Shown: positions 1 through 64,000 of the stretch, piece by piece
How the letters are laid out: each line of letters opens with the position of its first letter
Position numbering within the stretch: position 1 is the first letter of the stretch
DNA from: Escherichia phage JS98
Length of the DNA stretch: 64,000 bases
Direction: 5' to 3' (one strand)
Sequence record: NC_010105.1
Notes under the pieces: generated by a model
What the model saw: the letters and a program-made list of their open reading frames with translations, nothing else
Database searches by the model: none
What the model was told of the DNA's origin: nothing
Position numbers and translations under genes: made by a program

Positions 1-14
1 AATATTTCCTTAGA

Positions 15-2225
15 TTAAGCCGCTTCCACGGCTTTCATGAATTTAACGATTTGAGCTACAGAAGCCTCGGTAATGGATGTTCCACGACGATACATGTAGT
101 CCGAAACTAAATGGTAATCAGATTCAAACTGTACAGTCATTTTATCATTGTTACTTGAAGCATTATTGGTTAACGTATTGAACGTCGTGTTACAGATTTT
201 CTTGATAACAGAAAGTTTGTCATCAGTGATATATCCATGGAAATTCATATAACGGAATATATCATAGAAATTACTCAGACGAGTATATGCTTCAGACACC
301 GGCTTATCACTGAAATACTTGGTCATGAAACCCAGCTCAGGGAACTTAGCAATGATTTCAAGATAATACCTTGCACGGGTATTACTACCAATATAATCAT
401 CAATATCTACCGCATCTAATGCTTCGGCATAAGCTTCTAACGTGGTTTCCATCAAGCATTCACATTGGCCTAACTTTTTAATCTTTTTGGCAATCTGAGG
501 GCGAATGATATGGAATTCGGTAACACCAATCAAATTAGCCATACGACACATAGTAGTGGTGTTGATGTCAAAGATGCCATAAGCTTCGTCCATTCCCATG
601 ATATCAGAACGACTACCAAACAGAACATAACCGGTAATTTCTTCAGCTTCGGCAGCAGTTAAGTACATGGTCTCTTGTTGCCAGCGCCCGTCTTTAATGA
701 ACCAACGGTAAGCACTTGGTGTTTTAGGACGAGGTTCGGACGAACGAACAGTAACCGGAATCCATGGCTTAACAATTTTATTCAGTTCAGAGACTTTATA
801 AAAATGAATGGTGTCACCTTTAAAAAGTTCTTTAACCTTTTCAAGTTGTTGCATTTGCAGCATTGAATTCGGGTCGACAAAAATAAGGTCAGTTCCGTAT
901 TTAGGAATATTGTTCTCTTTAACAATTTTCTTAGCCGAAGCACTGTTGTCCATTGCTAAGGCCCAAAGTCCTCGAACTAATGGCACACGACCCTTTTCAT
1001 CATCATAAACAATATGGATTTCTTTATTATTAATGCCTAATAGGCTACTAAGTCCTGCCACCGAAGAAGTATTACCACTCGGCTTAATTCGTTTCAAACG
1101 TGGGTCTGAAACGATTTCGTAAACAACACCCAAATTAATAAGGTCGTTTTGAAGTGTATAACGTTGGTACAATTTCTCGTATGTCAATTTTTCTGTAGTA
1201 AACAGGCTAGTCCCACCTTTTTTGGTAAGATAGTCACGAGCACTGTAACCAAGGTTAGAAAGGTCGCGATAAACATGGCGTGGATTATCAGATTCAACCC
1301 ATTCTTGTGTATCGTTTTTAAAGACCACTGCATCCAGTGCTTCGATACGGGTTGCAATATTTTCCATCGTACGTTTATCAAGAGACAACACTTCACGAGA
1401 CGGAGCAATATCCAGCGAGCCCATAGGGAACTTAATATAAACTACATCATGGCGAGTACGCATCCATGTGCCTTTATTATAAGCAGAATCCAATGGATAA
1501 ACAATACCACCATAAACTGCATAAAGTCCTGAACGTTCGAAGCTGCCATAATTTGTAGTGGTTACAGGATAGTAGTCTTCAAATTCAGGGAAATAATCAA
1601 CTTCAACACCGTCAACATCGCCAAGTCCAATGAACGGACGCATGATATATCGAACTTCAGTTTCAAACTTACGGAAATCTTCTTCATCGACAGGAACCGT
1701 GATTTCGATACCTGTTTTATCACCTGGCTGCATAGGTTCTACGAAAGTAGGTTTAATCTGCGGCCCATCACCATCCATATAAGCTACATAACCGCGAACT
1801 TCGCCATTGTGCCATGAGGTAATATTAAACGTTTCGGTATAACTGAACGGAGATTTTGAACCAAGGCCAAAGCCACCGATGAAATCGTTAGAAGCGGTTT
1901 TGGATGATGCGAAATAAGAGTTATACAAACCGGTTTCGTTTTCATCGCCACGAATCTGGAAATCACTCATACCCGGACCGAAGTCACGGCACACAAAGCG
2001 AGGGTCGAGCTTACCAGGAACCTGTACTTTCCAACGTTCTTTATTACCATTCAGAATATGAGCATCAATCATGTTGGTAATTAGTTCACGAACTACGGCA
2101 CGTACCTTATTACTATAAAGGTCTGATGAAAGAATTTTAAAGACCTTAGGCGAAGCCTGGATAGTAAATCCTGTGGACTTAGAGCCGTTGCCAATGATTT
2201 GTTCTTTTTCGGTTTCAATAATCAT
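15..2225 (-). CDS. rIIA: rIIA protein (GHKL-type ATPase N-terminal domain)
   Basis: 736-aa ORF; N-terminus MIIETEKE..GNGSK and ELITNMIDAH N-box-like motif match T4 rIIA from memory; sits next to topoisomerase gene as in T4; ATG at 2225. Confidence 0.9.
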   Translation of the reverse strand: MIIETEKEQIIGNGSKSTGFTIQASPKVFKILSSDLYSNKVRAVVRELITNMIDAHILNGNKERWKVQVPGKLDPRFVCRDFGPGMSDFQIRGDENETGLYNSYFASSKTASNDFIGGFGLGSKSPFSYTETFNITSWHNGEVRGYVAYMDGDGPQIKPTFVEPMQPGDKTGIEITVPVDEEDFRKFETEVRYIMRPFIGLGDVDGVEVDYFPEFEDYYPVTTTNYGSFERSGLYAVYGGIVYPLDSAYNKGTWMRTRHDVVYIKFPMGSLDIAPSREVLSLDKRTMENIATRIEALDAVVFKNDTQEWVESDNPRHVYRDLSNLGYSARDYLTKKGGTSLFTTEKLTYEKLYQRYTLQNDLINLGVVYEIVSDPRLKRIKPSGNTSSVAGLSSLLGINNKEIHIVYDDEKGRVPLVRGLWALAMDNSASAKKIVKENNIPKYGTDLIFVDPNSMLQMQQLEKVKELFKGDTIHFYKVSELNKIVKPWIPVTVRSSEPRPKTPSAYRWFIKDGRWQQETMYLTAAEAEEITGYVLFGSRSDIMGMDEAYGIFDINTTTMCRMANLIGVTEFHIIRPQIAKKIKKLGQCECLMETTLEAYAEALDAVDIDDYIGSNTRARYYLEIIAKFPELGFMTKYFSDKPVSEAYTRLSNFYDIFRYMNFHGYITDDKLSVIKKICNTTFNTLTNNASSNNDKMTVQFESDYHLVSDYMYRRGTSITEASVAQIVKFMKAVEAA

Positions 2226-2232
2226 ATTTTTC

Positions 2233-2436
2233 TCAATTCAGGTTACGTTTAAAAATATCTGCTACTTCAAGGAGCTCTTCCTTAGTAGCGATGTCGTTGA
2301 GTATTTTATATCTGATTTCTTTAAAGCGTTCTTTAAAATCTTCAGCTGCATTGATATCAAAAAATCTCTGGATTAGCCGGAATTCTTTGTGGACAGCTTT
2401 ATCAAACAAATCAATGTTGACTTTAAAGTTTGTCAT
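2233..2436 (-). CDS. hypothetical small protein (rIIA.1 position)
   Basis: 67-aa minus-strand ORF tiled between rIIA and next gene. Confidence 0.4.
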   Translation of the reverse strand: MTNFKVNIDLFDKAVHKEFRLIQRFFDINAAEDFKERFKEIRYKILNDIATKEELLEVADIFKRNLN

Positions 2437-2746
2437 TTTTAACTACCTCATGTTGAACATATTCTCTGGTAGAACCCAGTTCAGCCAGAATTCTTCTCAT
2501 AGAACCCATTGTACTTTTGTGCTCTCTGTGGCGATACAATATCTCTAGAACCTTTTCCTGGACAACAGGAGAGAGCGCCTGGTTATCTTTAATCTTTAAG
2601 GCAATAGATTTTACAGCCTTGAGATATTCTAGTCCCTTGCCGCTTGTAATCACTACTCCTTCGTCTTTACAATTGCGAATTGCGGTCTCCATAAAAGACA
2701 AAGCCAAGTTGTCAGTGTTCACTATACTATTATCTTGCATAATCAT
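2423..2746 (-). CDS. hypothetical protein
   Basis: 107-aa minus-strand ORF, overlaps downstream ORF by 14 nt. Confidence 0.4.
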   Translation of the reverse strand: MIMQDNSIVNTDNLALSFMETAIRNCKDEGVVITSGKGLEYLKAVKSIALKIKDNQALSPVVQEKVLEILYRHREHKSTMGSMRRILAELGSTREYVQHEVVKNDKL

Positions 2747-2800
2747 ATTCTCACCTCTTAGAGAATCGTATCACACTTTTAATCTGTTGTAAACCCCGAA

Positions 2801-2818
2801 AAGGGCCTTGCGGCCCTT
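2801..2818 (-). terminator. possible weak intrinsic terminator
   Basis: hairpin aagggcc-ttgc-ggccctt; on minus strand followed by TTTCGGGG, weak U-tract. Confidence 0.3.
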
Positions 2819-3024
2819 AATTAGTTGCTTGAATCGACTCTATAAACTTGACCACGGGTTTGGTAAACTTCGCCGTCCCATGTTTCAACTGTGATAGTAA
2901 CGTACTCGGCAAAAAGAGGACGTGTATCTGTCCAGAGATAACCATATTCACCTGTGACGAGCGTAACCCAGTACTTTCTCATAAAGTCTCCTTTTATACG
3001 GTACTCATGTACCGTACGTATTTA

Positions 3025-4842
3025 TTATGACATCCAAGCCTTACGCAGCTGTGGGTCGTTTCCAAGGAGCATTTCGAACTGGTCTTTCCAATCTTCAGGT
3101 AATTGAACTACATCGAATTTAGGGTCTTGAATCATTCGACGGTATTCAGCCTTCTCAAGAGAACCGAGACCTTTAATATAACGAATAGAATGCTTAGGTA
3201 GAGAGTCCTTAGCTTTGGTATAACTAGGTACATCATAGAACCATTCCTGTTCTTTACCTACCTGAGCAATAATTACAGGAGTCTTACAGAAACGAATTCG
3301 TCCCTGTTCAAACAATTCCGGCCACTGACTAAAGAAAGCTAATAACGAAGGATAAATCGAACCAGTACCATCCACATCGGCGTCAGTCATGATAGCGATA
3401 TTACGATAGTTGGTTTTATCTGCAGGTTCACCAATAACCAGTCCGGTGATTGCACAGATATCAAACAATTCTTTGTTCTTCATGATATCGGCAGCAGTCA
3501 TACCCCAGGTATTCATAACCTTTCCGCGTAACGGATAACCACCTTGGAGGTCTTTATTACGAACTTCAATGAAAGGACCCATTGCAGAATCACCTTCCGT
3601 AAGGAATAAAGTCGTATCAGCGTCTTTGCCATACATATTGGCTTTAATATGCTTATGGACCTTGGCTTTCAAAGCTTTCTTAGCAGCTTTTGTTTCGGCG
3701 GCTTTTTCAGCAGCGAGTTTACGTGCTAAAGCTGCTTCGACAATAGGCATAATCAACCCATCGACCTTAAGAATAGCCGTTGCAATTTTCTTAGCATCAA
3801 TTTGGATATGGTTACGAATCTCACCAAACGGAGAGGTTAATCGCTCTTTAGTCTGTGAATCAAAACGCATATTGCTCATATCACGAATGAACATGACCAT
3901 CGTAAGGCATTCTTTAACACGAGCCTTAGTTACTTCGATTCCTTTATATTTCTTTTTAATACCAGGCAGAAGGTGCTCACAGATATCATCAAACACACAT
4001 TCAACGTGGTGACCACCGTTCTTAGTATGGATATTGTTTACATACGTCAGTTGACGGAACCCGTCCGGAGAAGGAGTAAAGGCCATCGAAACATTATCAG
4101 TTTCTTGGATTACAAAGTCTTCACCAAATTGCTTAGCATACTTTTTAAAGTTACCATCTACTTTTTTACCATTAAAAGTAAATTGGATATCTGGATAAAT
4201 TACGGCCAGTGTTTGAAGACGGTCTAATGTAATATCCAGATAAATTTGGGACAGGCTATTTTCTTCGAAATGGCTAAAGTCTGGGGTGAATATAACCGAA
4301 GTACCCTTACCTTTAGATTTCTTAGTAGACCAACCTTTGTTTTCCATTCCGTTGGAACAGTTAACAGTAATCTCATTCTCACCATCAGAGGTGATGCCTG
4401 TGAACAAAACAGAGAAGATATTAGTTAAACTACTACCAACACCGTTCATGCCGCCTGTCTTACGCTCGGCGTCATCTCCAAAGTTACCACCGGCCTTTGG
4501 AATAGTCCATGCAGCTACAGGACCCGGAATTTGTTCACCGTTTTGGTCGGTAACCATTGCTTGAGGAATACCACGGCCATTATCAGAAACTGAAACCTGA
4601 TTATTCTTAATTTGGACATCGATTTTATTTGCGAATTTAAAATTGGTACGAATAGCTTCATCGACAGAGTTATCAATGATTTCGTCAATTAATTTAACCA
4701 GTCCAGGAACATAATTCACCTGGGTAAAATTACCAAACAGGAATCGACCGTGAGCTTCATTAGCACTTGAGCCAATATACATCCCACTACGTTTTTTGAT
4801 ATGTTCAATGTCGGACAGTACTTTAATTTCATTCTTAATCAT
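3025..4842 (-). CDS. 39: DNA topoisomerase II large subunit, fused gp39/gp60 equivalent
   Basis: 605-aa ORF; MIKNEIKVLSDIEHIKKRSGMYIGS N-terminus as T4 gp39; GyrB-like; length equals gp39+gp60 as one continuous frame. Confidence 0.9.
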   Translation of the reverse strand: MIKNEIKVLSDIEHIKKRSGMYIGSSANEAHGRFLFGNFTQVNYVPGLVKLIDEIIDNSVDEAIRTNFKFANKIDVQIKNNQVSVSDNGRGIPQAMVTDQNGEQIPGPVAAWTIPKAGGNFGDDAERKTGGMNGVGSSLTNIFSVLFTGITSDGENEITVNCSNGMENKGWSTKKSKGKGTSVIFTPDFSHFEENSLSQIYLDITLDRLQTLAVIYPDIQFTFNGKKVDGNFKKYAKQFGEDFVIQETDNVSMAFTPSPDGFRQLTYVNNIHTKNGGHHVECVFDDICEHLLPGIKKKYKGIEVTKARVKECLTMVMFIRDMSNMRFDSQTKERLTSPFGEIRNHIQIDAKKIATAILKVDGLIMPIVEAALARKLAAEKAAETKAAKKALKAKVHKHIKANMYGKDADTTLFLTEGDSAMGPFIEVRNKDLQGGYPLRGKVMNTWGMTAADIMKNKELFDICAITGLVIGEPADKTNYRNIAIMTDADVDGTGSIYPSLLAFFSQWPELFEQGRIRFCKTPVIIAQVGKEQEWFYDVPSYTKAKDSLPKHSIRYIKGLGSLEKAEYRRMIQDPKFDVVQLPEDWKDQFEMLLGNDPQLRKAWMS

Positions 4843-4864
4843 GTTATTTCCTCATGTAGTAGGA

Positions 4865-4891
4865 GAATATTATCCCATTTCACTTAAAGCA
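4865..4891 (-). promoter_or_regulatory. middle (MotA-box) promoter upstream of gene 39
   Basis: minus strand reads TGCTTTA, 12-nt spacer, TAATAT, then SD GAGGAAA and ATG at 4842. Confidence 0.45.
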
Positions 4892-4894
4892 TAA

Positions 4895-4910
4895 AAGGGC
4901 CGAAGCCCTT
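4895..4910 (-). terminator. intrinsic terminator
   Basis: hairpin aagggc-cgaa-gccctt overlapping stop of lipoprotein gene; minus strand followed by TTTTAT. Confidence 0.55.
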
Positions 4911-5169
4911 AATCAAATCGAATGGTCGACTTTTTAAAGAATAACCCAGAACAAACTGTTCCTTCAACCCTTTTACCTGTCGGCCCTACAGCAATAAAGC
5001 CTGTACGCTGGAAATCATCTTCAGAACAACCAAATAGGTTGTATCCTGTGATTTGGATTTGTTCGTAGCCATTTGCATCCAATACACGGGTGGCATTATC
5101 AGCATCAGTACAACCAACCAACGAAACTGCTAGTACAAGAGCTGCAATAGAACGATTAACATATTTCAT
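4909..5169 (-). CDS. putative lipoprotein
   Basis: 86 aa; signal peptide MKYVNRSIAALVLAVSLVGC with lipobox-like LVGC. Confidence 0.5.
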   Translation of the reverse strand: MKYVNRSIAALVLAVSLVGCTDADNATRVLDANGYEQIQITGYNLFGCSEDDFQRTGFIAVGPTGKRVEGTVCSGLFFKKSTIRFD

Positions 5170-5175
5170 AATTTC

Positions 5176-5352
5176 TCACTTAGTTAGCAGGTCATAGAAC
5201 CCGCCGTTAACATGTTTAGGAGCCGAAACTAACCGAACAGCCAGCCGATGGCAATCAGGGCAAACATCATTATCTCTTTCAGAGATTTTCTTGATTTTTT
5301 CGTATTCTTTTGCACAGTCTTCGGATTGGCATTTGTAATCATAAAGTGGCAT
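5176..5352 (-). CDS. FmdB-like zinc-ribbon protein
   Basis: 58-aa ORF not in track; MPLYDYKCQSEDCAKEYE...CPDCH (CxxC...CxxC); SD AAGGAA before ATG at 5352. Confidence 0.5.
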   Translation of the reverse strand: MPLYDYKCQSEDCAKEYEKIKKISERDNDVCPDCHRLAVRLVSAPKHVNGGFYDLLTK

Positions 5353-5353
5353 A

Positions 5354-5791
5354 TTATTCCTTAAAGTGGGCTTTCAACATCTGGTAAACGGTCCAGGCTT
5401 CAGAGTTATTAGAAATGGTGATTTTAGTCAAAGGAAAATCACTCGGTTCGGATGGGGCTGCGTCTTCAGACTGGTCTTCGTCTTCAGAAAAACCATCTTC
5501 GGCCCATTCGTCTTCACTGTCAACTACAACCATTTCCGTAAAGAATTTACGCTCGCTTGGATATAAAACCATATCAATGTTATCACCATAAGCCAAGTCC
5601 ACGTTCATCACATAACCTGCCGCTAATCTAACAGGGCAAAAACCTTCGGCATTGACAATAATATCGGCTAAGCTAGAATTATCAGGATTCCTAATATTAT
5701 GGACATTCAGCTTACGGAATTCAGCTTCTGCCGCGTCATCTTTAAAATAGTACCATTTACCTTTTTCAAATTCGAGTTCTTGATTAAGCAT
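5354..5791 (-). CDS. hypothetical acidic protein
   Basis: start re-placed to ATG at 5791 (MLNQELEFEKG) with SD GGAAGGA; track start is upstream extension. Confidence 0.45.
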   Translation of the reverse strand: MLNQELEFEKGKWYYFKDDAAEAEFRKLNVHNIRNPDNSSLADIIVNAEGFCPVRLAAGYVMNVDLAYGDNIDMVLYPSERKFFTEMVVVDSEDEWAEDGFSEDEDQSEDAAPSEPSDFPLTKITISNNSEAWTVYQMLKAHFKE

Positions 5792-6002
5792 TGTAAGTTT
5801 CCTTCCAGAAGTCGGTGCCTTCAGCAGTGATTTCACGGAACACTGCATAGATAGGGTTTTTATCACCTTGATTTTCGTATACATAAACCGACGATAAATG
5901 AGAAAACGTATCAGAATGTTCCTTTTGAACCACGATTAAATCAGGGTTGAACAGAACATCTTCAAATTCTTCACGAGTCGAGTTCACAGTAACTTTAGCC
6001 AT
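5784..6002 (-). CDS. hypothetical protein
   Basis: 72-aa ORF directly downstream of promoter-like element at 6033-6062. Confidence 0.4.
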   Translation of the reverse strand: MAKVTVNSTREEFEDVLFNPDLIVVQKEHSDTFSHLSSVYVYENQGDKNPIYAVFREITAEGTDFWKETYNA

Positions 6003-6032
6003 TTTATTTTCCTCTCATTTGTTGATAGGGTA

Positions 6033-6062
6033 ATAGTATCACTACCCTACCGTATTGTATAC
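6033..6062 (-). promoter_or_regulatory. early-type promoter (variant -35 GTATAC)
   Basis: minus strand GTATAC-N18-TACTAT followed by conserved CCTATCAAC leader. Confidence 0.4.
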
Positions 6063-6075
6063 TGTTTTTTAAACT

Positions 6076-6627
6076 TTATGCACGGTGAATGTTAGCATAT
6101 TCAACAATAAAGCTTTCAGGAACAACCTTAAAGGTTCCAAGGAACACGATGTTATAGAGCTTAACGCCACCTTCAACCCACTGGTCTGTGATGTAACCAG
6201 ACATGCTACTGGTTTCGTAAGTACCAAAAGGTTCGTCAACATATTTGAACGGTTTAGGAGTATTAAAACACACTCCTCGACCCAATTTCCATTTGAAATC
6301 AACGCCGACATGAGATTGGTCAATAGTTTCAACGTCTTGAGCTACTATGCCACGGATATCATTGCTTTCACATACATACCCATCATGGGATTCAACTTCT
6401 TCAACTACAGGAGCGATGTATCCGGTAAATTCAGTCGATTCTAAAAATTTAGGGCGAACATAAGCAAATTCGGTTTCGGTCTGGCCATTTTTAGGAATAA
6501 TACGCACTTTAACTTCTTTAATTCCACCTACTAAATTGGTACGAATACCTGCAACTTCAACAAAACGACCTGCGGCTTTTGAGCGAGATTCTTTGGATAC
6601 ACGAACAATTTCACCGATAGTAATCAT
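6076..6627 (-). CDS. hypothetical protein, paralog A of tandem pair
   Basis: 183 aa; C-terminal TDQWVEGGVKLYNIVFLGTFKVVPES conserved with 6701-7249 product. Confidence 0.5.
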   Translation of the reverse strand: MITIGEIVRVSKESRSKAAGRFVEVAGIRTNLVGGIKEVKVRIIPKNGQTETEFAYVRPKFLESTEFTGYIAPVVEEVESHDGYVCESNDIRGIVAQDVETIDQSHVGVDFKWKLGRGVCFNTPKPFKYVDEPFGTYETSSMSGYITDQWVEGGVKLYNIVFLGTFKVVPESFIVEYANIHRA

Positions 6628-6700
6628 AATTTTTCTCTCTTGGTTAAAGGATTATAATCCATAAGAGCCATTATAACATGGCTCTCGATAAAGTAAACTA

Positions 6701-7249
6701 TTAATTCAATACATTAACCACTGCACTACGAGGTACTACGCTAAAATCACCAGCATGTACAACGTTCAGGAGTTCAACACCATCTTCAATCCACTGGTCT
6801 GTTACCCAACCACAGATAGGATTATCAAAAGGACGACGGATAGCCACAGCAGCACACAACAGGTCGGTAGGGCCTTGTTCTTCAACTTCTTGGAACAGGA
6901 TGAACTCGTCTTCATAAACCAGGTTTTTCTCTATTTTGTTATTATCTAACCGGCGACCGTGGAGGACGTAAGATTTGTCAAACCACTCACTTTTGGCGAA
7001 TTCTTCAACAATAAATTCGCCTTCGCCAAAAACATAAGTCAGAGTTTTATAACCAGAAATCAAGGCCTTAGTTTTAATTTCAGGTTCAACCAGTTTGTAG
7101 GTTTTGCCGATTTCGATAGTCTGAGTAGTCATAGTGGGTTCCTTAATTTCCAGTGGTTTAACAGGGCATACATAAGTGCTTAAAACATCAAAATCAATCA
7201 GTTTAGCTGCCGGATTCGGGGTGTATTTAGGGTTGTAATTAAATTTCAT
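6701..7249 (-). CDS. hypothetical protein, paralog B of tandem pair
   Basis: 182 aa; C-terminal TDQWIEDGVELLNVVHAGDFSVVPRS conserved with 6076-6627 product. Confidence 0.5.
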   Translation of the reverse strand: MKFNYNPKYTPNPAAKLIDFDVLSTYVCPVKPLEIKEPTMTTQTIEIGKTYKLVEPEIKTKALISGYKTLTYVFGEGEFIVEEFAKSEWFDKSYVLHGRRLDNNKIEKNLVYEDEFILFQEVEEQGPTDLLCAAVAIRRPFDNPICGWVTDQWIEDGVELLNVVHAGDFSVVPRSAVVNVLN

Positions 7250-7755
7250 ATTGTTCTCAATTCAATAAAATCTACGAGTTCGGCATAGGATTTGCGGAAC
7301 ATTACTTGGCGGCCACCGATGACAACCTCATCTTCTGGTATTTCGTAAACAGCAAGATAGAATCCTTTAGAAGATAATTCTTCGCGCTCTTCACGAGTGA
7401 ACCAGCGCATCATATCATACTCACTGGCAAAAGCAAAATGGTAGAGGTTAACAAACCAGCCTGGAATATAATCGTCGCAGCCTTCATAATCGGGTCGTTT
7501 CCACTTAGTTCTAATGGTTTTATTAGAATTTTCTACCAGCAACTTATCTTGACTTGGTAGTGGGATATTTTTATTAATGCTATGATGATGTCTAAAAATA
7601 GGTCTGTCTAAACCTACTTCCAATAACCAGCCTTCACTCCACGAGTCTGTTGTACTTCTATACGGGGTCATTTGAGTACAGAGGTCTCGTCGTATTGTGA
7701 TAGCGTTTCCATCATCTAAGATACTGAACGATGACTCAACTCGATAAATTTTCAT
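7246..7755 (-). CDS. hypothetical protein
   Basis: 169 aa; ATG 7755 preceded by SD GAGGAGA and early promoter. Confidence 0.45.
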   Translation of the reverse strand: MKIYRVESSFSILDDGNAITIRRDLCTQMTPYRSTTDSWSEGWLLEVGLDRPIFRHHHSINKNIPLPSQDKLLVENSNKTIRTKWKRPDYEGCDDYIPGWFVNLYHFAFASEYDMMRWFTREEREELSSKGFYLAVYEIPEDEVVIGGRQVMFRKSYAELVDFIELRTI

Positions 7756-7781
7756 TTTGTTCTCCTCATGTTGATAGAGTT

Positions 7782-7810
7782 ATAGTATCATGTCATGAGG
7801 AGAAGTAAAC
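7782..7810 (-). promoter_or_regulatory. early promoter (GTTTAC-N17-TACTAT)
   Basis: plus strand atagta 7782-7787 and gtaaac 7805-7810; 17-bp spacer; intergenic. Confidence 0.6.
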
Positions 7811-7814
7811 ACTT

Positions 7815-8489
7815 TTATCGATTTTTTACACTTAATGGGTCTGGATTCTCAGGAACATCTTCCAGGCTCAAGGCATACCGTTGAGCGTATTTCAGCATCA
7901 AGATATCCTTGGCGCAGTCATGGATGGAGTCGTGAGCAACAAAGCCATTCAATGTCCCGTTAGGCAGAGGACACATGCTCAATCCACGCGTCAGTGAATA
8001 GGCTTCAATGGCCGTACGGATATCGCGTTGGTTCCAGAATTTAACCGGTTCCAACTTAGTGGTATCGATTTCGTTCTCAGGAACACCTTCAGAACGATAA
8101 GCATCACGAATAAGGTCCACTAAGATTGGAAAGTCAAAGGACATTCCGCGGCACCACATCTGGGATTTCCATTGGTCCACTTCGTTTTTACGGCAGTATT
8201 CCAAGAAATTACCAATGCCAATAGAAGTAGTCACATCAATTTCAGATGGGGCCAGGTTTTTGCGTGCTTCGGGACCCTGCTCTTTCCACCATTGTAATGT
8301 GCTTTTAGAGAACAGACGTTTATCGCGTTGAGAAGCCAAATCGAATTTAATACGAAGGCCACGTTGAGTAAGCTCTTCAAAAGATTCTACTACCTCTGGA
8401 TTAGGGTCATAAGCAATTACGGCGAGGTCAATAACCGCTGCATTTTGGGTAGTGGCAAAGGTTTCGAAGTCAATAATTATATCTTTCAT
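7815..8489 (-). CDS. dexA: exonuclease A (DnaQ-like 3'-5' exonuclease)
   Basis: 224 aa; IIDFETF exonuclease motif; position upstream of dda as in T4. Confidence 0.85.
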   Translation of the reverse strand: MKDIIIDFETFATTQNAAVIDLAVIAYDPNPEVVESFEELTQRGLRIKFDLASQRDKRLFSKSTLQWWKEQGPEARKNLAPSEIDVTTSIGIGNFLEYCRKNEVDQWKSQMWCRGMSFDFPILVDLIRDAYRSEGVPENEIDTTKLEPVKFWNQRDIRTAIEAYSLTRGLSMCPLPNGTLNGFVAHDSIHDCAKDILMLKYAQRYALSLEDVPENPDPLSVKNR

Positions 8490-8725
8490 TTAACGTACCT
8501 CATAAGGTCTCGGATTTGGCCAACAGTATAGTCTTCAATATAAACCGAAGAGATATTGTCGTCCATCAGTTTTTGCACTGCAATAAAATCACTTTCAATC
8601 TCTTTAAGTGAATGCAAGACCTTATGAGCCTTGCCACGGATATTTGTATCGTCTGGGTTGACCTTAATAATATATTCCGTCTCGAATTTCAACTTATAAA
8701 ATTGGTCTTTAGTTACTTTAATCAT
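8486..8725 (-). CDS. hypothetical protein
   Basis: start re-placed to ATG 8725 (MIKVTKDQ) with SD GAGGAAA. Confidence 0.4.
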   Translation of the reverse strand: MIKVTKDQFYKLKFETEYIIKVNPDDTNIRGKAHKVLHSLKEIESDFIAVQKLMDDNISSVYIEDYTVGQIRDLMRYVK

Positions 8726-8732
8726 ATTTTCC

Positions 8733-10064
8733 TCAAACATAATAGGCATCAGTACGAGCACGGGTAATACTAACATAAGCCAGCTGTGAAGCTAAATTGG
8801 CATCTGCCATGTGCATGCACGGAGTATAGATGAAACTGTTTTGGACAGTAAGACCCTGTGATTTATGAACAGTGCTCACCGGAAGAGCTCGAACCTTAGT
8901 GAACATTCTCTTAGCTTTCCAGAAATCAGCCCACTTAGGTTTCTTACCTGTTCCACGCATAGCCTTGTACTCAGTAGCCACCTTAGCCAAGAAATAATGG
9001 AACTTTTCAACTGAAGCCTCATCAATAACTTTCAAGTGTTCTACATAGTACTCGTCATCCTCATCAACAGATTCAACCTGGAGGTCCCAGTAATTAATCA
9101 TCTGGCGAGTGCCTACATCCTTGGCAGACAAGAACAATGAGGTGTGGTTCACATCTAAAATACGAACCATCTGGCCGTTATTAAAAATGGTTTCAGAGAA
9201 TTTCTTACCGTCGTATTCAAGTTCCTTAATAAAAGGCTCTTGCATCACGAGGATTTCGCCCTTGATATAAGGCGCATCGGTTTCATAAAGCTTTTTACGA
9301 ATAATGCTATTCAGCTTTTCAACTGATTTATTTGTATAAGCAAACATCCTATTCTCAAACAAGGCATCAGCATCTTTTACGATGGAAAAATAATTCATCA
9401 TAAAATCTTTTAAAGCCGTTTGAGATTTGAAACCGTGAACGCCGTGACCTTCGAATATACAATCTCGGAACCATCCACCATTACGGATTTCAGTAGCAAC
9501 CTCAATGATAGGAGCATTACTACGCATTACTTCAGTAAGGTGTAGCTGTTTAATTTTAGGATGGGTAAAGAATGGAGACAACTGAGGACTTCCATCACTT
9601 CCTGGTTCTACAGGTTGTAACTGTGCTCGGTCGCCAATCCCAAGTACAGTGCACCATGGTGGAACTGAAGCTTCGATAATCTTAAACAACTTACCGTCAA
9701 TCATTGAGCCTTCGTCGACCACAAGAACATTACATTTGCTCAAGTCAGGAGCTTCACGTTGTTCAAAAATATCCTGGTCTTCGTATGTAGTCGGGTTAAT
9801 CTTTAAGATTCGGTGAATTGTCGATGCTTCTTGGCCTGCAAGTTTCGACAATACCTTCTTGGCCGCATGTGTAGGTGCGGTCAAAATAACTCCGAGTTCG
9901 CCGTTCTTGACTAAGTGGTCAAGGATAAATTTAGTAAGGGTCGTTTTACCTGTACCGGCAGGACCATTCAATGTAATCCATTCGCCCTTACGTCGTTTAA
10001 TAGCTTCAATGATTTCTTTAAAGGCCGTCCGTTGCCCAATATTCAAGTCTTCAAATGTAATCAT
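8733..10064 (-). CDS. dda: Dda DNA helicase (SF1)
   Basis: 443 aa; Walker A GPAGTGKTT; near-collinear with T4 Dda as recalled. Confidence 0.92.
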   Translation of the reverse strand: MITFEDLNIGQRTAFKEIIEAIKRRKGEWITLNGPAGTGKTTLTKFILDHLVKNGELGVILTAPTHAAKKVLSKLAGQEASTIHRILKINPTTYEDQDIFEQREAPDLSKCNVLVVDEGSMIDGKLFKIIEASVPPWCTVLGIGDRAQLQPVEPGSDGSPQLSPFFTHPKIKQLHLTEVMRSNAPIIEVATEIRNGGWFRDCIFEGHGVHGFKSQTALKDFMMNYFSIVKDADALFENRMFAYTNKSVEKLNSIIRKKLYETDAPYIKGEILVMQEPFIKELEYDGKKFSETIFNNGQMVRILDVNHTSLFLSAKDVGTRQMINYWDLQVESVDEDDEYYVEHLKVIDEASVEKFHYFLAKVATEYKAMRGTGKKPKWADFWKAKRMFTKVRALPVSTVHKSQGLTVQNSFIYTPCMHMADANLASQLAYVSITRARTDAYYV

Positions 10065-10360
10065 GCCAATTTTACTCGCTTAACATATAAAGTGTCTAAA
10101 ATCAATTTTAATTCTCGGGCCCGTTCTTTGGTAGGAAAAACTGTTTTAGTTTCCCACTTATCAAACCACCATTTTCTTGGCGTGCACACTGTTTCAAGGC
10201 GTCCAAGCCGAAGATATCTTTTTGTTGAGATTTCATAAGCCTCTAAAGCAGTGTCGGCTCCAATCTTTGTTGAATACAAAGTCACTTCACCGGCATCTTC
10301 TAATGGAATTTCATACCCGTCTTTGTCCTTGTGAACTAATACGTATGCATAGTACATCAC
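10061..10360 (-). CDS. hypothetical protein (dda.1 position)
   Basis: 99-aa ORF, 4-nt overlap with dda start. Confidence 0.4.
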   Translation of the reverse strand: MMYYAYVLVHKDKDGYEIPLEDAGEVTLYSTKIGADTALEAYEISTKRYLRLGRLETVCTPRKWWFDKWETKTVFPTKERARELKLILDTLYVKRVKLA

Positions 10361-10361
10361 G

Positions 10362-11111
10362 TTAACCTCTAATCAGTGAAAAAATTGAAGCATTCAGCGG
10401 AAGACCTTTTTTCAACTTCAATTTGTCAATAAAAGAAAGGTGTTCTAAACGCTCCAGACCTTGAATAATTTTATCATACATATCGTAACGCGTTTCTGCT
10501 TCAGACAATTTAAACTTAACACGCCAATCAGGTCCACCAATTAAAGATTTAAGACCTTTTTCCATAGTACCGATTGAAGCGTTAGAACCATGGATACGGG
10601 CCTTAACTGCGATAACAGAAGGTGTCTTATCAGTAGCTCCCGATTTAATAAGGTCTTTAAGACGTTTTTCACGTTTTTTAAGACCTCTTTGGGTATCTTT
10701 TATATTTTTAACGATTTTACGGATTTTATAATAGTTATCAGGAGTAACTTTAAAACTATTAGGCATTTTAGAACTACCTGAAATACGAACTGCTAAACGA
10801 GTCTGAGCACGTTTCAGTTCACCAAGGGACAAATCGGCACGTAAGCTGTTATACTTAACTTTAACTGGGATTACATTACCCTCAATATAGCCGATATCGT
10901 TGTTAAAACGTTCAAATGAAATCTTATCATTAACTGAATTTTCATCAAAGTACTCGCCTGAATAAGCGCACACTTTTTGTTCAAGAAGTCTACGAATATA
11001 CTTACTAGACAGATTGAAGTCCTTACCACGTTTATAAGCAGAAGCTTTGGTGTGTTTGCGGCGGTTGTAAACCTTTAACTCAAATTCATCGTTAGTTTTA
11101 ATAGTAGGCAT
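10362..11111 (-). CDS. hypothetical protein in srd position (possibly Srd-like)
   Basis: 249 aa, matches size and map position of T4 srd; identity not verified. Confidence 0.4.
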   Translation of the reverse strand: MPTIKTNDEFELKVYNRRKHTKASAYKRGKDFNLSSKYIRRLLEQKVCAYSGEYFDENSVNDKISFERFNNDIGYIEGNVIPVKVKYNSLRADLSLGELKRAQTRLAVRISGSSKMPNSFKVTPDNYYKIRKIVKNIKDTQRGLKKREKRLKDLIKSGATDKTPSVIAVKARIHGSNASIGTMEKGLKSLIGGPDWRVKFKLSEAETRYDMYDKIIQGLERLEHLSFIDKLKLKKGLPLNASIFSLIRG

Positions 11112-11151
11112 GATATTTTTCTCATCTTACGGACGATTAGTTGATAGGTCT

Positions 11152-11180
11152 ATAGTATCATGTTGCTTAATAAAGTAAAC
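11152..11180 (-). promoter_or_regulatory. early promoter (GTTTAC-N17-TACTAT)
   Basis: atagta 11152-11157, gtaaac 11175-11180. Confidence 0.6.
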
Positions 11181-11249
11181 ACTTTTTTGCTTTAAATTTT
11201 CAACGGTATAATGAATCAAGGACTTTGCCTTTCAATTAAACCGGGTGGT

Positions 11250-11864
11250 TCAGTAAGAAAGAACGGAAAGATTCCAAATGGTGTAATTATTCCATTTAGG
11301 ATTTCTCTCAATAGAGTCTACGCGCAGCGTAGTTCCCGCAGGGAACATCATCTCATCTTCATCATTAATTAATTGTAAGTTTGCTACACGTGTAGATTCA
11401 GGAAATGCGCCTGGGAACTCTTCAGGGGGCGCAGCACATAACATTTTAAAGATTTCTTCCTGATAATTGTACACAAATGGCGCATCATTAATACAAAAGA
11501 TATTAAATGTGCCGTAGAAGTTATAAGATGCGAAATTCCTTGCTACGTTGAAGTCTTTAGAGAAGCTCATCACACGATCGAATTCAATTACCGCACCCAC
11601 ACACATTGTGGACTCTAGATACTTCAGGGTCTTTTTAGATATACCACGATAGAGCTTATCAGGCACTACAGAAGTCAGGTTCTTACGAATAATTTTGTTC
11701 AGAGTTTCCTGGATAGAATCAGGTTTATTTTCCATACACTGCCAGAGCGTGCTCTGTTCTAAATCAGAATACACCTCATCAATTTCTATCTGGGTATTCT
11801 CACGGAAATCGTCGCATTTGGCATTGTTGATAAATTCTGCTAATTTATGGCTTGGATATAACAT
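11250..11864 (-). CDS. modA: ADP-ribosyltransferase, ModA-like
   Basis: 204 aa; R (LYRG), S-x-S (MSFSK) and E-x-E (EDE) motifs; paralog of next gene; T4 position. Confidence 0.65.
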   Translation of the reverse strand: MLYPSHKLAEFINNAKCDDFRENTQIEIDEVYSDLEQSTLWQCMENKPDSIQETLNKIIRKNLTSVVPDKLYRGISKKTLKYLESTMCVGAVIEFDRVMSFSKDFNVARNFASYNFYGTFNIFCINDAPFVYNYQEEIFKMLCAAPPEEFPGAFPESTRVANLQLINDEDEMMFPAGTTLRVDSIERNPKWNNYTIWNLSVLSY

Positions 11865-11889
11865 ATTATTCTCCTCAGTTGATAGAAAG

Positions 11890-11919
11890 ATAGTACCACA
11901 AGCTTCCTTGCCTGTAAAC
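11890..11919 (-). promoter_or_regulatory. early promoter
   Basis: GTTTAC-N18-TACTAT on minus strand, just upstream of modA-like gene. Confidence 0.5.
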
Positions 11920-12488
11920 TAAAAATCCAACATTTTTAAATGAATTATTTTGTACTCGATGTCGTATGGGTCTCTTTTGATAGTTTCGATTTCAACAATC
12001 TCAAATCGTGATAGGCTAGAGACCATGAACTCACATTCGGTTTCGACCATATCATAGAGGTCAATACGGGTTTCATCTATTTCAAGTTCGTCCGCACTCC
12101 CTGCAAGAACAAGGTCGATAGCATGATTGTAGTAGTCAAAAATGAAGGGTGCATTCCTGAGACTTAAAATGGTTTTGGTTCCATATTCCCATGACCCTGC
12201 GAACTGGCAAGCCTGAGAGTATTGTGTACTAAAAGAAGTAACCCGGCCAGGAGACCATTGACATCCTACTGAAAGGAGCTCTAATTGCCCAAGTTCTCTG
12301 GTGGTAATCCCACGATAAAGCTCTACCGGAACCACTGAAGTGACATGCTTACGAACCAGTTTGTCTAGGTCGTAATGGAAGTTAGGGTCTTTTTTGGCAT
12401 CCAGACATTTCTCTAACAACGCTTGTTCAGATTTTGAAAATTTGGAATTGATTCGGTCTTGATAAAGACATTTTTGTTCGATGTTCAT
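11919..12488 (-). CDS. modB: ADP-ribosyltransferase, ModB-like
   Basis: 189 aa; LYRG, TSFST and ECE motifs. Confidence 0.65.
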   Translation of the reverse strand: MNIEQKCLYQDRINSKFSKSEQALLEKCLDAKKDPNFHYDLDKLVRKHVTSVVPVELYRGITTRELGQLELLSVGCQWSPGRVTSFSTQYSQACQFAGSWEYGTKTILSLRNAPFIFDYYNHAIDLVLAGSADELEIDETRIDLYDMVETECEFMVSSLSRFEIVEIETIKRDPYDIEYKIIHLKMLDF

Positions 12489-12540
12489 ATGACCTCCAGT
12501 GATTTAGAGGTCATTATAACATGAAGGGAGGAGGTGTAAA

Positions 12541-12795
12541 CTACTTAAACACACCGAGTGGGACGCCAAACACCGCAATGTCAGCGGCTTGGCCTGTTAG
12601 GGATTGGGTATATGAAGTATAAGAGCTTTTTGTTTCATAAGAGCTTTTTATTTCCGGCGCCTTGGCCGTAATCTTAGGAGCTTTTGCCTGAATATTTTTT
12701 TGCTCGATTTCCTTACGGGCTTGTTTACGGTCGATATCTAATGCCGATGTAGGTATATTAGTTAGCCAATTCATTATTTTACCCAAGGTGCCCAT
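12541..12795 (-). CDS. hypothetical protein
   Basis: 84-aa ORF. Confidence 0.35.
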   Translation of the reverse strand: MGTLGKIMNWLTNIPTSALDIDRKQARKEIEQKNIQAKAPKITAKAPEIKSSYETKSSYTSYTQSLTGQAADIAVFGVPLGVFK

Positions 12796-12962
12796 GGTGG
12801 AGGGTCTTGATAGTAAGAAGCAAGGTCAGCCAGGGCATCTTTAGGCAACTTAAAACCGTGCTTCTGTATAATCATATCAAGTTCATTGACAAGGTCAATA
12901 GGCGGCTCCTGAGTTGTTTCAGGCTCAGGGTCCGGAATGACAAACATATCAAATAAGTCCAT
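12774..12962 (-). CDS. hypothetical protein
   Basis: 62-aa ORF. Confidence 0.35.
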   Translation of the reverse strand: MDLFDMFVIPDPEPETTQEPPIDLVNELDMIIQKHGFKLPKDALADLASYYQDPPPWAPWVK

Positions 12963-13453
12963 TAGTAACCACCGATAGGACCATAACCATACATACGAGC
13001 TCGTAACTTAGCATCACGAATAGCTTCTTCGGTCGGGGTAAAACGCAAACCAATATCAAAGTGTTTCCAAATCTGACATTCTACCTCCGTCAGGTCTTCG
13101 ACGGTAGAAATCAGATAAGTACGACCTTTAAGACGTTCAGTAGCCATTCTATCTCTATCTTTATAGAAAATATCCATTGTTCCTTCGGCATACGGGTCTG
13201 CCGGGTAACGATAGCCTTTGATATGCAAGGCTTGAGCCACACTAAAAGGGCATCCCTCAGCGACATCAACATTTTTGTTATGGTAAGCCTTCATCAGAAT
13301 ATTTTCTGGCAGCTTAATATCTTTTAATCGTGTTTCTAACTGGGTTATAGAATTCATACCATTGTCGACAAAGATAAGACACGCCGTAGCATCATAAGGA
13401 CGCGTTTGGCCTGATGAATCACGTACATGGAATTCGAGTTCATAGACTTTCAT
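12962..13453 (-). CDS. hypothetical protein
   Basis: 163-aa ORF. Confidence 0.45.
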
Positions 13454-13603
13454 TATGTTTTCCTCTTTTTAGTTTACCTACTAAAGGACCGTCCGGAATT
13501 TTATTTTCCTGGATGTATTTCTCGTTTTCTTCCATCATTTTACTACCAATTTTAAGAAGCAAATCCATTGCCTCTTTAGTACGTGCTTCAGCTTCTTCAA
13601 TAG

Positions 13604-13804
13604 TCATGATTTATCTCCATAGATATCACGCATAATCCTAAGGGCCTCGCGTTCTAATTTCTTTTCGCGTTCGTCACGGATGCCTTTAAGAATCCATTCC
13701 TCGGATTCACGTTTCATTTCTGCATTAGCTTGGTCTAACCAACCGTCATCAAGATAATCACCGGGGCGGTCCAGCCAATCTTTAAGCCATGATAAAGGTT
13801 TCAT
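13604..13804 (-). CDS. hypothetical protein
   Basis: 66-aa ORF. Confidence 0.35.
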
Positions 13805-14151
13805 TAATCACACGAGCTAGACGATGAGTCACAGCTTCCCGAGTCAGAATAAGACGAATCGCCGGTCCAAGAACTAACAGCAGCCGCTACTACAATAGGA
13901 GTGGTATCAATATAATTTTGCCTTTGCGCTCGCTCGTCTTTTAATTTTTCTAAACGGGCTTTTAATTCGTCGGCATTTAAGCTCGAAGCGTGAGACCCAA
14001 CATTGCCTGCTTTTTCAGGCTGACGGATAACTTCTTCCATCATACCGTCGCCCATATAAACATATTCTCTTAGCTTGACATCTGAAGGCCTAATAGGGAC
14101 CGCGCCTTCGCCCGGTCTAATTTTGAAAAAATTCTTAAGCCAACGAATCAT
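13804..14151 (-). CDS. hypothetical protein with Ser/Asp/Cys-rich C-terminal tail
   Basis: 115 aa ending SWTGDSSYSDSGSCDSSSSSCD. Confidence 0.4.
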   Translation of the reverse strand: MIRWLKNFFKIRPGEGAVPIRPSDVKLREYVYMGDGMMEEVIRQPEKAGNVGSHASSLNADELKARLEKLKDERAQRQNYIDTTPIVVAAAVSSWTGDSSYSDSGSCDSSSSSCD

Positions 14152-14381
14152 AGGAAACCTCGTTTAAATTCAACCTTATCAATATCATCAGTCTCGTGAC
14201 GGATTTCAGCATTAAATTCGATAGAACCGTCTTCATGCATCATAAATGAATGGACAATAACTTCGGTATACCAAGGAGTATAGAAGTACTTTTTCAATAC
14301 GTGATTAGCGATAATTTCATCCAAAGTTTTATTTGGTTTAATCCAACGATTTAACATAGTGTTCTCCTCTATAAGATACAT
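14148..14381 (-). CDS. hypothetical protein
   Basis: 77-aa ORF. Confidence 0.35.
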   Translation of the reverse strand: MYLIEENTMLNRWIKPNKTLDEIIANHVLKKYFYTPWYTEVIVHSFMMHEDGSIEFNAEIRHETDDIDKVEFKRGFL

Positions 14382-14427
14382 CTATCTTAACATGGCCTAC
14401 TCGTAAAGTAAACTACTAAAACGAAAA

Positions 14428-14447
14428 AAGGAACCCGAAGGTTCCTT
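14428..14447 (-). terminator. intrinsic terminator downstream of soc
   Basis: aaggaacc-cgaa-ggttcctt; minus strand followed by TTTTTTCGTTTT. Confidence 0.6.
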
Positions 14448-14451
14448 ATAA

Positions 14452-14685
14452 TTAAACAATATCGGTAGGCGTAAACATCGCCGCGTTCTTAGTTCGCCAA
14501 TCGGCTGCATCAGTCACTACAGTAGTATAGGCTGCAACGGCCGAAGGGAAAGTCTGATAATGAGCATTGGCAATACGATGCTCATTTGAATAGATTTCAA
14601 ACGGAACTGAAACCTCAGTACCTTTAACTTCTTTACCTTCACCGGCTGGATGCGTAAAGGTTTTGATATTAACGAAACCACCCAT
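14452..14685 (-). CDS. soc: small outer capsid protein Soc
   Basis: 77 aa; GFVNIKTF...AHYQTFPS matches T4 Soc as recalled; SD AAGGAG. Confidence 0.85.
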   Translation of the reverse strand: MGGFVNIKTFTHPAGEGKEVKGTEVSVPFEIYSNEHRIANAHYQTFPSAVAAYTTVVTDAADWRTKNAAMFTPTDIV

Positions 14686-14716
14686 AATTAACTCCTTTGT
14701 TGTTTAATTACAGGTG

Positions 14717-14724
14717 TATTTATA
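14717..14724 (-). promoter_or_regulatory. late promoter TATAAATA upstream of soc
   Basis: plus tatttata = minus TATAAATA, about 30 nt upstream of soc ATG. Confidence 0.5.
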
Positions 14725-14726
14725 AC

Positions 14727-15266
14727 TTAATAACCTCGGTCTTGACGAGCAAAGTTCTCGGCATTTTTCAGGTAATACAGTTTAAAGATTTCTTCAGCGG
14801 TCAGTCCAAGACCCTGGAACATATTCAGAACAAAGTGCAGAATATCAATCATTTCGAATTTAATTTCGAGCTGGTCTTCAGGAGACAAATCGTTAATCAG
14901 GGTTTCACGACGTTCAGCATGTTGAGCTTTCCAAGGCTTCCATACTGCAGATGCATCTTTTTCACCATTGCTCATACCACCAAGAGAAGTCAGAAGTTCA
15001 CGGAATTCGTCATCAATATAATCTTTCTGGTTGCGAAGCCAATCGACAACTTCACCTGCAGTGGCCAAATCATCAGGATGACGATTATATTCAGGCTTAT
15101 CTTTAGCTAAACGAACCTGCAAAGATTTCTGCATATCAAGCATAACCTGCAGAGGGTCTTTATCTTCGTGAATCAGAGCATTAAAATAAGCTTCTTCAGC
15201 TTTATCGGCACCGGCAATCAGTTGAGAACATTCATTAAAATGAGCCATTATATTTTTCCTTATCAA
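14727..15266 (-). CDS. 56: dCTPase/dUTPase gp56 (MazG-like)
   Basis: 179 aa; EIKFEMIDILHFVLN MazG-like core; position next to soc as in T4. Confidence 0.8.
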   Translation of the reverse strand: MIRKNIMAHFNECSQLIAGADKAEEAYFNALIHEDKDPLQVMLDMQKSLQVRLAKDKPEYNRHPDDLATAGEVVDWLRNQKDYIDDEFRELLTSLGGMSNGEKDASAVWKPWKAQHAERRETLINDLSPEDQLEIKFEMIDILHFVLNMFQGLGLTAEEIFKLYYLKNAENFARQDRGY

Positions 15267-15313
15267 TTCATTTGTTAGTAAGTTAGATAATTATAAACTG
15301 CTAGATTAAAGCG

Positions 15314-15321
15314 AATAAATA
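15314..15321 (+). promoter_or_regulatory. possible late-type promoter (aATAAATA) for plus-strand ORF
   Basis: 7/8 match to TATAAATA about 22 nt upstream of ATG at 15343. Confidence 0.25.
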
Positions 15322-15342
15322 TTAATTTAACAGGAGGATAAC

Positions 15343-15543
15343 ATGGGTAGTATTTTTTACCAAATCTGGAAATTGGCTGAAAAGAAAGACAAGAAAATGA
15401 TGTTAGGTTTTCTTGCGCTAGACGTATTCCTTTGGAATCTTTTAGTAGTTCCTGTAGCCGCTAGCCAAGGGGTAATTTTACCAGCGGTTACAATGGAACA
15501 CGTATTAAGCATAATTGGATTCTTTAGCGGAGTTCCTGTCTAA
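15343..15543 (+). CDS. small membrane protein (two hydrophobic segments)
   Basis: 66 aa; strong SD AGGAGG 7 nt upstream; fills the only plus-strand gap between 56 and 61. Confidence 0.5.
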   Translation: MGSIFYQIWKLAEKKDKKMMLGFLALDVFLWNLLVVPVAASQGVILPAVTMEHVLSIIGFFSGVPV

Positions 15544-16568
15544 ATTTTAGAATATTTTGAAAGCCTCATTTTTGCCATTAACCCTTGGGCTATATTAGCT
15601 TTCATATATGCCAATACATCATTTATATCAGCTTTATCTTTCATAACCATATCATTTATATCTTTAGAAGGCCATGGAGCCTTGTCCCAGAATAGAACCC
15701 TTTCGCCGGCATCAACTAATCGTTGCATACGCTTAATTGTGTCAGGATGACGGGGTTCATTGTCCATTACCCAAGCACGAGTTTCTTTACATGGAACCAT
15801 AGCCAAGTCCAACGACCCGCCAGTAATTGCTATTGCATTAGGTACGAATAATGAATCAATAGGACCTTCCATTACCCACACCAATTGACGTTCGTCAACT
15901 GTATCCATTCCATATATTTTTGTAGCTTGGTCATGAGCTTTTATTGTAATATATTTTTGTGGAGCATCTTTACGTAAGGCTCGGCCCTGAAAACTTTCAA
16001 TTTGTTTATTCTTATTGAAAATTGGAATAACCAAACGTGGTTCAGGCATTTCTTTGGAATAGGTCCCTGGATTAACAGAGTTCACCAATGCAGGCCATTC
16101 TTTAGTAAACCATAACCGATTCCATTTATTTTCAGGAATGCACCGCAGAGTTACATACTTAATAATAGGATGGTCTTTCGGCATTCTATCTAATCGTTCA
16201 CAGAAATTAAGCTTTTCAATGACAGGCATCTTAGCTTTAATTTTTTCAGATATCTCCACCTTAGGTGCAGCTTGTCTCCCGAACGATTGCTCTTTATGTT
16301 TCTCAAGAATATATTCGCGATATAAATCAGGCTCATATTCGTATAGGTACTTCTTAATTCCTGCTGAATAATCACAGTTAAAACAATGTAGCATTACAGA
16401 GCCGTCATTGGCTGGATAGGCCCAGAATCGAGCTTTGTTTTCATCTTTTTGGGAGTCACCACATACACGGCAACGACAATTTAATTTAAAATCACTACCA
16501 GTTACTTGTCTGAATTTAGGTTGGTAATTCAAGGCACGTACAGCAAATTCTCTATCGACATATGACAT
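15540..16568 (-). CDS. 61: DNA primase gp61
   Basis: 342 aa; zinc-binding CRCRVCGD...HCFNC; length and position as T4 gp61. Confidence 0.9.
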   Translation of the reverse strand: MSYVDREFAVRALNYQPKFRQVTGSDFKLNCRCRVCGDSQKDENKARFWAYPANDGSVMLHCFNCDYSAGIKKYLYEYEPDLYREYILEKHKEQSFGRQAAPKVEISEKIKAKMPVIEKLNFCERLDRMPKDHPIIKYVTLRCIPENKWNRLWFTKEWPALVNSVNPGTYSKEMPEPRLVIPIFNKNKQIESFQGRALRKDAPQKYITIKAHDQATKIYGMDTVDERQLVWVMEGPIDSLFVPNAIAITGGSLDLAMVPCKETRAWVMDNEPRHPDTIKRMQRLVDAGERVLFWDKAPWPSKDINDMVMKDKADINDVLAYMKANIAQGLMAKMRLSKYSKI

Positions 16569-16606
16569 TATTTTTCCTTGGGCTCTAAATTAATAGAGCC
16601 ATTATA

Positions 16607-16768
16607 TCATTCGTTTTCGGATTTTTCTTTACGCTTTTTAGATGGGATTTGTTCAGGCCCTTTGTTGACGACTGCGCCTGAGGTAGTTCCGGAGGCAATA
16701 TTAGATGGATTTCCACCAGCATCGCCTGCGACCATATCTTCGTTCATAACTTCTTTAAAAGATTTCAT
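16607..16768 (-). CDS. possible small Gly/Ser-rich, Lys-tailed protein
   Basis: 53-aa ORF not in track; SD AGGAG; immediately downstream of a TATAAATA element. Confidence 0.3.
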   Translation of the reverse strand: MKSFKEVMNEDMVAGDAGGNPSNIASGTTSGAVVNKGPEQIPSKKRKEKSENE

Positions 16769-16781
16769 AGGCTCCTGGCCT

Positions 16782-16789
16782 TATTTATA
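16782..16789 (-). promoter_or_regulatory. late promoter TATAAATA
   Basis: plus tatttata at 16782-16789. Confidence 0.35.
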
Positions 16790-16976
16790 TTACGAAAATA
16801 GCTTTATCACCATTTGCATCAGTGACTTCATACGTATCTTCGTGGTAAAGTGGAATAATCCAAGTTACGCCATCGCCTGCAATAATATGGATAGCTTCTT
16901 GGTCTTTTGATACGATTTCATATTCTTCGAACAGTTCGAATACAGAAATCTTAGAGCCCGTACACATTGCAGTCAT
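16785..16976 (-). CDS. hypothetical protein
   Basis: 63-aa ORF; start uncertain. Confidence 0.3.
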   Translation of the reverse strand: MTAMCTGSKISVFELFEEYEIVSKDQEAIHIIAGDGVTWIIPLYHEDTYEVTDANGDKAIFVI

Positions 16977-17172
16977 ATTGTTCCCTTCTTTTAATCAGTT
17001 GACGGTGTGCCTTTTTAAGCTTACGAATCTGTCTTTTAGTAGGTCGTGCAACGTAAGCCTGAGTAGTTACTCGTCCAAAAACGCCGTACTTGGGCGAAGG
17101 AGAATCAATAAAGACTTCCCACTGACAAGAGTAACTATACACTGCTTTAGAGAATTGAGTTAAGACAAACAT
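16951..17172 (-). CDS. small basic protein, PTKRQIR-motif family
   Basis: 73 aa; C-terminal ARPTKRQIRKLKKAHRQLIKRRE. Confidence 0.45.
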   Translation of the reverse strand: MFVLTQFSKAVYSYSCQWEVFIDSPSPKYGVFGRVTTQAYVARPTKRQIRKLKKAHRQLIKRREQYDCNVYGL

Positions 17173-17173
17173 A

Positions 17174-17608
17174 TCAACCTCGGTTCATAAAGGCATTAAA
17201 AATCTGGTCGTCAATTGAATAAACCGGAGCTTCCAGAATTTTCAACAGACTGTTTTTGATATACTTGCTAGGGATATCCATATTAACGCGGTCGTTCAAT
17301 TCGTTGCCCGGGTGGATATCTTTAAATTCGAATCCTTCAAATTCAACCTTGTCCGGAAACCCGTCAGCGAAAAAATAAACCAATTGGTGCATTGCATTGA
17401 GCGAAAATAATTTAGACTTAACAGCAATAAGTTCTTGCCAATGGTTTAATTCTCTGTTAAGAAGTTTATGAGCGAATACAATTCTATCGTCGCTATCAAC
17501 AATAAAATAACCTAGGTACTGATGGTCGTCGCTCCAAAACATCCTGTATGCTTGTGCGTTTGGATTTTTACAACGAAGCTTTTTAATAACCAAAGTTCTG
17601 TTAATCAT
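17174..17608 (-). CDS. hypothetical protein
   Basis: start re-placed to ATG 17608 (MINRTLV), 1 nt after upstream stop. Confidence 0.4.
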   Translation of the reverse strand: MINRTLVIKKLRCKNPNAQAYRMFWSDDHQYLGYFIVDSDDRIVFAHKLLNRELNHWQELIAVKSKLFSLNAMHQLVYFFADGFPDKVEFEGFEFKDIHPGNELNDRVNMDIPSKYIKNSLLKILEAPVYSIDDQIFNAFMNRG

Positions 17609-17609
17609 T

Positions 17610-17903
17610 TTACTCACCTGTAACCTCTTTAACAATGTTTTTGTTATCGAAATTAGCGTCACAATACAAAACATAGTTGTACTGCATAACACCGGTTGAA
17701 GCTAATTGGTCGGACACTTCTTTAACCATGTCAGGACGGTCACGTTTAGTGATGTTCATGATATCGGCATAAATCTGATGTTCAACTGACTCTTGGTCTG
17801 CAGTCATAGACCATTCACAAAGGTCTTTATCCAATCCGGCAGTTACCGGAGCCGTGCCACATGATGCTACTGTAAGGATTGCTGCGATTAATAACTTTTT
17901 CAT
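17610..17903 (-). CDS. putative lipoprotein
   Basis: 97 aa; MKKLLIAAILTVASC signal peptide with lipobox; SD GAGGAG; early promoter upstream. Confidence 0.5.
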   Translation of the reverse strand: MKKLLIAAILTVASCGTAPVTAGLDKDLCEWSMTADQESVEHQIYADIMNITKRDRPDMVKEVSDQLASTGVMQYNYVLYCDANFDNKNIVKEVTGE

Positions 17904-17931
17904 TTTTAACTCCTCATTAGTGGATAGGTCT

Positions 17932-17961
17932 ATAGTATCACTACCATAGACCGATGTAAAC
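17932..17961 (-). promoter_or_regulatory. early promoter
   Basis: GTTTAC-N18-TACTAT. Confidence 0.55.
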
Positions 17962-17962
17962 T

Positions 17963-18202
17963 TTATTTTAACGAATCTTCCAAATAAATTTTACGGAATT
18001 TACGTTTGGTCTGACGAATCTGACGCTTAGTAGGCTTCACAGGAAATTCGAAGAACTCTACATATTCCTGTTCATAATCGTTATGACCTACTGAAAGAAC
18101 TAGTTCCCAGCTGCTTACGGTGCGTTGGATAAACATATTATGCTTACCGAAAGATTTATTCCAAAAAGAACTAGGAGTTGGTTTCATTAGTACGATATTC
18201 AT
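17963..18202 (-). CDS. small basic protein, PTKRQIR-motif family
   Basis: 79 aa; C-terminal KPTKRQIRQTKRKFRK. Confidence 0.45.
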   Translation of the reverse strand: MNIVLMKPTPSSFWNKSFGKHNMFIQRTVSSWELVLSVGHNDYEQEYVEFFEFPVKPTKRQIRQTKRKFRKIYLEDSLK

Positions 18203-18343
18203 TTATTCCTCGTCTTCATGTTTATGAGCAATTTCTTCGAATTCGCTATCACAGTCTAAACAGGTTGCGTTGTCCCAAGCATCAAATACTGCTTGGTCTT
18301 CACAGACCGAACAACCACATACTACACATTCAAACTCTTCCAT
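18203..18343 (-). CDS. small Cys-rich zinc-ribbon-like protein
   Basis: 46-aa ORF not in track; MEEFECVVCGCSVCEDQ...CLDCD; leader identical to dmd leader. Confidence 0.4.
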   Translation of the reverse strand: MEEFECVVCGCSVCEDQAVFDAWDNATCLDCDSEFEEIAHKHEDEE

Positions 18344-18547
18344 TTAGATTTCCTCAATGCGGGCATCATATTCAAAAACTTTATTATCATTAACAAAGGC
18401 TTTCACCAGTGCATTATTCACTTCTGCATACTGCACCGTAACCCATTCAATCATTTTTTGGTCACTAACATCCAGAGCAGTTTCTTTGGTAAACATATTA
18501 CCATTTTCAAACCAACCAATAAACACTACGTTCTCTAATTTATACAT
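18344..18547 (-). CDS. dmd: Dmd-like antitoxin (inhibitor of RnlA/LsoA-type RNase toxins)
   Basis: 67 aa; VVFIGWFENGNMFTKE...QYAEVNNALVKAF matches T4 Dmd as recalled; between 61 and 41. Confidence 0.75.
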   Translation of the reverse strand: MYKLENVVFIGWFENGNMFTKETALDVSDQKMIEWVTVQYAEVNNALVKAFVNDNKVFEYDARIEEI

Positions 18548-18865
18548 TTAGATTTCCTCACAGAAGGCCCATTCAGCGTGATAAACCGTAGCGCCTTTAG
18601 TATCATTTAAACAAACCACATCTACCGGAGCAATTACACGATAAAGACGAGGTTCTCCTCCCACTGAACGAGCAGCTCGTCCAGCATAAATCTTAGCCAA
18701 ACCAATATCTTCAGTAAAGAACACACGATTCAGGTTTTTCTTACGACCAGTTTCAGACAGAACTCCTGTTTCCTCAGGAGGACAAAGCATATTACCAATA
18801 TTAGCAACACTACAACTTCCATGATAATACACTTTATATTCTGCTTTACAGTCGATGGTTTTCAT
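18548..18865 (-). CDS. hypothetical protein
   Basis: start re-placed to ATG 18865 (MKTIDC); track start 18877 is TTG. Confidence 0.45.
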   Translation of the reverse strand: MKTIDCKAEYKVYYHGSCSVANIGNMLCPPEETGVLSETGRKKNLNRVFFTEDIGLAKIYAGRAARSVGGEPRLYRVIAPVDVVCLNDTKGATVYHAEWAFCEEI

Positions 18866-18889
18866 TTTGTTCTCCAAGTTGATAGGTCT

Positions 18890-18918
18890 ATAGTATCATG
18901 CCTACAGGAGAAGTAAAC
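18890..18918 (-). promoter_or_regulatory. early promoter (GTTTAC-N17-TACTAT)
   Basis: atagta 18890-18895, gtaaac 18913-18918. Confidence 0.6.
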
Positions 18919-18931
18919 CCTTAAAACAAAA

Positions 18932-18949
18932 AAGGAGCCGAAGCTCCTT
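18932..18949 (-). terminator. intrinsic terminator after gene 41
   Basis: aaggagc-cgaa-gctcctt overlapping gp41 stop; minus strand followed by TTTTTTGTTTT. Confidence 0.6.
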
Positions 18950-20387
18950 AAAATTTGATAGATGCTGCTAAATCGTCTAAATCGCTTCTATTAACACGCG
19001 ACTGTCGATTGACCTCTGCTTGGCGGTTCATTTCACCTGTAGCCTCACGAACGGTGTTCACTGGGCCTGGGTTAGAATCGTCTTCAACTTCATACCAACG
19101 CTGGTTTCCTTTCTTAACACCAATCTTAAATTTGTTGTAGTAGCTCTTATCGCCATAACGAGATTTGAGCTGCTTAACCATCTGCATACCCATCTGAGCA
19201 AACTCTTCTGTCTCGACCACACCTAACATGAAGTCTGCAGTATGTGCAATACCAAAGGATTCAGCTATATCAGCCATATCGATTTCGGCGGCAACGTTCG
19301 CACCACGAGTAGTCTGGGCTGCAGTCCACAACAATAATTTCTTCTCTACTGCAAGTCCACGTAGTTCTTCGGCAACCATCTTAATCAATCCATAACTGTT
19401 TTCAGAGAAAACTTTCGTACGGGATGAAGCACAGATAGCCAAGTAGTCGACGATAACGACCTGTGGGACAAAGTTTTGTTTGAGCTTGTATTCGTTTAAT
19501 AATGCACGGAATGTATCGGCATTAGCACCACCAGTAGGGTACTGTTTAATCTTTAAACGACCTAAAGTAGCAGTTGAACGCCACTTATCCATCTTAGCTT
19601 TATATTCAGGCCATGAGACGTGACCATCATCGATATCATCCAATGATACATCCAGAAGGTTAGCATCGATACGCTTAGCACATACTTCCTCTGCCATCTC
19701 CATGGAGATATAAAGAACATCGTAACCGGATTGAAGGTAATCAGCAGCCAATGAACACAGACCCAGAGACTTACCTACGTTTGTTCCTGCCAACAATACG
19801 TTTTCAGTACCGAACTCTGCTCCACCCTTAGTAATCTTATTCAGAATATTAAGACGGAATGGAACCTTACGTGCTTTATCGGAATAACTTTTAAAACGTT
19901 CTTCATAGTCATCCATCCAGTCATGGCCTAATTCAGAATCGAAACAAATCGATAATGCATCGCGCATGATATCCGGAATAGCACCAATACCTGGGAGTTT
20001 TCTATTTTGTTGCTCAACCGGAAGGTCGGCATTAGTTTGAATTTCAATAATTTTTGAAGTGGCATTATACATCGCTGCCTTCTGAACATATTTCTCTGTC
20101 TCTTTAACCAACCATTCTTGGTCTTCAGGGCCAGCGTTCAGTGAACTTAAAAGCTCTTTAGCTCCTTGGTGTTCAACTTCTGAAAGGGTGCTGTTATCTA
20201 ATGCAATACTCAAAGCATTTTTAGAAGGCACCGCATTATATTCATTGACATGTTTTTTGATTTCTTTGAAAAGGGTCTTTGCCGGACCCTGGTCAAAATA
20301 AGAATCATTCATATAAGGCCAGACCTTAGTGAAATAATCACTATTGCCTAGCAGTTGAGCCAAAATAGTTTCTACCACTTCCACCAC
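18948..20387 (-). CDS. 41: replicative DNA helicase gp41 (DnaB-like)
   Basis: 479 aa; near-collinear with T4 gp41 as recalled. Confidence 0.92.
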   Translation of the reverse strand: MVEVVETILAQLLGNSDYFTKVWPYMNDSYFDQGPAKTLFKEIKKHVNEYNAVPSKNALSIALDNSTLSEVEHQGAKELLSSLNAGPEDQEWLVKETEKYVQKAAMYNATSKIIEIQTNADLPVEQQNRKLPGIGAIPDIMRDALSICFDSELGHDWMDDYEERFKSYSDKARKVPFRLNILNKITKGGAEFGTENVLLAGTNVGKSLGLCSLAADYLQSGYDVLYISMEMAEEVCAKRIDANLLDVSLDDIDDGHVSWPEYKAKMDKWRSTATLGRLKIKQYPTGGANADTFRALLNEYKLKQNFVPQVVIVDYLAICASSRTKVFSENSYGLIKMVAEELRGLAVEKKLLLWTAAQTTRGANVAAEIDMADIAESFGIAHTADFMLGVVETEEFAQMGMQMVKQLKSRYGDKSYYNKFKIGVKKGNQRWYEVEDDSNPGPVNTVREATGEMNRQAEVNRQSRVNRSDLDDLAASIKF

Positions 20388-20701
20388 CTCTTAGATTTAA
20401 TTTTATCCAGTTCTTCTTGTATTTGCATTGTAACACATTTTTCTACATGAAGCGCTAGCTCTTCTTTTCGGTCTTCGGAAGGCGTTCCGAAATCAACCGA
20501 CACTTTTCCATCTTTCTCAATAACAATATTCATCACATAAACGATGTGAGCAGTGCCATCGGGTAATGTAAGCATAATTTCCTGCTTAACAGAACCCATT
20601 GACTTACGGATTATATCTAACGATTTCTCATAATAACGAGGGTCACTAGGACCCTCTTCAGTATCTTTAACAAAATTATCTAAATCAGATAAATCAGTCA
20701 T
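20372..20701 (-). CDS. 40: gp40-like protein
   Basis: 109 aa between uvsX and 41, the T4 gene 40 position. Confidence 0.45.
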   Translation of the reverse strand: MTDLSDLDNFVKDTEEGPSDPRYYEKSLDIIRKSMGSVKQEIMLTLPDGTAHIVYVMNIVIEKDGKVSVDFGTPSEDRKEELALHVEKCVTMQIQEELDKIKSKRWWKW

Positions 20702-21866
20702 CTAAATCCATCTCTTCTAAATCGTTTTCGATATCAGCGGCACTTTGGGCATTGCCACCTAATTTAACAGCAACGTTCTTAGAGACACGAGAGTTAATAA
20801 GGTCGTTAACCGCATCGTCAACTTCTTTAATAGAATTAATTGCACCGAGCTTATACTTATTCTCGATTGCTTCACGGAACGGAGCATGTTTAAACAGCGG
20901 TCCCCAGAACTCAACACAATCGGTAGCTTTAGCACGCCATGCTTTTTCTTCTTGAACCATTTCACCCGTGGTTTCGTCAAGGAATGCACGATTATACCAA
21001 CCAGCTTTAGGTTTCACAACAAAGCCAATATCAGTAGCCATTTCGAGCAGACCACTAAATGGGTCGATACCACCTTCAAAGTTCACAGTAATTGGGAACG
21101 TTGATTTCTCTTTAACAGTACGAGATTTTTCGGCCTTCAGGGTGAAGTCATAACCAGTGAGCTCGGTACCATCTTTAACCTGACGTTTGGAGATAAAGAA
21201 CACGGTAGAAGCAGAGTACAGAATACCAGTACCGCCACCCATAATCTCTTTAGGATACATTCCACCAATTTCCATAGCCGTATGGTTAATTGCTACGCAA
21301 GGAATATCCTTGATAGTCAGATAAGGTGTTACGATACGGAACAGAGATTTCAGAGACTTAGCACGAGTCATATCACCTACAACTTTCTCGTTCAAAGCAT
21401 CTTCGGTTTCTTTCTTAGAAGCAGTGTTACCGATGGAGTCGATAAAGATAATAACCTTTTCACCACGAGTAATTTCTTCTAATTGGTTGGTCATGTCAAC
21501 CTTCAGTTGTTCGACTGACTGGATTGGCGTATGAACCACACGTTCCAGGTCAACACCCATTGAACGGAAATAAGATTCTGAAGCACCGAACTCAGAGTCA
21601 TAGAACAAGCAAATTGCGTCTGGATATTTCTTCATATATGCCGCAACCATAGTTAATCCAAACAACGTTTTAAAGTGTTTAGACGGCGCAGCAAAGATTG
21701 TCAAACCTGATTGTAAGCCTGCATTCAATGCACCACCCAATGCAATATTAAGCATAGGAATACGAGTAGGAACTTCGTCACGACCATTAAACAATTTAGA
21801 TTTGGTCAGGTCGGCAGTCATTTTAGAAGTAGAAGCTTTAATCAAACGGGATTTTAAATCAGACAT
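20694..21866 (-). CDS. uvsX: UvsX recombinase (RecA-like)
   Basis: 390 aa; RecA-like core; length as T4 UvsX. Confidence 0.92.
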   Translation of the reverse strand: MSDLKSRLIKASTSKMTADLTKSKLFNGRDEVPTRIPMLNIALGGALNAGLQSGLTIFAAPSKHFKTLFGLTMVAAYMKKYPDAICLFYDSEFGASESYFRSMGVDLERVVHTPIQSVEQLKVDMTNQLEEITRGEKVIIFIDSIGNTASKKETEDALNEKVVGDMTRAKSLKSLFRIVTPYLTIKDIPCVAINHTAMEIGGMYPKEIMGGGTGILYSASTVFFISKRQVKDGTELTGYDFTLKAEKSRTVKEKSTFPITVNFEGGIDPFSGLLEMATDIGFVVKPKAGWYNRAFLDETTGEMVQEEKAWRAKATDCVEFWGPLFKHAPFREAIENKYKLGAINSIKEVDDAVNDLINSRVSKNVAVKLGGNAQSAADIENDLEEMDLDD

Positions 21867-22068
21867 TATATTTTTCCATAGGCATCATTATATTTTTCTC
21901 ACGTTTTAAGATAGGGTAATTATATCACTTCACAGCTACAGCATTACTTAATTCCTCGGTTGATAGCCTTATCGACTATCTTCCGAACTTCTCGTTTCTC
22001 GAGCCACACTAATAATAGCAAGGCTCCGAAAGAGAATAATAACAAACCTATAAAAAGCAATAGAGGAC

Positions 22069-22962
22069 CTAGCATACTACGTCCTCATAACGTGGCATTT
22101 CGTATTCAGAATGAATATTGGCACCGAAATAAATGAATTCAGCCAGACCAGGATGGAATACTAAACCTGGGTTCTCATGATAAATGATATGTGGTCTTGA
22201 TTTCAGAATTTGATAATATTCAACCTTACTCGGTTTGAATTTAATAATCTCTACATCAGGACGATAGTCTTCGCGCTTAAATGAATCATTCGGGTCGGTG
22301 ATATAAAGACGAGCACCTTCAGCAGCAGCTTGGTCTACAACTCTTTCGAATTGATAGCACTTATCCGAAATACGGAATGGATGGAAAATACCATCAATTT
22401 TAATAGGCGCTAGACCTTCAGAGTAACGCTCAATTACTGCAGGATTAATTACCTTTTGGTCTACAAAAATCTTATCAGAGGATGCACCTCGTGACACCAG
22501 GACGTCTTTCTGGCATTGGTTCAGGACTGTAGTATAAAGTGAACGTTCAACTGAAGCCACATCAATATCAATGAACTCGTCGATATAATAACGAGGAACT
22601 TCAGGGTCCATTGTGATATTAAAGTTGAATTGTACAGTATGAGCACCATCATAACCTGTGATATCGGTTACCAGTCCTGAGCAATCGTAGTATTCGATTA
22701 GTGAATCGACTACAAACTCATTTTCAGACCAGAAATGTTTACGGGTTTCATAAGCATTTTCTTTATACCAAAGTGGTACGAAATTCAGTTCTGGGAATAA
22801 TTCAATGCATTCTTTGATATCGCTCGAATTTCTAGGATAAGCCAGATAATCACCTGGACGGGCACGATTTAAATGGAGTTGAAAATTACCGTCCTTAAGG
22901 ACGGCATATTCACCTGTTTCGTAACTACGCATACTGAAAATAGGAACGATAAACAAACTCAT
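22069..22962 (-). CDS. orphan 297-aa protein in the beta-glucosyltransferase slot (candidate DNA-modifying transferase)
   Basis: ATG 22962 overlaps stop of hydroxymethylase gene (ATGA); lies between uvsX and 42 where T4 has beta-gt; no resemblance to T4 beta-gt as recalled. Confidence 0.6.
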   Translation of the reverse strand: MSLFIVPIFSMRSYETGEYAVLKDGNFQLHLNRARPGDYLAYPRNSSDIKECIELFPELNFVPLWYKENAYETRKHFWSENEFVVDSLIEYYDCSGLVTDITGYDGAHTVQFNFNITMDPEVPRYYIDEFIDIDVASVERSLYTTVLNQCQKDVLVSRGASSDKIFVDQKVINPAVIERYSEGLAPIKIDGIFHPFRISDKCYQFERVVDQAAAEGARLYITDPNDSFKREDYRPDVEIIKFKPSKVEYYQILKSRPHIIYHENPGLVFHPGLAEFIYFGANIHSEYEMPRYEDVVC

Positions 22963-23657
22963 TTCAGGAAACCTCGGACGTAGTCAAAATCACGTTCAAA
23001 CACGTGTGCACTTACCATGGTGTGGGAATATGTACCCAAACCGACACCACACTGTTCAGCAATAAATGCCATCAGTTTACCCTGCAGATAGAAATCCAGC
23101 TGCATAACAACAGCACAGTTCTGCGAACGCATATGGGTGTGTGCATACAACCGTCCGTCACGAATATAATACGTTACCGAATCGGTACATGGATATTCTA
23201 AGGATTCATCAGAATCAAGGAGGGCTTGGTCTTGTTCTTGGAGAATCTGGAACACGACTCTTCGCGAGTTAGCCTTTTCTTTAAGCTCTTTAAGTAGGGC
23301 TGGGAGCTGGGCCACAATTCGAGGTCCATAGAAAGTGTTGAAGTTTGCAGGCAATACGTCACTTTTCGGCTTATCAATGAACTTAGCAACATTAGGATAT
23401 TCCTTAAATGCTTCGGCAGCGTCAGTACCACCAGAAATCATAAATTTCCAAAAGGATTCGGCATATTCATAACTAATACGATTGATACGTGGGTCGGTGA
23501 ATTTATAGGTGCTTGCATCCAGTACTTCTACAGAAGCAGAACCAATTTCATAACAACGTCCGATACGAGAATCAACTGCAAACTGTGGAGCTTCCAGGAT
23601 TTCTTCGTTCATTTGTTTAAATGCGTTTTCAAAACTAACAGCGGTAATGTGTTTCAT
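22959..23657 (-). CDS. 42: dNMP hydroxymethylase (thymidylate synthase superfamily), gene 42-like
   Basis: 232 aa; NSRRVVFQ...CTDSVTYYIRDGRLY...MRSQN core similar to T4 gp42. Confidence 0.75.
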   Translation of the reverse strand: MKHITAVSFENAFKQMNEEILEAPQFAVDSRIGRCYEIGSASVEVLDASTYKFTDPRINRISYEYAESFWKFMISGGTDAAEAFKEYPNVAKFIDKPKSDVLPANFNTFYGPRIVAQLPALLKELKEKANSRRVVFQILQEQDQALLDSDESLEYPCTDSVTYYIRDGRLYAHTHMRSQNCAVVMQLDFYLQGKLMAFIAEQCGVGLGTYSHTMVSAHVFERDFDYVRGFLK

Positions 23658-24190
23658 TTATTCACCTTATTTTCAATATATTCGTTCAGACGTTTTAATT
23701 CTACCATATCAACATTAAGCAAATTATTATGGCCGTCATGGTTTAAGATTTTAAACACGTTTTCAAAACATGTTTCGTATTGCCGGATAGTTAGGTTGAA
23801 CTCATCTTTGGTTAATTTAATAAGGTCGTCTTCGAAGTCTTCGTCTAATGGATTACGAGTTAAAATAACCTCGATAACGTTAAATTCGGATTTAAACCCT
23901 TTCCAATCTTCCAGTTCTACATAAGGGTCCATTTCACCACGAAGGAATCCTGAGTAAACAATATTACTTGGATAACCACGGTCAAGGATATAAACGAAAT
24001 TAGGGTCTAAAAACTTATACAGAGTTTCAACTAAAGCCTTATCGTTATCAGTTCCTAATGAAATACACTTGCCATTAATCTTTTTAGGAAAATCAATAAG
24101 GCGGTATTTCTTATTGGATAACAGATTTTTAATTAAAGTGGACTTCCCGGAATTATCCGGGCCGTCTATAACAATGATTTTTGGATTCAT
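23654..24190 (-). CDS. P-loop kinase (dNMP/nucleoside kinase-like)
   Basis: 178 aa; Walker A GPDNSGKST; DRGYPS (DRY-like) motif; ATGA coupling at both ends. Confidence 0.6.
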   Translation of the reverse strand: MNPKIIVIDGPDNSGKSTLIKNLLSNKKYRLIDFPKKINGKCISLGTDNDKALVETLYKFLDPNFVYILDRGYPSNIVYSGFLRGEMDPYVELEDWKGFKSEFNVIEVILTRNPLDEDFEDDLIKLTKDEFNLTIRQYETCFENVFKILNHDGHNNLLNVDMVELKRLNEYIENKVNK

Positions 24191-24570
24191 GGATGATAGG
24201 CCTTATAACTATCAAGAGTTCCTTCACGAACCATTTCTTTAAAGTGGTCAGGACGGATTGCTCGGTCATCGATGATAAAAGTATAACTCGGCTTGTGTGT
24301 AAGCAAATTGTGATATTTCAATCCAATTTTTTCAAGGTTCTTAACCAATGCAGGAACTACTTCAACCAAGATTCGACCTGGGCCACATGAAGTCATGCCA
24401 CGGGCGGTGAACAATGTAATCTCGTACCCTTCATCATAAAGCTTATTAATCATGGACACCATTTCGGTGTCCGGTTTAAAGTTCTCATAATCACGGTCAT
24501 GGTTCCAAATCGTGATTGTGTTATCGATATCAAAACATAAATGTGGCTTATTTTCTACTCGATGCGACAT
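24187..24570 (-). CDS. HAD-superfamily phosphatase
   Basis: HAD motif I CFDIDNTIT, motif II LFTAR; start placed at ATG 24570 (TAATG coupling); 24585 is alternative. Confidence 0.6.
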   Translation of the reverse strand: MSHRVENKPHLCFDIDNTITIWNHDRDYENFKPDTEMVSMINKLYDEGYEITLFTARGMTSCGPGRILVEVVPALVKNLEKIGLKYHNLLTHKPSYTFIIDDRAIRPDHFKEMVREGTLDSYKAYHP

Positions 24571-26243
24571 TAAATTTTCTTCCATTGTTTGTGGAGTTCA
24601 GTAGAACCTGTAGGTTTATATTTTACACCAGTTTCCTGGTCAAGCAAAACCCACTTATCAGGACAACGAGTAATAATTTGGGCCGTAATAGGGTCACGAA
24701 CTTCATCGACAAATTCACCCGTAATAAGCTTACGCTTACGAGGATGCCGCTTCAGCAGCACACTCAGTTGGTACAAACCGTTATAATAAGCACCCAGAGC
24801 TTTCAGAGGGTTATTCTTAAAGTACCCTGCCAGAGCCATCCAAATAACAGCAATCCAGAGCTTGTGCTTAAATGTGCACATAGGGATATCGTCTAAAGGC
24901 ATAACCTTTTCGATATCAACGAATACACGAGTTCCGTTACGAGTTAATCCACCCCATAGAGGGTCTGAGTTAAATTTGTCATAGCCATCGATAGAATAAA
25001 GCACCTTAGCTTCATCATAAATCGCAGGGCCTTTAGAACTATTACCGAAATAACCACGTGGGTCGATGATTTTAATATCACCTTCGTCCGACAGCATAAT
25101 ATTACTGTAGTGCGGGTCACCATGAATAAGTTGGTACGGTTCTTTATGTTCAGACAGAATTTCTAGTGCATGGCGAAGAAGTTTTTCAGGGTCGCCTACT
25201 TTGAAATCGTTAACATGGGTAATGCCTTGTGGAGCAAAGCCTTCAATCAACCCAGCAATAGAAGCATTACGAATAAGGACCTTGTCCAACACTTCTTTCT
25301 TAACATCAGAATACCATTGTTCATCGGACGGGTTATCAATAGTTCCACCAAATGAACGTAATGCACTAATGACCTTATAAACCATGAGGACTTTAGTTTC
25401 TTTGGACATAAACCGGTATGCATCTGCCATGGTACGACCAAAGATACGTTCCATTTTAATGAATTCGCCTGGAGAAAAGTCTACAATGCTAGGAACGAAT
25501 TCAGAATCAATAGAATTATACCAATTGATTTCTTTAGATTGAATTTCTTTACCTAATTCGTTAGTTGGTACTTTAATAGCCAGATTCTCGGTGAACTCTA
25601 ATTTATTAAATTCACGGTTAATTTCAGAATCTTCATGGGCTTTAGCCAGTTTCAATTTGTCACCGACATCAACTACAAAGTCCAGTTTACGTTCAGTCAA
25701 ATAGACCATTGAATCCAGGTTATCGGCAAGGTCTTCACCATAATTAGAACGGTCGAAACCTGTCCAATTGGCCACCTGATACAAACCAACTACGCCACCG
25801 CCCGTACCAATTTCACGTAAGTACGGTTCTTCAAATGTAAAACGACAGTCAGTTCCATAGGTATAACAGTAGTCATTACCCCATTCAACTTTATGACCGA
25901 TAGGAATGATGTCACACCAGTTAAACAGGACATTATGGCCAATGATATCTTCGGCAATACAATCGATAGCATGAGCTGAACCATTAGCAACATCAACGTT
26001 ACGAATAGTGAATTTAGGCTTATCACCAGTAATCATATTAATGGATTTAATATAGCCTTTAACGAGGTCGTTAAATTTGCTGTGAATAACCAGAATAATT
26101 TCATCTGATTGGTTACTATACAAATCATACAAATGCTTTAATACCGTATGTTGTTTGTAGTTAACCAATACCTTCGGGATTTCGTTAGTAATTGGATACA
26201 ACCGTGAGCCAAGACCTGCGCCTAAAATAACAACCTTTTTCAT
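24570..26243 (-). CDS. bifunctional sugar-phosphate nucleotidyltransferase / APH-ChoK-like kinase
   Basis: N-terminal MKKVVILGAGLGSRLYPIT (RmlA/MurU-type NTase); C-terminal HGDPHYSNIML...IIDPRGY (Brenner kinase motif); ATG 26243 with SD GAGGAA. Confidence 0.65.
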   Translation of the reverse strand: MKKVVILGAGLGSRLYPITNEIPKVLVNYKQHTVLKHLYDLYSNQSDEIILVIHSKFNDLVKGYIKSINMITGDKPKFTIRNVDVANGSAHAIDCIAEDIIGHNVLFNWCDIIPIGHKVEWGNDYCYTYGTDCRFTFEEPYLREIGTGGGVVGLYQVANWTGFDRSNYGEDLADNLDSMVYLTERKLDFVVDVGDKLKLAKAHEDSEINREFNKLEFTENLAIKVPTNELGKEIQSKEINWYNSIDSEFVPSIVDFSPGEFIKMERIFGRTMADAYRFMSKETKVLMVYKVISALRSFGGTIDNPSDEQWYSDVKKEVLDKVLIRNASIAGLIEGFAPQGITHVNDFKVGDPEKLLRHALEILSEHKEPYQLIHGDPHYSNIMLSDEGDIKIIDPRGYFGNSSKGPAIYDEAKVLYSIDGYDKFNSDPLWGGLTRNGTRVFVDIEKVMPLDDIPMCTFKHKLWIAVIWMALAGYFKNNPLKALGAYYNGLYQLSVLLKRHPRKRKLITGEFVDEVRDPITAQIITRCPDKWVLLDQETGVKYKPTGSTELHKQWKKI

Positions 26244-26303
26244 TATCTGTTCCTCAAGTGAATGTAGGTACATTATACACTATTTTTAATAAATTTCTAT
26301 TGC

Positions 26304-26804
26304 TTAAATCTTATCTTTACCGTATTCCATGCACTGTTCTACTGCAGCAGGCACTTTGGTCTTAAGCTTGTTGATTTGTTTCTTATAATCACGGGCCTTA
26401 TCGAAGCTCTCGGTTTCGAGCATTTCGTAATAACGAGCCTCATGGACAGAAATCTGTAAATTGATATGGTTTACACACATAGAATACAGTTTCTGCTTTT
26501 TGTACAAATCATCTTGGCGCTTCATTTCTGCCTGGTGTTTGGCTAGTACCGCTTCACGCTTAGACTCTTGTTCACGTTGGAATTCGATTTCCCTTTGAGC
26601 ATATTTTGCACAGTTATTACCACATTGATTATTAGCTCGGGTGTACACAAGTCCAGAACCGGCACGGAATTTCATTTCGCCGTCGAATTGTTTCTGTTCA
26701 GCTGCGATACGAGCTTTACCAACTTCATCAGCAGAAACTGCACCACCGTATTGGACTGCGCAACCTGATAGGAGCATACTCATTGCGATAATTAACTTTT
26801 TCAT
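26304..26804 (-). CDS. putative lipoprotein
   Basis: 166 aa; MKKLIIAMSMLLSGC lipobox. Confidence 0.5.
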   Translation of the reverse strand: MKKLIIAMSMLLSGCAVQYGGAVSADEVGKARIAAEQKQFDGEMKFRAGSGLVYTRANNQCGNNCAKYAQREIEFQREQESKREAVLAKHQAEMKRQDDLYKKQKLYSMCVNHINLQISVHEARYYEMLETESFDKARDYKKQINKLKTKVPAAVEQCMEYGKDKI

Positions 26805-26811
26805 AATATCC

Positions 26812-26949
26812 TCAATTAAAACAGTTATACTTAATTTGTGCTATAAGAATAATCCATCCCATGATTAATGTTGGAATCATTGGAGGAATTGCCACTGCCC
26901 AATAAATGGTAAAGGCAGCCATTATAAGAAATAAAATAATTATCTTCAT
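26812..26949 (-). CDS. small hydrophobic membrane peptide
   Basis: 45-aa ORF not in track; ATGA overlap with imm-like stop. Confidence 0.35.
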   Translation of the reverse strand: MKIIILFLIMAAFTIYWAVAIPPMIPTLIMGWIILIAQIKYNCFN

Positions 26950-27182
26950 TGTTTAACGATAATGATTTGTGCGTTTGATTTACGTTCAGCGACGATAGCC
27001 CAGATTAAAGCCACTACCCAACCAATCATTGTCCATCCTAACAGGAGATTAAGGAAGAAGATTCCGACATTGCTACGAGTGCCTCGCAGAAGAGCTAGAA
27101 TCCATGGTAAAAAGTAACCAATGAACATAATAACCAGAGAACCAAATCCTAAAACACCAGCACTAACGATTAAAGCTTCCAT
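26946..27182 (-). CDS. imm: Imm-like membrane protein (superinfection immunity position)
   Basis: 78 aa, two TM helices; between 42 and 43 as T4 imm. Confidence 0.5.
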   Translation of the reverse strand: MEALIVSAGVLGFGSLVIMFIGYFLPWILALLRGTRSNVGIFFLNLLLGWTMIGWVVALIWAIVAERKSNAQIIIVKQ

Positions 27183-27213
27183 TATAATTTCCTCATGTAG
27201 TTGATAGGAAGGA

Positions 27214-27243
27214 TAATACCACGTTCCATGTGGTATGTAAACA
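27214..27243 (-). promoter_or_regulatory. early-type promoter
   Basis: GTTTAC-N18-TATTAT. Confidence 0.45.
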
Positions 27244-27244
27244 C

Positions 27245-29956
27245 TTAAAAGTCGAACATGTCAAATAATGTGGCTTTTTTCTCGTAGTCGATTTTAGCAG
27301 ACTCAGTAAAACCAGTCAATGGTTTGATAAAGGTCTTTTGGAACAGTACGTTGTAGTCCATCCAACGGAGGACTTGGTCACGAATCTGAATCGGAAGTTC
27401 AATACCTGACGGCCATGCCATACAAGCTTCACCGAACGGGTTGCCTTCTTTAAGTGGCAGTACATATACCTTTTCACCATCAACGATACGAGGCATAGTC
27501 AAATCACCAGCAGAAGCACGCATGTAAGCTAAGCAACCTTTGATGTGGTACGGGCATTTAGAACCAGGGAAACCGCCTTCATTATATTTCTCAATGTTGT
27601 TAGCACTGGATACTGCAGCAATGCTTACATAGTCTAATTCGTTAAATTCTTTATTAAACTGTTTGAAATATTCTTGCAAAGAGGCCTCGCCTTCTTGAAG
27701 CATACGACGGATGCATTCTTTCAGTGCTTTCTGAACCGCTTTAGGTGTACTTGATTTCTGGGTTTCGAGACCCATGATTTTCAAGTGTGGTTCGGCATAA
27801 CGAGTACCTTCCATGTCCCAAACGTTCAGTGCATAACGTTTCTTGCCTGTCCAGAATCCACCAAGACCTTTAGAACCAAGTGGAGGACCAGCGATAGCTT
27901 CTCGGTCCATGAACATCAAGTGCTGTTTATTGTTCATGTATTCACACATCTCACGGAAGCCTGCATCAATAGCTGGTTCCATACGTTCACGTGCAAATTT
28001 ATCTAAGAAGTCAACCCAGTGGTTAGTATCACGGAATTTGTCTTCGCCTACTTTATTGATGATTGCATCAGCCTTAACATAAATGGAGTCGGTATCACCA
28101 TAGAGCACGAACTTCTGGTTTTCGGTCTTACATACGCTATTCAGATATTCGTTAACCTTACGTTCAATCCATTGGAGGGCCATTTGACCAAACAATGTGA
28201 TTGCAGTTGCGTTCCTGAGGTCATAGTAACGGAACCATACGTTACCAAGTGCACCATAAAGGGAGTTGATAAGCAACTTACGGTTAATCTGAGCAGTCAT
28301 ACCTGCGACTTCAGTACGTTCGGCTTTGAACAACATTTCTTTTAAAGAAGATGCTGACAATTTTTTAATCTGGGCTTTGATTTCGTCAGAGAAGTCGAAA
28401 CGATAATCGATATCCAGTGGACTATCAACAGATGGATTAGGATTTTCTAATGCTTCTTTAATTAACTCACCGTTACGTTGAGCTGCAAGCATATAACCTT
28501 TATGTTCTTTACGCTGTAAGAACACCTTCGTGATTTCTGTAGGAATCACACCATCACGGTCTTTATAGTACATCATGCCGTTAGGAGAGCAACTGTAGGT
28601 ATCGCTAGGACGCGGAGCAGTTCCGGCAATATATTCATGTATCGGTGCGTTGGCGAATGTCCCTGCGATGGTCTCTGGGCTTATATTCACTTGACGAATG
28701 ATACTCGGGTACAGAGATGTAAGGTCGAAACTCATTACATATTTGTACGCATTAGGAATAGGTTCCTTAACGAAAGCACCTGGATAAGGTTGAACCGCAT
28801 GCGATTTGGCCTGAGGAATAACTTTACCCTGTTCTTTAAGGCTATTAAAGATAATAGCGTCCCAAGTCTTAATTGGACTGAACACCGACTGAATCTGCAT
28901 CTTGGCATAGTAACCCATGTCCAGACTAAGAAGAATGAACTGGCGTTTCATATCAATCTGCACAACACGATATACGTCGATAATGTTATAGGAAATATAT
29001 CGTTGGTGGTTCGTCTCACGTAACTTGGAGATAGGACCATCATATTTCAACTTACCTACTTTCAATTCATATTCAGAAACATAATCCAGAGAATAAGAAG
29101 GCTGGTTGGTAAAGCTGAATTTTTTATAAAGGTCGATATAATCCAGAACAGAAATACCGAACAGTGTAATAATTTCACGAACACCGTACATATTCTCGAT
29201 AACTTTAACACGAGTCTTACGATGTGGGCTTAATCGCTTAGCAGTGTTCTCACCAAACAGATTTTTCAGACGGTTATAAACGTATGGCACGTCAAATGAT
29301 TCAACGTTCCATCCAGTCAAAATCACAGGAGTTTTCTGTTGCCAGAAATTCAGATACTCAAGCATCATTTCTTCTTCAGAATTAAACGGAAGATAAACGA
29401 TTTTGTCAATGATTTCCTGTGGAACTTCGTCACCACCTTCGTCTTGGAGTTTCTCAGCGATTTTAATCGACCACTCTTTAACTCGCCCATATGGCGAATT
29501 CAGTAAATCAAATACATAGAATTTATCGTCAATCGAGTCGTAGTGAGTAATGGCATCGATAGGATGTTTAGCCTGAGCAGGTTCAGGGAATCCATCAGGA
29601 GATGTTACCTCGATGTCGAAGTTAGCAATACGAATCTTGGAAGAATCATACTTGATTTCTTTACGATAGGTATCAGACAAATAGGCTAATTTATAGTCGT
29701 CCATACCAAGGGCTTCGAGACCCATATCGTCCATGCGCTTCATCCACTGAGAAGCATCACGCATTGAATCGAATTCTTTCTTAACACAGCCCTTACCGTA
29801 GATGTCAATATATTTTACGGCTTGCTCTGGGTTAGCATGCATAAACATTGTAGGCTTGTAAGGAACTTCACGACTACGTTCGTTACCATTTTTATCGATG
29901 TAACGTTCGAGAATATTATCACCGATTTGTTCGACTGTCAAATAGAATTCTTGCAT
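27245..29956 (-). CDS. 43: DNA polymerase gp43 (family B)
   Basis: start re-placed to ATG 29956 (MQEFYLTVEQIGDNILERYID) with SD AAGGAA; collinear with T4 gp43. Confidence 0.95.
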   Translation of the reverse strand: MQEFYLTVEQIGDNILERYIDKNGNERSREVPYKPTMFMHANPEQAVKYIDIYGKGCVKKEFDSMRDASQWMKRMDDMGLEALGMDDYKLAYLSDTYRKEIKYDSSKIRIANFDIEVTSPDGFPEPAQAKHPIDAITHYDSIDDKFYVFDLLNSPYGRVKEWSIKIAEKLQDEGGDEVPQEIIDKIVYLPFNSEEEMMLEYLNFWQQKTPVILTGWNVESFDVPYVYNRLKNLFGENTAKRLSPHRKTRVKVIENMYGVREIITLFGISVLDYIDLYKKFSFTNQPSYSLDYVSEYELKVGKLKYDGPISKLRETNHQRYISYNIIDVYRVVQIDMKRQFILLSLDMGYYAKMQIQSVFSPIKTWDAIIFNSLKEQGKVIPQAKSHAVQPYPGAFVKEPIPNAYKYVMSFDLTSLYPSIIRQVNISPETIAGTFANAPIHEYIAGTAPRPSDTYSCSPNGMMYYKDRDGVIPTEITKVFLQRKEHKGYMLAAQRNGELIKEALENPNPSVDSPLDIDYRFDFSDEIKAQIKKLSASSLKEMLFKAERTEVAGMTAQINRKLLINSLYGALGNVWFRYYDLRNATAITLFGQMALQWIERKVNEYLNSVCKTENQKFVLYGDTDSIYVKADAIINKVGEDKFRDTNHWVDFLDKFARERMEPAIDAGFREMCEYMNNKQHLMFMDREAIAGPPLGSKGLGGFWTGKKRYALNVWDMEGTRYAEPHLKIMGLETQKSSTPKAVQKALKECIRRMLQEGEASLQEYFKQFNKEFNELDYVSIAAVSSANNIEKYNEGGFPGSKCPYHIKGCLAYMRASAGDLTMPRIVDGEKVYVLPLKEGNPFGEACMAWPSGIELPIQIRDQVLRWMDYNVLFQKTFIKPLTGFTESAKIDYEKKATLFDMFDF

Positions 29957-30016
29957 TTCATTTCCTTTATAGACGAGTGATTGTCTTTTGTTTGTTGATG
30001 AATAATTATACTCCAA

Positions 30017-30036
30017 AAAGGGACCGAAGTCCCTTT
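30017..30036 (-). terminator. intrinsic terminator upstream of gene 43
   Basis: aaagggac-cgaa-gtcccttt; minus strand followed by TTTTTGG. Confidence 0.55.
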
Positions 30037-30038
30037 GC

Positions 30039-30254
30039 TTAAATTTCTATTGTCAAACGTTTAATAATCGGATTGCCATCTTCGCCTTTAGTTCTAATCA
30101 TAGCCTGGAAGACTTGCTGACCTGGATGTAGTAACTTATGGAGGTCCTTTTGAAATTCTATTTGGAGCTCTTCGGAAAGGTCAAAAACAGTTTGAGTTGG
30201 TGAAAGCCCGTACACCTCTTTAAGACGTTCACACGTTTCAATTTCAAGAATCAT
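30039..30254 (-). CDS. hypothetical protein
   Basis: start placed at internal ATG (MILEIETC); low support. Confidence 0.3.
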   Translation of the reverse strand: MILEIETCERLKEVYGLSPTQTVFDLSEELQIEFQKDLHKLLHPGQQVFQAMIRTKGEDGNPIIKRLTIEI

Positions 30255-30255
30255 A

Positions 30256-30618
30256 TTAATTACCAATCGTATATTTAGACAGCAGTTCCCAGTCATTTTT
30301 CTGTTTAAAGGAAATGACACGGAAATTATTAGTAATTTCGAACAATTCAGAATCGTCTACAATATCAATAAGTCCCCAATCCTTAAGAAGCTGGGCTATA
30401 GAATCACGGCGTTGATAGTCTTCACCATCGATATCTACCTGGCGGCCGTCCATACGCAACATCTCTTTAAAGTGGACAATATAATACCGTCCTTGCTTTT
30501 GCAAAATATGACAGGATTGATATAGTTTCTTTTCTTTATTATTAGCGATACCCATACGAGTTAGGGTCTCTTTCACTTTCAAGAAGTCTTCAGGTTGTTT
30601 CAGAGTAATTTCAATCAT
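30256..30618 (-). CDS. regA: translational repressor RegA
   Basis: 120 aa; MIEITLKQPEDFLKVKETLTRMGIANNKEK near-identical to T4 RegA as recalled. Confidence 0.9.
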   Translation of the reverse strand: MIEITLKQPEDFLKVKETLTRMGIANNKEKKLYQSCHILQKQGRYYIVHFKEMLRMDGRQVDIDGEDYQRRDSIAQLLKDWGLIDIVDDSELFEITNNFRVISFKQKNDWELLSKYTIGN

Positions 30619-30624
30619 TTTAAT

Positions 30625-31197
30625 TTACCATTCCAATGCTTTCTTTTTCAAGTCTTTTTGTTCTTTCACATTTTTAGTTACGGATTTCAGGAACTCGTCC
30701 GTAACCAACCCTTTCATCTTCTTAAGCATTGCCGGAAGATGGCCTTTAATTTTATAAGTCTCGAGATAACGATAAGCGTCATCATTATTAATTGAATGGT
30801 ATTTCATCAATAAACGAGTAATAAAAACTACACTAACTTCATCATCATGGGCCTTAGCCCATTTACCAAATCTCTTACCCTTAGGAACAGCATGTAAAAG
30901 ATAATTGAAGTGACTTTGGTCGTCAAGTTTAAGACAGTTAACCATCGCGGCTTGCATAATGCAATCTACGTGTTGGCTCAAACTATTATCTAGCCAAAAT
31001 TGATTGTAGTTTTCTGATTGAGCCAAGTTACGTTGTTTTTTACCATATGTGATATCGTTCATAATGGCAAACAATTCGTTTTCAGCCTTTTCTTTAAATG
31101 AATCGGCTAAGGCTTGAATAGCAGCGTCGTTACGTTGTTTCCAAGCAACTTCATGTTCATTCAGTTCAACGTCATCATCAAAAAGACTTATAGCCAT
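30625..31197 (-). CDS. 62: clamp loader small subunit gp62
   Basis: 190 aa; between regA and 44. Confidence 0.75.
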   Translation of the reverse strand: MAISLFDDDVELNEHEVAWKQRNDAAIQALADSFKEKAENELFAIMNDITYGKKQRNLAQSENYNQFWLDNSLSQHVDCIMQAAMVNCLKLDDQSHFNYLLHAVPKGKRFGKWAKAHDDEVSVVFITRLLMKYHSINNDDAYRYLETYKIKGHLPAMLKKMKGLVTDEFLKSVTKNVKEQKDLKKKALEW

Positions 31198-32147
31198 TGG
31201 AGCTCCAGAGCAAGTTGGATAAACAGATAAGTCAGGTGAATTTCTGGGTTGGCAGCAATACCGTGGTATTGGTTATTTTCACCGACGATTTCATACATTC
31301 TAACAATGCTTGGTCCAGGCAATTTACCATAGAGTTCGTTAGCCAATGTCATAATAAAGTTGGCATAATCATTGACATGGCGTGGAGCTAATGCACGGAG
31401 TTCTTTAAAGTTTTTATCTTTCAGTGCAGCCACTACTTCATCAATAGGCGAATTGGTATTCATTACAATACTCAAAATGCCTGTATCGATTTTACCACTT
31501 GAGGAATAACGGTCTAGTTGGTTAACTGTTTTACGGAAGTCAGGGAAGTTTTGTTTAACTAAAGCAGCAATAACTTTAAGGTCTTCGACTTCGATATTTT
31601 CGTTTTTACAAATTGCTACTGCACGATGAATCATTTCTTTCATCATGGCTGTTTGGTCAGCTGGAGTGGCTTCACCAAATTTAATTACACGACAACGGGA
31701 TTGAAGTGGACCGATGATACCATCAATATTGTTTGCTGTAATAATTACAGAACAGTTTGAGGAATAGGCCTCTAAGAATGAACGAAGGTGGCGTTGAGCT
31801 TCAGCAACACCAGCACGGTCGAATTCGTCAATAACAATTACCTTACGTTTACCTTCGATAGATTTAGAAGATGCAAAACGAGTAAGTTCGTTACGAACGA
31901 AATCAATACGACAGTCGGAACCGTTAACAAACAACATGTCTGAATTTGTATCAGCACACAATGCTTTAGCCACGGTAGTTTTACCTGTGCCTGGTGAAGC
32001 AGAGACTAGGATAATGTTAGGGATTAGGCCCTTATTAACAATAGCTTGGAGAGTTTCTTTATCATGAGCAGGCAGAATACATTCAGATAAAGTACCTGGA
32101 CGATATTTCTGTTCCCACATGAATTCATTATTATTTACTGTAAGCAT
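31188..32147 (-). CDS. 44: clamp loader large subunit gp44 (AAA+)
   Basis: 319 aa; Walker A SPGTGKTT, Walker B VIVIDEFD. Confidence 0.9.
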   Translation of the reverse strand: MLTVNNNEFMWEQKYRPGTLSECILPAHDKETLQAIVNKGLIPNIILVSASPGTGKTTVAKALCADTNSDMLFVNGSDCRIDFVRNELTRFASSKSIEGKRKVIVIDEFDRAGVAEAQRHLRSFLEAYSSNCSVIITANNIDGIIGPLQSRCRVIKFGEATPADQTAMMKEMIHRAVAICKNENIEVEDLKVIAALVKQNFPDFRKTVNQLDRYSSSGKIDTGILSIVMNTNSPIDEVVAALKDKNFKELRALAPRHVNDYANFIMTLANELYGKLPGPSIVRMYEIVGENNQYHGIAANPEIHLTYLFIQLALELQWL

Positions 32148-32208
32148 ATTAATTTCCTCAGGTTTGTTTTTACATTATACTCCAAGGGAGGAAATTCCTC
32201 CCTATGCT

Positions 32209-32907
32209 TTAGAACGAGTGGCTTGAGCCTGCTTCCATAGCTAATACATAAGAAGCTTGTGTACCTTCAAACTTAGCTGCAAATCGAGCATCCTGACCTT
32301 CACCGCGTGCCCATAACAACACATGATAATCGGCTGGCATCATTTTCATATTGGTTTTGTTAATGATGAACTTAAAGTCAGGACCATCATGGTCAGCCAC
32401 GACCAGAGAATACAATGGACGAGTTAATTCTTTATCGTCGACTTGTTTATAACCATTGATAACAATTTTACCATCGTCTACAGTGATTGCAAATGTATCA
32501 ATACTCAGACCAGAGGACACACGCATCAACTGTTGATAATCTTCGGCTTTCAAATCGAAAATAACTTCAGCCACAGGGAACGGAATAGCTTTACTTGGGA
32601 ATGCGATTGTGCTTGGGTCAGCAATAGGCCACTTAATTGTTGAACGTTGGTCTTTAATAATTAATGTGGTTTGGTCTTCACTTACCGAAACTTCAGCACT
32701 TTCTGATACCAAAGACAGAATACTTAAGAAGCCATTCAAATCATAGATTGCCGCTTCGATATCGAAGGTATCACTTACAGTGGCTTCACCATAACTTGCA
32801 CCGGTAACAGATCGGGTCAGAATGGTGTTACCTGGTTTAAGCATAATGCCTGGGTTAATACCGGAGAAGTTTTTAAGAATGTTCAGGGTTTCTTTAGAGA
32901 ATTTCAT
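32209..32907 (-). CDS. 45: sliding clamp gp45
   Basis: 232 aa; collinear with T4 gp45 as recalled. Confidence 0.9.
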   Translation of the reverse strand: MKFSKETLNILKNFSGINPGIMLKPGNTILTRSVTGASYGEATVSDTFDIEAAIYDLNGFLSILSLVSESAEVSVSEDQTTLIIKDQRSTIKWPIADPSTIAFPSKAIPFPVAEVIFDLKAEDYQQLMRVSSGLSIDTFAITVDDGKIVINGYKQVDDKELTRPLYSLVVADHDGPDFKFIINKTNMKMMPADYHVLLWARGEGQDARFAAKFEGTQASYVLAMEAGSSHSF

Positions 32908-32931
32908 AATGTTTCCTTATCAAGTCAAAAA

Positions 32932-33393
32932 TTAAGCAATAACGATCATTTGTTTACGAATGGATTCAGGCAGAGATTCAATATACTCTGGAATCTGGGA
33001 AGCAACAATAGCACCGGCTTCAAGCAACTGCTCATCAGGGTCGACGCAATAATCATCTTCTAAACGTTCAGAACCGTCGCGGTCGATAACAAGTTTAGCA
33101 CCTGCAGCCAGTGAATCATTATAATGGCGACGCATAATTTCTACCCACTTATCAGATACGTCGTTATCAATAATACCGTAGAGCATGAACTTAGTTTCTT
33201 GTGGAAGAGACTGCAATCGACGTGCGGAGTTGGTATCAATATTCAGTACCCATGATTTACGGATACGGTTCTGATTATGTGGGTTGGAATCAGTACGGAT
33301 GGTTTTAACTTGGATATCTTTAACGGTAACGCCATTAGAAGTAGCAAACATAATATTTTCTCTCATTTGGTTGGTAAATGTATTATAAATCAA
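32932..33393 (-). CDS. hypothetical protein (rpbA position)
   Basis: 153-aa ORF between 45 and 46; start uncertain. Confidence 0.4.
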   Translation of the reverse strand: MIYNTFTNQMRENIMFATSNGVTVKDIQVKTIRTDSNPHNQNRIRKSWVLNIDTNSARRLQSLPQETKFMLYGIIDNDVSDKWVEIMRRHYNDSLAAGAKLVIDRDGSERLEDDYCVDPDEQLLEAGAIVASQIPEYIESLPESIRKQMIVIA

Positions 33394-33407
33394 TATTTTA
33401 AAGCAAT

Positions 33408-33599
33408 TTAATCAAAGTACTCGTAGACAAACCATGCTGGATTTCTATTTGACATGATTGTAACATATTCTGACTTAAAAGCATTTTGGAGATAATCTTC
33501 AGTAACAAGATGTTCGTCTCCAGAGAAGTTGTTAACTAAAACATATCTCTTTATTTCCGGGGCGGCCAACAAATGCTGGCCTGTTATAAAATCACTCAT
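33408..33599 (-). CDS. hypothetical protein (45.2 position)
   Basis: 63 aa; ATGA overlap with gp46 stop. Confidence 0.4.
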   Translation of the reverse strand: MSDFITGQHLLAAPEIKRYVLVNNFSGDEHLVTEDYLQNAFKSEYVTIMSNRNPAWFVYEYFD

Positions 33600-35278
33600 T
33601 CCATCACCGTGAATCGTCCAACTTTCTTCATTTGAAGATGTTGGCCATAAGCTTGTGGGTCATGGTCTCGGTGAGAGATAATGAACACGTTCGTATCCTC
33701 AAGGCTATTCAAGATGGTTGCAATGCTCTTAACGCCTTCAGCGTCAGTTGCACTGTCAAATACCTCATCAAGAATCAGTGTGGATATATTAACACCTGAT
33801 ACCCTAGAAGCAATATCACGCCATGTAAAAAGAAGTGCGATATCAATACGTGCTTTCTCACCCTGTGAAAATGAAGCATAACTAAAGTCTTCACGTCCAC
33901 GTGATTTAATCGTCTCATTGAATTCTTCGTCTAGGGTAAAGACGTAGTCCGCTTCCATAATCTTCAAATAAGAATTAATCTGCTTATTAAAGATAGGAAT
34001 GTATTTCTTAATAATGGAACCTTTAATACCGGTATCCTTCAACATTTCTGTCAGAATTCCACGATGATATTTTTCCATTACCAAGGACGATTTGGTAGAG
34101 ACGATTTTATCAAGCTCTGCTTGAAGCGCAGCAATCTCTTCGGCATTACTTACGAACTCAGCTGCTGCCTGGTCAATTAATACCTTAACCTTTTTAGCTT
34201 TCTCTACAGCAGTAATGGCTTGCTGTTTATGAGTAGCTATCTGAGATTTAATAGCCAACGCTTTATTGCGTTGTTCTGCTACTTGGTCTTTAATGAGCTT
34301 GAGCTCTTGGTACTGCTCATTAATCTTATCCAAAGATTTTTGAAGCTCAAAGTTTTTATCCTTAATTTTAGTAAGGATATTACCATGCTCTTCTAACCCT
34401 TGCATACACGTAGGGCAGTGACCACCGGTTTCGTATAACTTAACTACCTTTGTAAAGGTTGCCATATCATTTTTGATTGCAAATCCTTTATTACTCAGGT
34501 CACTCATGGAGTCGCTAGGGTCATCATCTACGATAACATTGAGTAATTCATCAGTCAGGGATTCTATGCTCGCCTTCGCAGTCCTGGCTTCTTTAACGAG
34601 CTCATCATACATTAATTGTAGACGGGCTGCGTTCTCACCAGATAATTTACGTTGACGTTCTTCGTTGTCGTTATAAATTTTAATTTGTTGGGTAATAGAA
34701 TCTTGCTTAACGTCTATTACTTGGATTTGGCTATTAGTCTCACGAATCAAAGATTTATTCAACTTATCCATATCCGCTAATACAGAAACCTCTAAGAGGT
34801 CTTCGACGAGTTTTCTTCTTGCAGGAGTGGATAGGCCCATAAAAGGGGTATATCCAGCTGTGCCGAGTACGACAATTTGTTTGAAGCTTGCATAGGACAT
34901 TCCGATAAGCTGTTCAAATTCCGCTTGGAAGTCTTTACTGCTGGCAGATTCATCAAGACGTTCACCGTCACAAGAGATTTCAAAAACGTTGGGTTTTTGC
35001 CCGCGTTTGATATAGTATTCTTTGCCATCATATTCCATCCACAGTTCGACCAAAAGGTCTTTCTTGTTACTTGAGTTAATCAACTGCCCTTTCTTAACAT
35101 CGCGAAAAGGCTTACCAAACAGAGCAAATGTTACAGCTTCAAGGAATGTTGATTTCCCTGCACCATTTTTACCAGTGACTAAGGTCTTTTGGACCTTGTC
35201 AAGTTGGATTGTAATAGGCTGCTGCCCTACCGACATAATATTTTTATACGTTACTTTCTTAAGCTTAAACGTTTTCAT
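33596..35278 (-). CDS. 46: recombination nuclease subunit gp46 (SbcC/Rad50-like)
   Basis: 560 aa; Walker A GKNGAGKST, signature SQGEKARIDIALLF; collinear with T4 gp46. Confidence 0.92.
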   Translation of the reverse strand: MKTFKLKKVTYKNIMSVGQQPITIQLDKVQKTLVTGKNGAGKSTFLEAVTFALFGKPFRDVKKGQLINSSNKKDLLVELWMEYDGKEYYIKRGQKPNVFEISCDGERLDESASSKDFQAEFEQLIGMSYASFKQIVVLGTAGYTPFMGLSTPARRKLVEDLLEVSVLADMDKLNKSLIRETNSQIQVIDVKQDSITQQIKIYNDNEERQRKLSGENAARLQLMYDELVKEARTAKASIESLTDELLNVIVDDDPSDSMSDLSNKGFAIKNDMATFTKVVKLYETGGHCPTCMQGLEEHGNILTKIKDKNFELQKSLDKINEQYQELKLIKDQVAEQRNKALAIKSQIATHKQQAITAVEKAKKVKVLIDQAAAEFVSNAEEIAALQAELDKIVSTKSSLVMEKYHRGILTEMLKDTGIKGSIIKKYIPIFNKQINSYLKIMEADYVFTLDEEFNETIKSRGREDFSYASFSQGEKARIDIALLFTWRDIASRVSGVNISTLILDEVFDSATDAEGVKSIATILNSLEDTNVFIISHRDHDPQAYGQHLQMKKVGRFTVME

Positions 35279-35499
35279 GTATTGTTCTCACGAATTGTTT
35301 GTTCAGCATATTCTAGCATTTCTTCGGAAGAAGCAAACACGTCGTCAAGTTCCATGGCCCATGAAACACCTTCAGAATATTCAGAAGTGACATACATAGT
35401 TCCGGTATACCAAGAACCATCCACGTCCCATTCTACATTACCGAACCAGCCATCGCCAATATGAAAATCATGTTTATACATTTTCATCATTATAAGCAT
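35275..35499 (-). CDS. hypothetical protein (46.1 position)
   Basis: 74-aa ORF. Confidence 0.4.
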   Translation of the reverse strand: MLIMMKMYKHDFHIGDGWFGNVEWDVDGSWYTGTMYVTSEYSEGVSWAMELDDVFASSEEMLEYAEQTIRENNT

Positions 35500-35737
35500 C
35501 CTTGATGCATGATTCAGCCATATGAATTAATGTTTCTGGAGTATCATCTACCATTACATTAAAGCTAAATTCTACAGCCCAATCGGTAGCAACATAAACT
35601 TTAATAAGCTCGCAGGTATCACGAGTGCTCACGGCTTCAAACCAGAACTTAATTGTACTAGGTTGGCCATCATCGTCAATAACTATACAGTCGTGTTCCA
35701 GTTCAAGTCCTGATTTTTTGAATTCATCTAAAGTCAT
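35474..35737 (-). CDS. hypothetical protein (46.2 position)
   Basis: 87 aa; ATGA overlap with gp47 stop. Confidence 0.4.
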   Translation of the reverse strand: MTLDEFKKSGLELEHDCIVIDDDGQPSTIKFWFEAVSTRDTCELIKVYVATDWAVEFSFNVMVDDTPETLIHMAESCIKDAYNDENV

Positions 35738-36756
35738 CGTGTAACCTCATTATAAAGTTGTGCGGTCATAGTCTTAAGGGCTTTAACATCTTCTTCAGTG
35801 TGGCCATCAGGAAGGGCGTCGATATAATCATACATCATATCCAAGAGGGATTTAACTTCATCTTCCTCTTCAGAATCATCGATATCAACACTATTATCTA
35901 CCTTAGACACGATACGTAAAGAGTGAACAACCTTTTCAAGCTCTGATTCGAACTTAGTAAGGCCGTCATCGATTTTATCGACTATAACACGAACTGCGAT
36001 ATTTGTAAAATCTTTGTAATCGATAGTCGCATTAGGATAATGAATCTTACGATGCCAACAGGTTTCATTAATGATGAAATCCATTTTATGAGTTTCGGTA
36101 TCGAAAATCCAGAAACCACGAGGGTCGTTCTCATCACCTGCAGTCAGGGTCCATGGAGTACCAATGTACTTAACGTTTGCTGCATCAGAAATAGTGTGGA
36201 AGTGGCCTGACCAAACTTGCTTATACTTTTTAAGGAAATCAGGTTCTAAACCATGGGATTTCATTCCTTTATAGAAATAGAAACCATTTAATTCCCAATG
36301 ACCAACACAGAAATCTGCTGTAGTATTTTTGATATGGTCCATGATATCAGTCGTGTTTTCTTCACACATCCATGGAATCAAATCAATTTCGGTGCCATCA
36401 AAGTTAACCGTAGTAGGTTTTTCAATAACCTTGATATGGTCATATTTACCCAGAACTTCAGAAGCTGCGTTAGGAGTCAAGGTATTTTTGTAGTGCATAT
36501 CATGATTACCAACAATGGTATACATGGTAATGCCATTAGCTTTAAGCAAATCAGAGATTTCGCGAGCGAATTCCATACACTTATGGGTAATTGCTTTACG
36601 AACGTCAAAGATATCGCCGTATTGAATCCATACGGTAATACCATTTGCTTTAGAATAATCAATAGCGTCTTGGATACCTTGACGTTGGATATTTTGTACC
36701 CACACATCATCGGCCTTCACTCCAAGGTGCCAGTCACCTGTGTTTAATATTTTCAT
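35734..36756 (-). CDS. 47: recombination nuclease subunit gp47 (SbcD/Mre11-like)
   Basis: start re-placed to ATG 36756 (MKILNTGDWHLG); track start 36783 is TTG; ATGA overlap with upstream small ORF. Confidence 0.9.
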   Translation of the reverse strand: MKILNTGDWHLGVKADDVWVQNIQRQGIQDAIDYSKANGITVWIQYGDIFDVRKAITHKCMEFAREISDLLKANGITMYTIVGNHDMHYKNTLTPNAASEVLGKYDHIKVIEKPTTVNFDGTEIDLIPWMCEENTTDIMDHIKNTTADFCVGHWELNGFYFYKGMKSHGLEPDFLKKYKQVWSGHFHTISDAANVKYIGTPWTLTAGDENDPRGFWIFDTETHKMDFIINETCWHRKIHYPNATIDYKDFTNIAVRVIVDKIDDGLTKFESELEKVVHSLRIVSKVDNSVDIDDSEEEDEVKSLLDMMYDYIDALPDGHTEEDVKALKTMTAQLYNEVTR

Positions 36757-36896
36757 AAGCCGAGCACCGTTATCGCAATGCAAAATAAAATTATTGAGAT
36801 GAACCCATCAGGAGTAGAAAAGAATCCTATCCAACAGGCTCGTGTGAATGTGTAGAATGCCATGAATAACACGACATATCCTAAAAGTAATTCCAT
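36753..36896 (-). CDS. small membrane peptide
   Basis: 47-aa ORF not in track; SD GAGGAGA; stop overlaps gp47 ATG. Confidence 0.4.
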   Translation of the reverse strand: MELLLGYVVLFMAFYTFTRACWIGFFSTPDGFISIILFCIAITVLGL

Positions 36897-36916
36897 ATGT
36901 TCTCCTCAGTTGGTTC

Positions 36917-36940
36917 ATTTTATCATCCGAATATAAAGCA
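36917..36940 (-). promoter_or_regulatory. middle (MotA-box) promoter
   Basis: minus strand TGCTTTA-N11-TAAAAT. Confidence 0.45.
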
Positions 36941-36942
36941 AA

Positions 36943-36962
36943 AAAGGAGCCTAAGCTCCTTT
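36943..36962 (-). terminator. intrinsic terminator
   Basis: aaaggagc-ctaa-gctccttt; minus strand followed by TTTTTTGC. Confidence 0.5.
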
Positions 36963-37212
36963 ACCAATTAATACACCATACAGAGGTTCATGAGAAGACC
37001 TGAACTTGATAGGCTTATAGGTAATAGTACCTTCATTTTCCGCTTTAATACGAGCAGCTTCAAATTTAAGTATCATCTCATTTTTGTCAGATTTAATCTT
37101 ATCAAAATCCATCGAATTCGTCATTCATAAAACCTCTTAAACTTTTTCGTATTCGTCATTCATAGCTTAAAAATCCGGATGTTCGTCTTTCATTAGCCAC
37201 CTGTCCATGTTA

Positions 37213-37413
37213 TCATCGTTGCCACCACTTCTTAAGTTGATGTGAATCCACCCAAACCTTGGCTACAGGCTCAATCCGAAAAATTTCATCGGAATACTGC
37301 CCAACCATTTTATATTCGGTTTCAGTCTGCTTAATACAAATATTACCGTATGAGCGAAGTCTGAAGGCGGCTCCAATAAGAAGCCGTTTAAAGGGTTTAT
37401 TTACTAGCGCCAT
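37213..37413 (-). CDS. hypothetical protein
   Basis: start placed at internal ATG 37413; weak. Confidence 0.3.
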   Translation of the reverse strand: MALVNKPFKRLLIGAAFRLRSYGNICIKQTETEYKMVGQYSDEIFRIEPVAKVWVDSHQLKKWWQR

Positions 37414-37708
37414 TGATAATTTCCCAAATCTGTTTACGCGTAGTTTCCCACATAACTCTAACGATTTCGTCAGTAGTTGGTTGACGGTAAATACCACGTA
37501 ATTTAATTATAGCATATTTGTAAGCTTCGAAATTGTTTTCGAGAACAGCGCCCTGAGCATGTGTATTAAGACGCTTAATTTCACGGGCATTCTTTTTAAG
37601 AATTTTGGCAGCTTGAGAAGCGGCTTCTTTAGCATTATTCTCTTCTAAACGCTTCTGGGCTTCTTCAATTTGCTCTTCGGTCAATTGAGAAATGTCGGTG
37701 CTTTGCAT
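37397..37708 (-). CDS. hypothetical protein
   Basis: 103-aa ORF, coiled-coil-like. Confidence 0.4.
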   Translation of the reverse strand: MQSTDISQLTEEQIEEAQKRLEENNAKEAASQAAKILKKNAREIKRLNTHAQGAVLENNFEAYKYAIIKLRGIYRQPTTDEIVRVMWETTRKQIWEIINGASK

Positions 37709-37709
37709 A

Positions 37710-37937
37710 TTAATCCTTGTAATTCAGTTTTATATAAAAATCTTCGTCGGTAACGTGATAGTTATAAGTTAATGTTCCTTTTTCAGCTTTAATTTCTACC
37801 GAATCAGGGTGTTTTGGGTCTATTACAATAGGAAGCTTGGCAATATCCTTAAGATACATTTTAAGAACATAAGGAATTGCCGAATACTCTCCATCTACTT
37901 CTTCTAAAAGGCCTACCAGGTTAATCTTGAGTTCCAT
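37710..37937 (-). CDS. hypothetical protein
   Basis: start placed at ATG 37937 ([10 protein letters not shown]). Confidence 0.4.
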
Positions 37938-38478
37938 ATAAAAAATCCAGCTCACCAACTTTAGATTCAGCGCTCTTATCAGACCCTGGCGCTTTAACTA
38001 AAGAGGTTTCATACTGAGTCATTTTGTCGTAAATATCCTGGATAAAAGTTTCATCTGCGATACCTACCATGTCGTCGTCATTGGCGTCATAAACGTTATG
38101 GACGAAGTAGCTGTATTTCTTTGCCATTTCTTTACGTTCTTTCTTGATACGCTGAACAAAGGCATTAAAACAAGCCATAGTGATATATGCATGTGGGTTG
38201 TCGTATTTTGTTTCGTCGAAGTTATGAAGACCTTTAATAGAGGCTTCGATTCCATCAGCAATCATTTCTTGCTTCCAAGATTGGGTATATCCGGAGAAGT
38301 TGAACCGCTTAGAAAGGCCTTCAGCAATGAGCATAATAGCCAAGCCGATAACGTCGTTCTGACGAACTATTTTATTAGGGTCGGTATTTTCTCGGAGTTC
38401 CGTTTTCCACTGGGTAATGGCTTTCAGAAGCTCCTTATTATTTACATAGTTATTTTTAGTCAGTTTAATTTCGGTCAT
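37921..38478 (-). CDS. 55: late sigma factor gp55
   Basis: 185 aa; NYVNNKELL...[36 protein letters not shown] near-identical to T4 gp55 as recalled. Confidence 0.93.
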
Positions 38479-38517
38479 TGTTACCTCAGATAACTCAAAT
38501 CATAGGTCTATTATATC

Positions 38518-38544
38518 ATAGTATTTGGAGACCCGTTTAAAGCA
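38518..38544 (-). promoter_or_regulatory. middle (MotA-box) promoter upstream of gene 55
   Basis: minus strand TGCTTTA-N14-TACTAT. Confidence 0.45.
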
Positions 38545-38808
38545 TCAACGGAGTAAGCAATAAGCCTGAAATACTGTTTCAAGGATTTGTATGAACTCGG
38601 GATAAGAAATTGTATCAGTACATCCATGTTCGGACATATATCCGCAAAATTCTTTAAAAAGTTCCGGATAATCCCGATGGTTGTATTTGGAAATATGAGA
38701 CTTCCATACTAAAGAAGTCTCACCACAAACAAACTCAACATCCATACAGTTATCTATTAAGAAAAATCCGAGACCTTCATAAGCGAGGGTGGTGGATATG
38801 GGTTTCAT
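38545..38808 (-). CDS. hypothetical protein
   Basis: 87-aa ORF. Confidence 0.35.
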   Translation of the reverse strand: MKPISTTLAYEGLGFFLIDNCMDVEFVCGETSLVWKSHISKYNHRDYPELFKEFCGYMSEHGCTDTISYPEFIQILETVFQAYCLLR

Positions 38809-39071
38809 TGTAGGAATCGAGCTCCTTCTAATGCATCATCAAGATTATCAAACTCATCGACGTAATCAATACCGCCAACTTCATCTTTAGCGTATAGCCA
38901 GTACCGTTTAAATTCATATTCGATAATAAAGTGGTCACCTTCAATCTGGAGAGCCCCATCACCATTAAATTGGACTGCATAACCTGTAAAGCGGACATCA
39001 TTCAGGAGTTCTTCTTTCATAGCAATCATTTCCAAGTTTTTATCGTAATTAGAGAGTTTTATTTTAATCAT
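38805..39071 (-). CDS. hypothetical protein
   Basis: 88-aa ORF. Confidence 0.35.
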   Translation of the reverse strand: MIKIKLSNYDKNLEMIAMKEELLNDVRFTGYAVQFNGDGALQIEGDHFIIEYEFKRYWLYAKDEVGGIDYVDEFDNLDDALEGARFLQ

Positions 39072-39397
39072 TTCGCAGCCTTAACAATTTTCAGGTCAAC
39101 GAATTTTTTCTTACGCTGGTTCTTCATACGACGGATGGTTTTGTCTGTGATTTCACCTGGGTGCCAAGCTTTAGATTCAACACCGAAGGCAGCAACATCA
39201 AACTCATCAAGAATATATTGAACCAGGATTTCACGAATACCGTTCTTACCAATTTTTTGGTCTTTAGAGTGCATGATTGGTAACAGTTCAGCAACCCATT
39301 GGTCAAGAACCTGAGGAGTTACAAAGCCAGTTTTCATCAGTTCATTAACTTTATCGAAAGCGAAAGAGTTCAGTACGTTTTTAATAGCTTGTGACAT
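39068..39397 (-). CDS. hypothetical protein
   Basis: 109-aa ORF. Confidence 0.4.
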   Translation of the reverse strand: MSQAIKNVLNSFAFDKVNELMKTGFVTPQVLDQWVAELLPIMHSKDQKIGKNGIREILVQYILDEFDVAAFGVESKAWHPGEITDKTIRRMKNQRKKKFVDLKIVKAAK

Positions 39398-39465
39398 AAT
39401 AATTTCCTCAGTTTAAAATTTATAATCCGTGGGACCATTATACTCTGGTCCCAAGAGTTTGTAAA

Positions 39466-39666
39466 CTATTTTTGTGCTAGTGCGCCTTTCCAACCTTCAT
39501 ACATCGCGGCGGCTGATATTAATATTGCTCCTGCGCATTTTGAATATTTGTTATTCCAAAACCAGTTTAGAAAAACTTCGTCATCAATACCTTGAGCTAC
39601 CATATTTTCAAAGAACTGACGACGGGCTTCAGCAATTCGTTGTGATAATTTAGATTCAGGATTCAT
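39466..39666 (-). CDS. hypothetical protein
   Basis: 66-aa ORF. Confidence 0.35.
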   Translation of the reverse strand: MNPESKLSQRIAEARRQFFENMVAQGIDDEVFLNWFWNNKYSKCAGAILISAAAMYEGWKGALAQK

Positions 39667-39891
39667 TTAAATTTTCCAGTTGCCGTTTTCATCAATAAAT
39701 TCAATCCAGTCATTTACTGACCACTTAGTCGTATCGCCTTTTGGAGCAACATTTAAGGTGTATAATCCTTGTTTAAAAAGCATACGTTTGATATTCATAT
39801 TTTCCTCAGCTGTAACGATAGCACTCGTTTGATTTACGTTTTGCAACTCGATGAGAAGTATTGTAATCAGGTTCATCGTCGTTGTAAACAT
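39667..39891 (-). CDS. hypothetical protein
   Basis: 74-aa ORF. Confidence 0.35.
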   Translation of the reverse strand: MFTTTMNLITILLIELQNVNQTSAIVTAEENMNIKRMLFKQGLYTLNVAPKGDTTKWSVNDWIEFIDENGNWKI

Positions 39892-40099
39892 CTTTTTTCA
39901 GCTTTCTCACTTCTTTACGAAGTTGGCGATTCATTTCATTCTTAACTTCAGAATCAACGCCACGCATACGTTTCCACTTGTCAGAACGGAAGATATTTTC
40001 TTCAACTCGTTCCTGACTTACGCCGTCTGGTGCTTTACGACGTCCGGAATAATAAAAATCTTTTACAGACAATTCTTTACGACGGATAGTTTTACCCAT
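39806..40099 (-). CDS. hypothetical basic protein
   Basis: 97-aa ORF; start uncertain. Confidence 0.3.
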   Translation of the reverse strand: MGKTIRRKELSVKDFYYSGRRKAPDGVSQERVEENIFRSDKWKRMRGVDSEVKNEMNRQLRKEVRKLKKDVYNDDEPDYNTSHRVAKRKSNECYRYS

Positions 40100-40101
40100 A
40101 G

Positions 40102-40356
40102 TTACCTCAACAGTTTGTATCCAATAAGGTTTTTAATGTACTGGATGTCTTTGATATCCAAATCCAACTTAAGGTCTTTCAGACGGTCGGCCAGGGTCAA
40201 AAAGGTTACATGCTTCCAATTCTTCACTGGGCAGCAATAAGTCTTAGGACCATTTGCAATTTCAATATTCTTATCAGTGACGGTGAGAAAAATTAGGCGC
40301 TCATCATCCAGATTAAGGGTGACGACATTTTTCATTGAATGCAATTTCAGGCTCAT
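40102..40356 (-). CDS. hypothetical protein
   Basis: 84 aa; ATGA overlap with upstream small ORF. Confidence 0.4.
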   Translation of the reverse strand: MSLKLHSMKNVVTLNLDDERLIFLTVTDKNIEIANGPKTYCCPVKNWKHVTFLTLADRLKDLKLDLDIKDIQYIKNLIGYKLLR

Positions 40357-40529
40357 AATTTAATTTCCTTAGCTATCGAACAAAACACACCGCGGTCACA
40401 AATCATTTTAATATTAAGGTCAATTATGGTATACCACACGTCCAGGCTAGATATTTCAGTTACTAGAACAGCTTTGCCGTTGATTGAATAATACTGGTTG
40501 ACTTTAATTTCTTTATCTTGGATAGTCAT
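40353..40529 (-). CDS. hypothetical small protein
   Basis: 58-aa ORF not in track; SD GAGGAGA; downstream of early promoter. Confidence 0.4.
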   Translation of the reverse strand: MTIQDKEIKVNQYYSINGKAVLVTEISSLDVWYTIIDLNIKMICDRGVFCSIAKEIKL

Positions 40530-40558
40530 AATGTTCTCCTCATGTGTTGATAGGATAG

Positions 40559-40587
40559 ACTATAACACGTGAGGAGAGGAAGTAAAC
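40559..40587 (-). promoter_or_regulatory. early promoter (GTTTAC-N17-TATAGT)
   Basis: gtaaac 40582-40587. Confidence 0.55.
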
Positions 40588-40588
40588 A

Positions 40589-40906
40589 CTAATCTTCAAT
40601 TAAATCTCGGTCATAGCCAAGTTCAATCAAAAGGGATTTGAAGGCAGGAATATTTTCTATTTTCTTATTATCAACAAAGATTACAGGATAGCGTATAGCT
40701 AAGCTCTTGAAGCCAGCACGTTTGGCCAATGATACTATAAGAGGCTTATCATATACTGCGCCTGACGGCGTCTGGTTAATTACAGGATAGAAAGTATATT
40801 GGATAGAAAGGGAATTTAGGAGCGATAGAACTGCAATGCACCCTGGACAGCGCATGACCGTCTCAGGGATACCGTAAATCTCAATTTTAGTTAACTTTTG
40901 GTCCAC
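40589..40906 (-). CDS. glutaredoxin/NrdH-like thiol-disulfide protein
   Basis: CPGC active-site motif after beta-strand KIEIYG; proposed GTG start 40906 with SD AGGAG; ATG 40954 is alternative. Confidence 0.5.
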   Translation of the reverse strand: MDQKLTKIEIYGIPETVMRCPGCIAVLSLLNSLSIQYTFYPVINQTPSGAVYDKPLIVSLAKRAGFKSLAIRYPVIFVDNKKIENIPAFKSLLIELGYDRDLIED

Positions 40907-41183
40907 AGGAAATAACTCCTTGGTAGTCCCAAGTTTTGATAACTTCGTCTTCATTAGTTCCATACGGGATGTAAATCTGGATAAGGAACCCAGTATCATC
41001 AAAAGAGAAGTAGACGGTAGGTTTAATACCGTGAATCTCTGAAAGAGCATAGATGTCCTTGAGGTCATCTTCCTTACCGATAAAGAATTCTGGGTTCAGG
41101 TCACAGTCATGGAAGTACCATTCTTGGCCAAACTTGTCCCAAGCCGCCCAATCAGTAGCTACATACTCTTCAAAACGTTTCAT
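40887..41183 (-). CDS. hypothetical protein
   Basis: 98-aa ORF. Confidence 0.4.
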   Translation of the reverse strand: MKRFEEYVATDWAAWDKFGQEWYFHDCDLNPEFFIGKEDDLKDIYALSEIHGIKPTVYFSFDDTGFLIQIYIPYGTNEDEVIKTWDYQGVISCGPKVN

Positions 41184-41407
41184 TCTTTCACCTTCATCAT
41201 TTTAGAAATAACACTATGAACAGACTGGATTCGTTTTTCGAACTCAGACTCTTCAAGACCCTTTTCAGTACTCAGCGCACCAATCATCACAAACAGCAAT
41301 CCAAATGGGATAACCAGGATTAAAAGGCACACAATAAACAGGACAAATGTAATATTGGCCAGGATATCAGAAGCAGCATTACGAAATTTATTCATACGAT
41401 AGTCCAT
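41180..41407 (-). CDS. hypothetical membrane protein
   Basis: 75 aa with one TM segment. Confidence 0.4.
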   Translation of the reverse strand: MDYRMNKFRNAASDILANITFVLFIVCLLILVIPFGLLFVMIGALSTEKGLEESEFEKRIQSVHSVISKMMKVKE

Positions 41408-41501
41408 GTATTAGTTACAACAAATAACCATTGAGCAGGATACTCAACACCCATGCGCCGGATAATATCATTCATAGATTCGGTTAAGGCGTAAAAATTA
41501 A

Positions 41502-41975
41502 TCATTTAAGCGATTTCCTCAGTTGTTTTTTAAATGAATCAACCATTTGTTTCTTTGTGTCAGATTCATTATAAGTCATTCCATGTGAAAGCATTTCAGC
41601 AATCATTTCTTCCTTACCTAATCTACTGAACTCTTTGGTTTTATCAGGAACGAAATTAGGATGGATATTGTTTTCAGTGTAATCAGATTTCAGATAGACC
41701 AGCAAATTCTCTAACCATTCGAGGTAGTCAACGTTTTGACCTTTAAGACCAGAACGGTTGAACTTATGCTTCATTTGTCCTTCTGCAGCATTGCACAGGT
41801 TACATAGTAAACCACGAACCTTACCAGCTTTTGGCCCGCTCAATTCATGGTCGTGGTCAAGGTGGTTACTTTGAACATCAGGGTTTAATTCACGTTTACA
41901 AATCAAACACTTACCACATTGTGCATCATAAAGTTTTTGTTTTTCTTCTTTGTATAATTTGCCGGTCAACAACAT
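41502..41975 (-). CDS. 49: endonuclease VII (Holliday junction resolvase) gp49
   Basis: 157 aa; MLLTGKLYKEEKQKLYDAQCGKCLICKRELNPDVQSNHLDHDHEL near-identical to T4 gp49 as recalled. Confidence 0.93.
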   Translation of the reverse strand: MLLTGKLYKEEKQKLYDAQCGKCLICKRELNPDVQSNHLDHDHELSGPKAGKVRGLLCNLCNAAEGQMKHKFNRSGLKGQNVDYLEWLENLLVYLKSDYTENNIHPNFVPDKTKEFSRLGKEEMIAEMLSHGMTYNESDTKKQMVDSFKKQLRKSLK

Positions 41976-42010
41976 AATAAACCCTTACCATTATTAGATA
42001 AGGGTATTTA

Positions 42011-42196
42011 TTATTTTTCAAATGTGCTATAGAACGAACGGTGCAACCGTTTAAATTGACGAATCATCTTTTTGGTAGGACGAGTATACAATCCCACACA
42101 GGTGGCCATAAACTGGTCAGTAGGGCTTCCTTTGATAAGAAGTTTCCAGACCTTGTCACCGTTTAACTTTTCGGTATAGACTAATGCAGTTTTCAT
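42011..42196 (-). CDS. small basic protein, PTKRQIR-motif family
   Basis: 61 aa; RPTKKMIRQFKRLHR. Confidence 0.4.
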   Translation of the reverse strand: MKTALVYTEKLNGDKVWKLLIKGSPTDQFMATCVGLYTRPTKKMIRQFKRLHRSFYSTFEK

Positions 42197-42495
42197 GCGA
42201 CCTCAAATTCATTATCATCGTTAGTCCAAAAACACCAGAATGAAGCTTTAGTATCTTCAAACATTTCTTTAGTGTATTCGTATACCTTACCATTGAATTC
42301 GATAGCAGTTACGCCAATGATTTCAGGATTGCCCCATGGAGAAATCTCCACCTTCAAGATTTTAACTTCAGCACCTTCACAGAGCTCGCCTGACTCAAAA
42401 CCGCGATTGCCGTTTAATTCAGGCCAGTCAACATAATGGTCGACATCTTCTTCAGTAATACGAACAGTTTTACCTTCAAATTCAAATAAATTCAT
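42193..42495 (-). CDS. hypothetical protein
   Basis: 100-aa ORF. Confidence 0.4.
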   Translation of the reverse strand: MNLFEFEGKTVRITEEDVDHYVDWPELNGNRGFESGELCEGAEVKILKVEISPWGNPEIIGVTAIEFNGKVYEYTKEMFEDTKASFWCFWTNDDNEFEVA

Positions 42496-42784
42496 CAGAA
42501 GGCCTCATCAGAAAAGCGGAGTTGAGCTTCAAGCCAATGGATATAATCGGCTGCGGCTTTAATTAAATCAGACTCTAGGTCAGGTAAAGAACCCGAATCC
42601 GATAACTCGTAAAGCGAATGTTCAATCAGACGGCCTTTATGACGGCCAATTTCAATTTTGGTACTCATATCCAAACTCCATATCGATTAAATCATTGTTT
42701 GAAGGTTCATTATACTCTATTTCGGAATCGTTGTAAACCGGTTCCTCTGGCTCGGTAGTTTCCCACCGAGCGACATACCATGGC

Positions 42785-43093
42785 TTAATGGTCACGCCAC
42801 CAACTACTTACTTCAAAATCAGGCTCGCCGTCTTCCCAATACCAAGGGCCGATTGGATGCCAATCACCATGCTCATCTTCTTCAAATTCTTCGGATTCGA
42901 GCCCAACGTATTGCCATTGGACTTCATAAGCAATGTCACCGATTACAACGGTGTTCTCGCCATACGGATTAGCCACAACAAAGTCTATACCTTCTGCTTT
43001 AGCCAGCCAAACCATATATTCGTATAGTTTATATTCTAGGTCATCTTCGGTGCCATCACCTAGAAAAATGGTTTGTTCGTTTAATTCAATCAT
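42785..43093 (-). CDS. hypothetical acidic protein
   Basis: 102-aa ORF. Confidence 0.4.
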   Translation of the reverse strand: MIELNEQTIFLGDGTEDDLEYKLYEYMVWLAKAEGIDFVVANPYGENTVVIGDIAYEVQWQYVGLESEEFEEDEHGDWHPIGPWYWEDGEPDFEVSSWWRDH

Positions 43094-43347
43094 AATTCCA
43101 CCATAAATTCAAATAGCTGGTCACGTACACAAGTATCAGTCCAACCCCATTCAGTGGCTTCTTCTTTTAACCAATCCGGGAGATTTACCAATACGGTTTC
43201 TTTACTAGGCGCGGGAGTATCAAACTCACTTGCAAACTCTCTTGCGCAGGTTTTATAGGCCATATCAAATTCGGTCATTTGAAGTTCCAGAATGAAGCAC
43301 CAACCAGAAATAAAGGCCAACAAATCATAGACGTCAGCCACCAACAA
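43090..43347 (-). CDS. hypothetical protein
   Basis: 85-aa ORF. Confidence 0.4.
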   Translation of the reverse strand: MLVADVYDLLAFISGWCFILELQMTEFDMAYKTCAREFASEFDTPAPSKETVLVNLPDWLKEEATEWGWTDTCVRDQLFEFMVEL

Positions 43348-43432
43348 AAGTCACCGGAATCATCTAATTTAGCTAGGGTCTTAGCATAACCAATACCGAT
43401 GATAAGATACAAAACACCCAACGATAATTCAA

Positions 43433-43696
43433 TCATTTGAAATATGCTCGCAGTTGGTCAAAGCCACCAATAGAAGTTCCGTCTGGAGCAAATACCTGAG
43501 GCATGGTCAAACCTACTTGAGATTCACGTCCAAGAGCAGCCAGGAGTTCAGCAATCTTCTCATCATCAAATACGCCTTTTTCCGGCATCACGTTAATGAA
43601 TTCGTAAGGTTGTTTCTTAACATCAAGCAGACGTTTGGCATTATCACAGAAAACACAACGGTGAATATTTGAATCGTAACCATAAACTTTAAACAT
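43433..43696 (-). CDS. nrdC: thioredoxin (glutaredoxin-like) NrdC
   Basis: 87 aa; MFKVYGYDSNIHRCVFCDNAKRLL near-identical to T4 thioredoxin as recalled. Confidence 0.92.
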   Translation of the reverse strand: MFKVYGYDSNIHRCVFCDNAKRLLDVKKQPYEFINVMPEKGVFDDEKIAELLAALGRESQVGLTMPQVFAPDGTSIGGFDQLRAYFK

Positions 43697-43697
43697 T

Positions 43698-43940
43698 TTA
43701 AATTCCTAATACTTGTTTGAATGCTTCAGAACGGTCAAGTTCTGTTCCATATTTTTCTAGGTGTTCGTATTTTAAATCATACACATCAGATAGTATATTA
43801 TTATACGAACGAGTTAAAGCAGATTTCAATACTGAATAACTGTCCGGGAATTTACCATGCTCTTTATAATAAGCCAGAGTAAGTTCGCGGACTGCCTTAT
43901 CGGCAGCCTCTACATATTCTTTACGCTTTGCCATTTTCAT
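43698..43940 (-). CDS. hypothetical protein
   Basis: start placed at internal ATG 43940 (MKMAKRKEY). Confidence 0.35.
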
Positions 43941-44142
43941 CTCGCTCAAATCGGTGTTTACAATGACGGCATTTATACTGAAGCGGATTATGACGCCATT
44001 GAACCAACTGGACCTGTTCAGTTCCACATTCAGGACAGTTTGGAACATTCTTAGAAGCTTTTTCACGACGTTCGACAATTTTAATAACAGCATTCCAATC
44101 AGGAATAGTTTGGTCAATATCGTCAGCTAATTGGTATTTCAT
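43921..44142 (-). CDS. zinc-ribbon protein
   Basis: 73 aa; CPECG...CRHCKH. Confidence 0.45.
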
Positions 44143-45146
44143 TTCAACAGCTCCAGGGCTTGTTCCAGTTTATCCAGACGATTGGTAGACTCTTCCCAAA
44201 GTTTCTTGGCAGCAGTATATTGTCCGGTCAGTTTTTTGTTAATAGCCAAGGCATCTTTATACGCTTTTTCTAAGGCAACGATTTCCGGTAACTTGGATTT
44301 AGTAATTGGTGTATGGGCCATGATAGGGCTGTTCAAGTCGTTAATCAAGTCTTCTAATGTAGCAGGCTCTTTATCAGTGTTCACAATTTCCTCACATTTT
44401 TCTTGGTAAATTTCAGCATCGGTTTTTGGAACAGGGCATTTGATTTCGCGAACTGTTACTAAAACTTCATATCCTTTCCAGCCTAAGTGGTGGTTGATTT
44501 CTTGAATCTCATATTTCTCTACTGTATCCATCAAAGCTAAAGCTTGTTCTACAATATTCAGGGTATTGTAGGAAATATCTTGGTATTTCGAAACTTCAAC
44601 TTCTTTAGGTTTCCAACTAGGCGACCAAATAATAGAAATAAGTACCTTCCCTTTATAGTTGTTTGTTTTAATCATGCCATCAGCCATAGGGTGGATAGTA
44701 CGACAATCACCCTTTACAAAGGTTTTGGTTGCTGCTTTTAGAATTAATGCGGAGTTAGCCTTAAATTCACCGGCCCAACGTAAAGGAAATAAGCCCTTAG
44801 GGTCGGTACCTTTCATTTTGATATAGCTTTTTAAAACATCACCAAACCATTGGTAGCTAACAACGTGGCTGGAACCTGGGTGTTTCTCTCTGCCAAACTC
44901 TGAAAGGATATCCTTATTAACCAGCCGCGAAAGCAGTCGAGAACCTTTAAATGTATCTATGATATCAGGGATAAACAAACGCCCTGCAATCTTTTCGATT
45001 TCATCTTTGAAACAACCGGATAAGGCTTTATCAATTTGGTCTACCCATTTATTGATATTGGAAACTATCACCTCATATGGGGTTAATGGAGGGGTATTGT
45101 CAGTGATATACTTAGTAAAGGCATTGATGTATTCAGTACGGGTCAT
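44139..45146 (-). CDS. hypothetical protein with C-terminal coiled coil
   Basis: start re-placed to ATG 45146 (MTRTEYINAF) with SD GAGGAGA. Confidence 0.5.
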   Translation of the reverse strand: MTRTEYINAFTKYITDNTPPLTPYEVIVSNINKWVDQIDKALSGCFKDEIEKIAGRLFIPDIIDTFKGSRLLSRLVNKDILSEFGREKHPGSSHVVSYQWFGDVLKSYIKMKGTDPKGLFPLRWAGEFKANSALILKAATKTFVKGDCRTIHPMADGMIKTNNYKGKVLISIIWSPSWKPKEVEVSKYQDISYNTLNIVEQALALMDTVEKYEIQEINHHLGWKGYEVLVTVREIKCPVPKTDAEIYQEKCEEIVNTDKEPATLEDLINDLNSPIMAHTPITKSKLPEIVALEKAYKDALAINKKLTGQYTAAKKLWEESTNRLDKLEQALELLK

Positions 45147-45174
45147 GATATTCTCCTCAGTAGTTGATAAAAGG

Positions 45175-45204
45175 ATTATACTCCATCCGTCCTTGGATGT
45201 AAAC
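45175..45204 (-). promoter_or_regulatory. early promoter
   Basis: GTTTAC-N18-TATAAT. Confidence 0.5.
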
Positions 45205-45205
45205 A

Positions 45206-46099
45206 CTATTTTAGAGCTAATAGTGCCGCGCTGAGCTTGTCACGCTGGTTTTCCATATTCTTGATGCGAATCAATACGTCTTGAATGCTCTTTTTCTCAT
45301 CTTCAATCTGACCATTTAAACGGTGGATTGATTCCTGAATGCTATCTGCATAATAGGTCTCAATAGGTTTCATCGTAGGGTTAGTAACAACCAAAGAATT
45401 ATCAGGTTTAATTTTCCAATGATATGGTTTGGAATTGAATGGACTAGGCACAGCAGTGGTTTTGAATTTATCATAGGCTGCATACTGGCCTACGCTGTCA
45501 CATGATACTGCAGAGATACGACGTTCCATTTGTGGGTCCTTTTGTTGGGATTGATAAGGGGCATAAGACAAAAGATATTCACGAGTTAGTTTAACATTAA
45601 AATACACTGCATCGGCTCGCCCAGAACAATCAGCGTATTCATCGGTTGTAACTTTATATGATTCTACGGCCTTAATACGAGTCATTGCTTCTCTGAATAA
45701 GGTTTCGAATGCTTCACGAAGGGCCTTATTACCTTTTGAGGTAGGACGGAAACGAACTTGAATACCGTCAGCCAGAATATTAATGACTAGGTTACGAGCC
45801 GTAAAATTAATACTTTTGATATTAACAGGAACCGTAGAAATACGCCCTGCAGTGGCCAAGAGGTCTTTGATATTAGCCCGCAATGTTGCACCAAACAGGT
45901 GGGCTGGGCAACGGCAATAATCGTTCAAAGAACCGATATAAGTTCCTTTACGGCCTACACCATAAGTATAATTACCATTACAAATATGACCAAAGTCAGC
46001 TAGCCGATCGATAGCGATACGACGAGTCGTGTCATGGTCGTATATAGAGTATTCTTTACGTGTTTTAATGTTCATATTAAAGTCCAAATAATTTTTCAT
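45206..46099 (-). CDS. hypothetical protein with C-terminal coiled coil
   Basis: 297-aa ORF. Confidence 0.5.
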   Translation of the reverse strand: MKNYLDFNMNIKTRKEYSIYDHDTTRRIAIDRLADFGHICNGNYTYGVGRKGTYIGSLNDYCRCPAHLFGATLRANIKDLLATAGRISTVPVNIKSINFTARNLVINILADGIQVRFRPTSKGNKALREAFETLFREAMTRIKAVESYKVTTDEYADCSGRADAVYFNVKLTREYLLSYAPYQSQQKDPQMERRISAVSCDSVGQYAAYDKFKTTAVPSPFNSKPYHWKIKPDNSLVVTNPTMKPIETYYADSIQESIHRLNGQIEDEKKSIQDVLIRIKNMENQRDKLSAALLALK

Positions 46100-46292
46100 A
46101 GAATTTAGCGAAAGGCCATGCGATACACATTATAATGCCCACTATCCAAAACATAGGCCATACTAGTGTAATGAATACTGCATCATAGCTTGATTCAATT
46201 TCGATTGGATTCCAATCACCTGATTTATGAATGATAAAGGTCGTCATAAATCCTAGCACAAAGTAAAGGAGAATAAAACCTAAGATTTCCAT
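46077..46292 (-). CDS. hypothetical membrane protein
   Basis: 71 aa, two TM segments. Confidence 0.4.
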   Translation of the reverse strand: MEILGFILLYFVLGFMTTFIIHKSGDWNPIEIESSYDAVFITLVWPMFWIVGIIMCIAWPFAKFYEKLFGL

Positions 46293-46376
46293 ATTAACCT
46301 ATAATGTTTGAGAAAATTAGCCACAGAACACCCGTGGCTACGATTACATATCCAAGAACGGCGAGCCATTCCATAA

Positions 46377-47222
46377 TTAATCCTTAAGAAGATTTAGGAT
46401 ATCGATATATTTCTGGCGTTCAGCCTTAGCTTTGGCATTTAGACCAGAGAGTCGGAAAATCTCATCATCTTGTTGTTGGATTGTAACATTCAAGCAAGTA
46501 AGCAAATTGCTAAAATACTCAATTTGGGCTTGATGTTTCTCATTGCTGCGCACTGGTGCAGGTTCCATTTTAGGAGCTTGTTCTGAATGCTCTTCAGCCA
46601 GGTCTTTAATTTTATAAAGTTTAATACGCTGACCTACTCCAGTTTCAGCATCACCAAAACTAAGAACACCGTGCTGTTCTAATTCAGACAGGGCCAAGCG
46701 CAGATGGAACTTCCAGTTGTCGTATTGACACCCACTGTAATGGGAAATAGTATACTCGTTTTCATTTCTTGGATGATTAACAATATTAAAGATAATCCAA
46801 TCACCTGAACCGTTAGTCTTAAAGGTCATTTGTTTATCTTGACCTTTTGCAAGGCGAGCACCAAGGGCCAGTAGACGACGTTGATTAGTATTAAGGTCTT
46901 TAACAACTTCATCAAATGTCATCGCCGGGATTAAACGACCATAAAGGTCGTAGCCTTTGTTATAATTTTTAAGAATAATTTTGGCATTAGCACGAGACAA
47001 CATACCTGTTTTACGAAGAGTTTTCATGACTCGGTCTTCTAAGGTAAACGAACCTTTAGTCTTGTCAAAGATTTTAATGAAGTCATCTTTAACAGTACAA
47101 ACATTGAACTTGTCCCACATCATATATAGGACCTTTTCAACTACTTCTTTAGAACTAGGAATACGACCAAATTTAACAACTTTTTTAACTTCAGAACGAA
47201 TTTGATTAATTGCTTGTGACAT
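46377..47222 (-). CDS. hypothetical protein with C-terminal coiled coil
   Basis: 281-aa ORF. Confidence 0.5.
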   Translation of the reverse strand: MSQAINQIRSEVKKVVKFGRIPSSKEVVEKVLYMMWDKFNVCTVKDDFIKIFDKTKGSFTLEDRVMKTLRKTGMLSRANAKIILKNYNKGYDLYGRLIPAMTFDEVVKDLNTNQRRLLALGARLAKGQDKQMTFKTNGSGDWIIFNIVNHPRNENEYTISHYSGCQYDNWKFHLRLALSELEQHGVLSFGDAETGVGQRIKLYKIKDLAEEHSEQAPKMEPAPVRSNEKHQAQIEYFSNLLTCLNVTIQQQDDEIFRLSGLNAKAKAERQKYIDILNLLKD

Positions 47223-47285
47223 AATAATTTCCTCAGTAAGTAATTAAGAACCTAGAACCATTATACCATCCTTGGTATAAAGCGT

Positions 47286-47810
47286 TTATGCGAGAACCGT
47301 CTTTAAACGCTCTTCAAATTTCTGAAGCAGAGCTTGGCGTTCAGCTCGTTGTGATTTGTACTGCTCGATACGACCTGAAGTGAGGGCGTACTGTTCGTTT
47401 ACTGATTCCCGCATGAATTCAGGAATCTCTTTACAAGCTTTGATTTCGTCAAACTTATCAATAACCGCTTGTTGTTCAGCAATCAAGTTATCAAAATAAG
47501 CGATATCTGATTTAATGTTTGCCAGGTCAGATTCAGTAGGCATTAAACGTTTATTACGCTCAGCTTGATAAGCTTGGTTGGTTTCACGACTCCAGTGAAG
47601 AGTACGTTTTTTGTTAGTGTTTTTATAGAGCTCTACAATACCAACTGAATCGATGATAACAATCCAGTTCCAACGGCTTTTGTAAATCTCTCCTCCAGAT
47701 ATGGTAATCTCATTACCACAAGCAACGTCGTTAAAGAACTTGCTTTGTTTTTCAGATTTGAAATTACCATTGTTAAAATTAATCAGTGAAAAAATATCTT
47801 TAGCGTTCAT
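47286..47810 (-). CDS. hypothetical protein with C-terminal coiled coil
   Basis: 174-aa ORF. Confidence 0.5.
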   Translation of the reverse strand: MNAKDIFSLINFNNGNFKSEKQSKFFNDVACGNEITISGGEIYKSRWNWIVIIDSVGIVELYKNTNKKRTLHWSRETNQAYQAERNKRLMPTESDLANIKSDIAYFDNLIAEQQAVIDKFDEIKACKEIPEFMRESVNEQYALTSGRIEQYKSQRAERQALLQKFEERLKTVLA

Positions 47811-47836
47811 GATAACCTCCAGTAGTTGATAGGTCT

Positions 47837-47865
47837 ATAGTATCATGTCTAATGGAGATGTAAAC
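47837..47865 (-). promoter_or_regulatory. early promoter (GTTTAC-N17-TACTAT)
   Basis: atagta 47837-47842, gtaaac 47860-47865. Confidence 0.6.
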
Positions 47866-47867
47866 AA

Positions 47868-48209
47868 CTAATAGAAACTTTTTTCACCGGCTTGCCCACT
47901 AAACCAGGCGGATTGTGTGTTCTCTTTCCGTTGGTGTTTAATACGAATAAGGTATTCGTTCCTGATGGCGCAGAGTTCATCTCTGAAGTCGCCTGCCAAC
48001 TTAACCTGCTTACGGTCTAGATTTATTAAGGCTTGGGTCTTAGCTGCCAAGAGCAGTCTCCTGTAGTCTCCTTCTTCGCAATCCGTTTTATAAACCTTCT
48101 CAGCGAATTTGTGTTTAGATTCATTATCATAGTCTTCAATAGACTGTTTCATGGCATTAGAGTATTTCAACTCTGCTTTTACAAGGTCATAACTAAATTG
48201 TTCAAACAT
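47868..48209 (-). CDS. hypothetical protein
   Basis: 113-aa ORF. Confidence 0.4.
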   Translation of the reverse strand: MFEQFSYDLVKAELKYSNAMKQSIEDYDNESKHKFAEKVYKTDCEEGDYRRLLLAAKTQALINLDRKQVKLAGDFRDELCAIRNEYLIRIKHQRKENTQSAWFSGQAGEKSFY

Positions 48210-48219
48210 AATTTCACCT

Positions 48220-49215
48220 TTATTTCAGAAGGGTAACTTCAGCGATTTCGCTCCAGTCATTTTTATCGGTGGCAATGAAGTCCGCCAGATAAAGAGCTGT
48301 ACGTAATGATACGTTACGAAGACGAGATACATTGGCCTTCATCCATGCTAGAGCTTGATAAGTCTCAGCATCAGTCAGACCTCGGTTTTGCATCATATCG
48401 GTGGACAGGATAACGTCTTCAACACGAACCATAATCTCTTCATTCGAGTGAACTCCGAGGTCTAAGTAAACTGAACGAGATACTAAAGCTTGGAGGTGTG
48501 GAGCAAGTTTAGTTCCACGCTCTAATTCACGGTCAATATCAACGTTGGTGATGAACACGATGGTGCCTTCGTATTCGAATTCTTTATCGATATTTTTATC
48601 ATCGAGATAAGAACTTGAAGTGCTCCAGCATACCTTACGTTTCTCACCGGTATCCAATGCCGCTTTCAGAAGGTTCAGGATATCCATGTCAGAGAATACA
48701 TCAACATCATCAATAAGAAGAACACTATTAGGGCCGCGGTTATTCCAAAGTTGCTCGTAAAGACCGATTCCACTAATCTTTCCGTTGATTGATTTATATT
48801 CGATAGTTTCATTTTCGTGGGCATTTTGTAATGCTTTATCCAAAGAGTATGTTTTACCAATACCTGCGGCACCAGAGATGATAAGGGAACGAATTTTACC
48901 ATCGATGATTCCGTTAGTCATCATGTTCATTACTTTAAAACGTTTGTTGATGCGATGTTTCATTTCTTCAGCGGATTCAGTAACCGTTGCAGGTGCTTCA
49001 GCGCCTTCCATTTCAACGTCACATTTGAACACCCATACACCACGTTCAACACCATCAATCTGCACGAATACCTTGCCGTCACCGAGGTGAGCTTCAGATT
49101 CATGAATTTTATTAGGGAACCAGGTTTTACCTGAACTCATGAACGTACCAGAGATTTCATTACCGCGATAGATACCTTTGTTGATTTTGATAGTTAACAT
49201 TTTATTCTCCTTCAC
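48220..49215 (-). CDS. AAA+/P-loop ATPase
   Basis: 331 aa; Walker A SGAAGIGKT, Walker B VLLIDDVD. Confidence 0.55.
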   Translation of the reverse strand: MKENKMLTIKINKGIYRGNEISGTFMSSGKTWFPNKIHESEAHLGDGKVFVQIDGVERGVWVFKCDVEMEGAEAPATVTESAEEMKHRINKRFKVMNMMTNGIIDGKIRSLIISGAAGIGKTYSLDKALQNAHENETIEYKSINGKISGIGLYEQLWNNRGPNSVLLIDDVDVFSDMDILNLLKAALDTGEKRKVCWSTSSSYLDDKNIDKEFEYEGTIVFITNVDIDRELERGTKLAPHLQALVSRSVYLDLGVHSNEEIMVRVEDVILSTDMMQNRGLTDAETYQALAWMKANVSRLRNVSLRTALYLADFIATDKNDWSEIAEVTLLK

Positions 49216-49235
49216 TCAGTAGATTTGATAGGTCT

Positions 49236-49264
49236 ATAATAACATGTTTAAAGCAGATGTACAC
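49236..49264 (-). promoter_or_regulatory. promoter-like repeat copy 1 (GTGTAC-N17-TATTAT, overlapping TGCTTTA)
   Basis: 38-bp direct repeat shared with 49538-49575. Confidence 0.4.
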
Positions 49265-49266
49265 AC

Positions 49267-49497
49267 TTATTTTGCAATAATTTCACAGAAGCCATCTTTA
49301 TAGCGGGCCCATGTTTCACCATTTACTGTATAAAGAGCAGCTTTACGGCCATTAGGCATAACAACTTGTTTACCTTTGTTTTTAGTTACAGCTTCAATAA
49401 TTTCGTATTCTTCAGCACGATCAGCTTTAAAGGTATCTTCCAGAGCGATCAAGTTAGTAGTGTAAGAACCGTATTTGTAATTTTTGATAGCGTACAT
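49267..49497 (-). CDS. hypothetical protein
   Basis: 76-aa ORF flanked by the two promoter-like repeats. Confidence 0.4.
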   Translation of the reverse strand: MYAIKNYKYGSYTTNLIALEDTFKADRAEEYEIIEAVTKNKGKQVVMPNGRKAALYTVNGETWARYKDGFCEIIAK

Positions 49498-49547
49498 TTT
49501 TATATCTCCGTTTGGTTTAAGTTTTCAGCTCTTTAGCTGATAGGTCT

Positions 49548-49576
49548 ATAATAACATGTTTAAAGCAGATGTACAC
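49548..49576 (-). promoter_or_regulatory. promoter-like repeat copy 2
   Basis: identical 38-bp core to copy 1. Confidence 0.4.
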
Positions 49577-49598
49577 TACTTTTTTGCACTAAACCCAA

Positions 49599-49618
49599 AA
49601 AAGGCCCGAAGGCCTTTT
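49599..49618. terminator. intrinsic terminator (potentially bidirectional)
   Basis: aaaaggcc-cgaa-ggcctttt with A/T runs on both sides. Confidence 0.55.
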
Positions 49619-49619
49619 A

Positions 49620-50630
49620 TCATTTATAATACGAGTTATGGTTTTCTAGGTAAACCTGCTCAACGAACTTGTCCCAGAACTTCATGTCTACCTTATCAGG
49701 CATACCGTTCTTAGCGGCCCAGATAGCATTAGTTTCGACTTCATCAACGATAGCTTCAAGTTCGGCCTGTACATCTTTAAAAGCATGTAGCCCTTGTTTG
49801 ATTTCAAGGATAAATGGTGCTGTTCGTAAAGGATATTGAAGGTCACCGGTCATATAGATTTCCTTCAACTGATATCCAGCACGATAAGCATGGCTCAGAG
49901 CTTTCCAATCAATGCCTTCATTAGCTTCGGCCTTACGAGCACGTTCACCATATTCAGCATCAAGTTTATTCAGAGATTGCTTGAGCTCGATTAATGACAA
50001 AGTAGTTTGGTATTTACGACCTAGAACAGTATAGAACGTTTGAGGACCTGTTTTCTCGTGGTTATGGAACACCCATTCACAGAACTCGTTTTCAGGGAGT
50101 CGGTGCTTAATATCTTCTACCTTAGTACGACGTTGCTTAGTAGAACCATCTTCTTGATAATCAACCCACTGTTCAGGAATCTGGTTAACAATTGCCAGCA
50201 CACCACGTAAAGCGGCCAGTCGAGAACCCTTAACACCATATTTAGAAGCTTGCTTACGGACGTACCCTAAATAGGCTTTCATGTTAGTTGTATAGAAACG
50301 CGAACGGTTATCTTGGATAAATTTCCATACATCAGGTAAATCAGATTTAACCACCATTTCGGGTGGAGTGTGGAGCATATCTAGAGCAACGGTTTCGCCA
50401 TCAGCAGCCAGTTTAAAGAAATATTTCAGACTGTAAAGCTCATGGTCAACATCATCTTTAGTGTTTTTGGAAGCAGTGTTATTCGTGTTCAGGTTGGTAT
50501 GGTTCATAGCCGTACCTAACAGAATATCACGCGGATGCGGAACAAAGATTTCTTTAAAATCGACATCAGATTCCGGAGTACTTGTTCCATAAAGATGGCT
50601 ACCGAAGTAGCCTTTCATAACTGTTCTCAT
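49620..50630 (-). CDS. pol-beta superfamily nucleotidyltransferase-like protein
   Basis: 336 aa; N-terminal GSHLYGTSTPESDVDF (GS...DxD). Confidence 0.5.
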   Translation of the reverse strand: MRTVMKGYFGSHLYGTSTPESDVDFKEIFVPHPRDILLGTAMNHTNLNTNNTASKNTKDDVDHELYSLKYFFKLAADGETVALDMLHTPPEMVVKSDLPDVWKFIQDNRSRFYTTNMKAYLGYVRKQASKYGVKGSRLAALRGVLAIVNQIPEQWVDYQEDGSTKQRRTKVEDIKHRLPENEFCEWVFHNHEKTGPQTFYTVLGRKYQTTLSLIELKQSLNKLDAEYGERARKAEANEGIDWKALSHAYRAGYQLKEIYMTGDLQYPLRTAPFILEIKQGLHAFKDVQAELEAIVDEVETNAIWAAKNGMPDKVDMKFWDKFVEQVYLENHNSYYK

Positions 50631-51079
50631 TCTTTATTCTCGAAGTGAATTACAGGACACATCTTAGATTTACGAGCTTTAATGTATTGGACGACGATAT
50701 TTTCTTTAGTTTCTCGGCCTTCACGCTCAGCTTGAATACGTTGCCATTCCTTTTCTTCTCTACGTGCATCATACCACGCGTGTAAATTCATCGCACCTAA
50801 TGCCAAACCAATGGATAGAGCAATAATAAGAGCTATTGCAATCAACCCTAAAACAAACCCTAGACTCAACAGAACAGGAGTACTTAATACAAAGAAATGC
50901 TCTAATACACCAGCTCCTGCAACAGTTAATCCAAAAAGCGTACTACCTGCAACAACAGCACAAGCAAAACAAGCCCAAACCATTTTCCAGAAATAAGCAC
51001 ACAAAGAGTGTGGTCGAGAATGACGGTCATAAAAACGGTCGTGTAATTTAACGTGCCAAGAGTTTGAATTGATAATCAT
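50627..51079 (-). CDS. hypothetical membrane protein
   Basis: 150 aa; multiple TM segments. Confidence 0.45.
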   Translation of the reverse strand: MIINSNSWHVKLHDRFYDRHSRPHSLCAYFWKMVWACFACAVVAGSTLFGLTVAGAGVLEHFFVLSTPVLLSLGFVLGLIAIALIIALSIGLALGAMNLHAWYDARREEKEWQRIQAEREGRETKENIVVQYIKARKSKMCPVIHFENKE

Positions 51080-51089
51080 AATATTTTCC

Positions 51090-51650
51090 TTAAGGGTTCA
51101 TAGTTGGGATAACAGAGTTCAGATAAGAGACTAAAACTTTTAGCTCGTCTTTAGTAAATACCACTTCATTTTCACCATCGTGTCTTTGGGTCAAGGATAG
51201 CAAATCACGACCCTGGTGTTGATACACGGATAATTCGGTATCATAATCCAGTTCTTCTTCATCACCTTCAAATGTTTCACTAGAACGAATCACCGCATCT
51301 TGGCCTGGAACTTTCCATTCAACTTCTGGCTTGCATTCTTCCTGGAACAGTTTAAAAATACATTTAAAGAAATTACTAGAATTCCTAATGCTTAGACATT
51401 CAGTATCAGTTTCGATATTAAATCCGTCTTCATTTTTATAAATCTGGGCCCATACATCGTCGTTAATATCAAACGATGCTCTATGGCGTCCATCAAGATA
51501 CCCATCTTTATCCAAAACCTTTAAATCATAAAGTGGTTTAATATCTTGGATAGTTAGTACGATTTTATCGTCTTCTTGACAAAGCTCAATTGCATTATTA
51601 ACTACTTCAGCGGTCAGTTCGCCAAACAATTCAGTTGTTTCAATAATCAT
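51090..51650 (-). CDS. hypothetical acidic protein
   Basis: 186-aa ORF. Confidence 0.45.
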   Translation of the reverse strand: MIIETTELFGELTAEVVNNAIELCQEDDKIVLTIQDIKPLYDLKVLDKDGYLDGRHRASFDINDDVWAQIYKNEDGFNIETDTECLSIRNSSNFFKCIFKLFQEECKPEVEWKVPGQDAVIRSSETFEGDEEELDYDTELSVYQHQGRDLLSLTQRHDGENEVVFTKDELKVLVSYLNSVIPTMNP

Positions 51651-51660
51651 TTTCTGTTCC

Positions 51661-51933
51661 TCAACGGTTGTGTTTTAAAATACTGTACAGTTCTTCGACT
51701 TGGCTCGCATTCAGACAAATCATATCATTTTCTTGCTGGATTGTGATTCCGCCTTTTTCTTCCCAATCTTTAACAAAAATGTCATCGTCAGACTCTTCAA
51801 CATCTGCCAAAAGGACAATAATACCGTCTTCAGAATTACCACTTGGGTCGTATAACATTACAGTTTCCTCGCTAGCCATGAAAAGAATAAACCTATTAAA
51901 ACTGGACCAATAAGCATTGTAAGCCAAGCCCAA
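51661..51933 (-). CDS. hypothetical protein
   Basis: 90-aa ORF; start uncertain. Confidence 0.35.
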   Translation of the reverse strand: MGLAYNAYWSSFNRFILFMASEETVMLYDPSGNSEDGIIVLLADVEESDDDIFVKDWEEKGGITIQQENDMICLNASQVEELYSILKHNR

Positions 51934-51949
51934 GGTTCAAGATAGTAAA

Positions 51950-52207
51950 TCATCTCATGCTCCTGTGCCAACAGTTACGTGGCTCACGTTTAAAAATTTC
52001 ATCATGCATTGACTGACAACCTATACAATATATCACACCTTTGATAGCTTGACGTCGTGCTTCAGGAATCTCTTCATCACAATCAAAACAATATTTAGCC
52101 GATTCACGTTCAACTGCTACTTGCTTACGGGCGTGTACTATAGCGGCCTGAACGACCGCTTCCATTTCGAGCTGTTCGGCTCCGTCCTTAGCAAATCCAA
52201 CAGCCAT
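51950..52207 (-). CDS. TraR/DksA-type C4 zinc-finger protein
   Basis: 85 aa; CFDCDEEI...CIGCQ. Confidence 0.5.
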   Translation of the reverse strand: MAVGFAKDGAEQLEMEAVVQAAIVHARKQVAVERESAKYCFDCDEEIPEARRQAIKGVIYCIGCQSMHDEIFKREPRNCWHRSMR

Positions 52208-52389
52208 TATGCTTTCAACTCATTAAGATACTCAGCCAAGGCCGCTTTGGAGTTAGCCAAATCTCGTTTACACTGCTCTATTCCAGAATATGAATAACCT
52301 TCGCAATATTCAACAGCTAGGTCATTGGATGCGTTTTCAATATGCTGGGCGAGTTTAATAATTTTCTCAATCTGTTCGGTAGTTAACAT
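52207..52389 (-). CDS. hypothetical protein
   Basis: 60-aa ORF. Confidence 0.35.
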   Translation of the reverse strand: MLTTEQIEKIIKLAQHIENASNDLAVEYCEGYSYSGIEQCKRDLANSKAALAEYLNELKA

Positions 52390-52393
52390 AATA

Positions 52394-52630
52394 TCACCAG
52401 TATTTGTTGATAGTAGAAATTAATTCTTGGGCTTGAGTGGTCTTCAGCTTACACCCACAACCCTTTAATGTGTCTTTAAGGAGCCATGGTTCCTTGAGCT
52501 CGTCCTTTTCTAAGCGAATTCTGTACCCTCGGTAGTCGGCAAAGATACTTCGGTCGTCGAATATCTTAATCTCAAGGAGGCGATTATTGATTTCATATTC
52601 TAATGAAACCGTAGTACTTGTAAGTTTCAT
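52394..52630 (-). CDS. hypothetical protein
   Basis: 78 aa; SD GAGGAGA; early promoter upstream. Confidence 0.4.
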   Translation of the reverse strand: MKLTSTTVSLEYEINNRLLEIKIFDDRSIFADYRGYRIRLEKDELKEPWLLKDTLKGCGCKLKTTQAQELISTINKYW

Positions 52631-52658
52631 ACTGTTCTCCTCATTAGTTGATAGGTCT

Positions 52659-52687
52659 ATAGTATCACGTTCCTAGAGGATGTAAAT
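52659..52687 (-). promoter_or_regulatory. early promoter (ATTTAC-N17-TACTAT)
   Basis: atagta 52659-52664. Confidence 0.5.
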
Positions 52688-52702
52688 ACTAAAACGAAAA
52701 AA

Positions 52703-52722
52703 GGTCCCACCGAAGTGAGACC
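52703..52722 (-). terminator. intrinsic terminator
   Basis: ggtcccac-cgaa-gtgagacc (one mismatch); minus strand followed by TTTTTTCGTTTT. Confidence 0.5.
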
Positions 52723-52727
52723 TTTGA

Positions 52728-53114
52728 TTATTCTAACGTTAACAAATACTTAGTCTGGTAAAAGACACCAGTGATGTCGTCCAAAGTCGATTGGATGGCC
52801 TTAGGAAGATTTTTGTAGATTTTATCAGACGCTTTAATAAGTTCATCAAGAAAATCTATGGGGTCTTTAGGCAGTTCTGAAGCAGATGGTAGTGATGCTT
52901 TATATTCTTTGCCACTAAATCCTAAATACTGTTCACTGAACTGGTCTAGTGGTCCTTGAACTTCTGTATAATAGAAGTCATATGCTTTGTGTCTTGCATA
53001 GCTTTTGGTTTCCAAATGGGCTGACTTAAAATAGGCTAAAGAAACCAACAGCCAACCAATATAAGAATCTACTTCAGTCCCTCGACTAAGTACGAAATCA
53101 TTGAATTTCATCAT
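52728..53114 (-). CDS. hypothetical protein
   Basis: 128-aa ORF. Confidence 0.4.
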   Translation of the reverse strand: MMKFNDFVLSRGTEVDSYIGWLLVSLAYFKSAHLETKSYARHKAYDFYYTEVQGPLDQFSEQYLGFSGKEYKASLPSASELPKDPIDFLDELIKASDKIYKNLPKAIQSTLDDITGVFYQTKYLLTLE

Positions 53115-53391
53115 CTACCTTCATTAGTTTAGCGTATCGTTCTCCGATAGCCCGACCTTCAATCGAGCAAGACTCTATTGTATTGCAATTTGAAATTTTC
53201 CAAGAAGCAGTTACATAAGCCCAGTAGTCTTCGGAGGCCTTTACACTAGGTTTACTCATTTGCGCATAAACTGGCATCGCACTACTAGCAAAGGCGTCCA
53301 TCAATTTAGGGTCGGATTTGTTTGCTAGTGAAGATGTTGGGCTTAAACATCCAATCATAAGGATACAAGCCACTGTACGGAAAATACCCAT
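53098..53391 (-). CDS. rI: RI-like lysis-inhibition regulator (antiholin), secreted/lipoprotein-like
   Basis: 97 aa; signal peptide; CSIEGRAIGERYAKLMKV resembles T4 RI C-terminus as recalled; upstream of tk. Confidence 0.55.
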   Translation of the reverse strand: MGIFRTVACILMIGCLSPTSSLANKSDPKLMDAFASSAMPVYAQMSKPSVKASEDYWAYVTASWKISNCNTIESCSIEGRAIGERYAKLMKVDDEIQ

Positions 53392-53478
53392 ACAAAAGTC
53401 CTTTGTTATTTTATACGAATTTGCCTTTCGGCCTTAACCGATAGCGATTACCAAAAGCTCTACGGTTAGTATTACTAT

Positions 53479-53757
53479 TTATAGCTTTTTAAGCTTACGA
53501 CAATAAGAATAGAACACGTCGTTAAAATTATATTCAACCCAATTCCTCTGTATAGGCGAGGTAATGGAAAGCATATAATGTGCTTTAATTAAATCCATTC
53601 CATTTTTATTAGGGCATTCTTTATTATTAGCATTATACGTCGCTGCTACAACTTCTATCTCTCTTTTGTAAGCCGCATCATCCATGATGGGCGAAAGAAC
53701 AATATAAGAGATGGCCACAGCGAACGCTAGAATTAAAATCTTTGAATTTAGGTCCAT
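53479..53757 (-). CDS. hypothetical signal-anchor protein
   Basis: 92 aa; N-terminal TM. Confidence 0.4.
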   Translation of the reverse strand: MDLNSKILILAFAVAISYIVLSPIMDDAAYKREIEVVAATYNANNKECPNKNGMDLIKAHYMLSITSPIQRNWVEYNFNDVFYSYCRKLKKL

Positions 53758-53764
53758 AGTACCC

Positions 53765-54337
53765 TCAACTCGTTATTTCTATCCAGTGCTTCCTGCACAA
53801 TGACACGTAAGAATCGTTGCCACCTATAGAAACTTGGGCTCCGTCCTTAATTGCGACACCATCTTGGACCCTAGCAGTCATAGTAGCTTTACGGCCGCAA
53901 TGGCACACACCTTTGTACTCAACGAGTTTATCTGCCGTAGCGAGTAATTCAGCAGAACCAGGAAACAGTTTACCCTGAAAATCAGTTCTTAGCCCGTAAC
54001 ACATAACCGGAACATTATAATTGTCTACTATCTTTGCCAGTTGTTTTATCTGTGCAGGTTCTAAGAACTGTGCTTCATCCACAAACACACAGTGGATATC
54101 TTTTTGAGATTCAGCCCAACGATAGAACTCGTATAGGTCCATATCCGGAGTCACTGCATTAGCCTCTTGACTAATCCCTATACGAGACGAAATGGTATGG
54201 CTTGATTCTCTATTGTCTATCGCAGGCTTTAAAAGGAGCACGCCCATACCATGTTCTTTGTAGTTATGAGCTGCCGTTAGCAATGAAGCGGTCTTACCTG
54301 AGTTCATTGCCGCATAATGAAAATAAAGTTGAGCCAT
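53765..54337 (-). CDS. tk: thymidine kinase
   Basis: 190 aa; P-loop MNSGKT; zinc ribbon CHCGRKAT...CRKH; collinear with T4 Tk. Confidence 0.92.
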   Translation of the reverse strand: MAQLYFHYAAMNSGKTASLLTAAHNYKEHGMGVLLLKPAIDNRESSHTISSRIGISQEANAVTPDMDLYEFYRWAESQKDIHCVFVDEAQFLEPAQIKQLAKIVDNYNVPVMCYGLRTDFQGKLFPGSAELLATADKLVEYKGVCHCGRKATMTARVQDGVAIKDGAQVSIGGNDSYVSLCRKHWIEITS

Positions 54338-54346
54338 ATTACCTTC

Positions 54347-54532
54347 TTAAAGCGTATTCACATAAGCTATTAATTCGTTTTCTTTCTCATCAAACCGATC
54401 AGCAAATTCTTCTTGCTGTTCAGGAGATAGCGGACCATATTCATCGTAAAAAGCGTTTGCTTCGGTATGTTCATCCAAAAGCTCGTGAATAAGCTCAAAC
54501 AATCTACTTTTCTGACTAATACTTAAACTCAT
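54347..54532 (-). CDS. hypothetical acidic protein
   Basis: 61-aa ORF. Confidence 0.35.
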   Translation of the reverse strand: MSLSISQKSRLFELIHELLDEHTEANAFYDEYGPLSPEQQEEFADRFDEKENELIAYVNTL

Positions 54533-54756
54533 TTAGGTTCACCATATCGCACAAATTTAGGATGTTCGCAATAACCAGAATGAAAACCTTCACCCTTATG
54601 ATTGGAACATCCTTTATTAGAACAGTACCACCAGTAATCAAATTCGCATTCCATTCCATCGTTGCATAAAGCTGCGATTACTGGCCATTCGCATTTTTCA
54701 CATTTAGCCGTTTTAAGAATTCTGGCTTGGCTCATAACCATTGCACCTTTAAGCAA
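54529..54756 (-). CDS. Cys-rich small protein
   Basis: 75 aa; 10 Cys. Confidence 0.4.
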   Translation of the reverse strand: MLKGAMVMSQARILKTAKCEKCEWPVIAALCNDGMECEFDYWWYCSNKGCSNHKGEGFHSGYCEHPKFVRYGEPK

Positions 54757-54944
54757 TATTCTTCTACATGCTGTTTACGTTTATTTTTATCTATAAAAGT
54801 ATATTCAACGTATTCACCAATATACCATTTATCGGTGTTATGCTGACTTTTTATAGGGCATTTAGTTACTCGAGTTTCGGTCCAGCGCCGAATAATTTCC
54901 GCTTTGTTTTTAGGGTCAAACGGATGTGGGTAATGTGCTTTCAT
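54732..54944 (-). CDS. hypothetical protein
   Basis: 70-aa ORF. Confidence 0.35.
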   Translation of the reverse strand: MKAHYPHPFDPKNKAEIIRRWTETRVTKCPIKSQHNTDKWYIGEYVEYTFIDKNKRKQHVEEYCLKVQWL

Positions 54945-55395
54945 AATCCACCACTATTAAATCAATATCAGGGGTAAACATATCAATTAATTGAGAAACC
55001 TTGTCCCAATCACCACCAGCAATACCACAACCAATGCGAGGAATATAAATTCTTGGTTTAAACAAAAGGTCATTTGCTTGTAGATTTAATTCTATCATAC
55101 AGTTTACTAAAGCACCGTAATCAAGATTAGGGCCTGGTTCGTATTGGGTGTATAAATTATAGCACATTGCAAATCCATTAGGCTTATGTTTAAAAACAAT
55201 AGACATATCACCTAATTTATCACGAGAGCCGTATTCGGTAGTAGTCTTATCAATTTCTAAAATTTTAGGATAAGCTCTTGCTAATTGACCCGCTACACCT
55301 GAACCCATAGTGTGAAAACAATTACACCCATGTGCAATAATATTACCTTGGAGAAACAGGGCGACGATATCGCCCTTAATATAATCAATAATCAT
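54916..55395 (-). CDS. macro-domain protein (ADP-ribose binding/hydrolase fold)
   Basis: 159 aa; IKGDIVALFLQGNIIAHGCN...GSGVAGQLARAYP and CGIAGG glycine loops. Confidence 0.6.
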   Translation of the reverse strand: MIIDYIKGDIVALFLQGNIIAHGCNCFHTMGSGVAGQLARAYPKILEIDKTTTEYGSRDKLGDMSIVFKHKPNGFAMCYNLYTQYEPGPNLDYGALVNCMIELNLQANDLLFKPRIYIPRIGCGIAGGDWDKVSQLIDMFTPDIDLIVVDYESTLPTSV

Positions 55396-55748
55396 TTAGA
55401 GTTTAGCCCTCGGTTGTAAGAGTCAACGAGTCTGTCTACCATAGACGCGCACATTTCTTTGTACTTTTTATCAGATGGAACACATTCAGTAACGTTTAGA
55501 CGTTGCTCGTATCTTTTAGAAAGAGTTTTCTCTTTCATTCGGCGATGCTCGACGTCGTTCTGCCCATCTTTAAAAGCAGCTGTTATTTTTGAACTGAATT
55601 CAATAACACATTCAGTATTACTCGGATGACAATAATCTTTTGCTGTACGGGTGGCATACTCGACAATTGAATTATTTGTATCATCAACCTGTGATGCTAA
55701 TACTCCCGGAGCAATCAACATAAGCGCTATAGTCATCTGTTTAATCAT
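55392..55748 (-). CDS. secreted/periplasmic hypothetical protein
   Basis: 118 aa; signal peptide MIKQMTIALMLIAPGVLASQ. Confidence 0.45.
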   Translation of the reverse strand: MIKQMTIALMLIAPGVLASQVDDTNNSIVEYATRTAKDYCHPSNTECVIEFSSKITAAFKDGQNDVEHRRMKEKTLSKRYEQRLNVTECVPSDKKYKEMCASMVDRLVDSYNRGLNSK

Positions 55749-56288
55749 TTAATATACCGCCTCAAACATCTTTTTAGATTTTAGGTAATTGGCCTTTTCT
55801 AGAACTTCGGAAGCATATTTACTGCCTGCTTTGACATTCCAGCCCGCATTATAAGAAGCAATCGCTTTTCTCAGGTCACCTTTGTGAACATTAATCCAAT
55901 AAGACAGCTCAATGTAGGCCCAAGAGGCACTGTTCTGTCGTTTTTGGACCATACGAATTATTTCTTTGTCTGACATCTTCCAACCTACCTGTTGAACACG
56001 ACTTCTTAACGTAGGCAAGTAATTTTGGAACATGCCATAAGCATGGTGCTTATCTTTATTTAAACCTTGATTAATTCCAGCAGATGATTCCTGCCATAAT
56101 AATCCGGCCATTATATATCCTAATCCTTTTTGATTAGGGTTTTCTTTGAACTTTCCCGACTTTTGGTATTGTTCACCGAAAGCATACGCATAATGTAAAT
56201 TATCGAGTTGTTCATTACTGAAAGTAGGCTCTACGCTATAGGCAGACATACTAACTGTCAATAGTAAAGTGGCTAATACTTTTTTCAT
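55749..56288 (-). CDS. secreted lytic transglycosylase-like (SLT-domain) protein
   Basis: 179 aa; signal peptide; ESS...AYGMFQ...YNAG SLT-like motifs. Confidence 0.5.
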   Translation of the reverse strand: MKKVLATLLLTVSMSAYSVEPTFSNEQLDNLHYAYAFGEQYQKSGKFKENPNQKGLGYIMAGLLWQESSAGINQGLNKDKHHAYGMFQNYLPTLRSRVQQVGWKMSDKEIIRMVQKRQNSASWAYIELSYWINVHKGDLRKAIASYNAGWNVKAGSKYASEVLEKANYLKSKKMFEAVY

Positions 56289-56300
56289 GAGACCTCATTA

Positions 56301-56759
56301 TTAAAGATAGATTACTTTCGTGCTGGTTTTACCTTCTAAACGTTTAGAGTTAACAAATGCCATACGACATTTTAATGAATATCCTTTATCAGGATGTTTA
56401 CGATCTACGGTCATACCCAACCATAAGGTTTTATCGGTAATCTCGAGACGCAGTGGACGATACACTTTACCTGGGACAATTTCAGATTCTACGTCAGGAA
56501 GAGGCTCCTGGATTAAAAATTCATGGATTTCTTTAACATGATTGTGGAGCTTCTTGAACAAAGAGAAAACATATTTTTCGTCAATTTCACGTTGGATAGC
56601 ACGGTCCAACAAGTGATTAGAGTACTTAATAAAGAAAGCTGGGACACCGCTCTTAATGGCGGCTTTTTTGATGGACGCGTTAAGTTCACGAAATTCGGTT
56701 TCGAACTGACGACGTAATTTGTTGCGGCGGATGAATACTTCTGAATTAATTTCTGACAT
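56301..56759 (-). CDS. regB: RegB endoribonuclease
   Basis: start re-placed to ATG 56759 (MSEINSEVFIRRNKLRR) with SD AGGAG; matches T4 RegB as recalled. Confidence 0.88.
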   Translation of the reverse strand: MSEINSEVFIRRNKLRRQFETEFRELNASIKKAAIKSGVPAFFIKYSNHLLDRAIQREIDEKYVFSLFKKLHNHVKEIHEFLIQEPLPDVESEIVPGKVYRPLRLEITDKTLWLGMTVDRKHPDKGYSLKCRMAFVNSKRLEGKTSTKVIYL

Positions 56760-56787
56760 TTTGTAATCTCCTGTAGTTGATAGGTCT

Positions 56788-56816
56788 ATAGTACCATGTC
56801 TACAGGAGATGTAAAC
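56788..56816 (-). promoter_or_regulatory. early promoter (GTTTAC-N17-TACTAT)
   Basis: immediately upstream of regB. Confidence 0.6.
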
Positions 56817-56821
56817 TGCTT

Positions 56822-57100
56822 TTAGTATTTTTCTTCGGGTTGGAAAACAGAACGACAGGCCCACATGGAGGCTTCTTTCAAGCGTTCTATTGCCGTACGA
56901 ATCTGGGCGAGACGTTCATGAGTGAGGTCGAATTCTTCATCACTCATTTTATCAACACCTGAGCATGTAAAGGCTTCAACGTATTCTTCTTCTAATGCTT
57001 TAAAGATTAAGCCTAATCGAACTTCAGCATCTTTAATGGCATTCACTTTACTGATTTTATCGTCGGTATGTGGCTTGTAACCCTTGATATCTTCAATCAT
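56822..57100 (-). CDS. hypothetical protein
   Basis: 92-aa ORF. Confidence 0.4.
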   Translation of the reverse strand: MIEDIKGYKPHTDDKISKVNAIKDAEVRLGLIFKALEEEYVEAFTCSGVDKMSDEEFDLTHERLAQIRTAIERLKEASMWACRSVFQPEEKY

Positions 57101-57315
57101 TTCACTTCCTCATCAGATGCAATATCATATTCTACAAAACGAAGGCCATCGTATCCACCACTAACAGAGATATACGTAGTCGGGTAAACAATTTCTTTAC
57201 CATTCCATTGGCCACCGTCCCAACATTCCATAAAGCCTTGTTCGCCCTGTTCGTGGAACCAGTCAACAAACATCTTCAGGGCTTCATCAGAGCCTTCAAT
57301 TGTCAATTTAGACAT
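57097..57315 (-). CDS. hypothetical protein
   Basis: 72-aa ORF. Confidence 0.35.
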   Translation of the reverse strand: MSKLTIEGSDEALKMFVDWFHEQGEQGFMECWDGGQWNGKEIVYPTTYISVSGGYDGLRFVEYDIASDEEVK

Positions 57316-57604
57316 ATTTTTTCCAGTCAGAAATCATATGAATCTCTTGGTCATACGTCAAGAGACTGCGAGTTATAATACCCTTACAAGGCCCAGAGAT
57401 GAACTCGAGGGTGAAGTAAGGAACCTGTTTCATTAATCGGATACTAGGAGCGTGGCATCTAAAACGAGAGCCCTTAAAGGGCCCTGACATGAATACGTAT
57501 TCTAATGGATAGAAATAAGCATATTCGAAATTTGCAGTAAGGTCCTCTCTTCGAACCTTACGTGAGAAATAACAGAACTCAAAAAGTTCTTCATCGGTCA
57601 TCAT
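57308..57604 (-). CDS. hypothetical protein
   Basis: 98-aa ORF. Confidence 0.35.
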   Translation of the reverse strand: MMTDEELFEFCYFSRKVRREDLTANFEYAYFYPLEYVFMSGPFKGSRFRCHAPSIRLMKQVPYFTLEFISGPCKGIITRSLLTYDQEIHMISDWKKYV

Positions 57605-58146
57605 TGCATTCCTATCACAAAGAACAGAGGGCGAGTAGTTTGATTGCTTTCTTCACATGATGCACGACAGCAATGTTGCACCACCTTTATATGGGCATCA
57701 TAAATCTTATCCATATCAGGTGTTTTAACAGGCTCATCAATTATATACAGAACCCGTGAAAGTGATAATCCACGGAATTTGCATGCAGTGTTACCAATAA
57801 AACTACGAACAGAATCAGTGTACAAACGGTACTTAATACTTTCTGTATGGTTATTAAAATATTCCTTTCGGATTGCAGCAGCCGAAACATTAGCATACGC
57901 GGCGCAATTAGACAAAATAATTACAGTCCCGCCACCTGCGAGCCAATCAGACGCAAAAATGGATACTGCCCTTGTTTTACCAGATTGGCGTCCACCATCA
58001 AGTTTTAGGGTGCAGCATTCTTTAAACAGGGTTTGTGAATCAGGTACATAAAACCCACTATTACAAATGTGTTCTACTCTAGCATCAGAATGGTTTGCAA
58101 AAGCATTCATCAGGGATAGATAACTACCGGTTAAAAACGTTTTCAT
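57601..58146 (-). CDS. small P-loop NTPase-like protein
   Basis: start placed at ATG 58146 (MKTFLTGSY); GGRQSGKT Walker A-like, LYIIDEP Walker B-like. Confidence 0.4.
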   Translation of the reverse strand: MKTFLTGSYLSLMNAFANHSDARVEHICNSGFYVPDSQTLFKECCTLKLDGGRQSGKTRAVSIFASDWLAGGGTVIILSNCAAYANVSAAAIRKEYFNNHTESIKYRLYTDSVRSFIGNTACKFRGLSLSRVLYIIDEPVKTPDMDKIYDAHIKVVQHCCRASCEESNQTTRPLFFVIGMQ

Positions 58147-58309
58147 AATTGTCTCTTTTTTAAGTTGGGGCCATTCCTTGGCACATAATTCATCCATGTA
58201 TCCGTATGTAAACCCTTTACCGCACTTGGGCTCGACCTTATTACAGGTAGGGAAAGGTCCATCACTCAGAGGACGCGACGTTCATGAGGAGAGGGCCGGC
58301 TTGCCTTTA

Positions 58310-58609
58310 TTAGAAAGAACCAGAACCTTTAATTGTGTTCTGGCGACCTTTATTTTCCAATTCGGAGTGGTCGATTTCGTATGCTTGGGCTACACCAAAG
58401 GCTTTTTTAACTTTAGCTAAAGAGCCTTTAGATGTAACAATATTAAAAGTATTACCTTTAGTAAAATCAACCAAATCCACTTGTACGCCCTGTTTACCGA
58501 GGCTTGCTACAATAGCATCAACATATTCTTGGTCTAAGGTGCCTTGGACACCTATTTGGAATGCTTTAGGAGCTTTGGCTTCTGTAATAAATTCTTGATA
58601 AGTTTTCAT
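58310..58609 (-). CDS. capsid internal protein (IPII-like) with N-terminal capsid-targeting sequence
   Basis: 99 aa; MKTYQEFITEA leader. Confidence 0.7.
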   Translation of the reverse strand: MKTYQEFITEAKAPKAFQIGVQGTLDQEYVDAIVASLGKQGVQVDLVDFTKGNTFNIVTSKGSLAKVKKAFGVAQAYEIDHSELENKGRQNTIKGSGSF

Positions 58610-58651
58610 ATTATTCCTTAAGTTGATAGAAGTATTCTATCACGGATTTAA

Positions 58652-59068
58652 TTAAGCGTAAATAGCCTTGCCGTAGTGTTTGTACCAGGTAGGACGTTGT
58701 GCAATTTTTTCGTCCAAACGAGCTTGTGAAATAGCGATAGAAGCTTCGTGAGGAACATAATCACCACGGAATTCCTGAGGAATATCACTAATGTCCTGGA
58801 CCGTAGTATCCTTGATATTAAAGCCACGTTTTAAACATTCGGCTATAAGCTCGATTTGACGCTTACGTAAAAATTCAAGCTTATCATAAAAGAATGTAAC
58901 GTGGCCTGTACCAAGGATAAAAGTAGGGCTGATTTTAAAATCACGAACACGTTTACCGTTAGCAACATGCTTACGAACTGCACCGAAAACACGTGGTAAT
59001 TCACGATATTCAGCCATTAAGTGTTGGTCAGCCAATTCAGATACTAAGGTAAGGTTGATACGAGTCAT
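58652..59068 (-). CDS. denV: endonuclease V (pyrimidine-dimer DNA glycosylase) DenV
   Basis: 138 aa; [34 protein letters not shown] near-identical to T4 DenV as recalled. Confidence 0.95.
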
Positions 59069-59095
59069 TTTTAATCTCCTGTAGTTGATAGGTCT

Positions 59096-59124
59096 ATAGT
59101 ATCATGCCTACAGGAGAAGTAAAC
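59096..59124 (-). promoter_or_regulatory. early promoter (GTTTAC-N17-TACTAT)
   Basis: upstream of denV. Confidence 0.6.
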
Positions 59125-59523
59125 TTATTTGTAAGTTTTCATCCAATTCTTGAACAGAGCTGCAACGTCTTTCTCTTTAACGTTCAATTTAACGTCCAGC
59201 ATTTTGCCACCGGCGGCACGTGTCTGACGAATCTTGGCCGTACCGGTTTCGCCATTCCACTCAACATAATACTGCCCGGTGTTCATAGCGATACCATCGC
59301 CATAGTCTTCGTTCTTAGAAGTAGTGAATGCCAACTTCATGGTCTTAGAGACACGGGCCTGCATGCCTGTCTGCAGAGCGTTACGAACGCGAATAACCTG
59401 AGGAGTGGCCTGGGTTAGGTTCTCGTTCAGTTCTTCGGTGAACTCTTCTGATTCAAACATTGCCAAAAGTTCAGCGGGCGCCGGGATTACAGCTTCGGCG
59501 ATAAATTCATTATAAGTTTTCAT
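59125..59523 (-). CDS. capsid internal protein with N-terminal capsid-targeting sequence
   Basis: 132 aa; MKTYNEFIAEA leader. Confidence 0.65.
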   Translation of the reverse strand: MKTYNEFIAEAVIPAPAELLAMFESEEFTEELNENLTQATPQVIRVRNALQTGMQARVSKTMKLAFTTSKNEDYGDGIAMNTGQYYVEWNGETGTAKIRQTRAAGGKMLDVKLNVKEKDVAALFKNWMKTYK

Positions 59524-59563
59524 ATAGGTCCTTTAAAGGTAAATGTGTTTAAGTATAGGCTTA

Positions 59564-60160
59564 TTAATTACCACGGGCTGCATTAGCAACGGCGTAAGCG
59601 TACTGAATATTAGCGTCTTTAAACGTACCTTTAGAGGTATCTAGTTCTGCCTTAAAGCCGGCCTTAGTCATAACATCGGCAAATTCTTTACGGAAAGCCA
59701 TTGTATCAAGACCTTTCCATGCTGATTTATGCTTGGCAAATTCAAGACCAGCGAAGTTGACTGCTTTAGCCAATTTATTATCAATAGTCCATTTACCTGC
59801 TTTAGGTACAAATACCGGACCTTTCTGTTTAGAGAACAGTTTTAAATTCCAGCGACGAAGGTCGCCGTCGGCTTTAACAAAAGCTGCGTCCAAGTTACTA
59901 GCAACAACATCTTGAATATGGCCAAATTTAAGCCCATCAGCTTCAATATTTAGGTCGTTACGCCAGCGAAGTCCTTCCCAGGCGAAAGCTTTAAAGTCGG
60001 AAGCTTTTGTAGCTAAATACCGTTCAATAGGAGCTGTTTTAGCGTCAAAGCCGTTTCCTGGGTTGTCAACGCCGTTTCCTCGGTAGGTCCACTCATCTTT
60101 ATTAATGCCTTTGACCTTTCCTGCAGTAGCTTCGGCGATAAATTCTTTATACGTTTTCAT
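59564..60160 (-). CDS. capsid internal protein (IPIII-like)
   Basis: 198 aa; MKTYKEFIAEA leader. Confidence 0.7.
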   Translation of the reverse strand: MKTYKEFIAEATAGKVKGINKDEWTYRGNGVDNPGNGFDAKTAPIERYLATKASDFKAFAWEGLRWRNDLNIEADGLKFGHIQDVVASNLDAAFVKADGDLRRWNLKLFSKQKGPVFVPKAGKWTIDNKLAKAVNFAGLEFAKHKSAWKGLDTMAFRKEFADVMTKAGFKAELDTSKGTFKDANIQYAYAVANAARGN

Positions 60161-60212
60161 ACGGGTCCTTCAAATGTAAATATTTAATTAGTCTGTTCAA
60201 GTAACTGTAGAT

Positions 60213-60241
60213 ATACTATCACAATTCTAGGAGATGTAAAC
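60213..60241 (-). promoter_or_regulatory. early promoter (GTTTAC-N17-TAGTAT)
   Basis: upstream of IPIII-like gene. Confidence 0.5.
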
Positions 60242-60246
60242 TGCTT

Positions 60247-60735
60247 TTATCTATAAGCAGCCCAAGTACCTGTTTTAAAGGTGGCAATAACACGCTTGGC
60301 ACGATTCGGGGTTTGCTTGTACCAACGAGACTGCGCCAGGTTAACTGCGGCATCATCCCAACGTTTCTGTTGGAGCATACGCAGAGAGTTGGTAAATCCT
60401 GCTACACCAGCTTCGCCCATTTGGAAGACCATATTAATCAATGCGCAACGACGAACTTCGTCCAACACATCATAAACCGGTTTCAATTTAGGATTGCGCA
60501 TTATAGCTCTACGAGCATTTTCCACTGAACGATTAAAGAGCTGTTCAGCTTCAGCCATAGTAATACGACCATTACAAACTCGACCCATAAGCTTATCAAG
60601 TTCAGCGCGAGCAACATCTTTAGATGGGTTCTTGGTAACTAACTGGCCTATACCAATAGTCCAATAACCTTCAGTGTCTTTATAAAGATTTAAATCAAGA
60701 CCTTCGTCTTGACGTAACATATCAAAAATATCCAT
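60247..60735 (-). CDS. e: lysozyme (endolysin) e
   Basis: 162 aa; [30 protein letters not shown] and C-terminal two-thirds near-identical to T4 lysozyme as recalled. Confidence 0.95.
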
Positions 60736-60766
60736 AATTACCTCCTGATTATAGGAGGTATTTATA
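60736..60766 (-). promoter_or_regulatory. late promoter TATAAATA plus SD-sequestering hairpin upstream of e
   Basis: minus strand TATAAATA-CCTCCT-ATAATC-AGGAGG-TAATT-ATG; inverted repeat pairs with the SD. Confidence 0.6.
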
Positions 60767-61216
60767 TCAAAAGAGCGAATCTAAAACCTTAAACATCGAC
60801 GGGCCCATGACATATTCCCATTGCGGACGTTTAATCAAAGCGAAAGCGTCGAATTCCGGAATCGTACGACCATCAGGGAACGTATGGTAAGCTGTACATT
60901 TGCAATTCTTGAACTGCTCGTGTTCGACAGGCACAGTATATAAGAACAGGTGTAGATTCTTATTGCTTGAATATTTGAACTCACCTAGGTCTTTCAGGAA
61001 CGCAGGGTCGTATGCCGTGAATCCAATCTCTTCTTCGGTTTCACGCATTGCTGCTTGAATAGGCTCTTCACCTGGTTCGACATGACCTTTAGGAATGTCC
61101 CATTTATGACGCATGTTCTCTGGATTACGAGAGCCTGTTACACGACCCATAACCAATTCTTTATCGGCGGTCATGAACAAAATACCAGCAGATAGTTCTT
61201 TCACTTTCTTACTCAT
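60767..61216 (-). CDS. nudE: Nudix hydrolase NudE
   Basis: start re-placed to ATG 61216 (MSKKVKEL); Nudix box [22 protein letters not shown]. Confidence 0.85.
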
Positions 61217-61445
61217 CGTCTCGTTCCCATGATTGTTTAAAGATATCTCGTATAATAATTTCAACACATGTTTCTGTTGACGGACTTTCACTATCAGATA
61301 TTTGGACCATATAATCAGAAATAGGTCGGAACAAATCCAAGTCACTTTCTAAATCTTCTTTGATTTTCTCTTCTGATGTCCCGGTGTCATAGGAATACAG
61401 ATAAGAATCGCATGACTCGGATTTAATATAAATCGCAATACTCAT
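61209..61445 (-). CDS. hypothetical acidic protein
   Basis: 78-aa ORF. Confidence 0.35.
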   Translation of the reverse strand: MSIAIYIKSESCDSYLYSYDTGTSEEKIKEDLESDLDLFRPISDYMVQISDSESPSTETCVEIIIRDIFKQSWERDDE

Positions 61446-62029
61446 TTACGGCATTCCTCAATAAAAGAGTTTAATGTATTTTTCTTAGTGATATCGTCAT
61501 ATACCTTTTTAACTTTAGAAATACGAAAAGGTACTTCAATAACTGCAGTCCATAAAAATGATGCGATAAGTCCTAAGATAGCCGCAGACATCGCTGAAGC
61601 AAATAGCGTAATAGGCAGGTCATTATCCGTTGTCAGGAAAAACCCTAGGAGTGGGAAAAATAATATCCCCATCCAAACATAGAACCTAGAACTCACTAAT
61701 TTGTCGTATTCATCACTCCATGTACGAAAGCCGTATTTTTTGCTATAACAAATCAATGGGTCTGGTGTCTGTTCTTTATGGGGTTCCGGTTGCCAACCAT
61801 TTACGATATAGCCCATTTTATATTCCTCAATTAAAAGTTGTTTCATTTCAGCAGTACAACCCGACCAATCTATTGTACTGGCTGAAATTCCTTCATCGCC
61901 ATCATCAATATTTCGCCATGACTTTTTAATAATCATATTCTCACCACTTGGGATAATGATTCCGGCATTTTCGGGCCGACGGATGAAGTTTACATCAACA
62001 CCCATACAACCCGGTTCATAAAGGGCCAT
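61442..62029 (-). CDS. hypothetical membrane protein
   Basis: 195 aa; two C-terminal TM segments. Confidence 0.45.
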   Translation of the reverse strand: MALYEPGCMGVDVNFIRRPENAGIIIPSGENMIIKKSWRNIDDGDEGISASTIDWSGCTAEMKQLLIEEYKMGYIVNGWQPEPHKEQTPDPLICYSKKYGFRTWSDEYDKLVSSRFYVWMGILFFPLLGFFLTTDNDLPITLFASAMSAAILGLIASFLWTAVIEVPFRISKVKKVYDDITKKNTLNSFIEECRK

Positions 62030-62715
62030 TACCAGCCCTCCATAGGGAATTCCAGATATACTTGGGCATTAACGCGGATTTCATTTGTAATCTTTTTAAC
62101 ACGGTCTGTATTACGAGACACACGACCAAACCAGCGCCAGCCATTACTTACTGCACGAGAACCTGTATGCCATGTCTGCCAATCAAACTGGAGCAATGTG
62201 CGGTCAGGAGCATCCCACTTGGTTAATTCATTAGACTCAATTTTTTCCAGAACTTCTTTATGCCACTGGCGATAGATAAGTTCGCCTTCAGGAATCTGGC
62301 TAAATTGTACAGTTCCGGTTGCAAAATAAGTAGGACACACATCAGCGTTAACAAGACCAAGAATATGTTCAGAATGGTATCGAGGATTATCATAATCAGG
62401 TTGCCCTGCAGTAATAAAGTGTTGACCAACTGGAATATCCGGACGCGGTACATCATCATGGTGATAACCTGGGATAGCAGGATACCAACCAGGCATAAGC
62501 ATATGAACTCGAGAATCAAATACAACCTGGTCGGTGTTCCAATCGTCCGGCAGGTTCATGATGAAGCTGCGAGTAATAGGACCACCGTTATCAAAAGCGA
62601 AGGCCAACGAACTGTTGAAGAACATAGTTTCGTTTTTGATTTTATCGTTAGAAATTTTACCGGCAAAACTACCTACTGCACGAGCTTGAGAATTAAAAGT
62701 TTTCGGGCTGTTCAT
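62029..62715 (-). CDS. hypothetical protein (His-rich motifs)
   Basis: 228-aa ORF. Confidence 0.45.
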   Translation of the reverse strand: MNSPKTFNSQARAVGSFAGKISNDKIKNETMFFNSSLAFAFDNGGPITRSFIMNLPDDWNTDQVVFDSRVHMLMPGWYPAIPGYHHDDVPRPDIPVGQHFITAGQPDYDNPRYHSEHILGLVNADVCPTYFATGTVQFSQIPEGELIYRQWHKEVLEKIESNELTKWDAPDRTLLQFDWQTWHTGSRAVSNGWRWFGRVSRNTDRVKKITNEIRVNAQVYLEFPMEGW

Positions 62716-62729
62716 AATATTTTCCTCAA

Positions 62730-63020
62730 TTACTTTTTGTTGAAAAAGTACATTTTACCTTTAGGGGATAAGGATACACGAAGTGCGTTACCGATACCAA
62801 CTGAACATTTAACCAGGTCAGCAGATTTCAATTCACCAAATGCTTGACGAAGGTCACCGTCACGAGTGTTAACCATCAGGCATTTAGCACCAGCTGCACG
62901 AACTTCGTTTAACATGTTGATTGCTTGGTTAGAAAGTTTCATTTTATTCTCCATTTCACTCTGTTGTTTTGATAGGTCTATAGTATCACACCTATAGACC
63001 TTGTATACTGTTTTATGCAA
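62730..63020 (-). CDS. hypothetical protein
   Basis: 96-aa ORF; start uncertain. Confidence 0.35.
   Translation of the reverse strand: MHKTVYKVYRCDTIDLSKQQSEMENKMKLSNQAINMLNEVRAAGAKCLMVNTRDGDLRQAFGELKSADLVKCSVGIGNALRVSLSPKGKMYFFNKK
62981..63009 (-). promoter_or_regulatory. early-type promoter (variant -35 GTATAC)
   Basis: GTATAC-N17-TACTAT. Confidence 0.4.
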
Positions 63021-63980
63021 TTATTTTGTGAAAGGACGAATTAAATGTTGGTTATCTTGGAACCGCTTGATGTAGTCATTTTCACCTAGCGTCTTATACA
63101 TATTCACTACAGCTTGGTAGTTTTCCCAGGCATACTCGCGGAACCAGCCTGAAGTGATTGAGGTACACACTTTCTCAAGAGCCATATAGAAACTTAACGA
63201 TGGTGAAATATTGAAGTCATTAGGAACCTGTGAACGTTCTAGGGCCAACACACAAGTTTCTTCATATACGCCAGCCAGTTTAATAGCTTCAGGCAAAGCT
63301 TCAAACTTCTCGCGTGAGGTCATGACTTCAGAACCGTCTTTCATATAAAAGGTATACGCTGGGCGTCCAGCCAATGCCACAGCTTCATGGATAGAGTCAT
63401 GGTCTAATGTATAAATGGTATCATTAAAGAACGATGATTTGTTTACATCCAATTTAGGATGAGAATAGCTCAACGTTTCTTTCTGGCGTTGCAGCATGAT
63501 TTCTTGGAGCTCTTCATTCAAGGTTACACCTTTATTACGAAGATATTTGATGTGGGACATCGTCTTCAAAAAGAACGGGTTGTTCTTCAAATAACGATGG
63601 CTCATTTTGATGGCCAGACAGATATCAGGTGTGGCCCAATAGAAACCCGTAAGACGGTCCTTTTTAATATGATTTTCGGCATATTTCAGGAGACGATAAC
63701 TTGAGGTGAAATCTTCGTCCTGAAGCTCGCCGGTGATTTCTCGTACGTTAGTCAGGGCACGGACGATATAAGCTTCAAAATAGGTTTCTTTACCATTGTA
63801 CATACATTTAAAGGCCTGGACATCAGGATTATCCACAGGAACATGGGCACCGAACATCCGAGCTTTAAAGTGATTCCACGAGCCTTGGTCGGCAATAAAA
63901 TCCCAATCAGAATTTTCGATATACTTACTTTCAATCAGACCAGCGTGGTGCAGTGCACGAGAACCAATAACTAGCATCAT
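63021..63980 (-). CDS. hypothetical protein (possible minimal nucleotidyltransferase fold)
   Basis: 319 aa; N-terminal GSRALHH...SDWDF resembles GS...DxD. Confidence 0.4.
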   Translation of the reverse strand: MMLVIGSRALHHAGLIESKYIENSDWDFIADQGSWNHFKARMFGAHVPVDNPDVQAFKCMYNGKETYFEAYIVRALTNVREITGELQDEDFTSSYRLLKYAENHIKKDRLTGFYWATPDICLAIKMSHRYLKNNPFFLKTMSHIKYLRNKGVTLNEELQEIMLQRQKETLSYSHPKLDVNKSSFFNDTIYTLDHDSIHEAVALAGRPAYTFYMKDGSEVMTSREKFEALPEAIKLAGVYEETCVLALERSQVPNDFNISPSLSFYMALEKVCTSITSGWFREYAWENYQAVVNMYKTLGENDYIKRFQDNQHLIRPFTK

Positions 63981-64000
63981 AATATTTTCCTCATTAATAA

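Follow-up and report, generated by a model that had tools for sequence, protein, structure and literature searches.

Escherichia phage JS98 carries a predicted Dhakavirus version of the operon for arabinosyl-hydroxycytosine DNA

The pathway to arabinosyl-5-hydroxycytosine, a modification that evades defences, was elucidated in relatives of this phage during 2025-2026. Thymidylate-synthase homologs of diverse phages with the D169N substitution all made 5hodC in vivo (PMC13326640). The C5 hydroxylation by characterised homologs depends on flavin and O2. In the sugar branch, characterised homologs phosphorylate arabinose-5-phosphate at C1, a HAD phosphatase then removes the 5-phosphate and UDP-arabinofuranose (UDP-Araf) follows, with AfhE and AfhF of HY126 making UDP-Araf from arabinose-5-phosphate (PMC13326640). 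The single-transferase phages Thanatos and LC53 are mono-arabinosylated. Dhakaviruses are named among the cluster-bearing genera in a 2026 NAR synteny figure. The operon described here is real but not new, as arabinosyl-hydroxycytosine modification is already known. What remains is modest, namely a minimal version of the cluster and a kinase-transferase fusion of a divergent clade without a phage isomerase (3 of 3 clusters inspected).

The window is a stretch of 64,000 nucleotides from Escherichia phage JS98 (NC_010105.1). The region is that of a Dhakavirus, with 98.5% identity to phage JS10 (JS10-like T4-type coliphage). A first-pass annotation had proposed a five-gene, translationally coupled DNA hypermodification operon in the slot where T4 carries beta-gt and gene 42, between uvsX and imm. 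The T4 gene order (uvsX, segA, beta-gt, 42, imm, imm.1, 43) agrees, and all five genes are homologous to the RB69/HY126/DLP3 cluster. Five minus-strand ORFs span 22069-26243 as proposed. The stop TAA of the fusion gene overlaps the start of the HAD gene (TAATG at 24570), and ATGA overlaps join the HAD and kinase genes, the kinase and thymidylate-synthase homolog genes, and the latter and the 297-aa gene. No beta-gt was found anywhere in the JS10 genome or the window. The features are:

26272-26299, minus strand: sigma-70-like promoter candidate (TAGAAA-16-TATAAT) immediately 5' of the first operon gene, with 10 of 12 consensus matches
24570-26243, minus strand: bifunctional enzyme, 557 aa, homolog of HY126 AfhE and RB69 gp53:52, of the divergent "type B" clade
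24187-24570, minus strand: small HAD-family phosphatase, 127 aa, homolog of HY126 AfhF and RB69 gp51
23654-24190, minus strand: thymidylate-kinase-like P-loop nucleotide kinase, 178 aa, homolog of RB69 gp45
22959-23657, minus strand: predicted 5-hydroxy-dCMP synthase of the thymidylate-synthase superfamily, 232 aa, RB69 gp48 homolog, from homology and active-site signature
22069-22962, minus strand: GT-B fold glycosyltransferase, 297 aa, homolog of RB69 gp47+46, DLP3 gp79 and Thanatos TH1_063
21944-22075, minus strand: 43-aa single-pass membrane ORF, coupled to the glycosyltransferase gene stop by an ATGCTAG overlap and a GAGGA Shine-Dalgarno
14727-15248, minus strand: gp56 dCTPase/dUTPase, outside the operon, ORF confirmed, 91% identical to RB69 gp56 over 173 aa

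It is conserved homologs, rather than ORF statistics, that show each of the five ORFs to be a real gene. A mechanical ORF list gives longer starts at 26273 (fusion) and 24585 (HAD). The starts at 26243 and 24570 are better supported, because RB69 homologs align from those same positions and because GAGGA plus 7 nt precedes the ATG at 26243, whereas 26273 falls within the TATAAT box. The promoter candidate is a consensus match only, and such sites are as many in the region as shuffling leads one to expect. The 43-aa ORF is a sixth, accessory gene at the operon end, with only a putative role in the pathway. The ORF is kept in IME341 with mostly synonymous changes, is cleanly missing in AnYang and had no family match in Pfam and PHROG searches.

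We suggest, with a probability of roughly 85%, that the operon gives this Dhakavirus its version of the pathway that replaces virion-DNA cytosine with 5-O-arabinosyl-5-hydroxycytosine. The basis is that every gene is homologous to one of the characterised clusters, that the diagnostic active-site residues are present, that the transferase has a GT-B fold and that other cluster genes are missing, and we infer the enzyme activities by homology to HY126, RB69 and DLP3. The gp56 enzyme would supply dCMP and remove dCTP, as needed for full cytosine replacement. The thymidylate-synthase homolog would hydroxylate dCMP at C5, a phage nucleotide kinase and the host NDP kinase would yield 5-hydroxy-dCTP, and the phage polymerase would build it into DNA. 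The phage kinase for 5-hydroxy-dCMP could be the thymidylate-kinase-like protein, the T4 gp1-type dNMP kinase encoded at another site in the genome, or the two together. In the sugar branch, the C-terminal kinase domain of the fusion would phosphorylate D-arabinose-5-phosphate at C1, the HAD phosphatase would then remove the 5-phosphate, and the N-terminal nucleotidyltransferase domain would make UDP-arabinofuranose. The 297-aa GT-B enzyme would place the arabinose on the 5-hydroxyl. E. coli itself makes arabinose-5-phosphate (KdsD, GutQ), and these host enzymes are the likely source here because a phage isomerase is absent. Against this reading, no chemical analysis of Dhakavirus DNA was found in the accessible literature.

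Structure modelling confidently makes the 297-aa protein a GT-B glycosyltransferase, and its best structural match is the one published for RB69 gp46:47, in line with its earlier proposal as the transferase. Far from being the orphan it was taken for, it belongs to a family of 117 protein clusters, with homologs in 351 phage records. All family-invariant residues are present, and identity is 67% to HY126 (65-70% across RB69/HY126) and 69% to Marfa. We predict it to be the first and, here, only arabinosyltransferase. No second transferase, isomerase, U32-like gene or gp49 was found in the window or the whole JS10 genome, and because the second transferase is absent from this minimal cluster, as are the isomerase and the U32-like gene, the product is probably mono-arabinosylated. 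Two reports on homologs speak against the arabinosyl-5-hydroxycytosine reading: DLP3 gp79 was inactive on 5hoC-DNA, and an in vitro study described the Thanatos homolog as a UDP-xylose pyrophosphorylase.

The neighbouring P-loop kinase is 38% identical to RB69 gp45 (E 6e-35), matches PHROG 761 "thymidylate kinase" (E 1.5e-39) and carries a Walker A motif (GPDNSGKS) and DRG. Its family profile matches YorR (E 2e-4) and PDB thymidylate kinases. The earlier placement in sugar activation thus gives way to a thymidylate-kinase-like nucleotide kinase, which we assign putatively to the nucleotide branch. A point against the favoured reading is that the gp1-type kinase of RB69 already phosphorylates 5hodCMP. 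The seeming redundancy of a second kinase would be explained if the sugar were added before replication, with the glycosyltransferase acting on 5-hydroxy-dCMP, the thymidylate-kinase-like enzyme phosphorylating the arabinosyl nucleotide and the polymerase incorporating it. This glycosyltransferase and this kinase are paired in every cluster examined, their genes overlapping in DLP3, CHI14 and Thanatos and adjoining in RB69 and HY126. The failure of DLP3 gp79 alone to arabinosylate 5hoC-DNA also fits, and the authors of that work leave nucleotide-level and DNA-level addition undistinguished. The 297-aa enzyme is furthermore smaller than the DNA glycosyltransferases that resemble it (366-400 aa). 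To our knowledge, however, the phage DNA glycosylations known so far are all post-replicative. Later arabinose additions take place on DNA, and the abstract of a published study traces the bridging oxygen to 5hoC in DNA. We therefore consider pre-replicative addition unlikely.

Under the favoured reading, arabinosylation of 5-hydroxycytosine in DNA, the sugar donor would come from the fusion protein and the HAD phosphatase. In the fusion, Pfam assigns residues 13-110 to NTP_transferase and 356-427 to APH, and the motifs GAGLGSRL, HGDPHYSN and IDPRG are conserved. We predict a sugar-1-phosphate nucleotidyltransferase in the N-terminal domain and an APH/choline-kinase-like sugar kinase in the C-terminal one. 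The HAD protein carries the DIDNT catalytic motif, matches PDB 9iqw (E 5.3e-54) and 1xpj (E 4.5e-12), is 62% identical to RB69 gp51 and likewise to the HY126 protein, and is predicted to take the 5-phosphate off arabinofuranose-1,5-bisphosphate. RefSeq misnames it "phosphoheptose isomerase". The first-pass annotation had expected kinase, nucleotidyltransferase and phosphatase to build an NDP-sugar, possibly of arabinose type. The matches to AfhE and AfhF, which make UDP-arabinofuranose, bear out both points. Its phosphatase-first order does not hold, since homologs run kinase, then HAD, then transferase domain (PMC13326640).

Identity of the fusion is 44% to RB69 gp53, 41% to RB69 gp52 and 43% to HY126, compared with 80% to Marfa and 72% to SJ_PmiM. 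Two clades emerge: the window, Marfa and SJ_PmiM are mutually 70-80% identical (type B), and all are 42-46% identical to HY126, CHI14, DLP3 and Thanatos (type A). The arabinosyl-5-hydroxycytosine reading is weakened by identity of only 42-46% to every characterised homolog, and by the arabinose-5-phosphate isomerase that occurs in nearly all other such clusters, unlike here. The type-B fusion might use another host precursor or make another NDP-pentose with acceptor and machinery unchanged, so that Dhakavirus DNA would carry a non-arabinose pentose, or arabinose by a different route. This would fit a clade split without parallel in the thymidylate-synthase homolog, HAD or glycosyltransferase, and the lack of an isomerase in the type-B clusters of window/JS10, Marfa and SJ_PmiM, the three that were inspected. 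Record counts (366 fusion, 276 isomerase) fit as well, and the organisms listed with isomerase matches do not include Klebsiella or Proteus. In two Bragaviruses, the isomerase and type-A fusion are swapped for the type-B fusion alone. Yet the HAD, kinase, thymidylate-synthase homolog and glycosyltransferase genes there are retained, with HAD, glycosyltransferase and synthase homolog of the local lineage (74-86% identical). It follows that the type-B product has to suit the same downstream enzymes, which argues that both types make the same product. The glycosyltransferase is equally near HY126 and Marfa with its invariant residues kept, arabinose-5-phosphate is available from E. coli, and joint gain or loss of isomerase and fusion genes, which adjoin, can be linkage alone. 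A different precursor or pentose thus seems quite improbable.

The acceptor was earlier taken to be hmC, made by a gene 42-type dCMP hydroxymethylase with the sugar on the hydroxymethyl group. Pfam finds only a generic thymidylate-synthase domain, several GenBank records label the gene dCMP hydroxymethylase, and RB69 was described in 2018 as hydroxymethylase/hmC type (PMC6024577), an assignment since corrected in print. The sequence signature contradicts this model, which we regard as very improbable. The protein has the catalytic Cys, L143E, N177D and the diagnostic D169N (MRSQN), with Asn at the ThyA-169 position, compared to Asp in T4 gp42 and ThyA. It matches PDB 9iqu/9iqc (E 2e-125), is 80% identical to both the crystallised HY126 enzyme (9iqu chain) and RB69 gp48, and only 24.5% identical to T4 gp42. 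Enzymes 80% identical to it make 5hodCMP, with 18O2 incorporation. The D169N of 5-hydroxy-dCMP synthases points to 5-hydroxycytosine, not hmC, as sugar acceptor, and the sugar is predicted to be ether-linked directly to C5 of the base. That the genes make capsule or heptose precursors for the cell envelope is scarcely credible and contradicted by coupling to a dCMP-modifying enzyme, near-confinement to T4-like phages also carrying the synthase homolog and the biochemical tie of homologs to DNA arabinosylation, although the nucleotidyltransferase domain resembles LicC/RmlA-type enzymes and database labels, which are automatic transfers, read "capsule biosynthesis protein" and "phosphoheptose isomerase".

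The closest counterpart of the arabinosyl-5-hydroxycytosine operon proposed here is the Mosigvirus-type cluster (RB69 gp45-gp55, HY126 Afh), which likewise lies between the genes for DNA polymerase and uvsX. The suggested comparison with RB69-type arabinosylating phages yielded RB69 homologs of all five proteins at 38-80% identity (gp53:52, gp51, gp45, gp48 and gp47:46); across RB69/HY126, identity is 80% for the synthase, 65-70% for the glycosyltransferase, 62% for HAD, 41-44% for the fusion and 38% for the kinase. The gp55 isomerase, gp50 (U32-like), gp49 and the gp3 second arabinosyltransferase are missing from the window and the whole JS10 genome. The kinase gene lies between HAD and synthase homolog rather than after the glycosyltransferase, the fusion clade differs, and we expect mono-arabinosylation where that cluster leads to di-arabinosylation. 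Klebsiella phage Marfa (Marfavirus) and Proteus phage SJ_PmiM (Bragavirus) share the fusion-HAD-kinase order, the type-B fusion and the lack of a phage isomerase but retain the U32-like gene. No chemical characterisation of their DNA modification was found in the accessible literature. Acinetobacter phage DLP3 (gp76-gp83) and Shewanella phage Thanatos (TH1_060-065) have the five core genes in common with the window, with a type-A fusion. DLP3 also lacks the U32-like gene but has an isomerase and two extra transferases leading to tri-arabinose, and Thanatos has a single transferase and one pentose on 5-hydroxycytosine. Compared to T4 gp42 and the alpha/beta-glucosyltransferases, the predicted chemistry is hydroxyl and flavin/O2 instead of hydroxymethyl and folate, and the sugar is a different one, from a donor that the phage must make itself instead of host UDP-glucose.

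The bacterial ADP-heptose pathway employs the isomerase GmhA, the bifunctional kinase/adenylyltransferase HldE and the HAD phosphatase GmhB, with AmgK-MurU as a further such system. The logic of sugar-phosphate isomerase, anomeric kinase to bisphosphate, HAD to 1-phosphate and kinase-fused nucleotidyltransferase is shared, and published structure matches of RB69 and DLP3 homologs include a GmhB-type phosphatase and MurU. The likeness is one of working rather than membership, as the kinase domain of the fusion is of the APH/choline-kinase rather than the ribokinase type, and the product is destined for DNA instead of LPS or peptidoglycan.

The five minus-strand genes at 22069-26243 are all homologous to the gp45-gp55 cluster of RB69 and probably specify an arabinose-type DNA modification in place of T4 beta-glucosyltransferase. 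The first-pass annotation had suggested such a modification and pointed to RB69-type arabinosylating phages for comparison. The five proteins match the RB69 cluster at 38-80% identity, and the operon is likewise homologous to the HY126 and DLP3 clusters. An ORF listing places all five genes on the minus strand exactly where the annotation had drawn them. The proposed translational coupling is visible on the coding strand as TAATG at the fusion/HAD junction and as ATGA at each of the HAD/kinase, kinase/TS homolog and TS homolog/297-aa protein junctions. A mechanical ORF list starts two of the genes farther upstream, at 26273 and 24585. A GAGGA stands ahead of the fusion ATG at 26243, the upstream ATG sits within a TATAAT box, and the start codons originally chosen are where the RB69 homologs begin aligning.

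Operon genes and associated features in the window
24570-26243, minus strand: fusion protein (nucleotidyltransferase plus APH-like kinase); 44% and 41% identity to RB69 gp53 and gp52
24187-24570, minus strand: HAD protein; 62% identity to RB69 gp51
23654-24190, minus strand: P-loop kinase; 38% identity to RB69 gp45 (E 6e-35)
22959-23657, minus strand: thymidylate-synthase-superfamily protein (TS homolog); 80% identity to RB69 gp48
22069-22962, minus strand: 297-aa glycosyltransferase (GT) homolog; 70% and 65% identity to RB69 gp47 and gp46
Ending at 26272, upstream of the operon: promoter-like site TAGAAA-16-TATAAT, a candidate by consensus match
21944-22075, minus strand: 43-aa single-pass membrane ORF MLGPLLLFIGLLLFSFGALLLLVWLEKREVRKIVDKAINRGIK; ATG overlaps the GT stop and follows a GAGGA Shine-Dalgarno
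26304-26804, minus strand: 166-aa lipoprotein-like ORF between imm and the operon; signal peptide ends LLSGC
14727-15248: gp56 dCTPase; 91% identical to RB69 gp56

By gene order, the cluster lies between DNA polymerase gene 43 and uvsX. T4 has uvsX, segA, beta-gt, 42, imm, imm.1 and 43 in the equivalent slot, in agreement with the annotation. The 5.5 kb around the operon share 98.5-98.8% identity with Escherichia phage JS10 and close relatives (Dhakavirus), and 50 phage records span 80% or more of this region. Promoter-like sites (19 against 19.6 expected from shuffles) and terminator-like sites (3 against 4.1) are not enriched. The promoter-like site ending at 26272 is thus a candidate, because such sites are at least as frequent in shuffled sequence. 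The 43-aa ORF is unannotated; JS10 and IME341 retain it with changes that are mostly synonymous, and phage AnYang lacks it through a clean gap of about 125 bp. The 166-aa ORF matches PHROG 1754 (unknown function) and shares 28% identity with CHI14 gp046, a gene at the corresponding polymerase-proximal position.

The published pathway points to 5-hydroxycytosine as the acceptor base. DNA of RB69 and DLP3 carries mono- to tri-arabosylated 5-hydroxycytosine with an ether link at C5 (Lee et al., NAR 2026, PMC13326640), and the arabinosyl-hmC assignment of RB69 has since been corrected in the literature. RB69 gp48 and DLP3 gp80 make 5-hydroxy-dCMP with O2 as the oxygen source and a flavin cofactor; the substitution D169N is diagnostic, with further D169N homologs making 5hodC in 9 of 9 cases (PMC13326640). 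Aligned with E. coli ThyA, T4 gp42 and RB69 gp48, the TS homolog of the window keeps the catalytic Cys and has Glu at 143, Asp at 177 and Asn at 169 (ThyA numbering). Its motifs are LEYPC and MRSQN...D, where N177D marks dCMP specificity and D169N is the diagnostic change; position 169 is Asp in both ThyA and gp42. The motif MRS(Q/E)N occurs in all seven of the seven cluster homologs collected. The protein matches PDB 9iqu/9iqc at E 2e-125 and PDB 1b49 at E 1.5e-4. The enzyme in the 9iqu chain comes from HY126 and shares 80% identity with the TS homolog, whose identity to T4 gp42 is 24.5% over 159 aa. The gene had been read as a gene 42-like hydroxymethylase with hmC as the acceptor; Asn 169 and the two identities argue instead for a predicted hydroxylase of the gp48 type.

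Besides the acceptor base, the initial interpretation fails on the sequence of the sugar reactions, the part given to the P-loop kinase and the orphan status of the 297-aa protein; the hypermodification itself, the NDP-sugar, the arabinose-type sugar and the transferase stand. The fusion protein matches the Pfam families NTP_transferase and APH, retains the catalytic motifs and is homologous over its full length to RB69, HY126, DLP3 and Thanatos proteins; its homolog was essential in the Thanatos study (PMC12838424). The HAD protein matches PDB 9iqw (E 5e-54), contains a DxDxT motif and is 62% identical to the HY126 protein. In HY126, the bifunctional AfhE acts both as arabinose-5-P kinase and as UDP-arabinose pyrophosphorylase, and the Mg-dependent phosphatase AfhF works on the 1,5-bisphosphate (He et al., Nat Chem Biol 2026, as relayed in PMC13326640). 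On that account the HY126 homologs phosphorylate arabinose-5-P first, which reverses the phosphatase-first order originally proposed. The P-loop protein had been placed in the synthesis of the sugar donor. It falls into PHROG 761 ("thymidylate kinase"), and a profile of its family retrieves YorR and thymidylate kinases from the PDB. Together with the RB69 gp45 homology, these agree at low resolution and are consistent with a thymidylate-kinase-like protein. RefSeq shortens the corresponding gene of phage AnYang (locus L015, 1930-2466) to 279 bp; a true truncation was rejected as an annotation artefact, tblastn reading an intact 178-aa frame 96% identical to that of the window. The 297-aa protein is a predicted GT-B glycosyltransferase of the gp46:47 / DLP3 gp79 type (about 300 aa) directly downstream of the TS homolog. 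RB69 gp47 and gp46 are a single gene broken in two by a sequencing error.

These assignments draw on homology, an active-site signature, fold and gene presence or absence, from which every enzyme activity in the operon is predicted. In the proposed route, gp56 would supply dCMP for hydroxylation by the TS homolog, and kinases would bring 5-hydroxy-dCMP to the triphosphate, which the polymerase would then incorporate. The fusion kinase domain would convert arabinose-5-P to the 1,5-bisphosphate, the HAD protein would turn this into arabinofuranose-1-P, and the fusion transferase domain would produce UDP-Araf. The GT-B enzyme would finally move arabinose from UDP-Araf onto the 5-hydroxyl. Arabinose-5-P is likely of host origin, and E. 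coli KdsD and GutQ are host sources of it. The modification product is probably mono-arabinosyl. Thanatos and LC53 have one transferase and mono-arabinosylated DNA, and Bas46 and NP carry arabinobiose; an extra arabinosyltransferase is an optional cluster feature that sets chain length. Genomes with such a cluster also have gp56 and nucleases directed at cytosine DNA in other places, and the JS10 annotation includes gp1, denA, denB and alc.

The first sugar might alternatively be added before replication. DLP3 gp79 was inactive on 5hoC-DNA, which leaves room for pre-replicative glycosylation, and the authors left nucleotide-level versus DNA-level addition open; the GT family is treated as the first arabinosyltransferase, with an activity that could not be shown (Lee et al., PMC13326640). 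Thanatos TH1_063 (9961-10863 of the Thanatos locus L009), a homolog of the 22069-22962 product, is reported as a UDP-xylose pyrophosphorylase in vitro (PMC12838424). The pyrophosphorylase assignment sits oddly with the GT-B fold. The thymidylate-kinase-like protein points the same way as the DLP3 gp79 result, standing beside a gp1-type kinase when the RB69 kinase of this type already phosphorylates 5hodCMP. We consider pre-replicative glycosylation unlikely and favor transfer of arabinose by the GT-B enzyme after incorporation of the base. A T-even glucosyl-hmC system was rejected on Asn 169 and the distance from gp42; T4 beta-gt has no tblastn match in the window or the JS10 genome, and a-gt is absent from the JS10 annotation, which lists a-gt.2 to a-gt.5.

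The Dhakavirus cluster is the smallest version among those examined, and the genome thereby offers the smallest natural gene set, with five genes and neither isomerase, U32-like gene nor second transferase. Queries comprised the RB69/HY126/DLP3 isomerase, U32-like protein, gp49 and extra transferases, along with T4 beta-gt. There was no tblastn match in the window or the complete JS10 genome for the arabinose-5-P isomerase (gp55), the U32-like protein (RB69 gp50), gp49, or the second and third arabinosyltransferases (RB69 gp3, DLP3 gp76/77). The isomerase is likewise absent from the Marfa and SJ_PmiM clusters and is therefore common but not universal. In RB69 and HY126 the gap separating rIIA.1 from gene 39 contains the second arabinosyltransferase (gp3). 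The same gap in the window holds a 107-aa ORF (2423-2746, minus strand), a 53-aa ORF (2821-2982, minus strand) and nothing else; both are unannotated in RefSeq JS10 and neither resembles a glycosyltransferase.

The fusion protein separates into two clades. Identity is 52-73% within type A (HY126, CHI14, DLP3, Thanatos), 70-80% within type B (the window, Marfa, SJ_PmiM) and 42-46% between them, and the TS homolog, HAD protein and GT show no such split. Type-B clusters share the order fusion-HAD-kinase without an isomerase. Phage records number 366 for the fusion and 276 for the isomerase, counts that fit an isomerase-free type B, and the organism names listed for isomerase matches do not include Klebsiella or Proteus. 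A swap is apparent in Bragavirus, where the Proteus phage phiP4-3 has an isomerase and a type-A-like fusion (6321-8650 of locus L017) and the Proteus phage SJ_PmiM a type-B fusion alone (660-2318 of locus L007). Flanking genes of the two are 92-94% identical and the fusions 46%. It would be a natural experiment on sugar-donor supply. The type-B fusion of Dhakavirus, Marfavirus and some Bragaviruses might replace both isomerase and type A by using another host precursor or making another NDP-pentose. If so, type-B phages would carry a DNA sugar or biosynthetic route new to the arabinosyl-hydroxycytosine family, which we regard as very doubtful. HAD, kinase, TS homolog and GT of the local lineage persist across the swap, so the two cassettes look functionally interchangeable, which favors the same product. 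Joint presence or absence of isomerase and fusion could also reflect simple linkage, since the genes are adjacent.

Among the genes of the arabinosylation clusters, the U32 "peptidase"-like gene (RB69 gp50) shows the highest conservation across genera (77-94% identity); it is absent in Dhakaviruses and in Acinetobacter phages such as DLP3.

U32-like genes in related-phage loci
L005: 8787-9947
L006: 8130-9290
L007 (SJ_PmiM): 3485-4651
L009 (Thanatos): 11428-12564
L010: 5796-6965
L017 (phiP4-3): 9826-10992

The U32 family includes the O2-independent hydroxylases RlhA, TrhP and UbiU/V, and the U32-like protein could therefore provide an anaerobic route to 5-hydroxycytosine. In the NAR paper (PMC13326640) its sole description is "sugar or heterocycle reductase". 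The T4 anaerobic ribonucleotide reductase NrdD/NrdG has no homolog anywhere in the JS10-type genome (loci L003, L001, L014 and L011-L013). T4 carries nrdD and nrdG between nrdH/55.8 and gene 49, matching about 40000-41500 (nrdH-49) in the window. With NrdD/NrdG and the U32-like gene missing and the homologous hydroxylases requiring O2, there is a hint that JS10-type nucleotide metabolism is strictly aerobic.

The modification system itself is already known. Papers of 2025-2026 described the pathway in RB69, HY126, DLP3, Bas46/47 and LC53, and synteny carries it to more genera with Dhakaviruses explicitly among them (PMC13326640). The finding therefore mainly confirms that a reader of the sequence alone recovered the system. 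In 2010, whether JS98-type phages further modify their DNA was an open question. The accessible literature yielded no DNA chemistry for any Dhakavirus, and for JS98/JS10 this 2010 statement and the 2026 synteny mention. The pathway protects phage DNA against restriction enzymes, the Brig1 glycosylase and type I CRISPR-Cas, and Dhakaviruses are phage therapy candidates too.

Compared with known clusters, DLP3 shares with the window the lack of the U32-like gene, yet encodes the isomerase. Marfa and SJ_PmiM resemble the window in having no isomerase, yet keep the U32-like gene. The sugar branch of the operon follows a logic parallel to the bacterial ADP-heptose pathway with its enzymes GmhA, HldE and GmhB, which is probably why the HAD protein carries the misleading label "phosphoheptose isomerase".

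Follow-up and report, generated by a model that had tools for sequence, protein, structure and literature searches.

Arabinosylated 5-hydroxycytosine in T4-like and related phages

In T4, where the genes run in the order 43 ... 42, beta-gt, segA, uvsX, 40, 41, the beta-glucosyltransferase (CAZy family GT63) protects the phage DNA by transferring glucose from UDP-glucose to hydroxymethylcytosine (hmC). RB69 uses a different base, its modification having been re-assigned from hmC to 5-hydroxycytosine (5hoC) in a recent report (PMC13326640). RB69 gp48 and DLP3 gp80, which share the residue signature described below, are experimentally verified, flavin-dependent 5-hydroxy-dCMP (5hodCMP) synthases, and the T4-gp1-type dNMP kinase of RB69 converts 5hodCMP and, with the synthase, is enough for 5hoC incorporation in E. 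coli (PMC13326640). For the sugar, AfhF is proposed to convert arabinose-1,5-bisphosphate to arabinose-1-phosphate, and AfhE to supply UDP-arabinofuranose (PMC13326640).

How is the sugar attached to the base? RB69 gp46:47 and DLP3 gp79 have been proposed as 'arabinosyltransferase 1', the first and base-proximal enzyme (Lee et al., 2026; PMC13326640), and Thanatos TH1_063 has been described as a glycosyltransferase-fold protein (PMC12838424); the papers that we consulted report no transferase activity for this family. Across these phages sugar number follows transferase number: the RB69 type, with this gene and gp3, has mono- and di-arabinosyl bases, DLP3, with this gene and gp76/77, has tri-arabinosyl bases, and Thanatos, with this gene only, has mono-arabinosyl bases (PMC13326640). 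Phage LC53 is mono-arabinosylated as well, and no gp3 homologue was found among the Serratia phage records taken as a group. Dhakaviruses have been named among the phages with syntenic clusters in papers of 2025–2026.

A five-gene cluster in JS98

The window analysed here comprises 64,000 nucleotides of Escherichia phage JS98 (NC_010105.1), a T4-like coliphage and a JS10-like member of the Dhakaviruses. The features that concern us are as follows.

22069..22962, minus strand: 297-aa ORF with an ATG start; GT-B-fold protein, putative first arabinosyltransferase
22959..23657, minus strand: 232-aa ThyA-family protein (PF00303 match) with a 5-hydroxy-dCMP synthase signature
23654..24190, minus strand: 178-aa thymidylate-kinase-like (TMK-like) nucleotide kinase (P-loop/TMK-like matches)
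24187..24585, minus strand: 132-aa HAD-type phosphatase, AfhF-like (PHROG 1238, TIGR01689/HAD matches)
24570..26243, minus strand: about 557-aa protein, AfhE-like nucleotidyltransferase (N-terminal, PF00483) with an APH-type kinase (C-terminal, PF01636)
26272..26299, minus strand: promoter-like TAGAAA-16-TATAAT upstream of the five-gene chain (consensus scan, 10/12 matches)

All five genes are chained through ATGA or longer overlaps, the kinase gene being ATGA-coupled at both ends. The ATG of the 297-aa ORF (22962–22960) overlaps the TGA of the ThyA-family gene (22961–22959) in a shared ATGA, bearing out a first-pass annotation that had placed the ORF, so coupled, directly behind 'the hydroxymethylase'. 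That annotation had also put it in the map slot of beta-gt, rightly, as the minus-strand order in the window (DNA polymerase ... ThyA homologue, 297-aa protein, a 43-aa ORF, uvsX, gp40, gp41) matches that of T4.

A chance ORF is ruled out by full-length homologues in 351 phage records and, in a search of 1.84 billion representative proteins, in 240 clusters formed at 50% identity. The protein had been called an orphan, which remains apt for its annotation: it matches no Pfam or NCBIfam model (E ≤ 0.1 and E ≤ 0.01, respectively), precomputed Pfam domains are found in 0 of 117 homologues, its PHROG (3891) is listed as of unknown function, and it is a 'hypothetical protein' in every Dhakavirus record inspected and in most of the other records that the searches listed. 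With so many homologues, the word does not fit the protein itself.

Orthology and predicted fold of the 297-aa protein

By sequence comparison, the protein is a full-length orthologue of RB69 gp46:47 (67.9% identity to the Mosigvirus/RB69 gp46:47-type protein), DLP3 gp79 (DLP3_079; 49.8%) and Thanatos TH1_063 (52%), and its BFVD matches RB69ORF047c (70%) and RB69ORF046c (64%) each cover one half of it. Both the family and the gene cluster are therefore already known from publications of 2025–2026, and the earlier idea that this might be a new transferase family has been overtaken by them.

Structure prediction followed by a Foldseek search, which had been suggested as a check at the first pass, gave a confident GT-B glycosyltransferase fold. 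The AlphaFold2 model (pLDDT 95.7, pTM 0.90) has as its top PDB matches only GT-B proteins (103 matches in all at E ≤ 1e-3), with MshA (3c4q, TM 0.64), HepE, the BH4 glucosyltransferase (5ze7) and sucrose-phosphate synthase (6kih) among the best. The RB69, DLP3 and Thanatos orthologues share the fold and the same structural neighbours (MshA 3c4q, 6kih), and likewise lie right after an N169 ThyA homologue (see below). Conservation of R197, K246, H270 and E275 is complete and extends to distant relatives, and we propose R197/K201, T222-D-P-N225, K246 and H270...E275 as candidate donor-binding residues; the C-terminal Arg/Lys and the helix-start His...Glu resemble the NDP-binding residues of GT4-type enzymes and may correspond to them.

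Although retaining GT-B enzymes of the GT4 type (MshA, HepE, PimA-like) are the best structural matches, the protein differs from them in lacking a Pfam Glycos_transf_1 match, in its identity of only about 10% and in being some 60–100 residues shorter; and since the family profile finds just its 240 clusters among the 1.84 billion proteins, the family remains distinct from GT4 in sequence. A sequence bridge to a CAZy family was also sought: the profile matched neither T4 beta-gt, nor RB69 gp3, nor any PDB sequence, so that none could be built. The second and third arabinosyltransferases, RB69 gp3 (ORF003c) and DLP3 gp76-77, share with it the GT-B fold and the pathway, but belong to a different sequence family (hhalign probability 0.2%), are longer (about 370 aa against 297) and add sugar onto sugar rather than onto the base. 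The 'Aat' of Bas46 is presumed to belong to that second family.

Many of the top Foldseek matches are UDP-GlcNAc 2-epimerases, which also have the GT-B fold, and TH1_063, with its 52% identity, is reported to have yielded UDP-xylose from UTP and xylose-1-phosphate in vitro, as detected by LC-MS/MS (PMC12838424). Might the protein, then, transfer nothing to a base and be instead a sugar-nucleotide enzyme, either a UDP-pentose pyrophosphorylase or an epimerase-like protein with a GT-B fold? We think this very improbable, as the fold is not of the nucleotidyltransferase type and PF00483 is absent from the protein but present in its AfhE-like neighbour, whose HY126 homologue is reported as the UDP-arabinose pyrophosphorylase (PMC13326640); moreover, the gene is kept in loci that have no sugar-activation genes within 8 kb (see below), and such a role would leave Dhakaviruses, Thanatos and Serratia phages without any transferase.

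The ThyA homologue and the acceptor base

Residue mapping of the 232-aa ThyA homologue gave L143E, D169N and N177D (E. coli ThyA numbering), the signature of the verified 5hodCMP synthases, whereas T4 gp42 has D at position 169. The protein is 80% identical to its Mosigvirus homologue and 71% identical to DLP3 gp80, and this degree of identity, together with the N169 signature, makes 5hoC, and not hmC, the most likely acceptor base. The 'hydroxymethylase' of the first-pass annotation is a gene-42 homologue but carries the signature of another reaction; similarly, the suggestion of a transferase decorating hmC agrees with the GT-B fold and the gene chaining, and needs changing as to the base.

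That the protein is nevertheless an analogue of T4 beta-gt, acting on hmC, is an idea to which we attach almost no weight. The two have in common the slot between a gene-42 homologue and uvsX, the GT-B fold and, if our proposal is right, a role as base–sugar transferases protecting phage DNA, and in Serratia phage PS2 a very distant paralogue lies behind a D169 (hmC-type) gene 42. However, most residues that are invariant in the family are missing from the PS2 paralogue, an N169 synthase adjoins the JS98 gene and is likewise present at the loci of all its close homologues, and the modification of RB69 has been re-assigned from hmC to 5hoC. There is also no sequence relation to beta-gt (best BLASTP E = 0.65; hhalign probability 0.14%), a dissimilarity already remarked on at the first pass. 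The enzymes would differ in acceptor (hmC for T4 beta-gt, most likely 5hoC here) and in donor (UDP-glucose as against, probably, UDP-arabinofuranose). T4 synteny is therefore no ground for assuming hmC chemistry, and the database labels of both genes should change, those of the ThyA neighbour being variously 'dCMP hydroxymethylase', 'thymidylate synthase' or 'hypothetical protein'.

Gene linkage across relatives

The loci surveyed were on 48 viral contigs, and included 44 IMG/VR loci with a homologue of the 297-aa protein at at least 37% identity. Among the latter, an N169 ThyA homologue lay upstream on the same strand, at a distance of at most 2.2 kb, in all 42 informative cases, and a TMK-like kinase gene was nearby in 43 out of 43. 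In contrast to these constant partners, the genes for AfhE, the HAD protein and the isomerase are present in only part of the 44 loci; in some, the transferase-like gene persists beside its ThyA and kinase partners although sugar-activation genes are lacking over 8 kb. This pattern ties the protein to the base and not to any one step of sugar activation. The same triad is found in jumbo-phage contigs and in the Pootjesviridae phage phiM9. There are natural fusions of HAD with transferase and of transferase with kinase, the latter in at least four protein clusters; the contigs encoding them are too short for useful gene context, and a custom HAD profile, contaminated by a natural fusion ORF, was left out of the counts.

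Sugar supply in Dhakaviruses

Like clusters of the RB69, DLP3 and Thanatos type, the JS98 cluster includes a TMK-like kinase (with 38–40% identity to the Mosigvirus enzyme and to DLP3 gp78), a HAD phosphatase (61–64% identical to the RB69-type and DLP3 gp81 homologues) and a bifunctional nucleotidyltransferase-kinase. It differs in gene order, the kinase gene lying upstream of the ThyA homologue rather than downstream of the transferase, and in being without an arabinose-5-phosphate isomerase, a U32-like gene and a second transferase. Its AfhE-like enzyme also represents a divergent lineage, with 45–48% identity to three others that share 56–59% with each other.

The isomerase is absent both from the window and, to judge from the distribution of tblastn matches, from Dhakaviruses generally; host KdsD/GutQ could supply arabinose-5-phosphate. 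With an outlying AfhE-like enzyme and no phage isomerase, the sugar used by Dhakaviruses is presumably arabinose; attachment of a different pentose would be a lesser variant of the unlikely free-nucleotide reading discussed below. A second transferase resembling RB69 gp3 is likewise absent from Dhakaviruses, of which the 297-aa protein is, as far as sequence comparison can tell, the sole recognisable transferase for this pathway.

A proposed pathway, and the form of the acceptor

We consider it probable that the 297-aa protein is the first 5-hydroxycytosine glycosyltransferase of Dhakaviruses, arabinosylating the base most likely on DNA after replication. In the pathway that we envisage, the upstream ThyA homologue would hydroxylate dCMP to 5hodCMP (as its signature residues and 71–80% identities suggest), kinases would convert this to 5-hydroxy-dCTP, and the polymerase would incorporate it. 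The AfhE-like and AfhF-like enzymes, if they act as their homologues are thought to do, would turn host arabinose-5-phosphate into UDP-arabinofuranose; the C-terminal domain of the 297-aa protein would bind this UDP-sugar, and arabinose would be passed to the cytosine 5-OH, most likely in post-replicative DNA. With no second transferase in Dhakaviruses, the predicted product is mono-arabinosyl-5-hydroxycytosine, which may shield the phage DNA against host nucleases. What the comparisons show directly is the orthology, the predicted fold, the linkage of the genes and the signature of the adjacent synthase; the donor, the form of the acceptor (DNA or nucleotide), the stereochemistry of transfer and the product we infer from them. 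Our literature search found no nucleoside analysis of any Dhakavirus.

Might the sugar be added earlier? The protein could arabinosylate free 5hodCMP, the TMK-like kinase then phosphorylating the sugar-bearing nucleotide for insertion by the polymerase. The invariable linkage of this kinase, and its fusion to the transferase, could be read in this way, as could its apparent redundancy beside a gp1-type dNMP kinase; but linkage and fusion indicate a shared pathway and no more, and the TMK-like enzyme could be a plain 5hodCMP kinase in phages without the gp1-type enzyme. The DLP3 transferases taken singly (gp79 being among those cloned) were inactive on 5hoC-DNA with UDP-Araf or UDP-Arap, again as might be expected if DNA were not the substrate, and the authors considered that mononucleotide and DNA acceptors could not be told apart (PMC13326640). 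With TH1_063, no glycosylation was seen of ordinary DNA, of dCMP or of dCTP (PMC12838424). The 297-aa protein is also acidic (pI 4.9; family median 5.2; T4 beta-gt 9.05). The DLP3 and TH1_063 results and this acidity all count against our main proposal. However, DLP3 gp76 and gp77, for which UDP-Araf has been shown to be the donor (PMC13326640), together act on DNA although gp77 is acidic too, so that pI is not decisive for DNA binding, and we rejected pI or net charge as a decisive test. Most known phage pyrimidine hypermodifications, glycosylations included, are added after replication (PMC13326640). On balance we regard modification of the free nucleotide as unlikely, though less so than the other alternatives discussed above, and prefer transfer to DNA.

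The family represents the least understood step in a newly found pathway, and the minimal five-gene cluster of Dhakaviruses would be a convenient system in which to settle both what the enzyme does and whether it acts on DNA or on the nucleotide. JS98/JS10-type phages are candidates for phage therapy, and the probable presence of mono-arabinosyl-5-hydroxycytosine would help to predict the restriction, CRISPR and type IV systems that these phages trigger and those that they evade. It would also explain trouble in sequencing or cutting their DNA.

Expression signals and the start of the AfhE-like gene

The promoter-like site upstream of the chain can be offered only as a suggestion for an operon promoter, because such sites are no more numerous in this region than expected from shuffled sequence (the same is true of terminators). 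Close to it, the AfhE-like ORF is open to 26273 (567 aa), and we place its start further in, at the ATG at 26243, where homology begins in tblastn; the PHROG 4098 alignment begins at residue 11 of the ORF, and GAGG is found 8 nt ahead of this ATG.

Position and coupling of the gene

The open reading frame at 22069..22962 (minus strand, ATG start) encodes 297 amino acids, and an ATGA joins its start codon to the stop of the 232-aa gene upstream, a homologue of T4 gene 42; the window sequence bears out the first-pass annotation on both points. The phage is a T4-type member of the genus Dhakavirus, the region being 98.6% identical to that of JS10, in which the counterpart (EpJS10_0038) is annotated 'hypothetical protein'; the protein is 100% identical to its IME281 counterpart. 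Full-length homologues are present in 351 phage records and in 117 clusters of a 5.8-billion-protein collection, and a profile search of 1.84 billion representative proteins places them in 240 clusters (50% identity); by sequence, this is not a chance ORF. It matched no Pfam or NCBIfam model, only the function-unknown group PHROG 3891, and none of the 117 homologues carried a Pfam domain, so its earlier description as an orphan is apt for its annotation, but not for its homology.

On the minus strand, the DNA polymerase gene is followed by two small membrane/lipoprotein genes, a chain of five genes that closes with the one for the 297-aa protein, a 43-aa ORF, uvsX, gp40 and gp41. This parallels the T4 order (43, imm.1, imm, 42, beta-gt, segA, uvsX, 40, 41), so the gene was correctly placed in the slot of T4 beta-gt.

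Five-gene modification chain, in order
24570-26243, minus strand: AfhE-like protein (nucleotidyltransferase and kinase)
24187-24585, minus strand: HAD phosphatase (AfhF-like)
23654-24190, minus strand: thymidylate-kinase-like (TMK-like) kinase
22959-23657, minus strand: ThyA homologue (232 aa)
22069-22962, minus strand: the putative transferase (297 aa)

ATGA forms three of the four junctions; the other is a 16-nt overlap. The AfhE-like frame is open from 26273, but homology begins at the ATG at 26243 (PHROG, tblastn and the annotation of phage CLB_P2), upstream of which are GAGG and a promoter-like TAGAAA-16-TATAAT (26243-26305, minus strand); the real protein probably has 557 residues.

Three small minus-strand neighbours may be mentioned here. 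The 43-aa ORF (21944-22075; 'hypothetical protein' in CLB_P2) is nearly all one hydrophobic helix (MLGPLLLFIGLLLFSFGALLLLVWL...), and its ATG overlaps the TAG stop of the transferase gene by 7 nt. The other two separate the modification cluster from the polymerase gene: a 166-aa protein (26304-26804) with a lipoprotein-type signal (MKKLIIAMSMLLSGC), belonging to the function-unknown PHROG 1754, and a 78-aa two-helix membrane protein (26946-27182) in the T4 imm slot.

Fold and family of the putative transferase

Like T4 beta-gt, the protein is a GT-B enzyme that is predicted to coat a modified cytosine with sugar, but it lies outside the beta-gt family and, as the first-pass annotation had noticed, does not resemble beta-gt in sequence (BLASTP E = 0.65; hhalign probability 0.14%). 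The AlphaFold2 model (83-sequence alignment; pLDDT 95.7, pTM 0.90) has two alternating beta/alpha domains (residues ~1-185 and ~186-297). Foldseek against the PDB gave GT-B-fold proteins only (103 matches at E <= 1e-3, ~10% identity), among them MshA (3c4q, TM 0.64), HepE (4xso), tetrahydrobiopterin glucosyltransferase (5ze7), sucrose-phosphate synthase (6kih) and UDP-GlcNAc 2-epimerases, in keeping with the transferase role proposed at first pass. A family profile found nothing among PDB sequences and did not align with T4 beta-gt or the arabinosyltransferase RB69 gp3; since only 240 clusters were found in 1.84 billion, the family appears from sequence to be a small, isolated branch of the GT-B fold.

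(Near-)invariant residues, retained even at 24-30% identity, are M11-R12-S13, Y19, D24-G25-N26, Y66, N69-A70 and R74 in the N-terminal domain, and P195-F-R197-x-S-D200, Y203, T222-D-P-N225, K246, H270 and E275 in the C-terminal domain. The latter set resembles the residues with which retaining GT-B enzymes of the GT4 kind bind NDP-sugars, and may form such a site. A relative in Serratia phage PS2 (gp042; L011 5001-5927) has lost R12, R74, R197, D200, K246 and H270, so its role, if it has one, may differ.

The protein shows 49.8% full-length identity to DLP3_079 (XEO41459.1), 52% to Thanatos TH1_063 (E = 3e-99) and 67.9% to the product of the Mosigvirus gene behind the ThyA homologue ('glycosyltransferase' in one record). 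In a viral structure library its model matched RB69ORF047c (70% identity, N-terminal 179 residues) and RB69ORF046c (64%, C-terminal 114 residues), halves of one gene split in the RB69 record by a sequencing error. On these alignments it is the orthologue of all of these, and hence a member of the RB69 gp46:47/DLP3 gp79/TH1_063 family. That family was published in 2025-2026, with Dhakaviruses listed among the genera having syntenic clusters (Lee et al. 2026, PMC13326640), so the finding is already known and the transferase family is not a new one, as had been thought possible. Petrov et al. (2010) had raised the absence of glucosyltransferase genes from RB69 and JS98 as an open question; it is now answered for RB69 and, by inference, for JS98-type phages. 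What remains of value is the activity and acceptor form of this putative transferase family, the Dhakaviruses as a minimal cluster with a single transferase, and database annotation to be corrected.

The acceptor base

The 232-aa neighbour belongs to the thymidylate synthase family. It was aligned with T4 gp42, the Mosigvirus homologue (80% identity), DLP3 gp80 (71%) and E. coli ThyA, whose residue numbers agree with those in Lee et al. (2026). The alignment gives E143, N169 and D177, whereas T4 gp42 and PS2 gp42 keep D169. RB69 gp48 and DLP3 gp80, flavin-bearing enzymes that take oxygen from O2, convert dCMP to 5-hydroxy-dCMP (5hodCMP), with D169N as the diagnostic residue, and the RB69 base, reported in 2018 as arabinosyl-hydroxymethylcytosine, is arabosylated 5-hydroxycytosine (5hoC) (PMC13326640), a correction that another group also reports. 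The neighbour, with its 5hodCMP-synthase signature, is thus probably not the hydroxymethylase it was first taken for, and decoration of hydroxymethylcytosine by the 297-aa protein, which conflicts with that N169, is scarcely credible. The first-pass annotation therefore had the right gene and general role, but the wrong base, and overrated the novelty.

Companion genes and the proposed reaction

An IMG/VR scan with the family alignment gave 48 loci, each searched for every companion gene. Among the 44 with a homologue at least 37% identical, an N169 (MRSxN-motif) ThyA homologue lies on the same strand within 2.2 kb upstream in 42, the other two contigs starting inside the gene. The TMK-like kinase is present in 43 (the remaining contig stops 27 nt past the transferase homologue), mostly directly downstream of the transferase; Dhakavirus- and Marfavirus-type clusters have it upstream. 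Contigs of 355 kb and 383 kb, and Sinorhizobium phage phiM9 (Pootjesviridae, a family with galactosyl/glucosyl-5-hydroxycytosine; Lee et al. 2026, PMC13326640), also carry the triad of ThyA homologue, transferase and kinase, in each case with N169. The sugar genes differ from cluster to cluster: an arabinose-5-phosphate isomerase is added in many clusters of enterobacterial and Acinetobacter phages, a U32-like gene only in enterobacterial and Thanatos clusters, and in one metagenomic clade no sugar-activation gene lies within 8 kb. The steady partner of the transferase is therefore the putative 5hoC-making enzyme rather than any given sugar pathway, which argues that the transferase acts on the base.

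In that clade, and in jumbo-phage loci that likewise lack sugar-activation genes within 8 kb (L009 1-523, L010 6426-6932 and L039-L050 in all), a Flavodoxin_2-type flavin reductase gene adjoins the N169 ThyA homologue, which fits flavin-dependent hydroxylase chemistry. Two very distant transferase relatives (L056 and L060, 24-29% identity) adjoin a U32-like gene, and neither a ThyA homologue nor a kinase was detected within 8 kb of them.

We consider it probable that the 297-aa protein serves as the base-proximal glycosyltransferase: UDP-arabinofuranose would be made by the AfhE-like and AfhF-like neighbours, in line with the roles reported for phage HY126 (in the summary in PMC13326640), and the GT-B protein would move its arabinose onto the 5-OH of 5-hydroxycytosine. 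TH1_063 has been reported to make UDP-xylose from UTP and xylose-1-phosphate (PMC12838424), which would make the protein a pyrophosphorylase forming UDP-pentose; because the fold is GT-B and not that of a nucleotidyltransferase, the PF00483 domain sits in the AfhE-like neighbour, and the gene is kept in loci without sugar-activation genes, we regard this as very unlikely.

The acceptor could be the mononucleotide rather than DNA, although we think this improbable. Single DLP3 transferases showed no activity on 5hoC-DNA, and the authors could not distinguish the two acceptors (PMC13326640). In favour of the mononucleotide, the ever-linked TMK-like kinase, apparently redundant because a gp1-type kinase already handles 5hodCMP (PMC13326640), is sometimes fused C-terminally to the transferase (P0208, Pfam PF02223, E = 1.2e-4; by custom profile P0223, P0247 and P0207, scores throughout being weak yet consistent). 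The protein is also acidic (pI 4.9, against 9.05 for T4 beta-gt). Against the mononucleotide, DLP3 gp77, which is active on DNA with gp76, is acidic too, and the majority of pyrimidine hypermodifications known from phages are made on the DNA itself (as outlined in PMC13326640). Other fusions place a HAD-like domain (~185 aa) N-terminally, in seven cluster representatives (P0131, P0144, P0149, P0155, P0165, P0168 and P0191) and one IMG/VR ORF (L057 7455-9110).

The Dhakavirus version

By tblastn the window has no homologue of the isomerase, the U32-like protein or DLP3 gp76/gp77. The rIIA.1-gp39 gap, which in RB69 houses the second arabinosyltransferase, gp3, here (2437-3024) contains only 107-aa and 53-aa ORFs, and JS10 annotates no gene there. 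Among phage records, the Escherichia phage homologues of gp3 are all at least 95% identical (Mosigvirus, 137 records) and the weaker matches almost all from Acinetobacter phages, with the same pattern for the isomerase, whereas the 297-aa family is in 175 Escherichia phage records (48 at >=95% identity); on this distribution Dhakaviruses lack both genes. Arabinose-5-phosphate can be obtained from the host KDO pathway, which would be its source in Dhakaviruses.

At 45-48% identity, the window AfhE-like protein stands apart from its Mosigvirus, DLP3 and Thanatos counterparts, which share 56-59% among themselves, whereas by UvsX, ThyA homologue and transferase Dhakavirus lies nearest to Mosigvirus. 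The close relatives of this AfhE-like protein (~80%) are in Marfavirus-type Klebsiella phage clusters, likewise without the isomerase, which points to a swapped module or to another sugar specificity. A literature search found no nucleoside analysis of any Dhakavirus, and the AfhE-like divergence calls for caution over the sugar in this genus, which is presumed to be arabinose.

In published cases transferase number tracks sugar number: one in Thanatos (mono-arabinosyl), two in RB69 (mono- and di-arabinosyl) and three in DLP3 (tri-arabinosyl), with phage LC53 (mono-arabinosylated) entering the comparison by sugar number alone. From this, we predict mono-arabinosyl-5-hydroxycytosine in the window phage.

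Follow-up and report, generated by a model that had tools for sequence, protein, structure and literature searches.

A Dhakavirus fusion protein predicted to be the AfhE orthologue that activates arabinose for DNA hypermodification

Within a window of 64,000 nucleotides from Escherichia phage JS98 (NC_010105.1), a Dhakavirus sequence that is 98.5% identical to phage JS10, we identified a gene that we propose to be the Dhakavirus orthologue of AfhE (RB69 gp52:53, DLP3 gp82), the sugar-activating enzyme for DNA that contains 5-O-arabinosyl-5-hydroxycytosine. We place the probability of this assignment at about 0.8. Our data directly support the domain architecture, the integrity of the catalytic residues, orthology to AfhE along the whole protein, orthologous relationships for four neighbouring genes, and overlaps between the genes as in an operon; the substrates and the order of the steps would carry over from homologues described in the literature. 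In many T4-like phages every cytosine of the DNA carries arabinose, which lets them evade restriction enzymes, CRISPR nucleases and further defences directed at DNA; this is relevant to phage therapy, phage engineering and the sequencing of arabinosylated genomes. Enteric bacteria do not produce UDP-arabinofuranose, and AfhE offers a compact way of making this sugar nucleotide enzymatically. Both the pathway and this enzyme family entered the literature in 2025-2026 (Lee et al. NAR 2026; He et al. 2026 Nat Chem Biol; Mahler et al. 2025 Cell Host Microbe). As that literature already covers how the family works and how it is distributed across the Straboviridae, with Dhakaviruses named, the locus is not a new kind of system. 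New here are two small points, the absence of the isomerase in Dhakavirus and the unexpected depth of the AfhE branch.

Results

The longest open reading frame at this locus (26273..24570, minus strand) spans 567 amino acids. We consider 26243 the likely start, giving a protein of 557 residues (MKKVVILGAG...), because GAGGA precedes it, the ATG at 26273 falls within a TATAAT hexamer, and the JS10 annotation and all homologues begin with MKK (Table 1). The boundaries given in a sequence-only reading of this DNA, 24570-26243, are thus borne out, with the strand being minus. As promoter-like sites were as frequent in shuffled sequences as in the region as a whole (19 found versus 17.8 expected), we do not claim a promoter directly upstream of the gene.

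Table 1. Features of the AfhE-like gene and its neighbours, in window coordinates.
Feature	Coordinates	Strand	Remarks
AfhE-like bifunctional enzyme, 557 aa + stop	24570..26243	minus	predicted D-arabinose-5-phosphate 1-kinase + UDP-D-arabinofuranose pyrophosphorylase
Shine-Dalgarno GAGGA	26251..26255	minus	7 nt upstream of ATG 26243; read directly from the sequence
Promoter-like site TAGAAA-16-TATAAT, 10/12 matches	26272..26299	minus	candidate
Sugar-1-phosphate nucleotidyltransferase domain, aa 1 to ~205	25629..26243	minus	GAGLGSRLYPIT...PK, D111, D192/D195
APH/choline-kinase-fold kinase domain, aa ~206-500	24744..25628	minus	K224, E238, HGDPHYSN (374-381), IDPRG (393-397)
Conserved C-terminal tail, aa ~501-557	24570..24743	minus	short beta strands, motif P..KW.L.D.ET
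AfhF-like HAD phosphatase, 127 aa from ATG 24570	24187..24570	minus	predicted arabinose-1,5-bisphosphate 5-phosphatase
P-loop thymidylate-kinase-like nucleotide kinase, 178 aa, RB69 gp45 homologue	23654..24190	minus	PHROG 761; weak P-loop Pfam matches
Thymidylate-synthase (ThyA) homologue, predicted 5-hydroxy-dCMP synthase, 232 aa	22959..23657	minus	LEYPCT + QLD
Predicted DNA arabinosyltransferase 1, 297 aa, RB69 gp46:47 homologue	22069..22962	minus	PHROG 3891

The protein comprises a nucleotidyltransferase and a kinase domain, both of which retain all of their catalytic residues. The RmlA/MurU-type signature that the sequence-only reading had placed at the N-terminus was found as GAGLGSRLYPIT (residues 8-19), and the HGDxxxxN and IDxxG kinase motifs it had placed at the C-terminus as HGDPHYSN (residues 374-381) and IDPRG (residues 393-397). 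The domain-wise HMM search that it had suggested agreed: judged against curated Pfam cut-offs, residues 13-110 matched NTP_transferase (PF00483; 33.8 bits versus 21.2, E = 3.4e-8) and residues 356-427 matched APH (PF01636; 25.6 bits versus 23.2, E = 1.2e-5). An alignment of 56 sequences showed G10, R14, K24, D111, D192 and D195 of the nucleotidyltransferase and K224, E238, H374, G375, D376, N381 and D394 of the kinase part to be invariant, with none missing. The predicted model was a single confident two-domain protein (pTM 0.90), and LicC and LicA ranked among its best structural matches. The C-terminal tail was modelled with a pLDDT of 83-92, and seven of its residues (P534, K536, W537, L539, D541, E543 and T544, HY126 numbering) are invariant in five phage lineages. 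A PDB sequence search with the fusion returned only weak N-terminal matches and no deposited AfhE structure.

Counting matches with at least 80% coverage as full length, we found the fusion in 366 phage records with hosts that include Escherichia, Acinetobacter, Klebsiella, Vibrio, Serratia and Shewanella, among others. It also appears as a single intact open reading frame in 188 protein clusters, and the JS98 protein matches PHROG 4098 end to end. This search for the same fusion in other genomes, likewise suggested by the sequence-only reading, upheld its claim of a one-polypeptide fusion and overturned its description of the fusion as unusual in a phage. HY126 AfhE is colinear with the JS98 protein from end to end at 43-45% identity (562 and 557 residues, respectively; E = 1e-143), and RB69 gp52:53 is 42% identical. 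Among metagenomic homologues, HAD, SIS isomerase, nucleotidyltransferase and kinase are fused in one polypeptide of ~920-946 residues, and on a distant jumbo-phage-like contig a SIS gene lies directly upstream of the fusion; these arrangements point independently to a functional linkage. In Shewanella phage Thanatos, the homologue TH1_060 is essential for propagation (PMC12838424).

Nearly all records still label the gene 'hypothetical protein', 'GlmU' or worse. Identity with GlmU was rejected, as the protein scored 21.7 bits against a TIGR01173 cut-off of 366.85, over the N-terminal 100 residues only, and its C-terminal part has a kinase fold. The MurU, RmlA, HddC and GalU equivalogs were rejected as well (19-34 bits versus cut-offs of 250-548, with the first ~50-110 residues matched), as was membership of HldE, since there was no PfkB or CTP_transf_like Pfam match and the folds are APH/ChoK and RmlA.

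The gene belongs to a cluster of co-oriented genes with stop/start overlaps of 1-4 nt or start-start overlaps. The cluster fills the T4 beta-gt/gene 42 slot, between uvsX and imm/43, which fits the observation in the sequence-only reading that the gene is not part of canonical T4; that reading drew no link to the neighbouring genes or to DNA hypermodification, the role assigned here. Dhakaviruses are among the genera listed as carrying the syntenic cluster (PMC13326640). Immediately downstream of the fusion, with a TAATG stop/start overlap, is the AfhF-like phosphatase gene, for which an alternative ATG at 24585 would give 132 residues. Its product contains the motifs CFDIDNTIT, TARG, HKP and IIDD, is 62-63% identical to HY126 AfhF (E = 3e-64), and belongs to PHROG 1238; its matches to the TIGR01689 capsule phosphatase and HAD-IIIA families are weak. 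One neighbour of the AfhE-like gene is mislabelled 'phosphoheptose isomerase'.

The P-loop kinase is 38% identical to a 182-residue HY126 protein (E = 1e-35). In the ThyA homologue, LEYPCT and QLD correspond to L143E and N177D (ThyA numbering). This protein matched PDB entries 9iqu, 9iqc and 9ir2 (E = 2e-125), which match the HY126 gene in sequence at 100% identity, and is 80% identical to RB69 gp48, which has been demonstrated experimentally to make 5hodCMP (PMC13326640). The 5-hydroxy-dCMP synthase has been described as flavin-dependent. The arabinosyltransferase homologue had no match in a Pfam search and is 67% identical to the 299-residue HY126 protein in the same position (E = 1e-149); UDP-Araf is the donor of the DLP3 transferases (PMC13326640).

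The genes that accompany this cluster in other phages are not all present in Dhakavirus. Using RB69 queries in tblastn searches of the window, we found no match to the arabinose-5-phosphate isomerase at E < 1, and neither a U32-like gene nor an RB69p003-type second transferase. The isomerase is also absent from the JS10 annotation tables, and a Pfam scan found a SIS domain in none of eight JS10 hypothetical proteins of 132-212 residues. It occurred in 276 phage records, compared with 366 that had the fusion; the matches listed included no Dhakavirus, and the isomerase was not found beside the fusion in Marfavirus and Bragavirus. The isomerase accompanies AfhE in HY126, RB69, DLP3, 92A1 and Lazarus, and is a feature of the pathway rather than of the protein. 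Lacking the isomerase, the U32-like gene and the second transferase, the cluster in Dhakavirus is a minimal one by gene content; it would be expected to rely on arabinose-5-phosphate from the host and, probably, to achieve no more than mono-arabinosylation. Escherichia coli, Klebsiella and Proteus make arabinose-5-phosphate for Kdo synthesis, so that a phage isomerase would be dispensable. Because none was found in the window or among the annotated genes of JS10, we infer that the starting arabinose-5-phosphate probably comes from host KdsD/GutQ, the Kdo/LPS precursor pool.

When compared with HY126, the DNA polymerase is 85% and UvsX 90% identical, yet AfhE is only 45% identical, below the versions of Serratia (54%) and Acinetobacter (58%) phages. 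By these sequence comparisons, the AfhE gene tree disagrees with genome relatedness, and the Dhaka-, Marfa- and Bragavirus AfhE appears as an unexpectedly deep branch. Of 186 positions with at least 90% conservation among 21 T4-like homologues, the Dhaka clade keeps the family residue at 160, and its clade-specific differences at the other 26 are mostly conservative. In the catalytic loop, HGDPNFSN of the family is HGDPHYSN in this clade (N378H, F379Y).

Discussion

We propose that the C-terminal APH/ChoK-fold kinase would use ATP to phosphorylate D-arabinose-5-phosphate at C1, yielding arabinose-1,5-bisphosphate. The AfhF-like HAD phosphatase, translationally coupled through TAATG, would then remove the 5-phosphate to leave arabinofuranose-1-phosphate, which the N-terminal RmlA/MurU-fold domain would combine with UTP to form UDP-arabinofuranose. 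From this donor, the 297-residue glycosyltransferase, whose gene follows those for the phosphatase, the P-loop kinase and the ThyA homologue, would transfer arabinose to 5-hydroxycytosine in DNA, the modified base being supplied by the adjacent ThyA-like 5-hydroxy-dCMP synthase. DNA modified in this way would resist restriction enzymes and other nuclease defences. Our literature searches found no chemical characterization of the modification in Dhakavirus DNA.

The order of these steps follows the text of PMC13326640, which, in citing the HY126 biochemistry of He et al. 2026, has the AfhE kinase act on Araf5P at C1 to give Araf1,5P, HAD AfhF remove the 5-phosphate and the nucleotidyltransferase then make UDP-Araf. 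Table 1 of the same paper gives another order, in which the HAD enzyme 'dephosphorylates Araf5p to Ara' and the C-terminal domain 'phosphorylates Ara to Araf1p'. The phosphatase would then release free D-arabinose from arabinose-5-phosphate, the kinase would add the C1 phosphate, and the transferase would make UDP-arabinose, in the manner of AmgK/MurU. The nearest folds (LicA, AmgK-like APH kinases and glucosamine kinase) do use unphosphorylated acceptors, but the invariant basic kinase residues K321, R325, R396, K413 and K481 would suit a phosphorylated one. Together with the HY126 biochemistry, as far as it is relayed in PMC13326640, this leads us to regard the order through free arabinose as unlikely, and to retain the route through the bisphosphate.

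The sugar itself might differ in the Dhaka/Marfa/Bragavirus version, which could for example convert ribose-5-phosphate through ribose-1,5-bisphosphate to UDP-ribose, so that the sugar on the DNA is not arabinose. Such a shift would fit the lack of a phage arabinose-5-phosphate isomerase in the clade, an AfhE identity that is lower than in far more distant phages against 85-90% in core replication proteins (HY126), and the N378H and F379Y changes in the catalytic loop; a pentose isomer of equal mass would also escape mass spectrometry alone. We nevertheless rate it slightly less probable again than the free-arabinose order, as the transferase that must recognize the donor shares 67% identity with the arabinosyltransferase of HY126, the phosphatase is 62-63% identical to its counterpart, 86% of the family-conserved positions are kept with mostly conservative changes, and a host that makes arabinose-5-phosphate for Kdo renders the isomerase dispensable. 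A broader conjecture, which we offer with low confidence, is that the AfhE of Dhaka-, Marfa- and Bragaviruses forms a deeply branching lineage of its own, which does without the isomerase and taps the host Kdo/LPS pool (KdsD/GutQ) or, more radically, uses another pentose phosphate. If so, the discordance between 85-90% in the core and 45% in AfhE would reflect module replacement or an adaptive shift. Under the host-pool version, phage DNA modification would depend on and compete with host outer-membrane synthesis; under the other-pentose version, 5-hydroxycytosine would bear a different sugar with the same mass as arabinose.

That the protein instead modifies the host or virion surface, by LicA/LicC-like or GlmU-like activation of phosphocholine, an amino sugar or a capsule precursor, seems very improbable. 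In favour of it, LicC and LicA rank near the top of the structural matches, and some GenBank records carry the names 'GlmU', 'mannose-1-phosphate guanyltransferase' or 'capsule biosynthesis protein'. However, the NCBIfam equivalog matches (GlmU, MurU, RmlA, HddC and GalU) score in the tens of bits where the cut-offs are 250-600, the C-terminal part has a kinase domain rather than the left-handed beta-helix acetyltransferase of GlmU, and the gene lies in an operon for DNA modification, flanked by DNA polymerase and uvsX, that also holds orthologues of enzymes verified by experiment. We dismiss a sequencing or assembly frameshift joining two genes, because the two-ORF annotation of the homologue in the RB69 reference genome (052c and 053c) is itself the error (PMC13326640), while the frame is intact in 366 phage records and 188 protein clusters and yields one confident model. 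Thus, with the residues intact and the fusion widespread, neither of the two findings that the sequence-only reading had named as fatal to it, missing catalytic residues or a frameshift artefact, was encountered.

We therefore return to AfhE as the preferred identity. The Dhakavirus protein shares with HY126 AfhE its length (557 versus 562 residues), the order of nucleotidyltransferase and then kinase, the conserved catalytic residues, an overlap of 1 nt with the HAD phosphatase gene that follows, and a place between DNA polymerase and uvsX alongside orthologous 5hodCMP synthase, arabinosyltransferase and P-loop kinase genes. It differs in being deep-branching, at 45% identity despite 85-90% in polymerase and UvsX. 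Its cluster differs in having no adjacent isomerase, U32-like gene or RB69p003-type second transferase, and in that the P-loop kinase gene has moved between those for the phosphatase and the ThyA homologue.

In Gram-negative ADP-heptose synthesis, the bifunctional kinase/nucleotidyltransferase HldE phosphorylates C1 of a distally phosphorylated sugar, the HAD phosphatase GmhB strips the distal phosphate, and the transferase domain of HldE then forms the NDP-sugar. The pathway logic is the same as that proposed for AfhE/AfhF, and HldE/GmhB is the closest parallel because a kinase, a separate phosphatase and a transferase act in turn; the phage phosphatase moreover has a GmhB-like fold (PMC13326640). 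In contrast to the APH/ChoK and RmlA folds of AfhE, HldE combines a ribokinase-type kinase with a cytidylyltransferase-type adenylyltransferase, its domains come in the opposite order, and it handles a different sugar and nucleotide. The sequence-only reading had likened the fusion to the two-step pathways of AmgK/MurU or LicA/LicC. It came close in the logic of kinase then nucleotidyltransferase, but missed the bisphosphate intermediate and the separate phosphatase that the published account, as relayed, describes. Those pathways use separate proteins and unphosphorylated substrates in two strict steps with no intervening phosphatase, and provide UDP-MurNAc or CDP-choline for the cell envelope, whereas the AfhE product would be a donor for DNA modification; AfhE-like sequence also scores far below the MurU equivalog cut-offs.

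With T4 gp42 and the alpha- and beta-glucosyltransferases, the cluster shares its genomic position and its purpose, in which a homologue of thymidylate synthase supplies a C5-modified dCMP and DNA glycosyltransferases then attach a protective sugar to the DNA. The base is 5-hydroxymethylcytosine in T4 and 5-hydroxycytosine in the arabinose pathway (PMC13326640). T4 draws on host UDP-glucose and has no sugar-activation enzymes, whereas the arabinose phages bring their own NDP-sugar synthesis, because bacteria normally do not make UDP-arabinofuranose.

The fusion is an intact nucleotidyltransferase-kinase

The longest open reading frame of the fusion runs from 26273 to 24570 on the minus strand (567 aa), while a start at 26243 yields a protein of 557 aa with the N-terminus MKKVVILGAG. 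The latter is likely the real start: a Shine-Dalgarno sequence, GAGGA, lies 7 nt 5' of its ATG, the upstream in-frame ATG at 26273 falls within a TATAAT hexamer, and MKK is the start in the JS10 annotation and all homologues. This hexamer is the -10 element of a promoter-like TAGAAA-16-TATAAT directly 5' of the fusion, which is only a candidate internal promoter since such sites are not enriched across the region.

The transferase and kinase motifs quoted in an earlier, sequence-only reading were present in the protein as GAGLGSRLYPIT (aa 8–19), HGDPHYSN (374–381) and IDPRG (393–397). In the domain-wise HMM search which that reading had proposed, both domains exceeded the curated Pfam cut-offs (NTP_transferase, 33.8 versus 21.2 bits; APH, 25.6 versus 23.2 bits). 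It had also considered that catalytic residues might be missing; all those expected were kept in 56/56 aligned sequences, with G10, R14, K24, D111, D192 and D195 invariant in the transferase and K224, E238, H374, G375, D376, N381 and D394 in the kinase. An AlphaFold2 model built from this 56-sequence alignment (pLDDT 93.8, pTM 0.90) folded as two domains plus a short tail at the C-terminus. The N-terminal domain matched the structures of RmlA (20.8), LicC (19.7), MurU (19.2) and HddC (18.2), and the C-terminal domain those of choline/ethanolamine kinase (15.6), LicA (15.3), glucosamine kinase (15.3) and APH(4) (14.9); Foldseek was in accord. The conserved tail (aa 501–557, ~57 aa) forms short beta strands, carries a P..KW.L.D.ET...Y motif invariant in five phage lineages, and is without counterpart in RmlA-type or APH-type enzymes. 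As the pTM implies a fixed arrangement, the tail may tie the two domains together.

Distribution and annotation of the family

The sequence-only reading had raised a frameshift artefact joining two genes as a possible objection, and had called the fusion unusual in a phage. Neither point held when other phage genomes were searched, as had been suggested: tblastn found it at full length (coverage of at least 80%) in 366 of 50,697 phage records, and a large protein collection holds the family as 188 clusters, which rules out a frameshift. Their hosts include Escherichia (175), Acinetobacter (57), Klebsiella (25), Vibrio (17), Shigella, Serratia, Enterobacter, Proteus and Yersinia, with more distant versions in Chryseobacterium and Synechococcus phages. 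The RB69 reference genome splits the homologue into ORF052c and ORF053c, a known sequencing error (PMC13326640); the artefact is therefore opposite in direction to the one feared.

PHROG 4098 covers the fusion end to end under the label "unknown function". Assignment as a GlmU, MurU, RmlA, HddC or GalU equivalog was rejected, as the fusion scored tens of bits against NCBIfam cut-offs of hundreds, with matches spanning only the N-terminal ~50–110 residues. Misannotation is systematic across many GenBank and RefSeq phage records: the fusion is wrongly labelled 'GlmU', 'mannose-1-phosphate guanyltransferase' or 'UDP-glucose dehydrogenase', or appears as 'hypothetical protein' or 'capsid and scaffold protein'; its HAD neighbour is called 'phosphoheptose isomerase', a label carried by PHROG 1238, and the 5hodCMP synthase 'dCMP hydroxymethylase'.

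The fusion belongs to a predicted arabinosyl-5-hydroxycytosine cluster

The region is 98.5% identical to that of Escherichia phage JS10 (Dhakavirus, Tevenvirinae), and the fusion lies between DNA polymerase gene 43/imm and uvsX, a slot occupied in T4 by gene 42 and the beta-glucosyltransferase gene. The genes downstream share the minus strand with it and are joined by short overlaps. The fusion stop overlaps an ATG of the HAD phosphatase gene as TAATG, a 1-nt overlap also present in HY126; although the phosphatase is annotated from ATG 24585, this overlap and homology to AfhF, the HY126 phosphatase, point to ATG 24570. Between the fusion and imm lies a 166-aa ORF with a lipoprotein signal, MKKLIIAMSMLLSGC, and a match to PHROG 1754; HY126 and RB69 are without a counterpart at that position, and it could encode a superinfection-exclusion or other membrane factor.

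Features of the fusion region, with matches to HY126 or RB69 proteins
Feature	Position	Strand	Length (aa)	Match (identity; E)
DNA polymerase	27245–30016
166-aa ORF	26304–26804	-	166
Promoter-like site	26272–26299	-
Fusion	24570–26243	-	557	HY126 AfhE, 562 aa, colinear (43–45%; 1e-143)
C-terminal tail of fusion	24570–24743	-	~57
HAD phosphatase	24187–24570 or –24585	-	127/132	HY126 AfhF (62–63%; 3e-64)
P-loop thymidylate-kinase-like protein	23654–24190	-	178	HY126 182-aa protein (38%; 1e-35)
Thymidylate-synthase (ThyA) homologue	22959–23657	-	232	RB69 gp48 (80%; 5e-146)
297-aa protein, without Pfam match	22069–22962	-	297	HY126 299-aa protein, equivalent to RB69 gp46:47, arabinosyltransferase 1 (67%; 1e-149)
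UvsX	20694–21866

The ThyA homologue matched PDB entries 9iqu/9iqc/9ir2 (E 2e-125). Searching the phage collection with the PDB sequence returned HY126 (PP658200.1) at 100% identity, and its cluster was used as reference. In RB69 and Acinetobacter phage DLP3, cytosine is replaced by mono- or poly-arabinosylated 5-hydroxycytosine (Lee et al., NAR 2026, PMC13326640); the same paper gives a flavin-dependent thymidylate-synthase homologue, RB69 gp48, as the source of 5-hydroxy-dCMP, UDP-arabinofuranose as the arabinose donor, and Dhakaviruses among the genera with a syntenic cluster (Fig. 4). It describes RB69 gp52:53 and DLP3 gp82 as fusions of an N-terminal nucleotidyltransferase and a C-terminal kinase, equated with HY126 AfhE after He et al. 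(Nat Chem Biol 2026), and credits Mahler et al. (Cell Host Microbe 2025) with finding the modification in phages of Serratia, E. coli and Acinetobacter. The homologue TH1_060 of Shewanella phage Thanatos is essential for propagation (PMC12838424). Our ThyA homologue carries LEYPCT and QLD, corresponding to L143E and N177D (ThyA numbering), substitutions highlighted in PMC13326640. These residues, with the cluster-wide matches to HY126 and RB69, identify the locus as an orthologous, predicted arabinosyl-5-hydroxycytosine cluster and the fusion as its AfhE.

The observation of the fusion is thus real, and the protein an AfhE orthologue of known kind with predicted activities. Published work already covers this enzyme family: how its two activities operate, what it does in DNA hypermodification, and that Dhakaviruses have it. 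What may be new is only that the cluster is minimal, lacking an isomerase, and that its AfhE branches deeply and discordantly.

A minimal cluster with a discordant history

A tblastn search of the 64-kb window gave no match at E<1 to the isomerase that makes arabinose-5-phosphate in other phages (RB69 gp55), to the U32-like protein (RB69 gp50) or to the second transferase (RB69p003). Annotation tables list no isomerase in the rest of the JS10 genome (NC_012741.1), and eight of its larger hypothetical proteins are without a SIS domain. Across the phage collection the isomerase occurred in 276 records versus 366 for the fusion, with no Dhakavirus among the 60 isomerase matches listed of the 276. 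Marfavirus and Bragavirus relatives also carry the fusion without an adjacent isomerase; they keep a ~386–388-aa ORF, a candidate only, that agrees with the U32-like gene in position and length. We infer that the isomerase-less phages draw arabinose-5-phosphate from host KdsD/GutQ. Since there is a single transferase, Dhakavirus DNA is probably only mono-arabinosylated.

Amino acid identity (%) to HY126 proteins
Protein	Window (Dhakavirus)	Marfavirus P545	Serratia phage 92A1	Acinetobacter phage Lazarus
DNA polymerase	85	70	68
UvsX	90		66
ThyA homologue	80	78	74	68
Arabinosyltransferase	67	68	46	48
AfhF	63	66	75	61
AfhE	45	45	54	58
P-loop kinase	38	41	49	43

Among the phages compared, the window ranked nearest to HY126 in polymerase, UvsX, ThyA homologue and transferase, alone or level with Marfavirus, but most distant in AfhE and the P-loop kinase; its AfhF was less like that of HY126 than the Serratia phage's. 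This discordance indicates that, in the isomerase-less clade, the module for sugar activation has a history other than that of the surrounding genome, and suggests that the module was replaced or evolved faster there. A shift of substrate is a minority possibility. The most notable changes, N378H and F379Y, turn HGDPNFSN into HGDPHYSN; however, the clade keeps the same residue at 160 of the 186 positions conserved at 90% or more across 21 isomerase-associated homologues, and the other 26 differ mostly conservatively, which favours the same chemistry.

A putative route from D-arabinose-5-phosphate to arabinosylated DNA

With architecture, residues, orthology and gene coupling observed here, and substrates and step order taken from homologues, a four-step course appears most likely. 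The kinase domain of the fusion would phosphorylate D-arabinose-5-phosphate at C1, the adjacent HAD phosphatase would remove the 5-phosphate, the transferase domain would convert arabinose-1-phosphate and UTP to UDP-arabinofuranose, and the 297-aa transferase would attach arabinose to 5-hydroxycytosine in DNA. Table 1 of PMC13326640 still gives a rival order that starts with the phosphatase and has the kinase take free arabinose; in the text of that paper, AfhF takes the 5-phosphate off arabinose-1,5-bisphosphate between the two steps of AfhE.

In three metagenomic proteins (P0067, P0081 and P0097; 922–946 aa), the transferase-kinase module is preceded on its N-terminal side by HAD and SIS-isomerase domains. 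All four predicted activities thus lie in a single chain, and these proteins appear to hold the whole route from ribulose-5-P to NDP-arabinose. In a 340-kb jumbo-phage-like contig (ENA ERZ27249648; L008 7334–9644), a SIS gene immediately precedes a fusion of 34% identity; the module therefore reaches well beyond Straboviridae. Together, these arrangements lend independent support to the pathway link. Genes for topoisomerase II subunits and an Fpg-like glycosylase also lie near the contig's fusion. Because P0067 (L010 8001–10775) adjoins several glycosyltransferase genes, including one for a 1164-aa multi-GT protein, its role may lie in making glycans and not in modifying DNA.

The bisphosphate course follows the logic of HldE/GmhB in ADP-heptose synthesis. 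The two-step salvage envisaged in the sequence-only reading was therefore close, and a good functional guess, yet incomplete, as it had neither a bisphosphate intermediate nor a phosphatase. Like HldE with GmhB, the fusion would work with a HAD phosphatase, but it does so with LicA/LicC- or AmgK/MurU-type folds.
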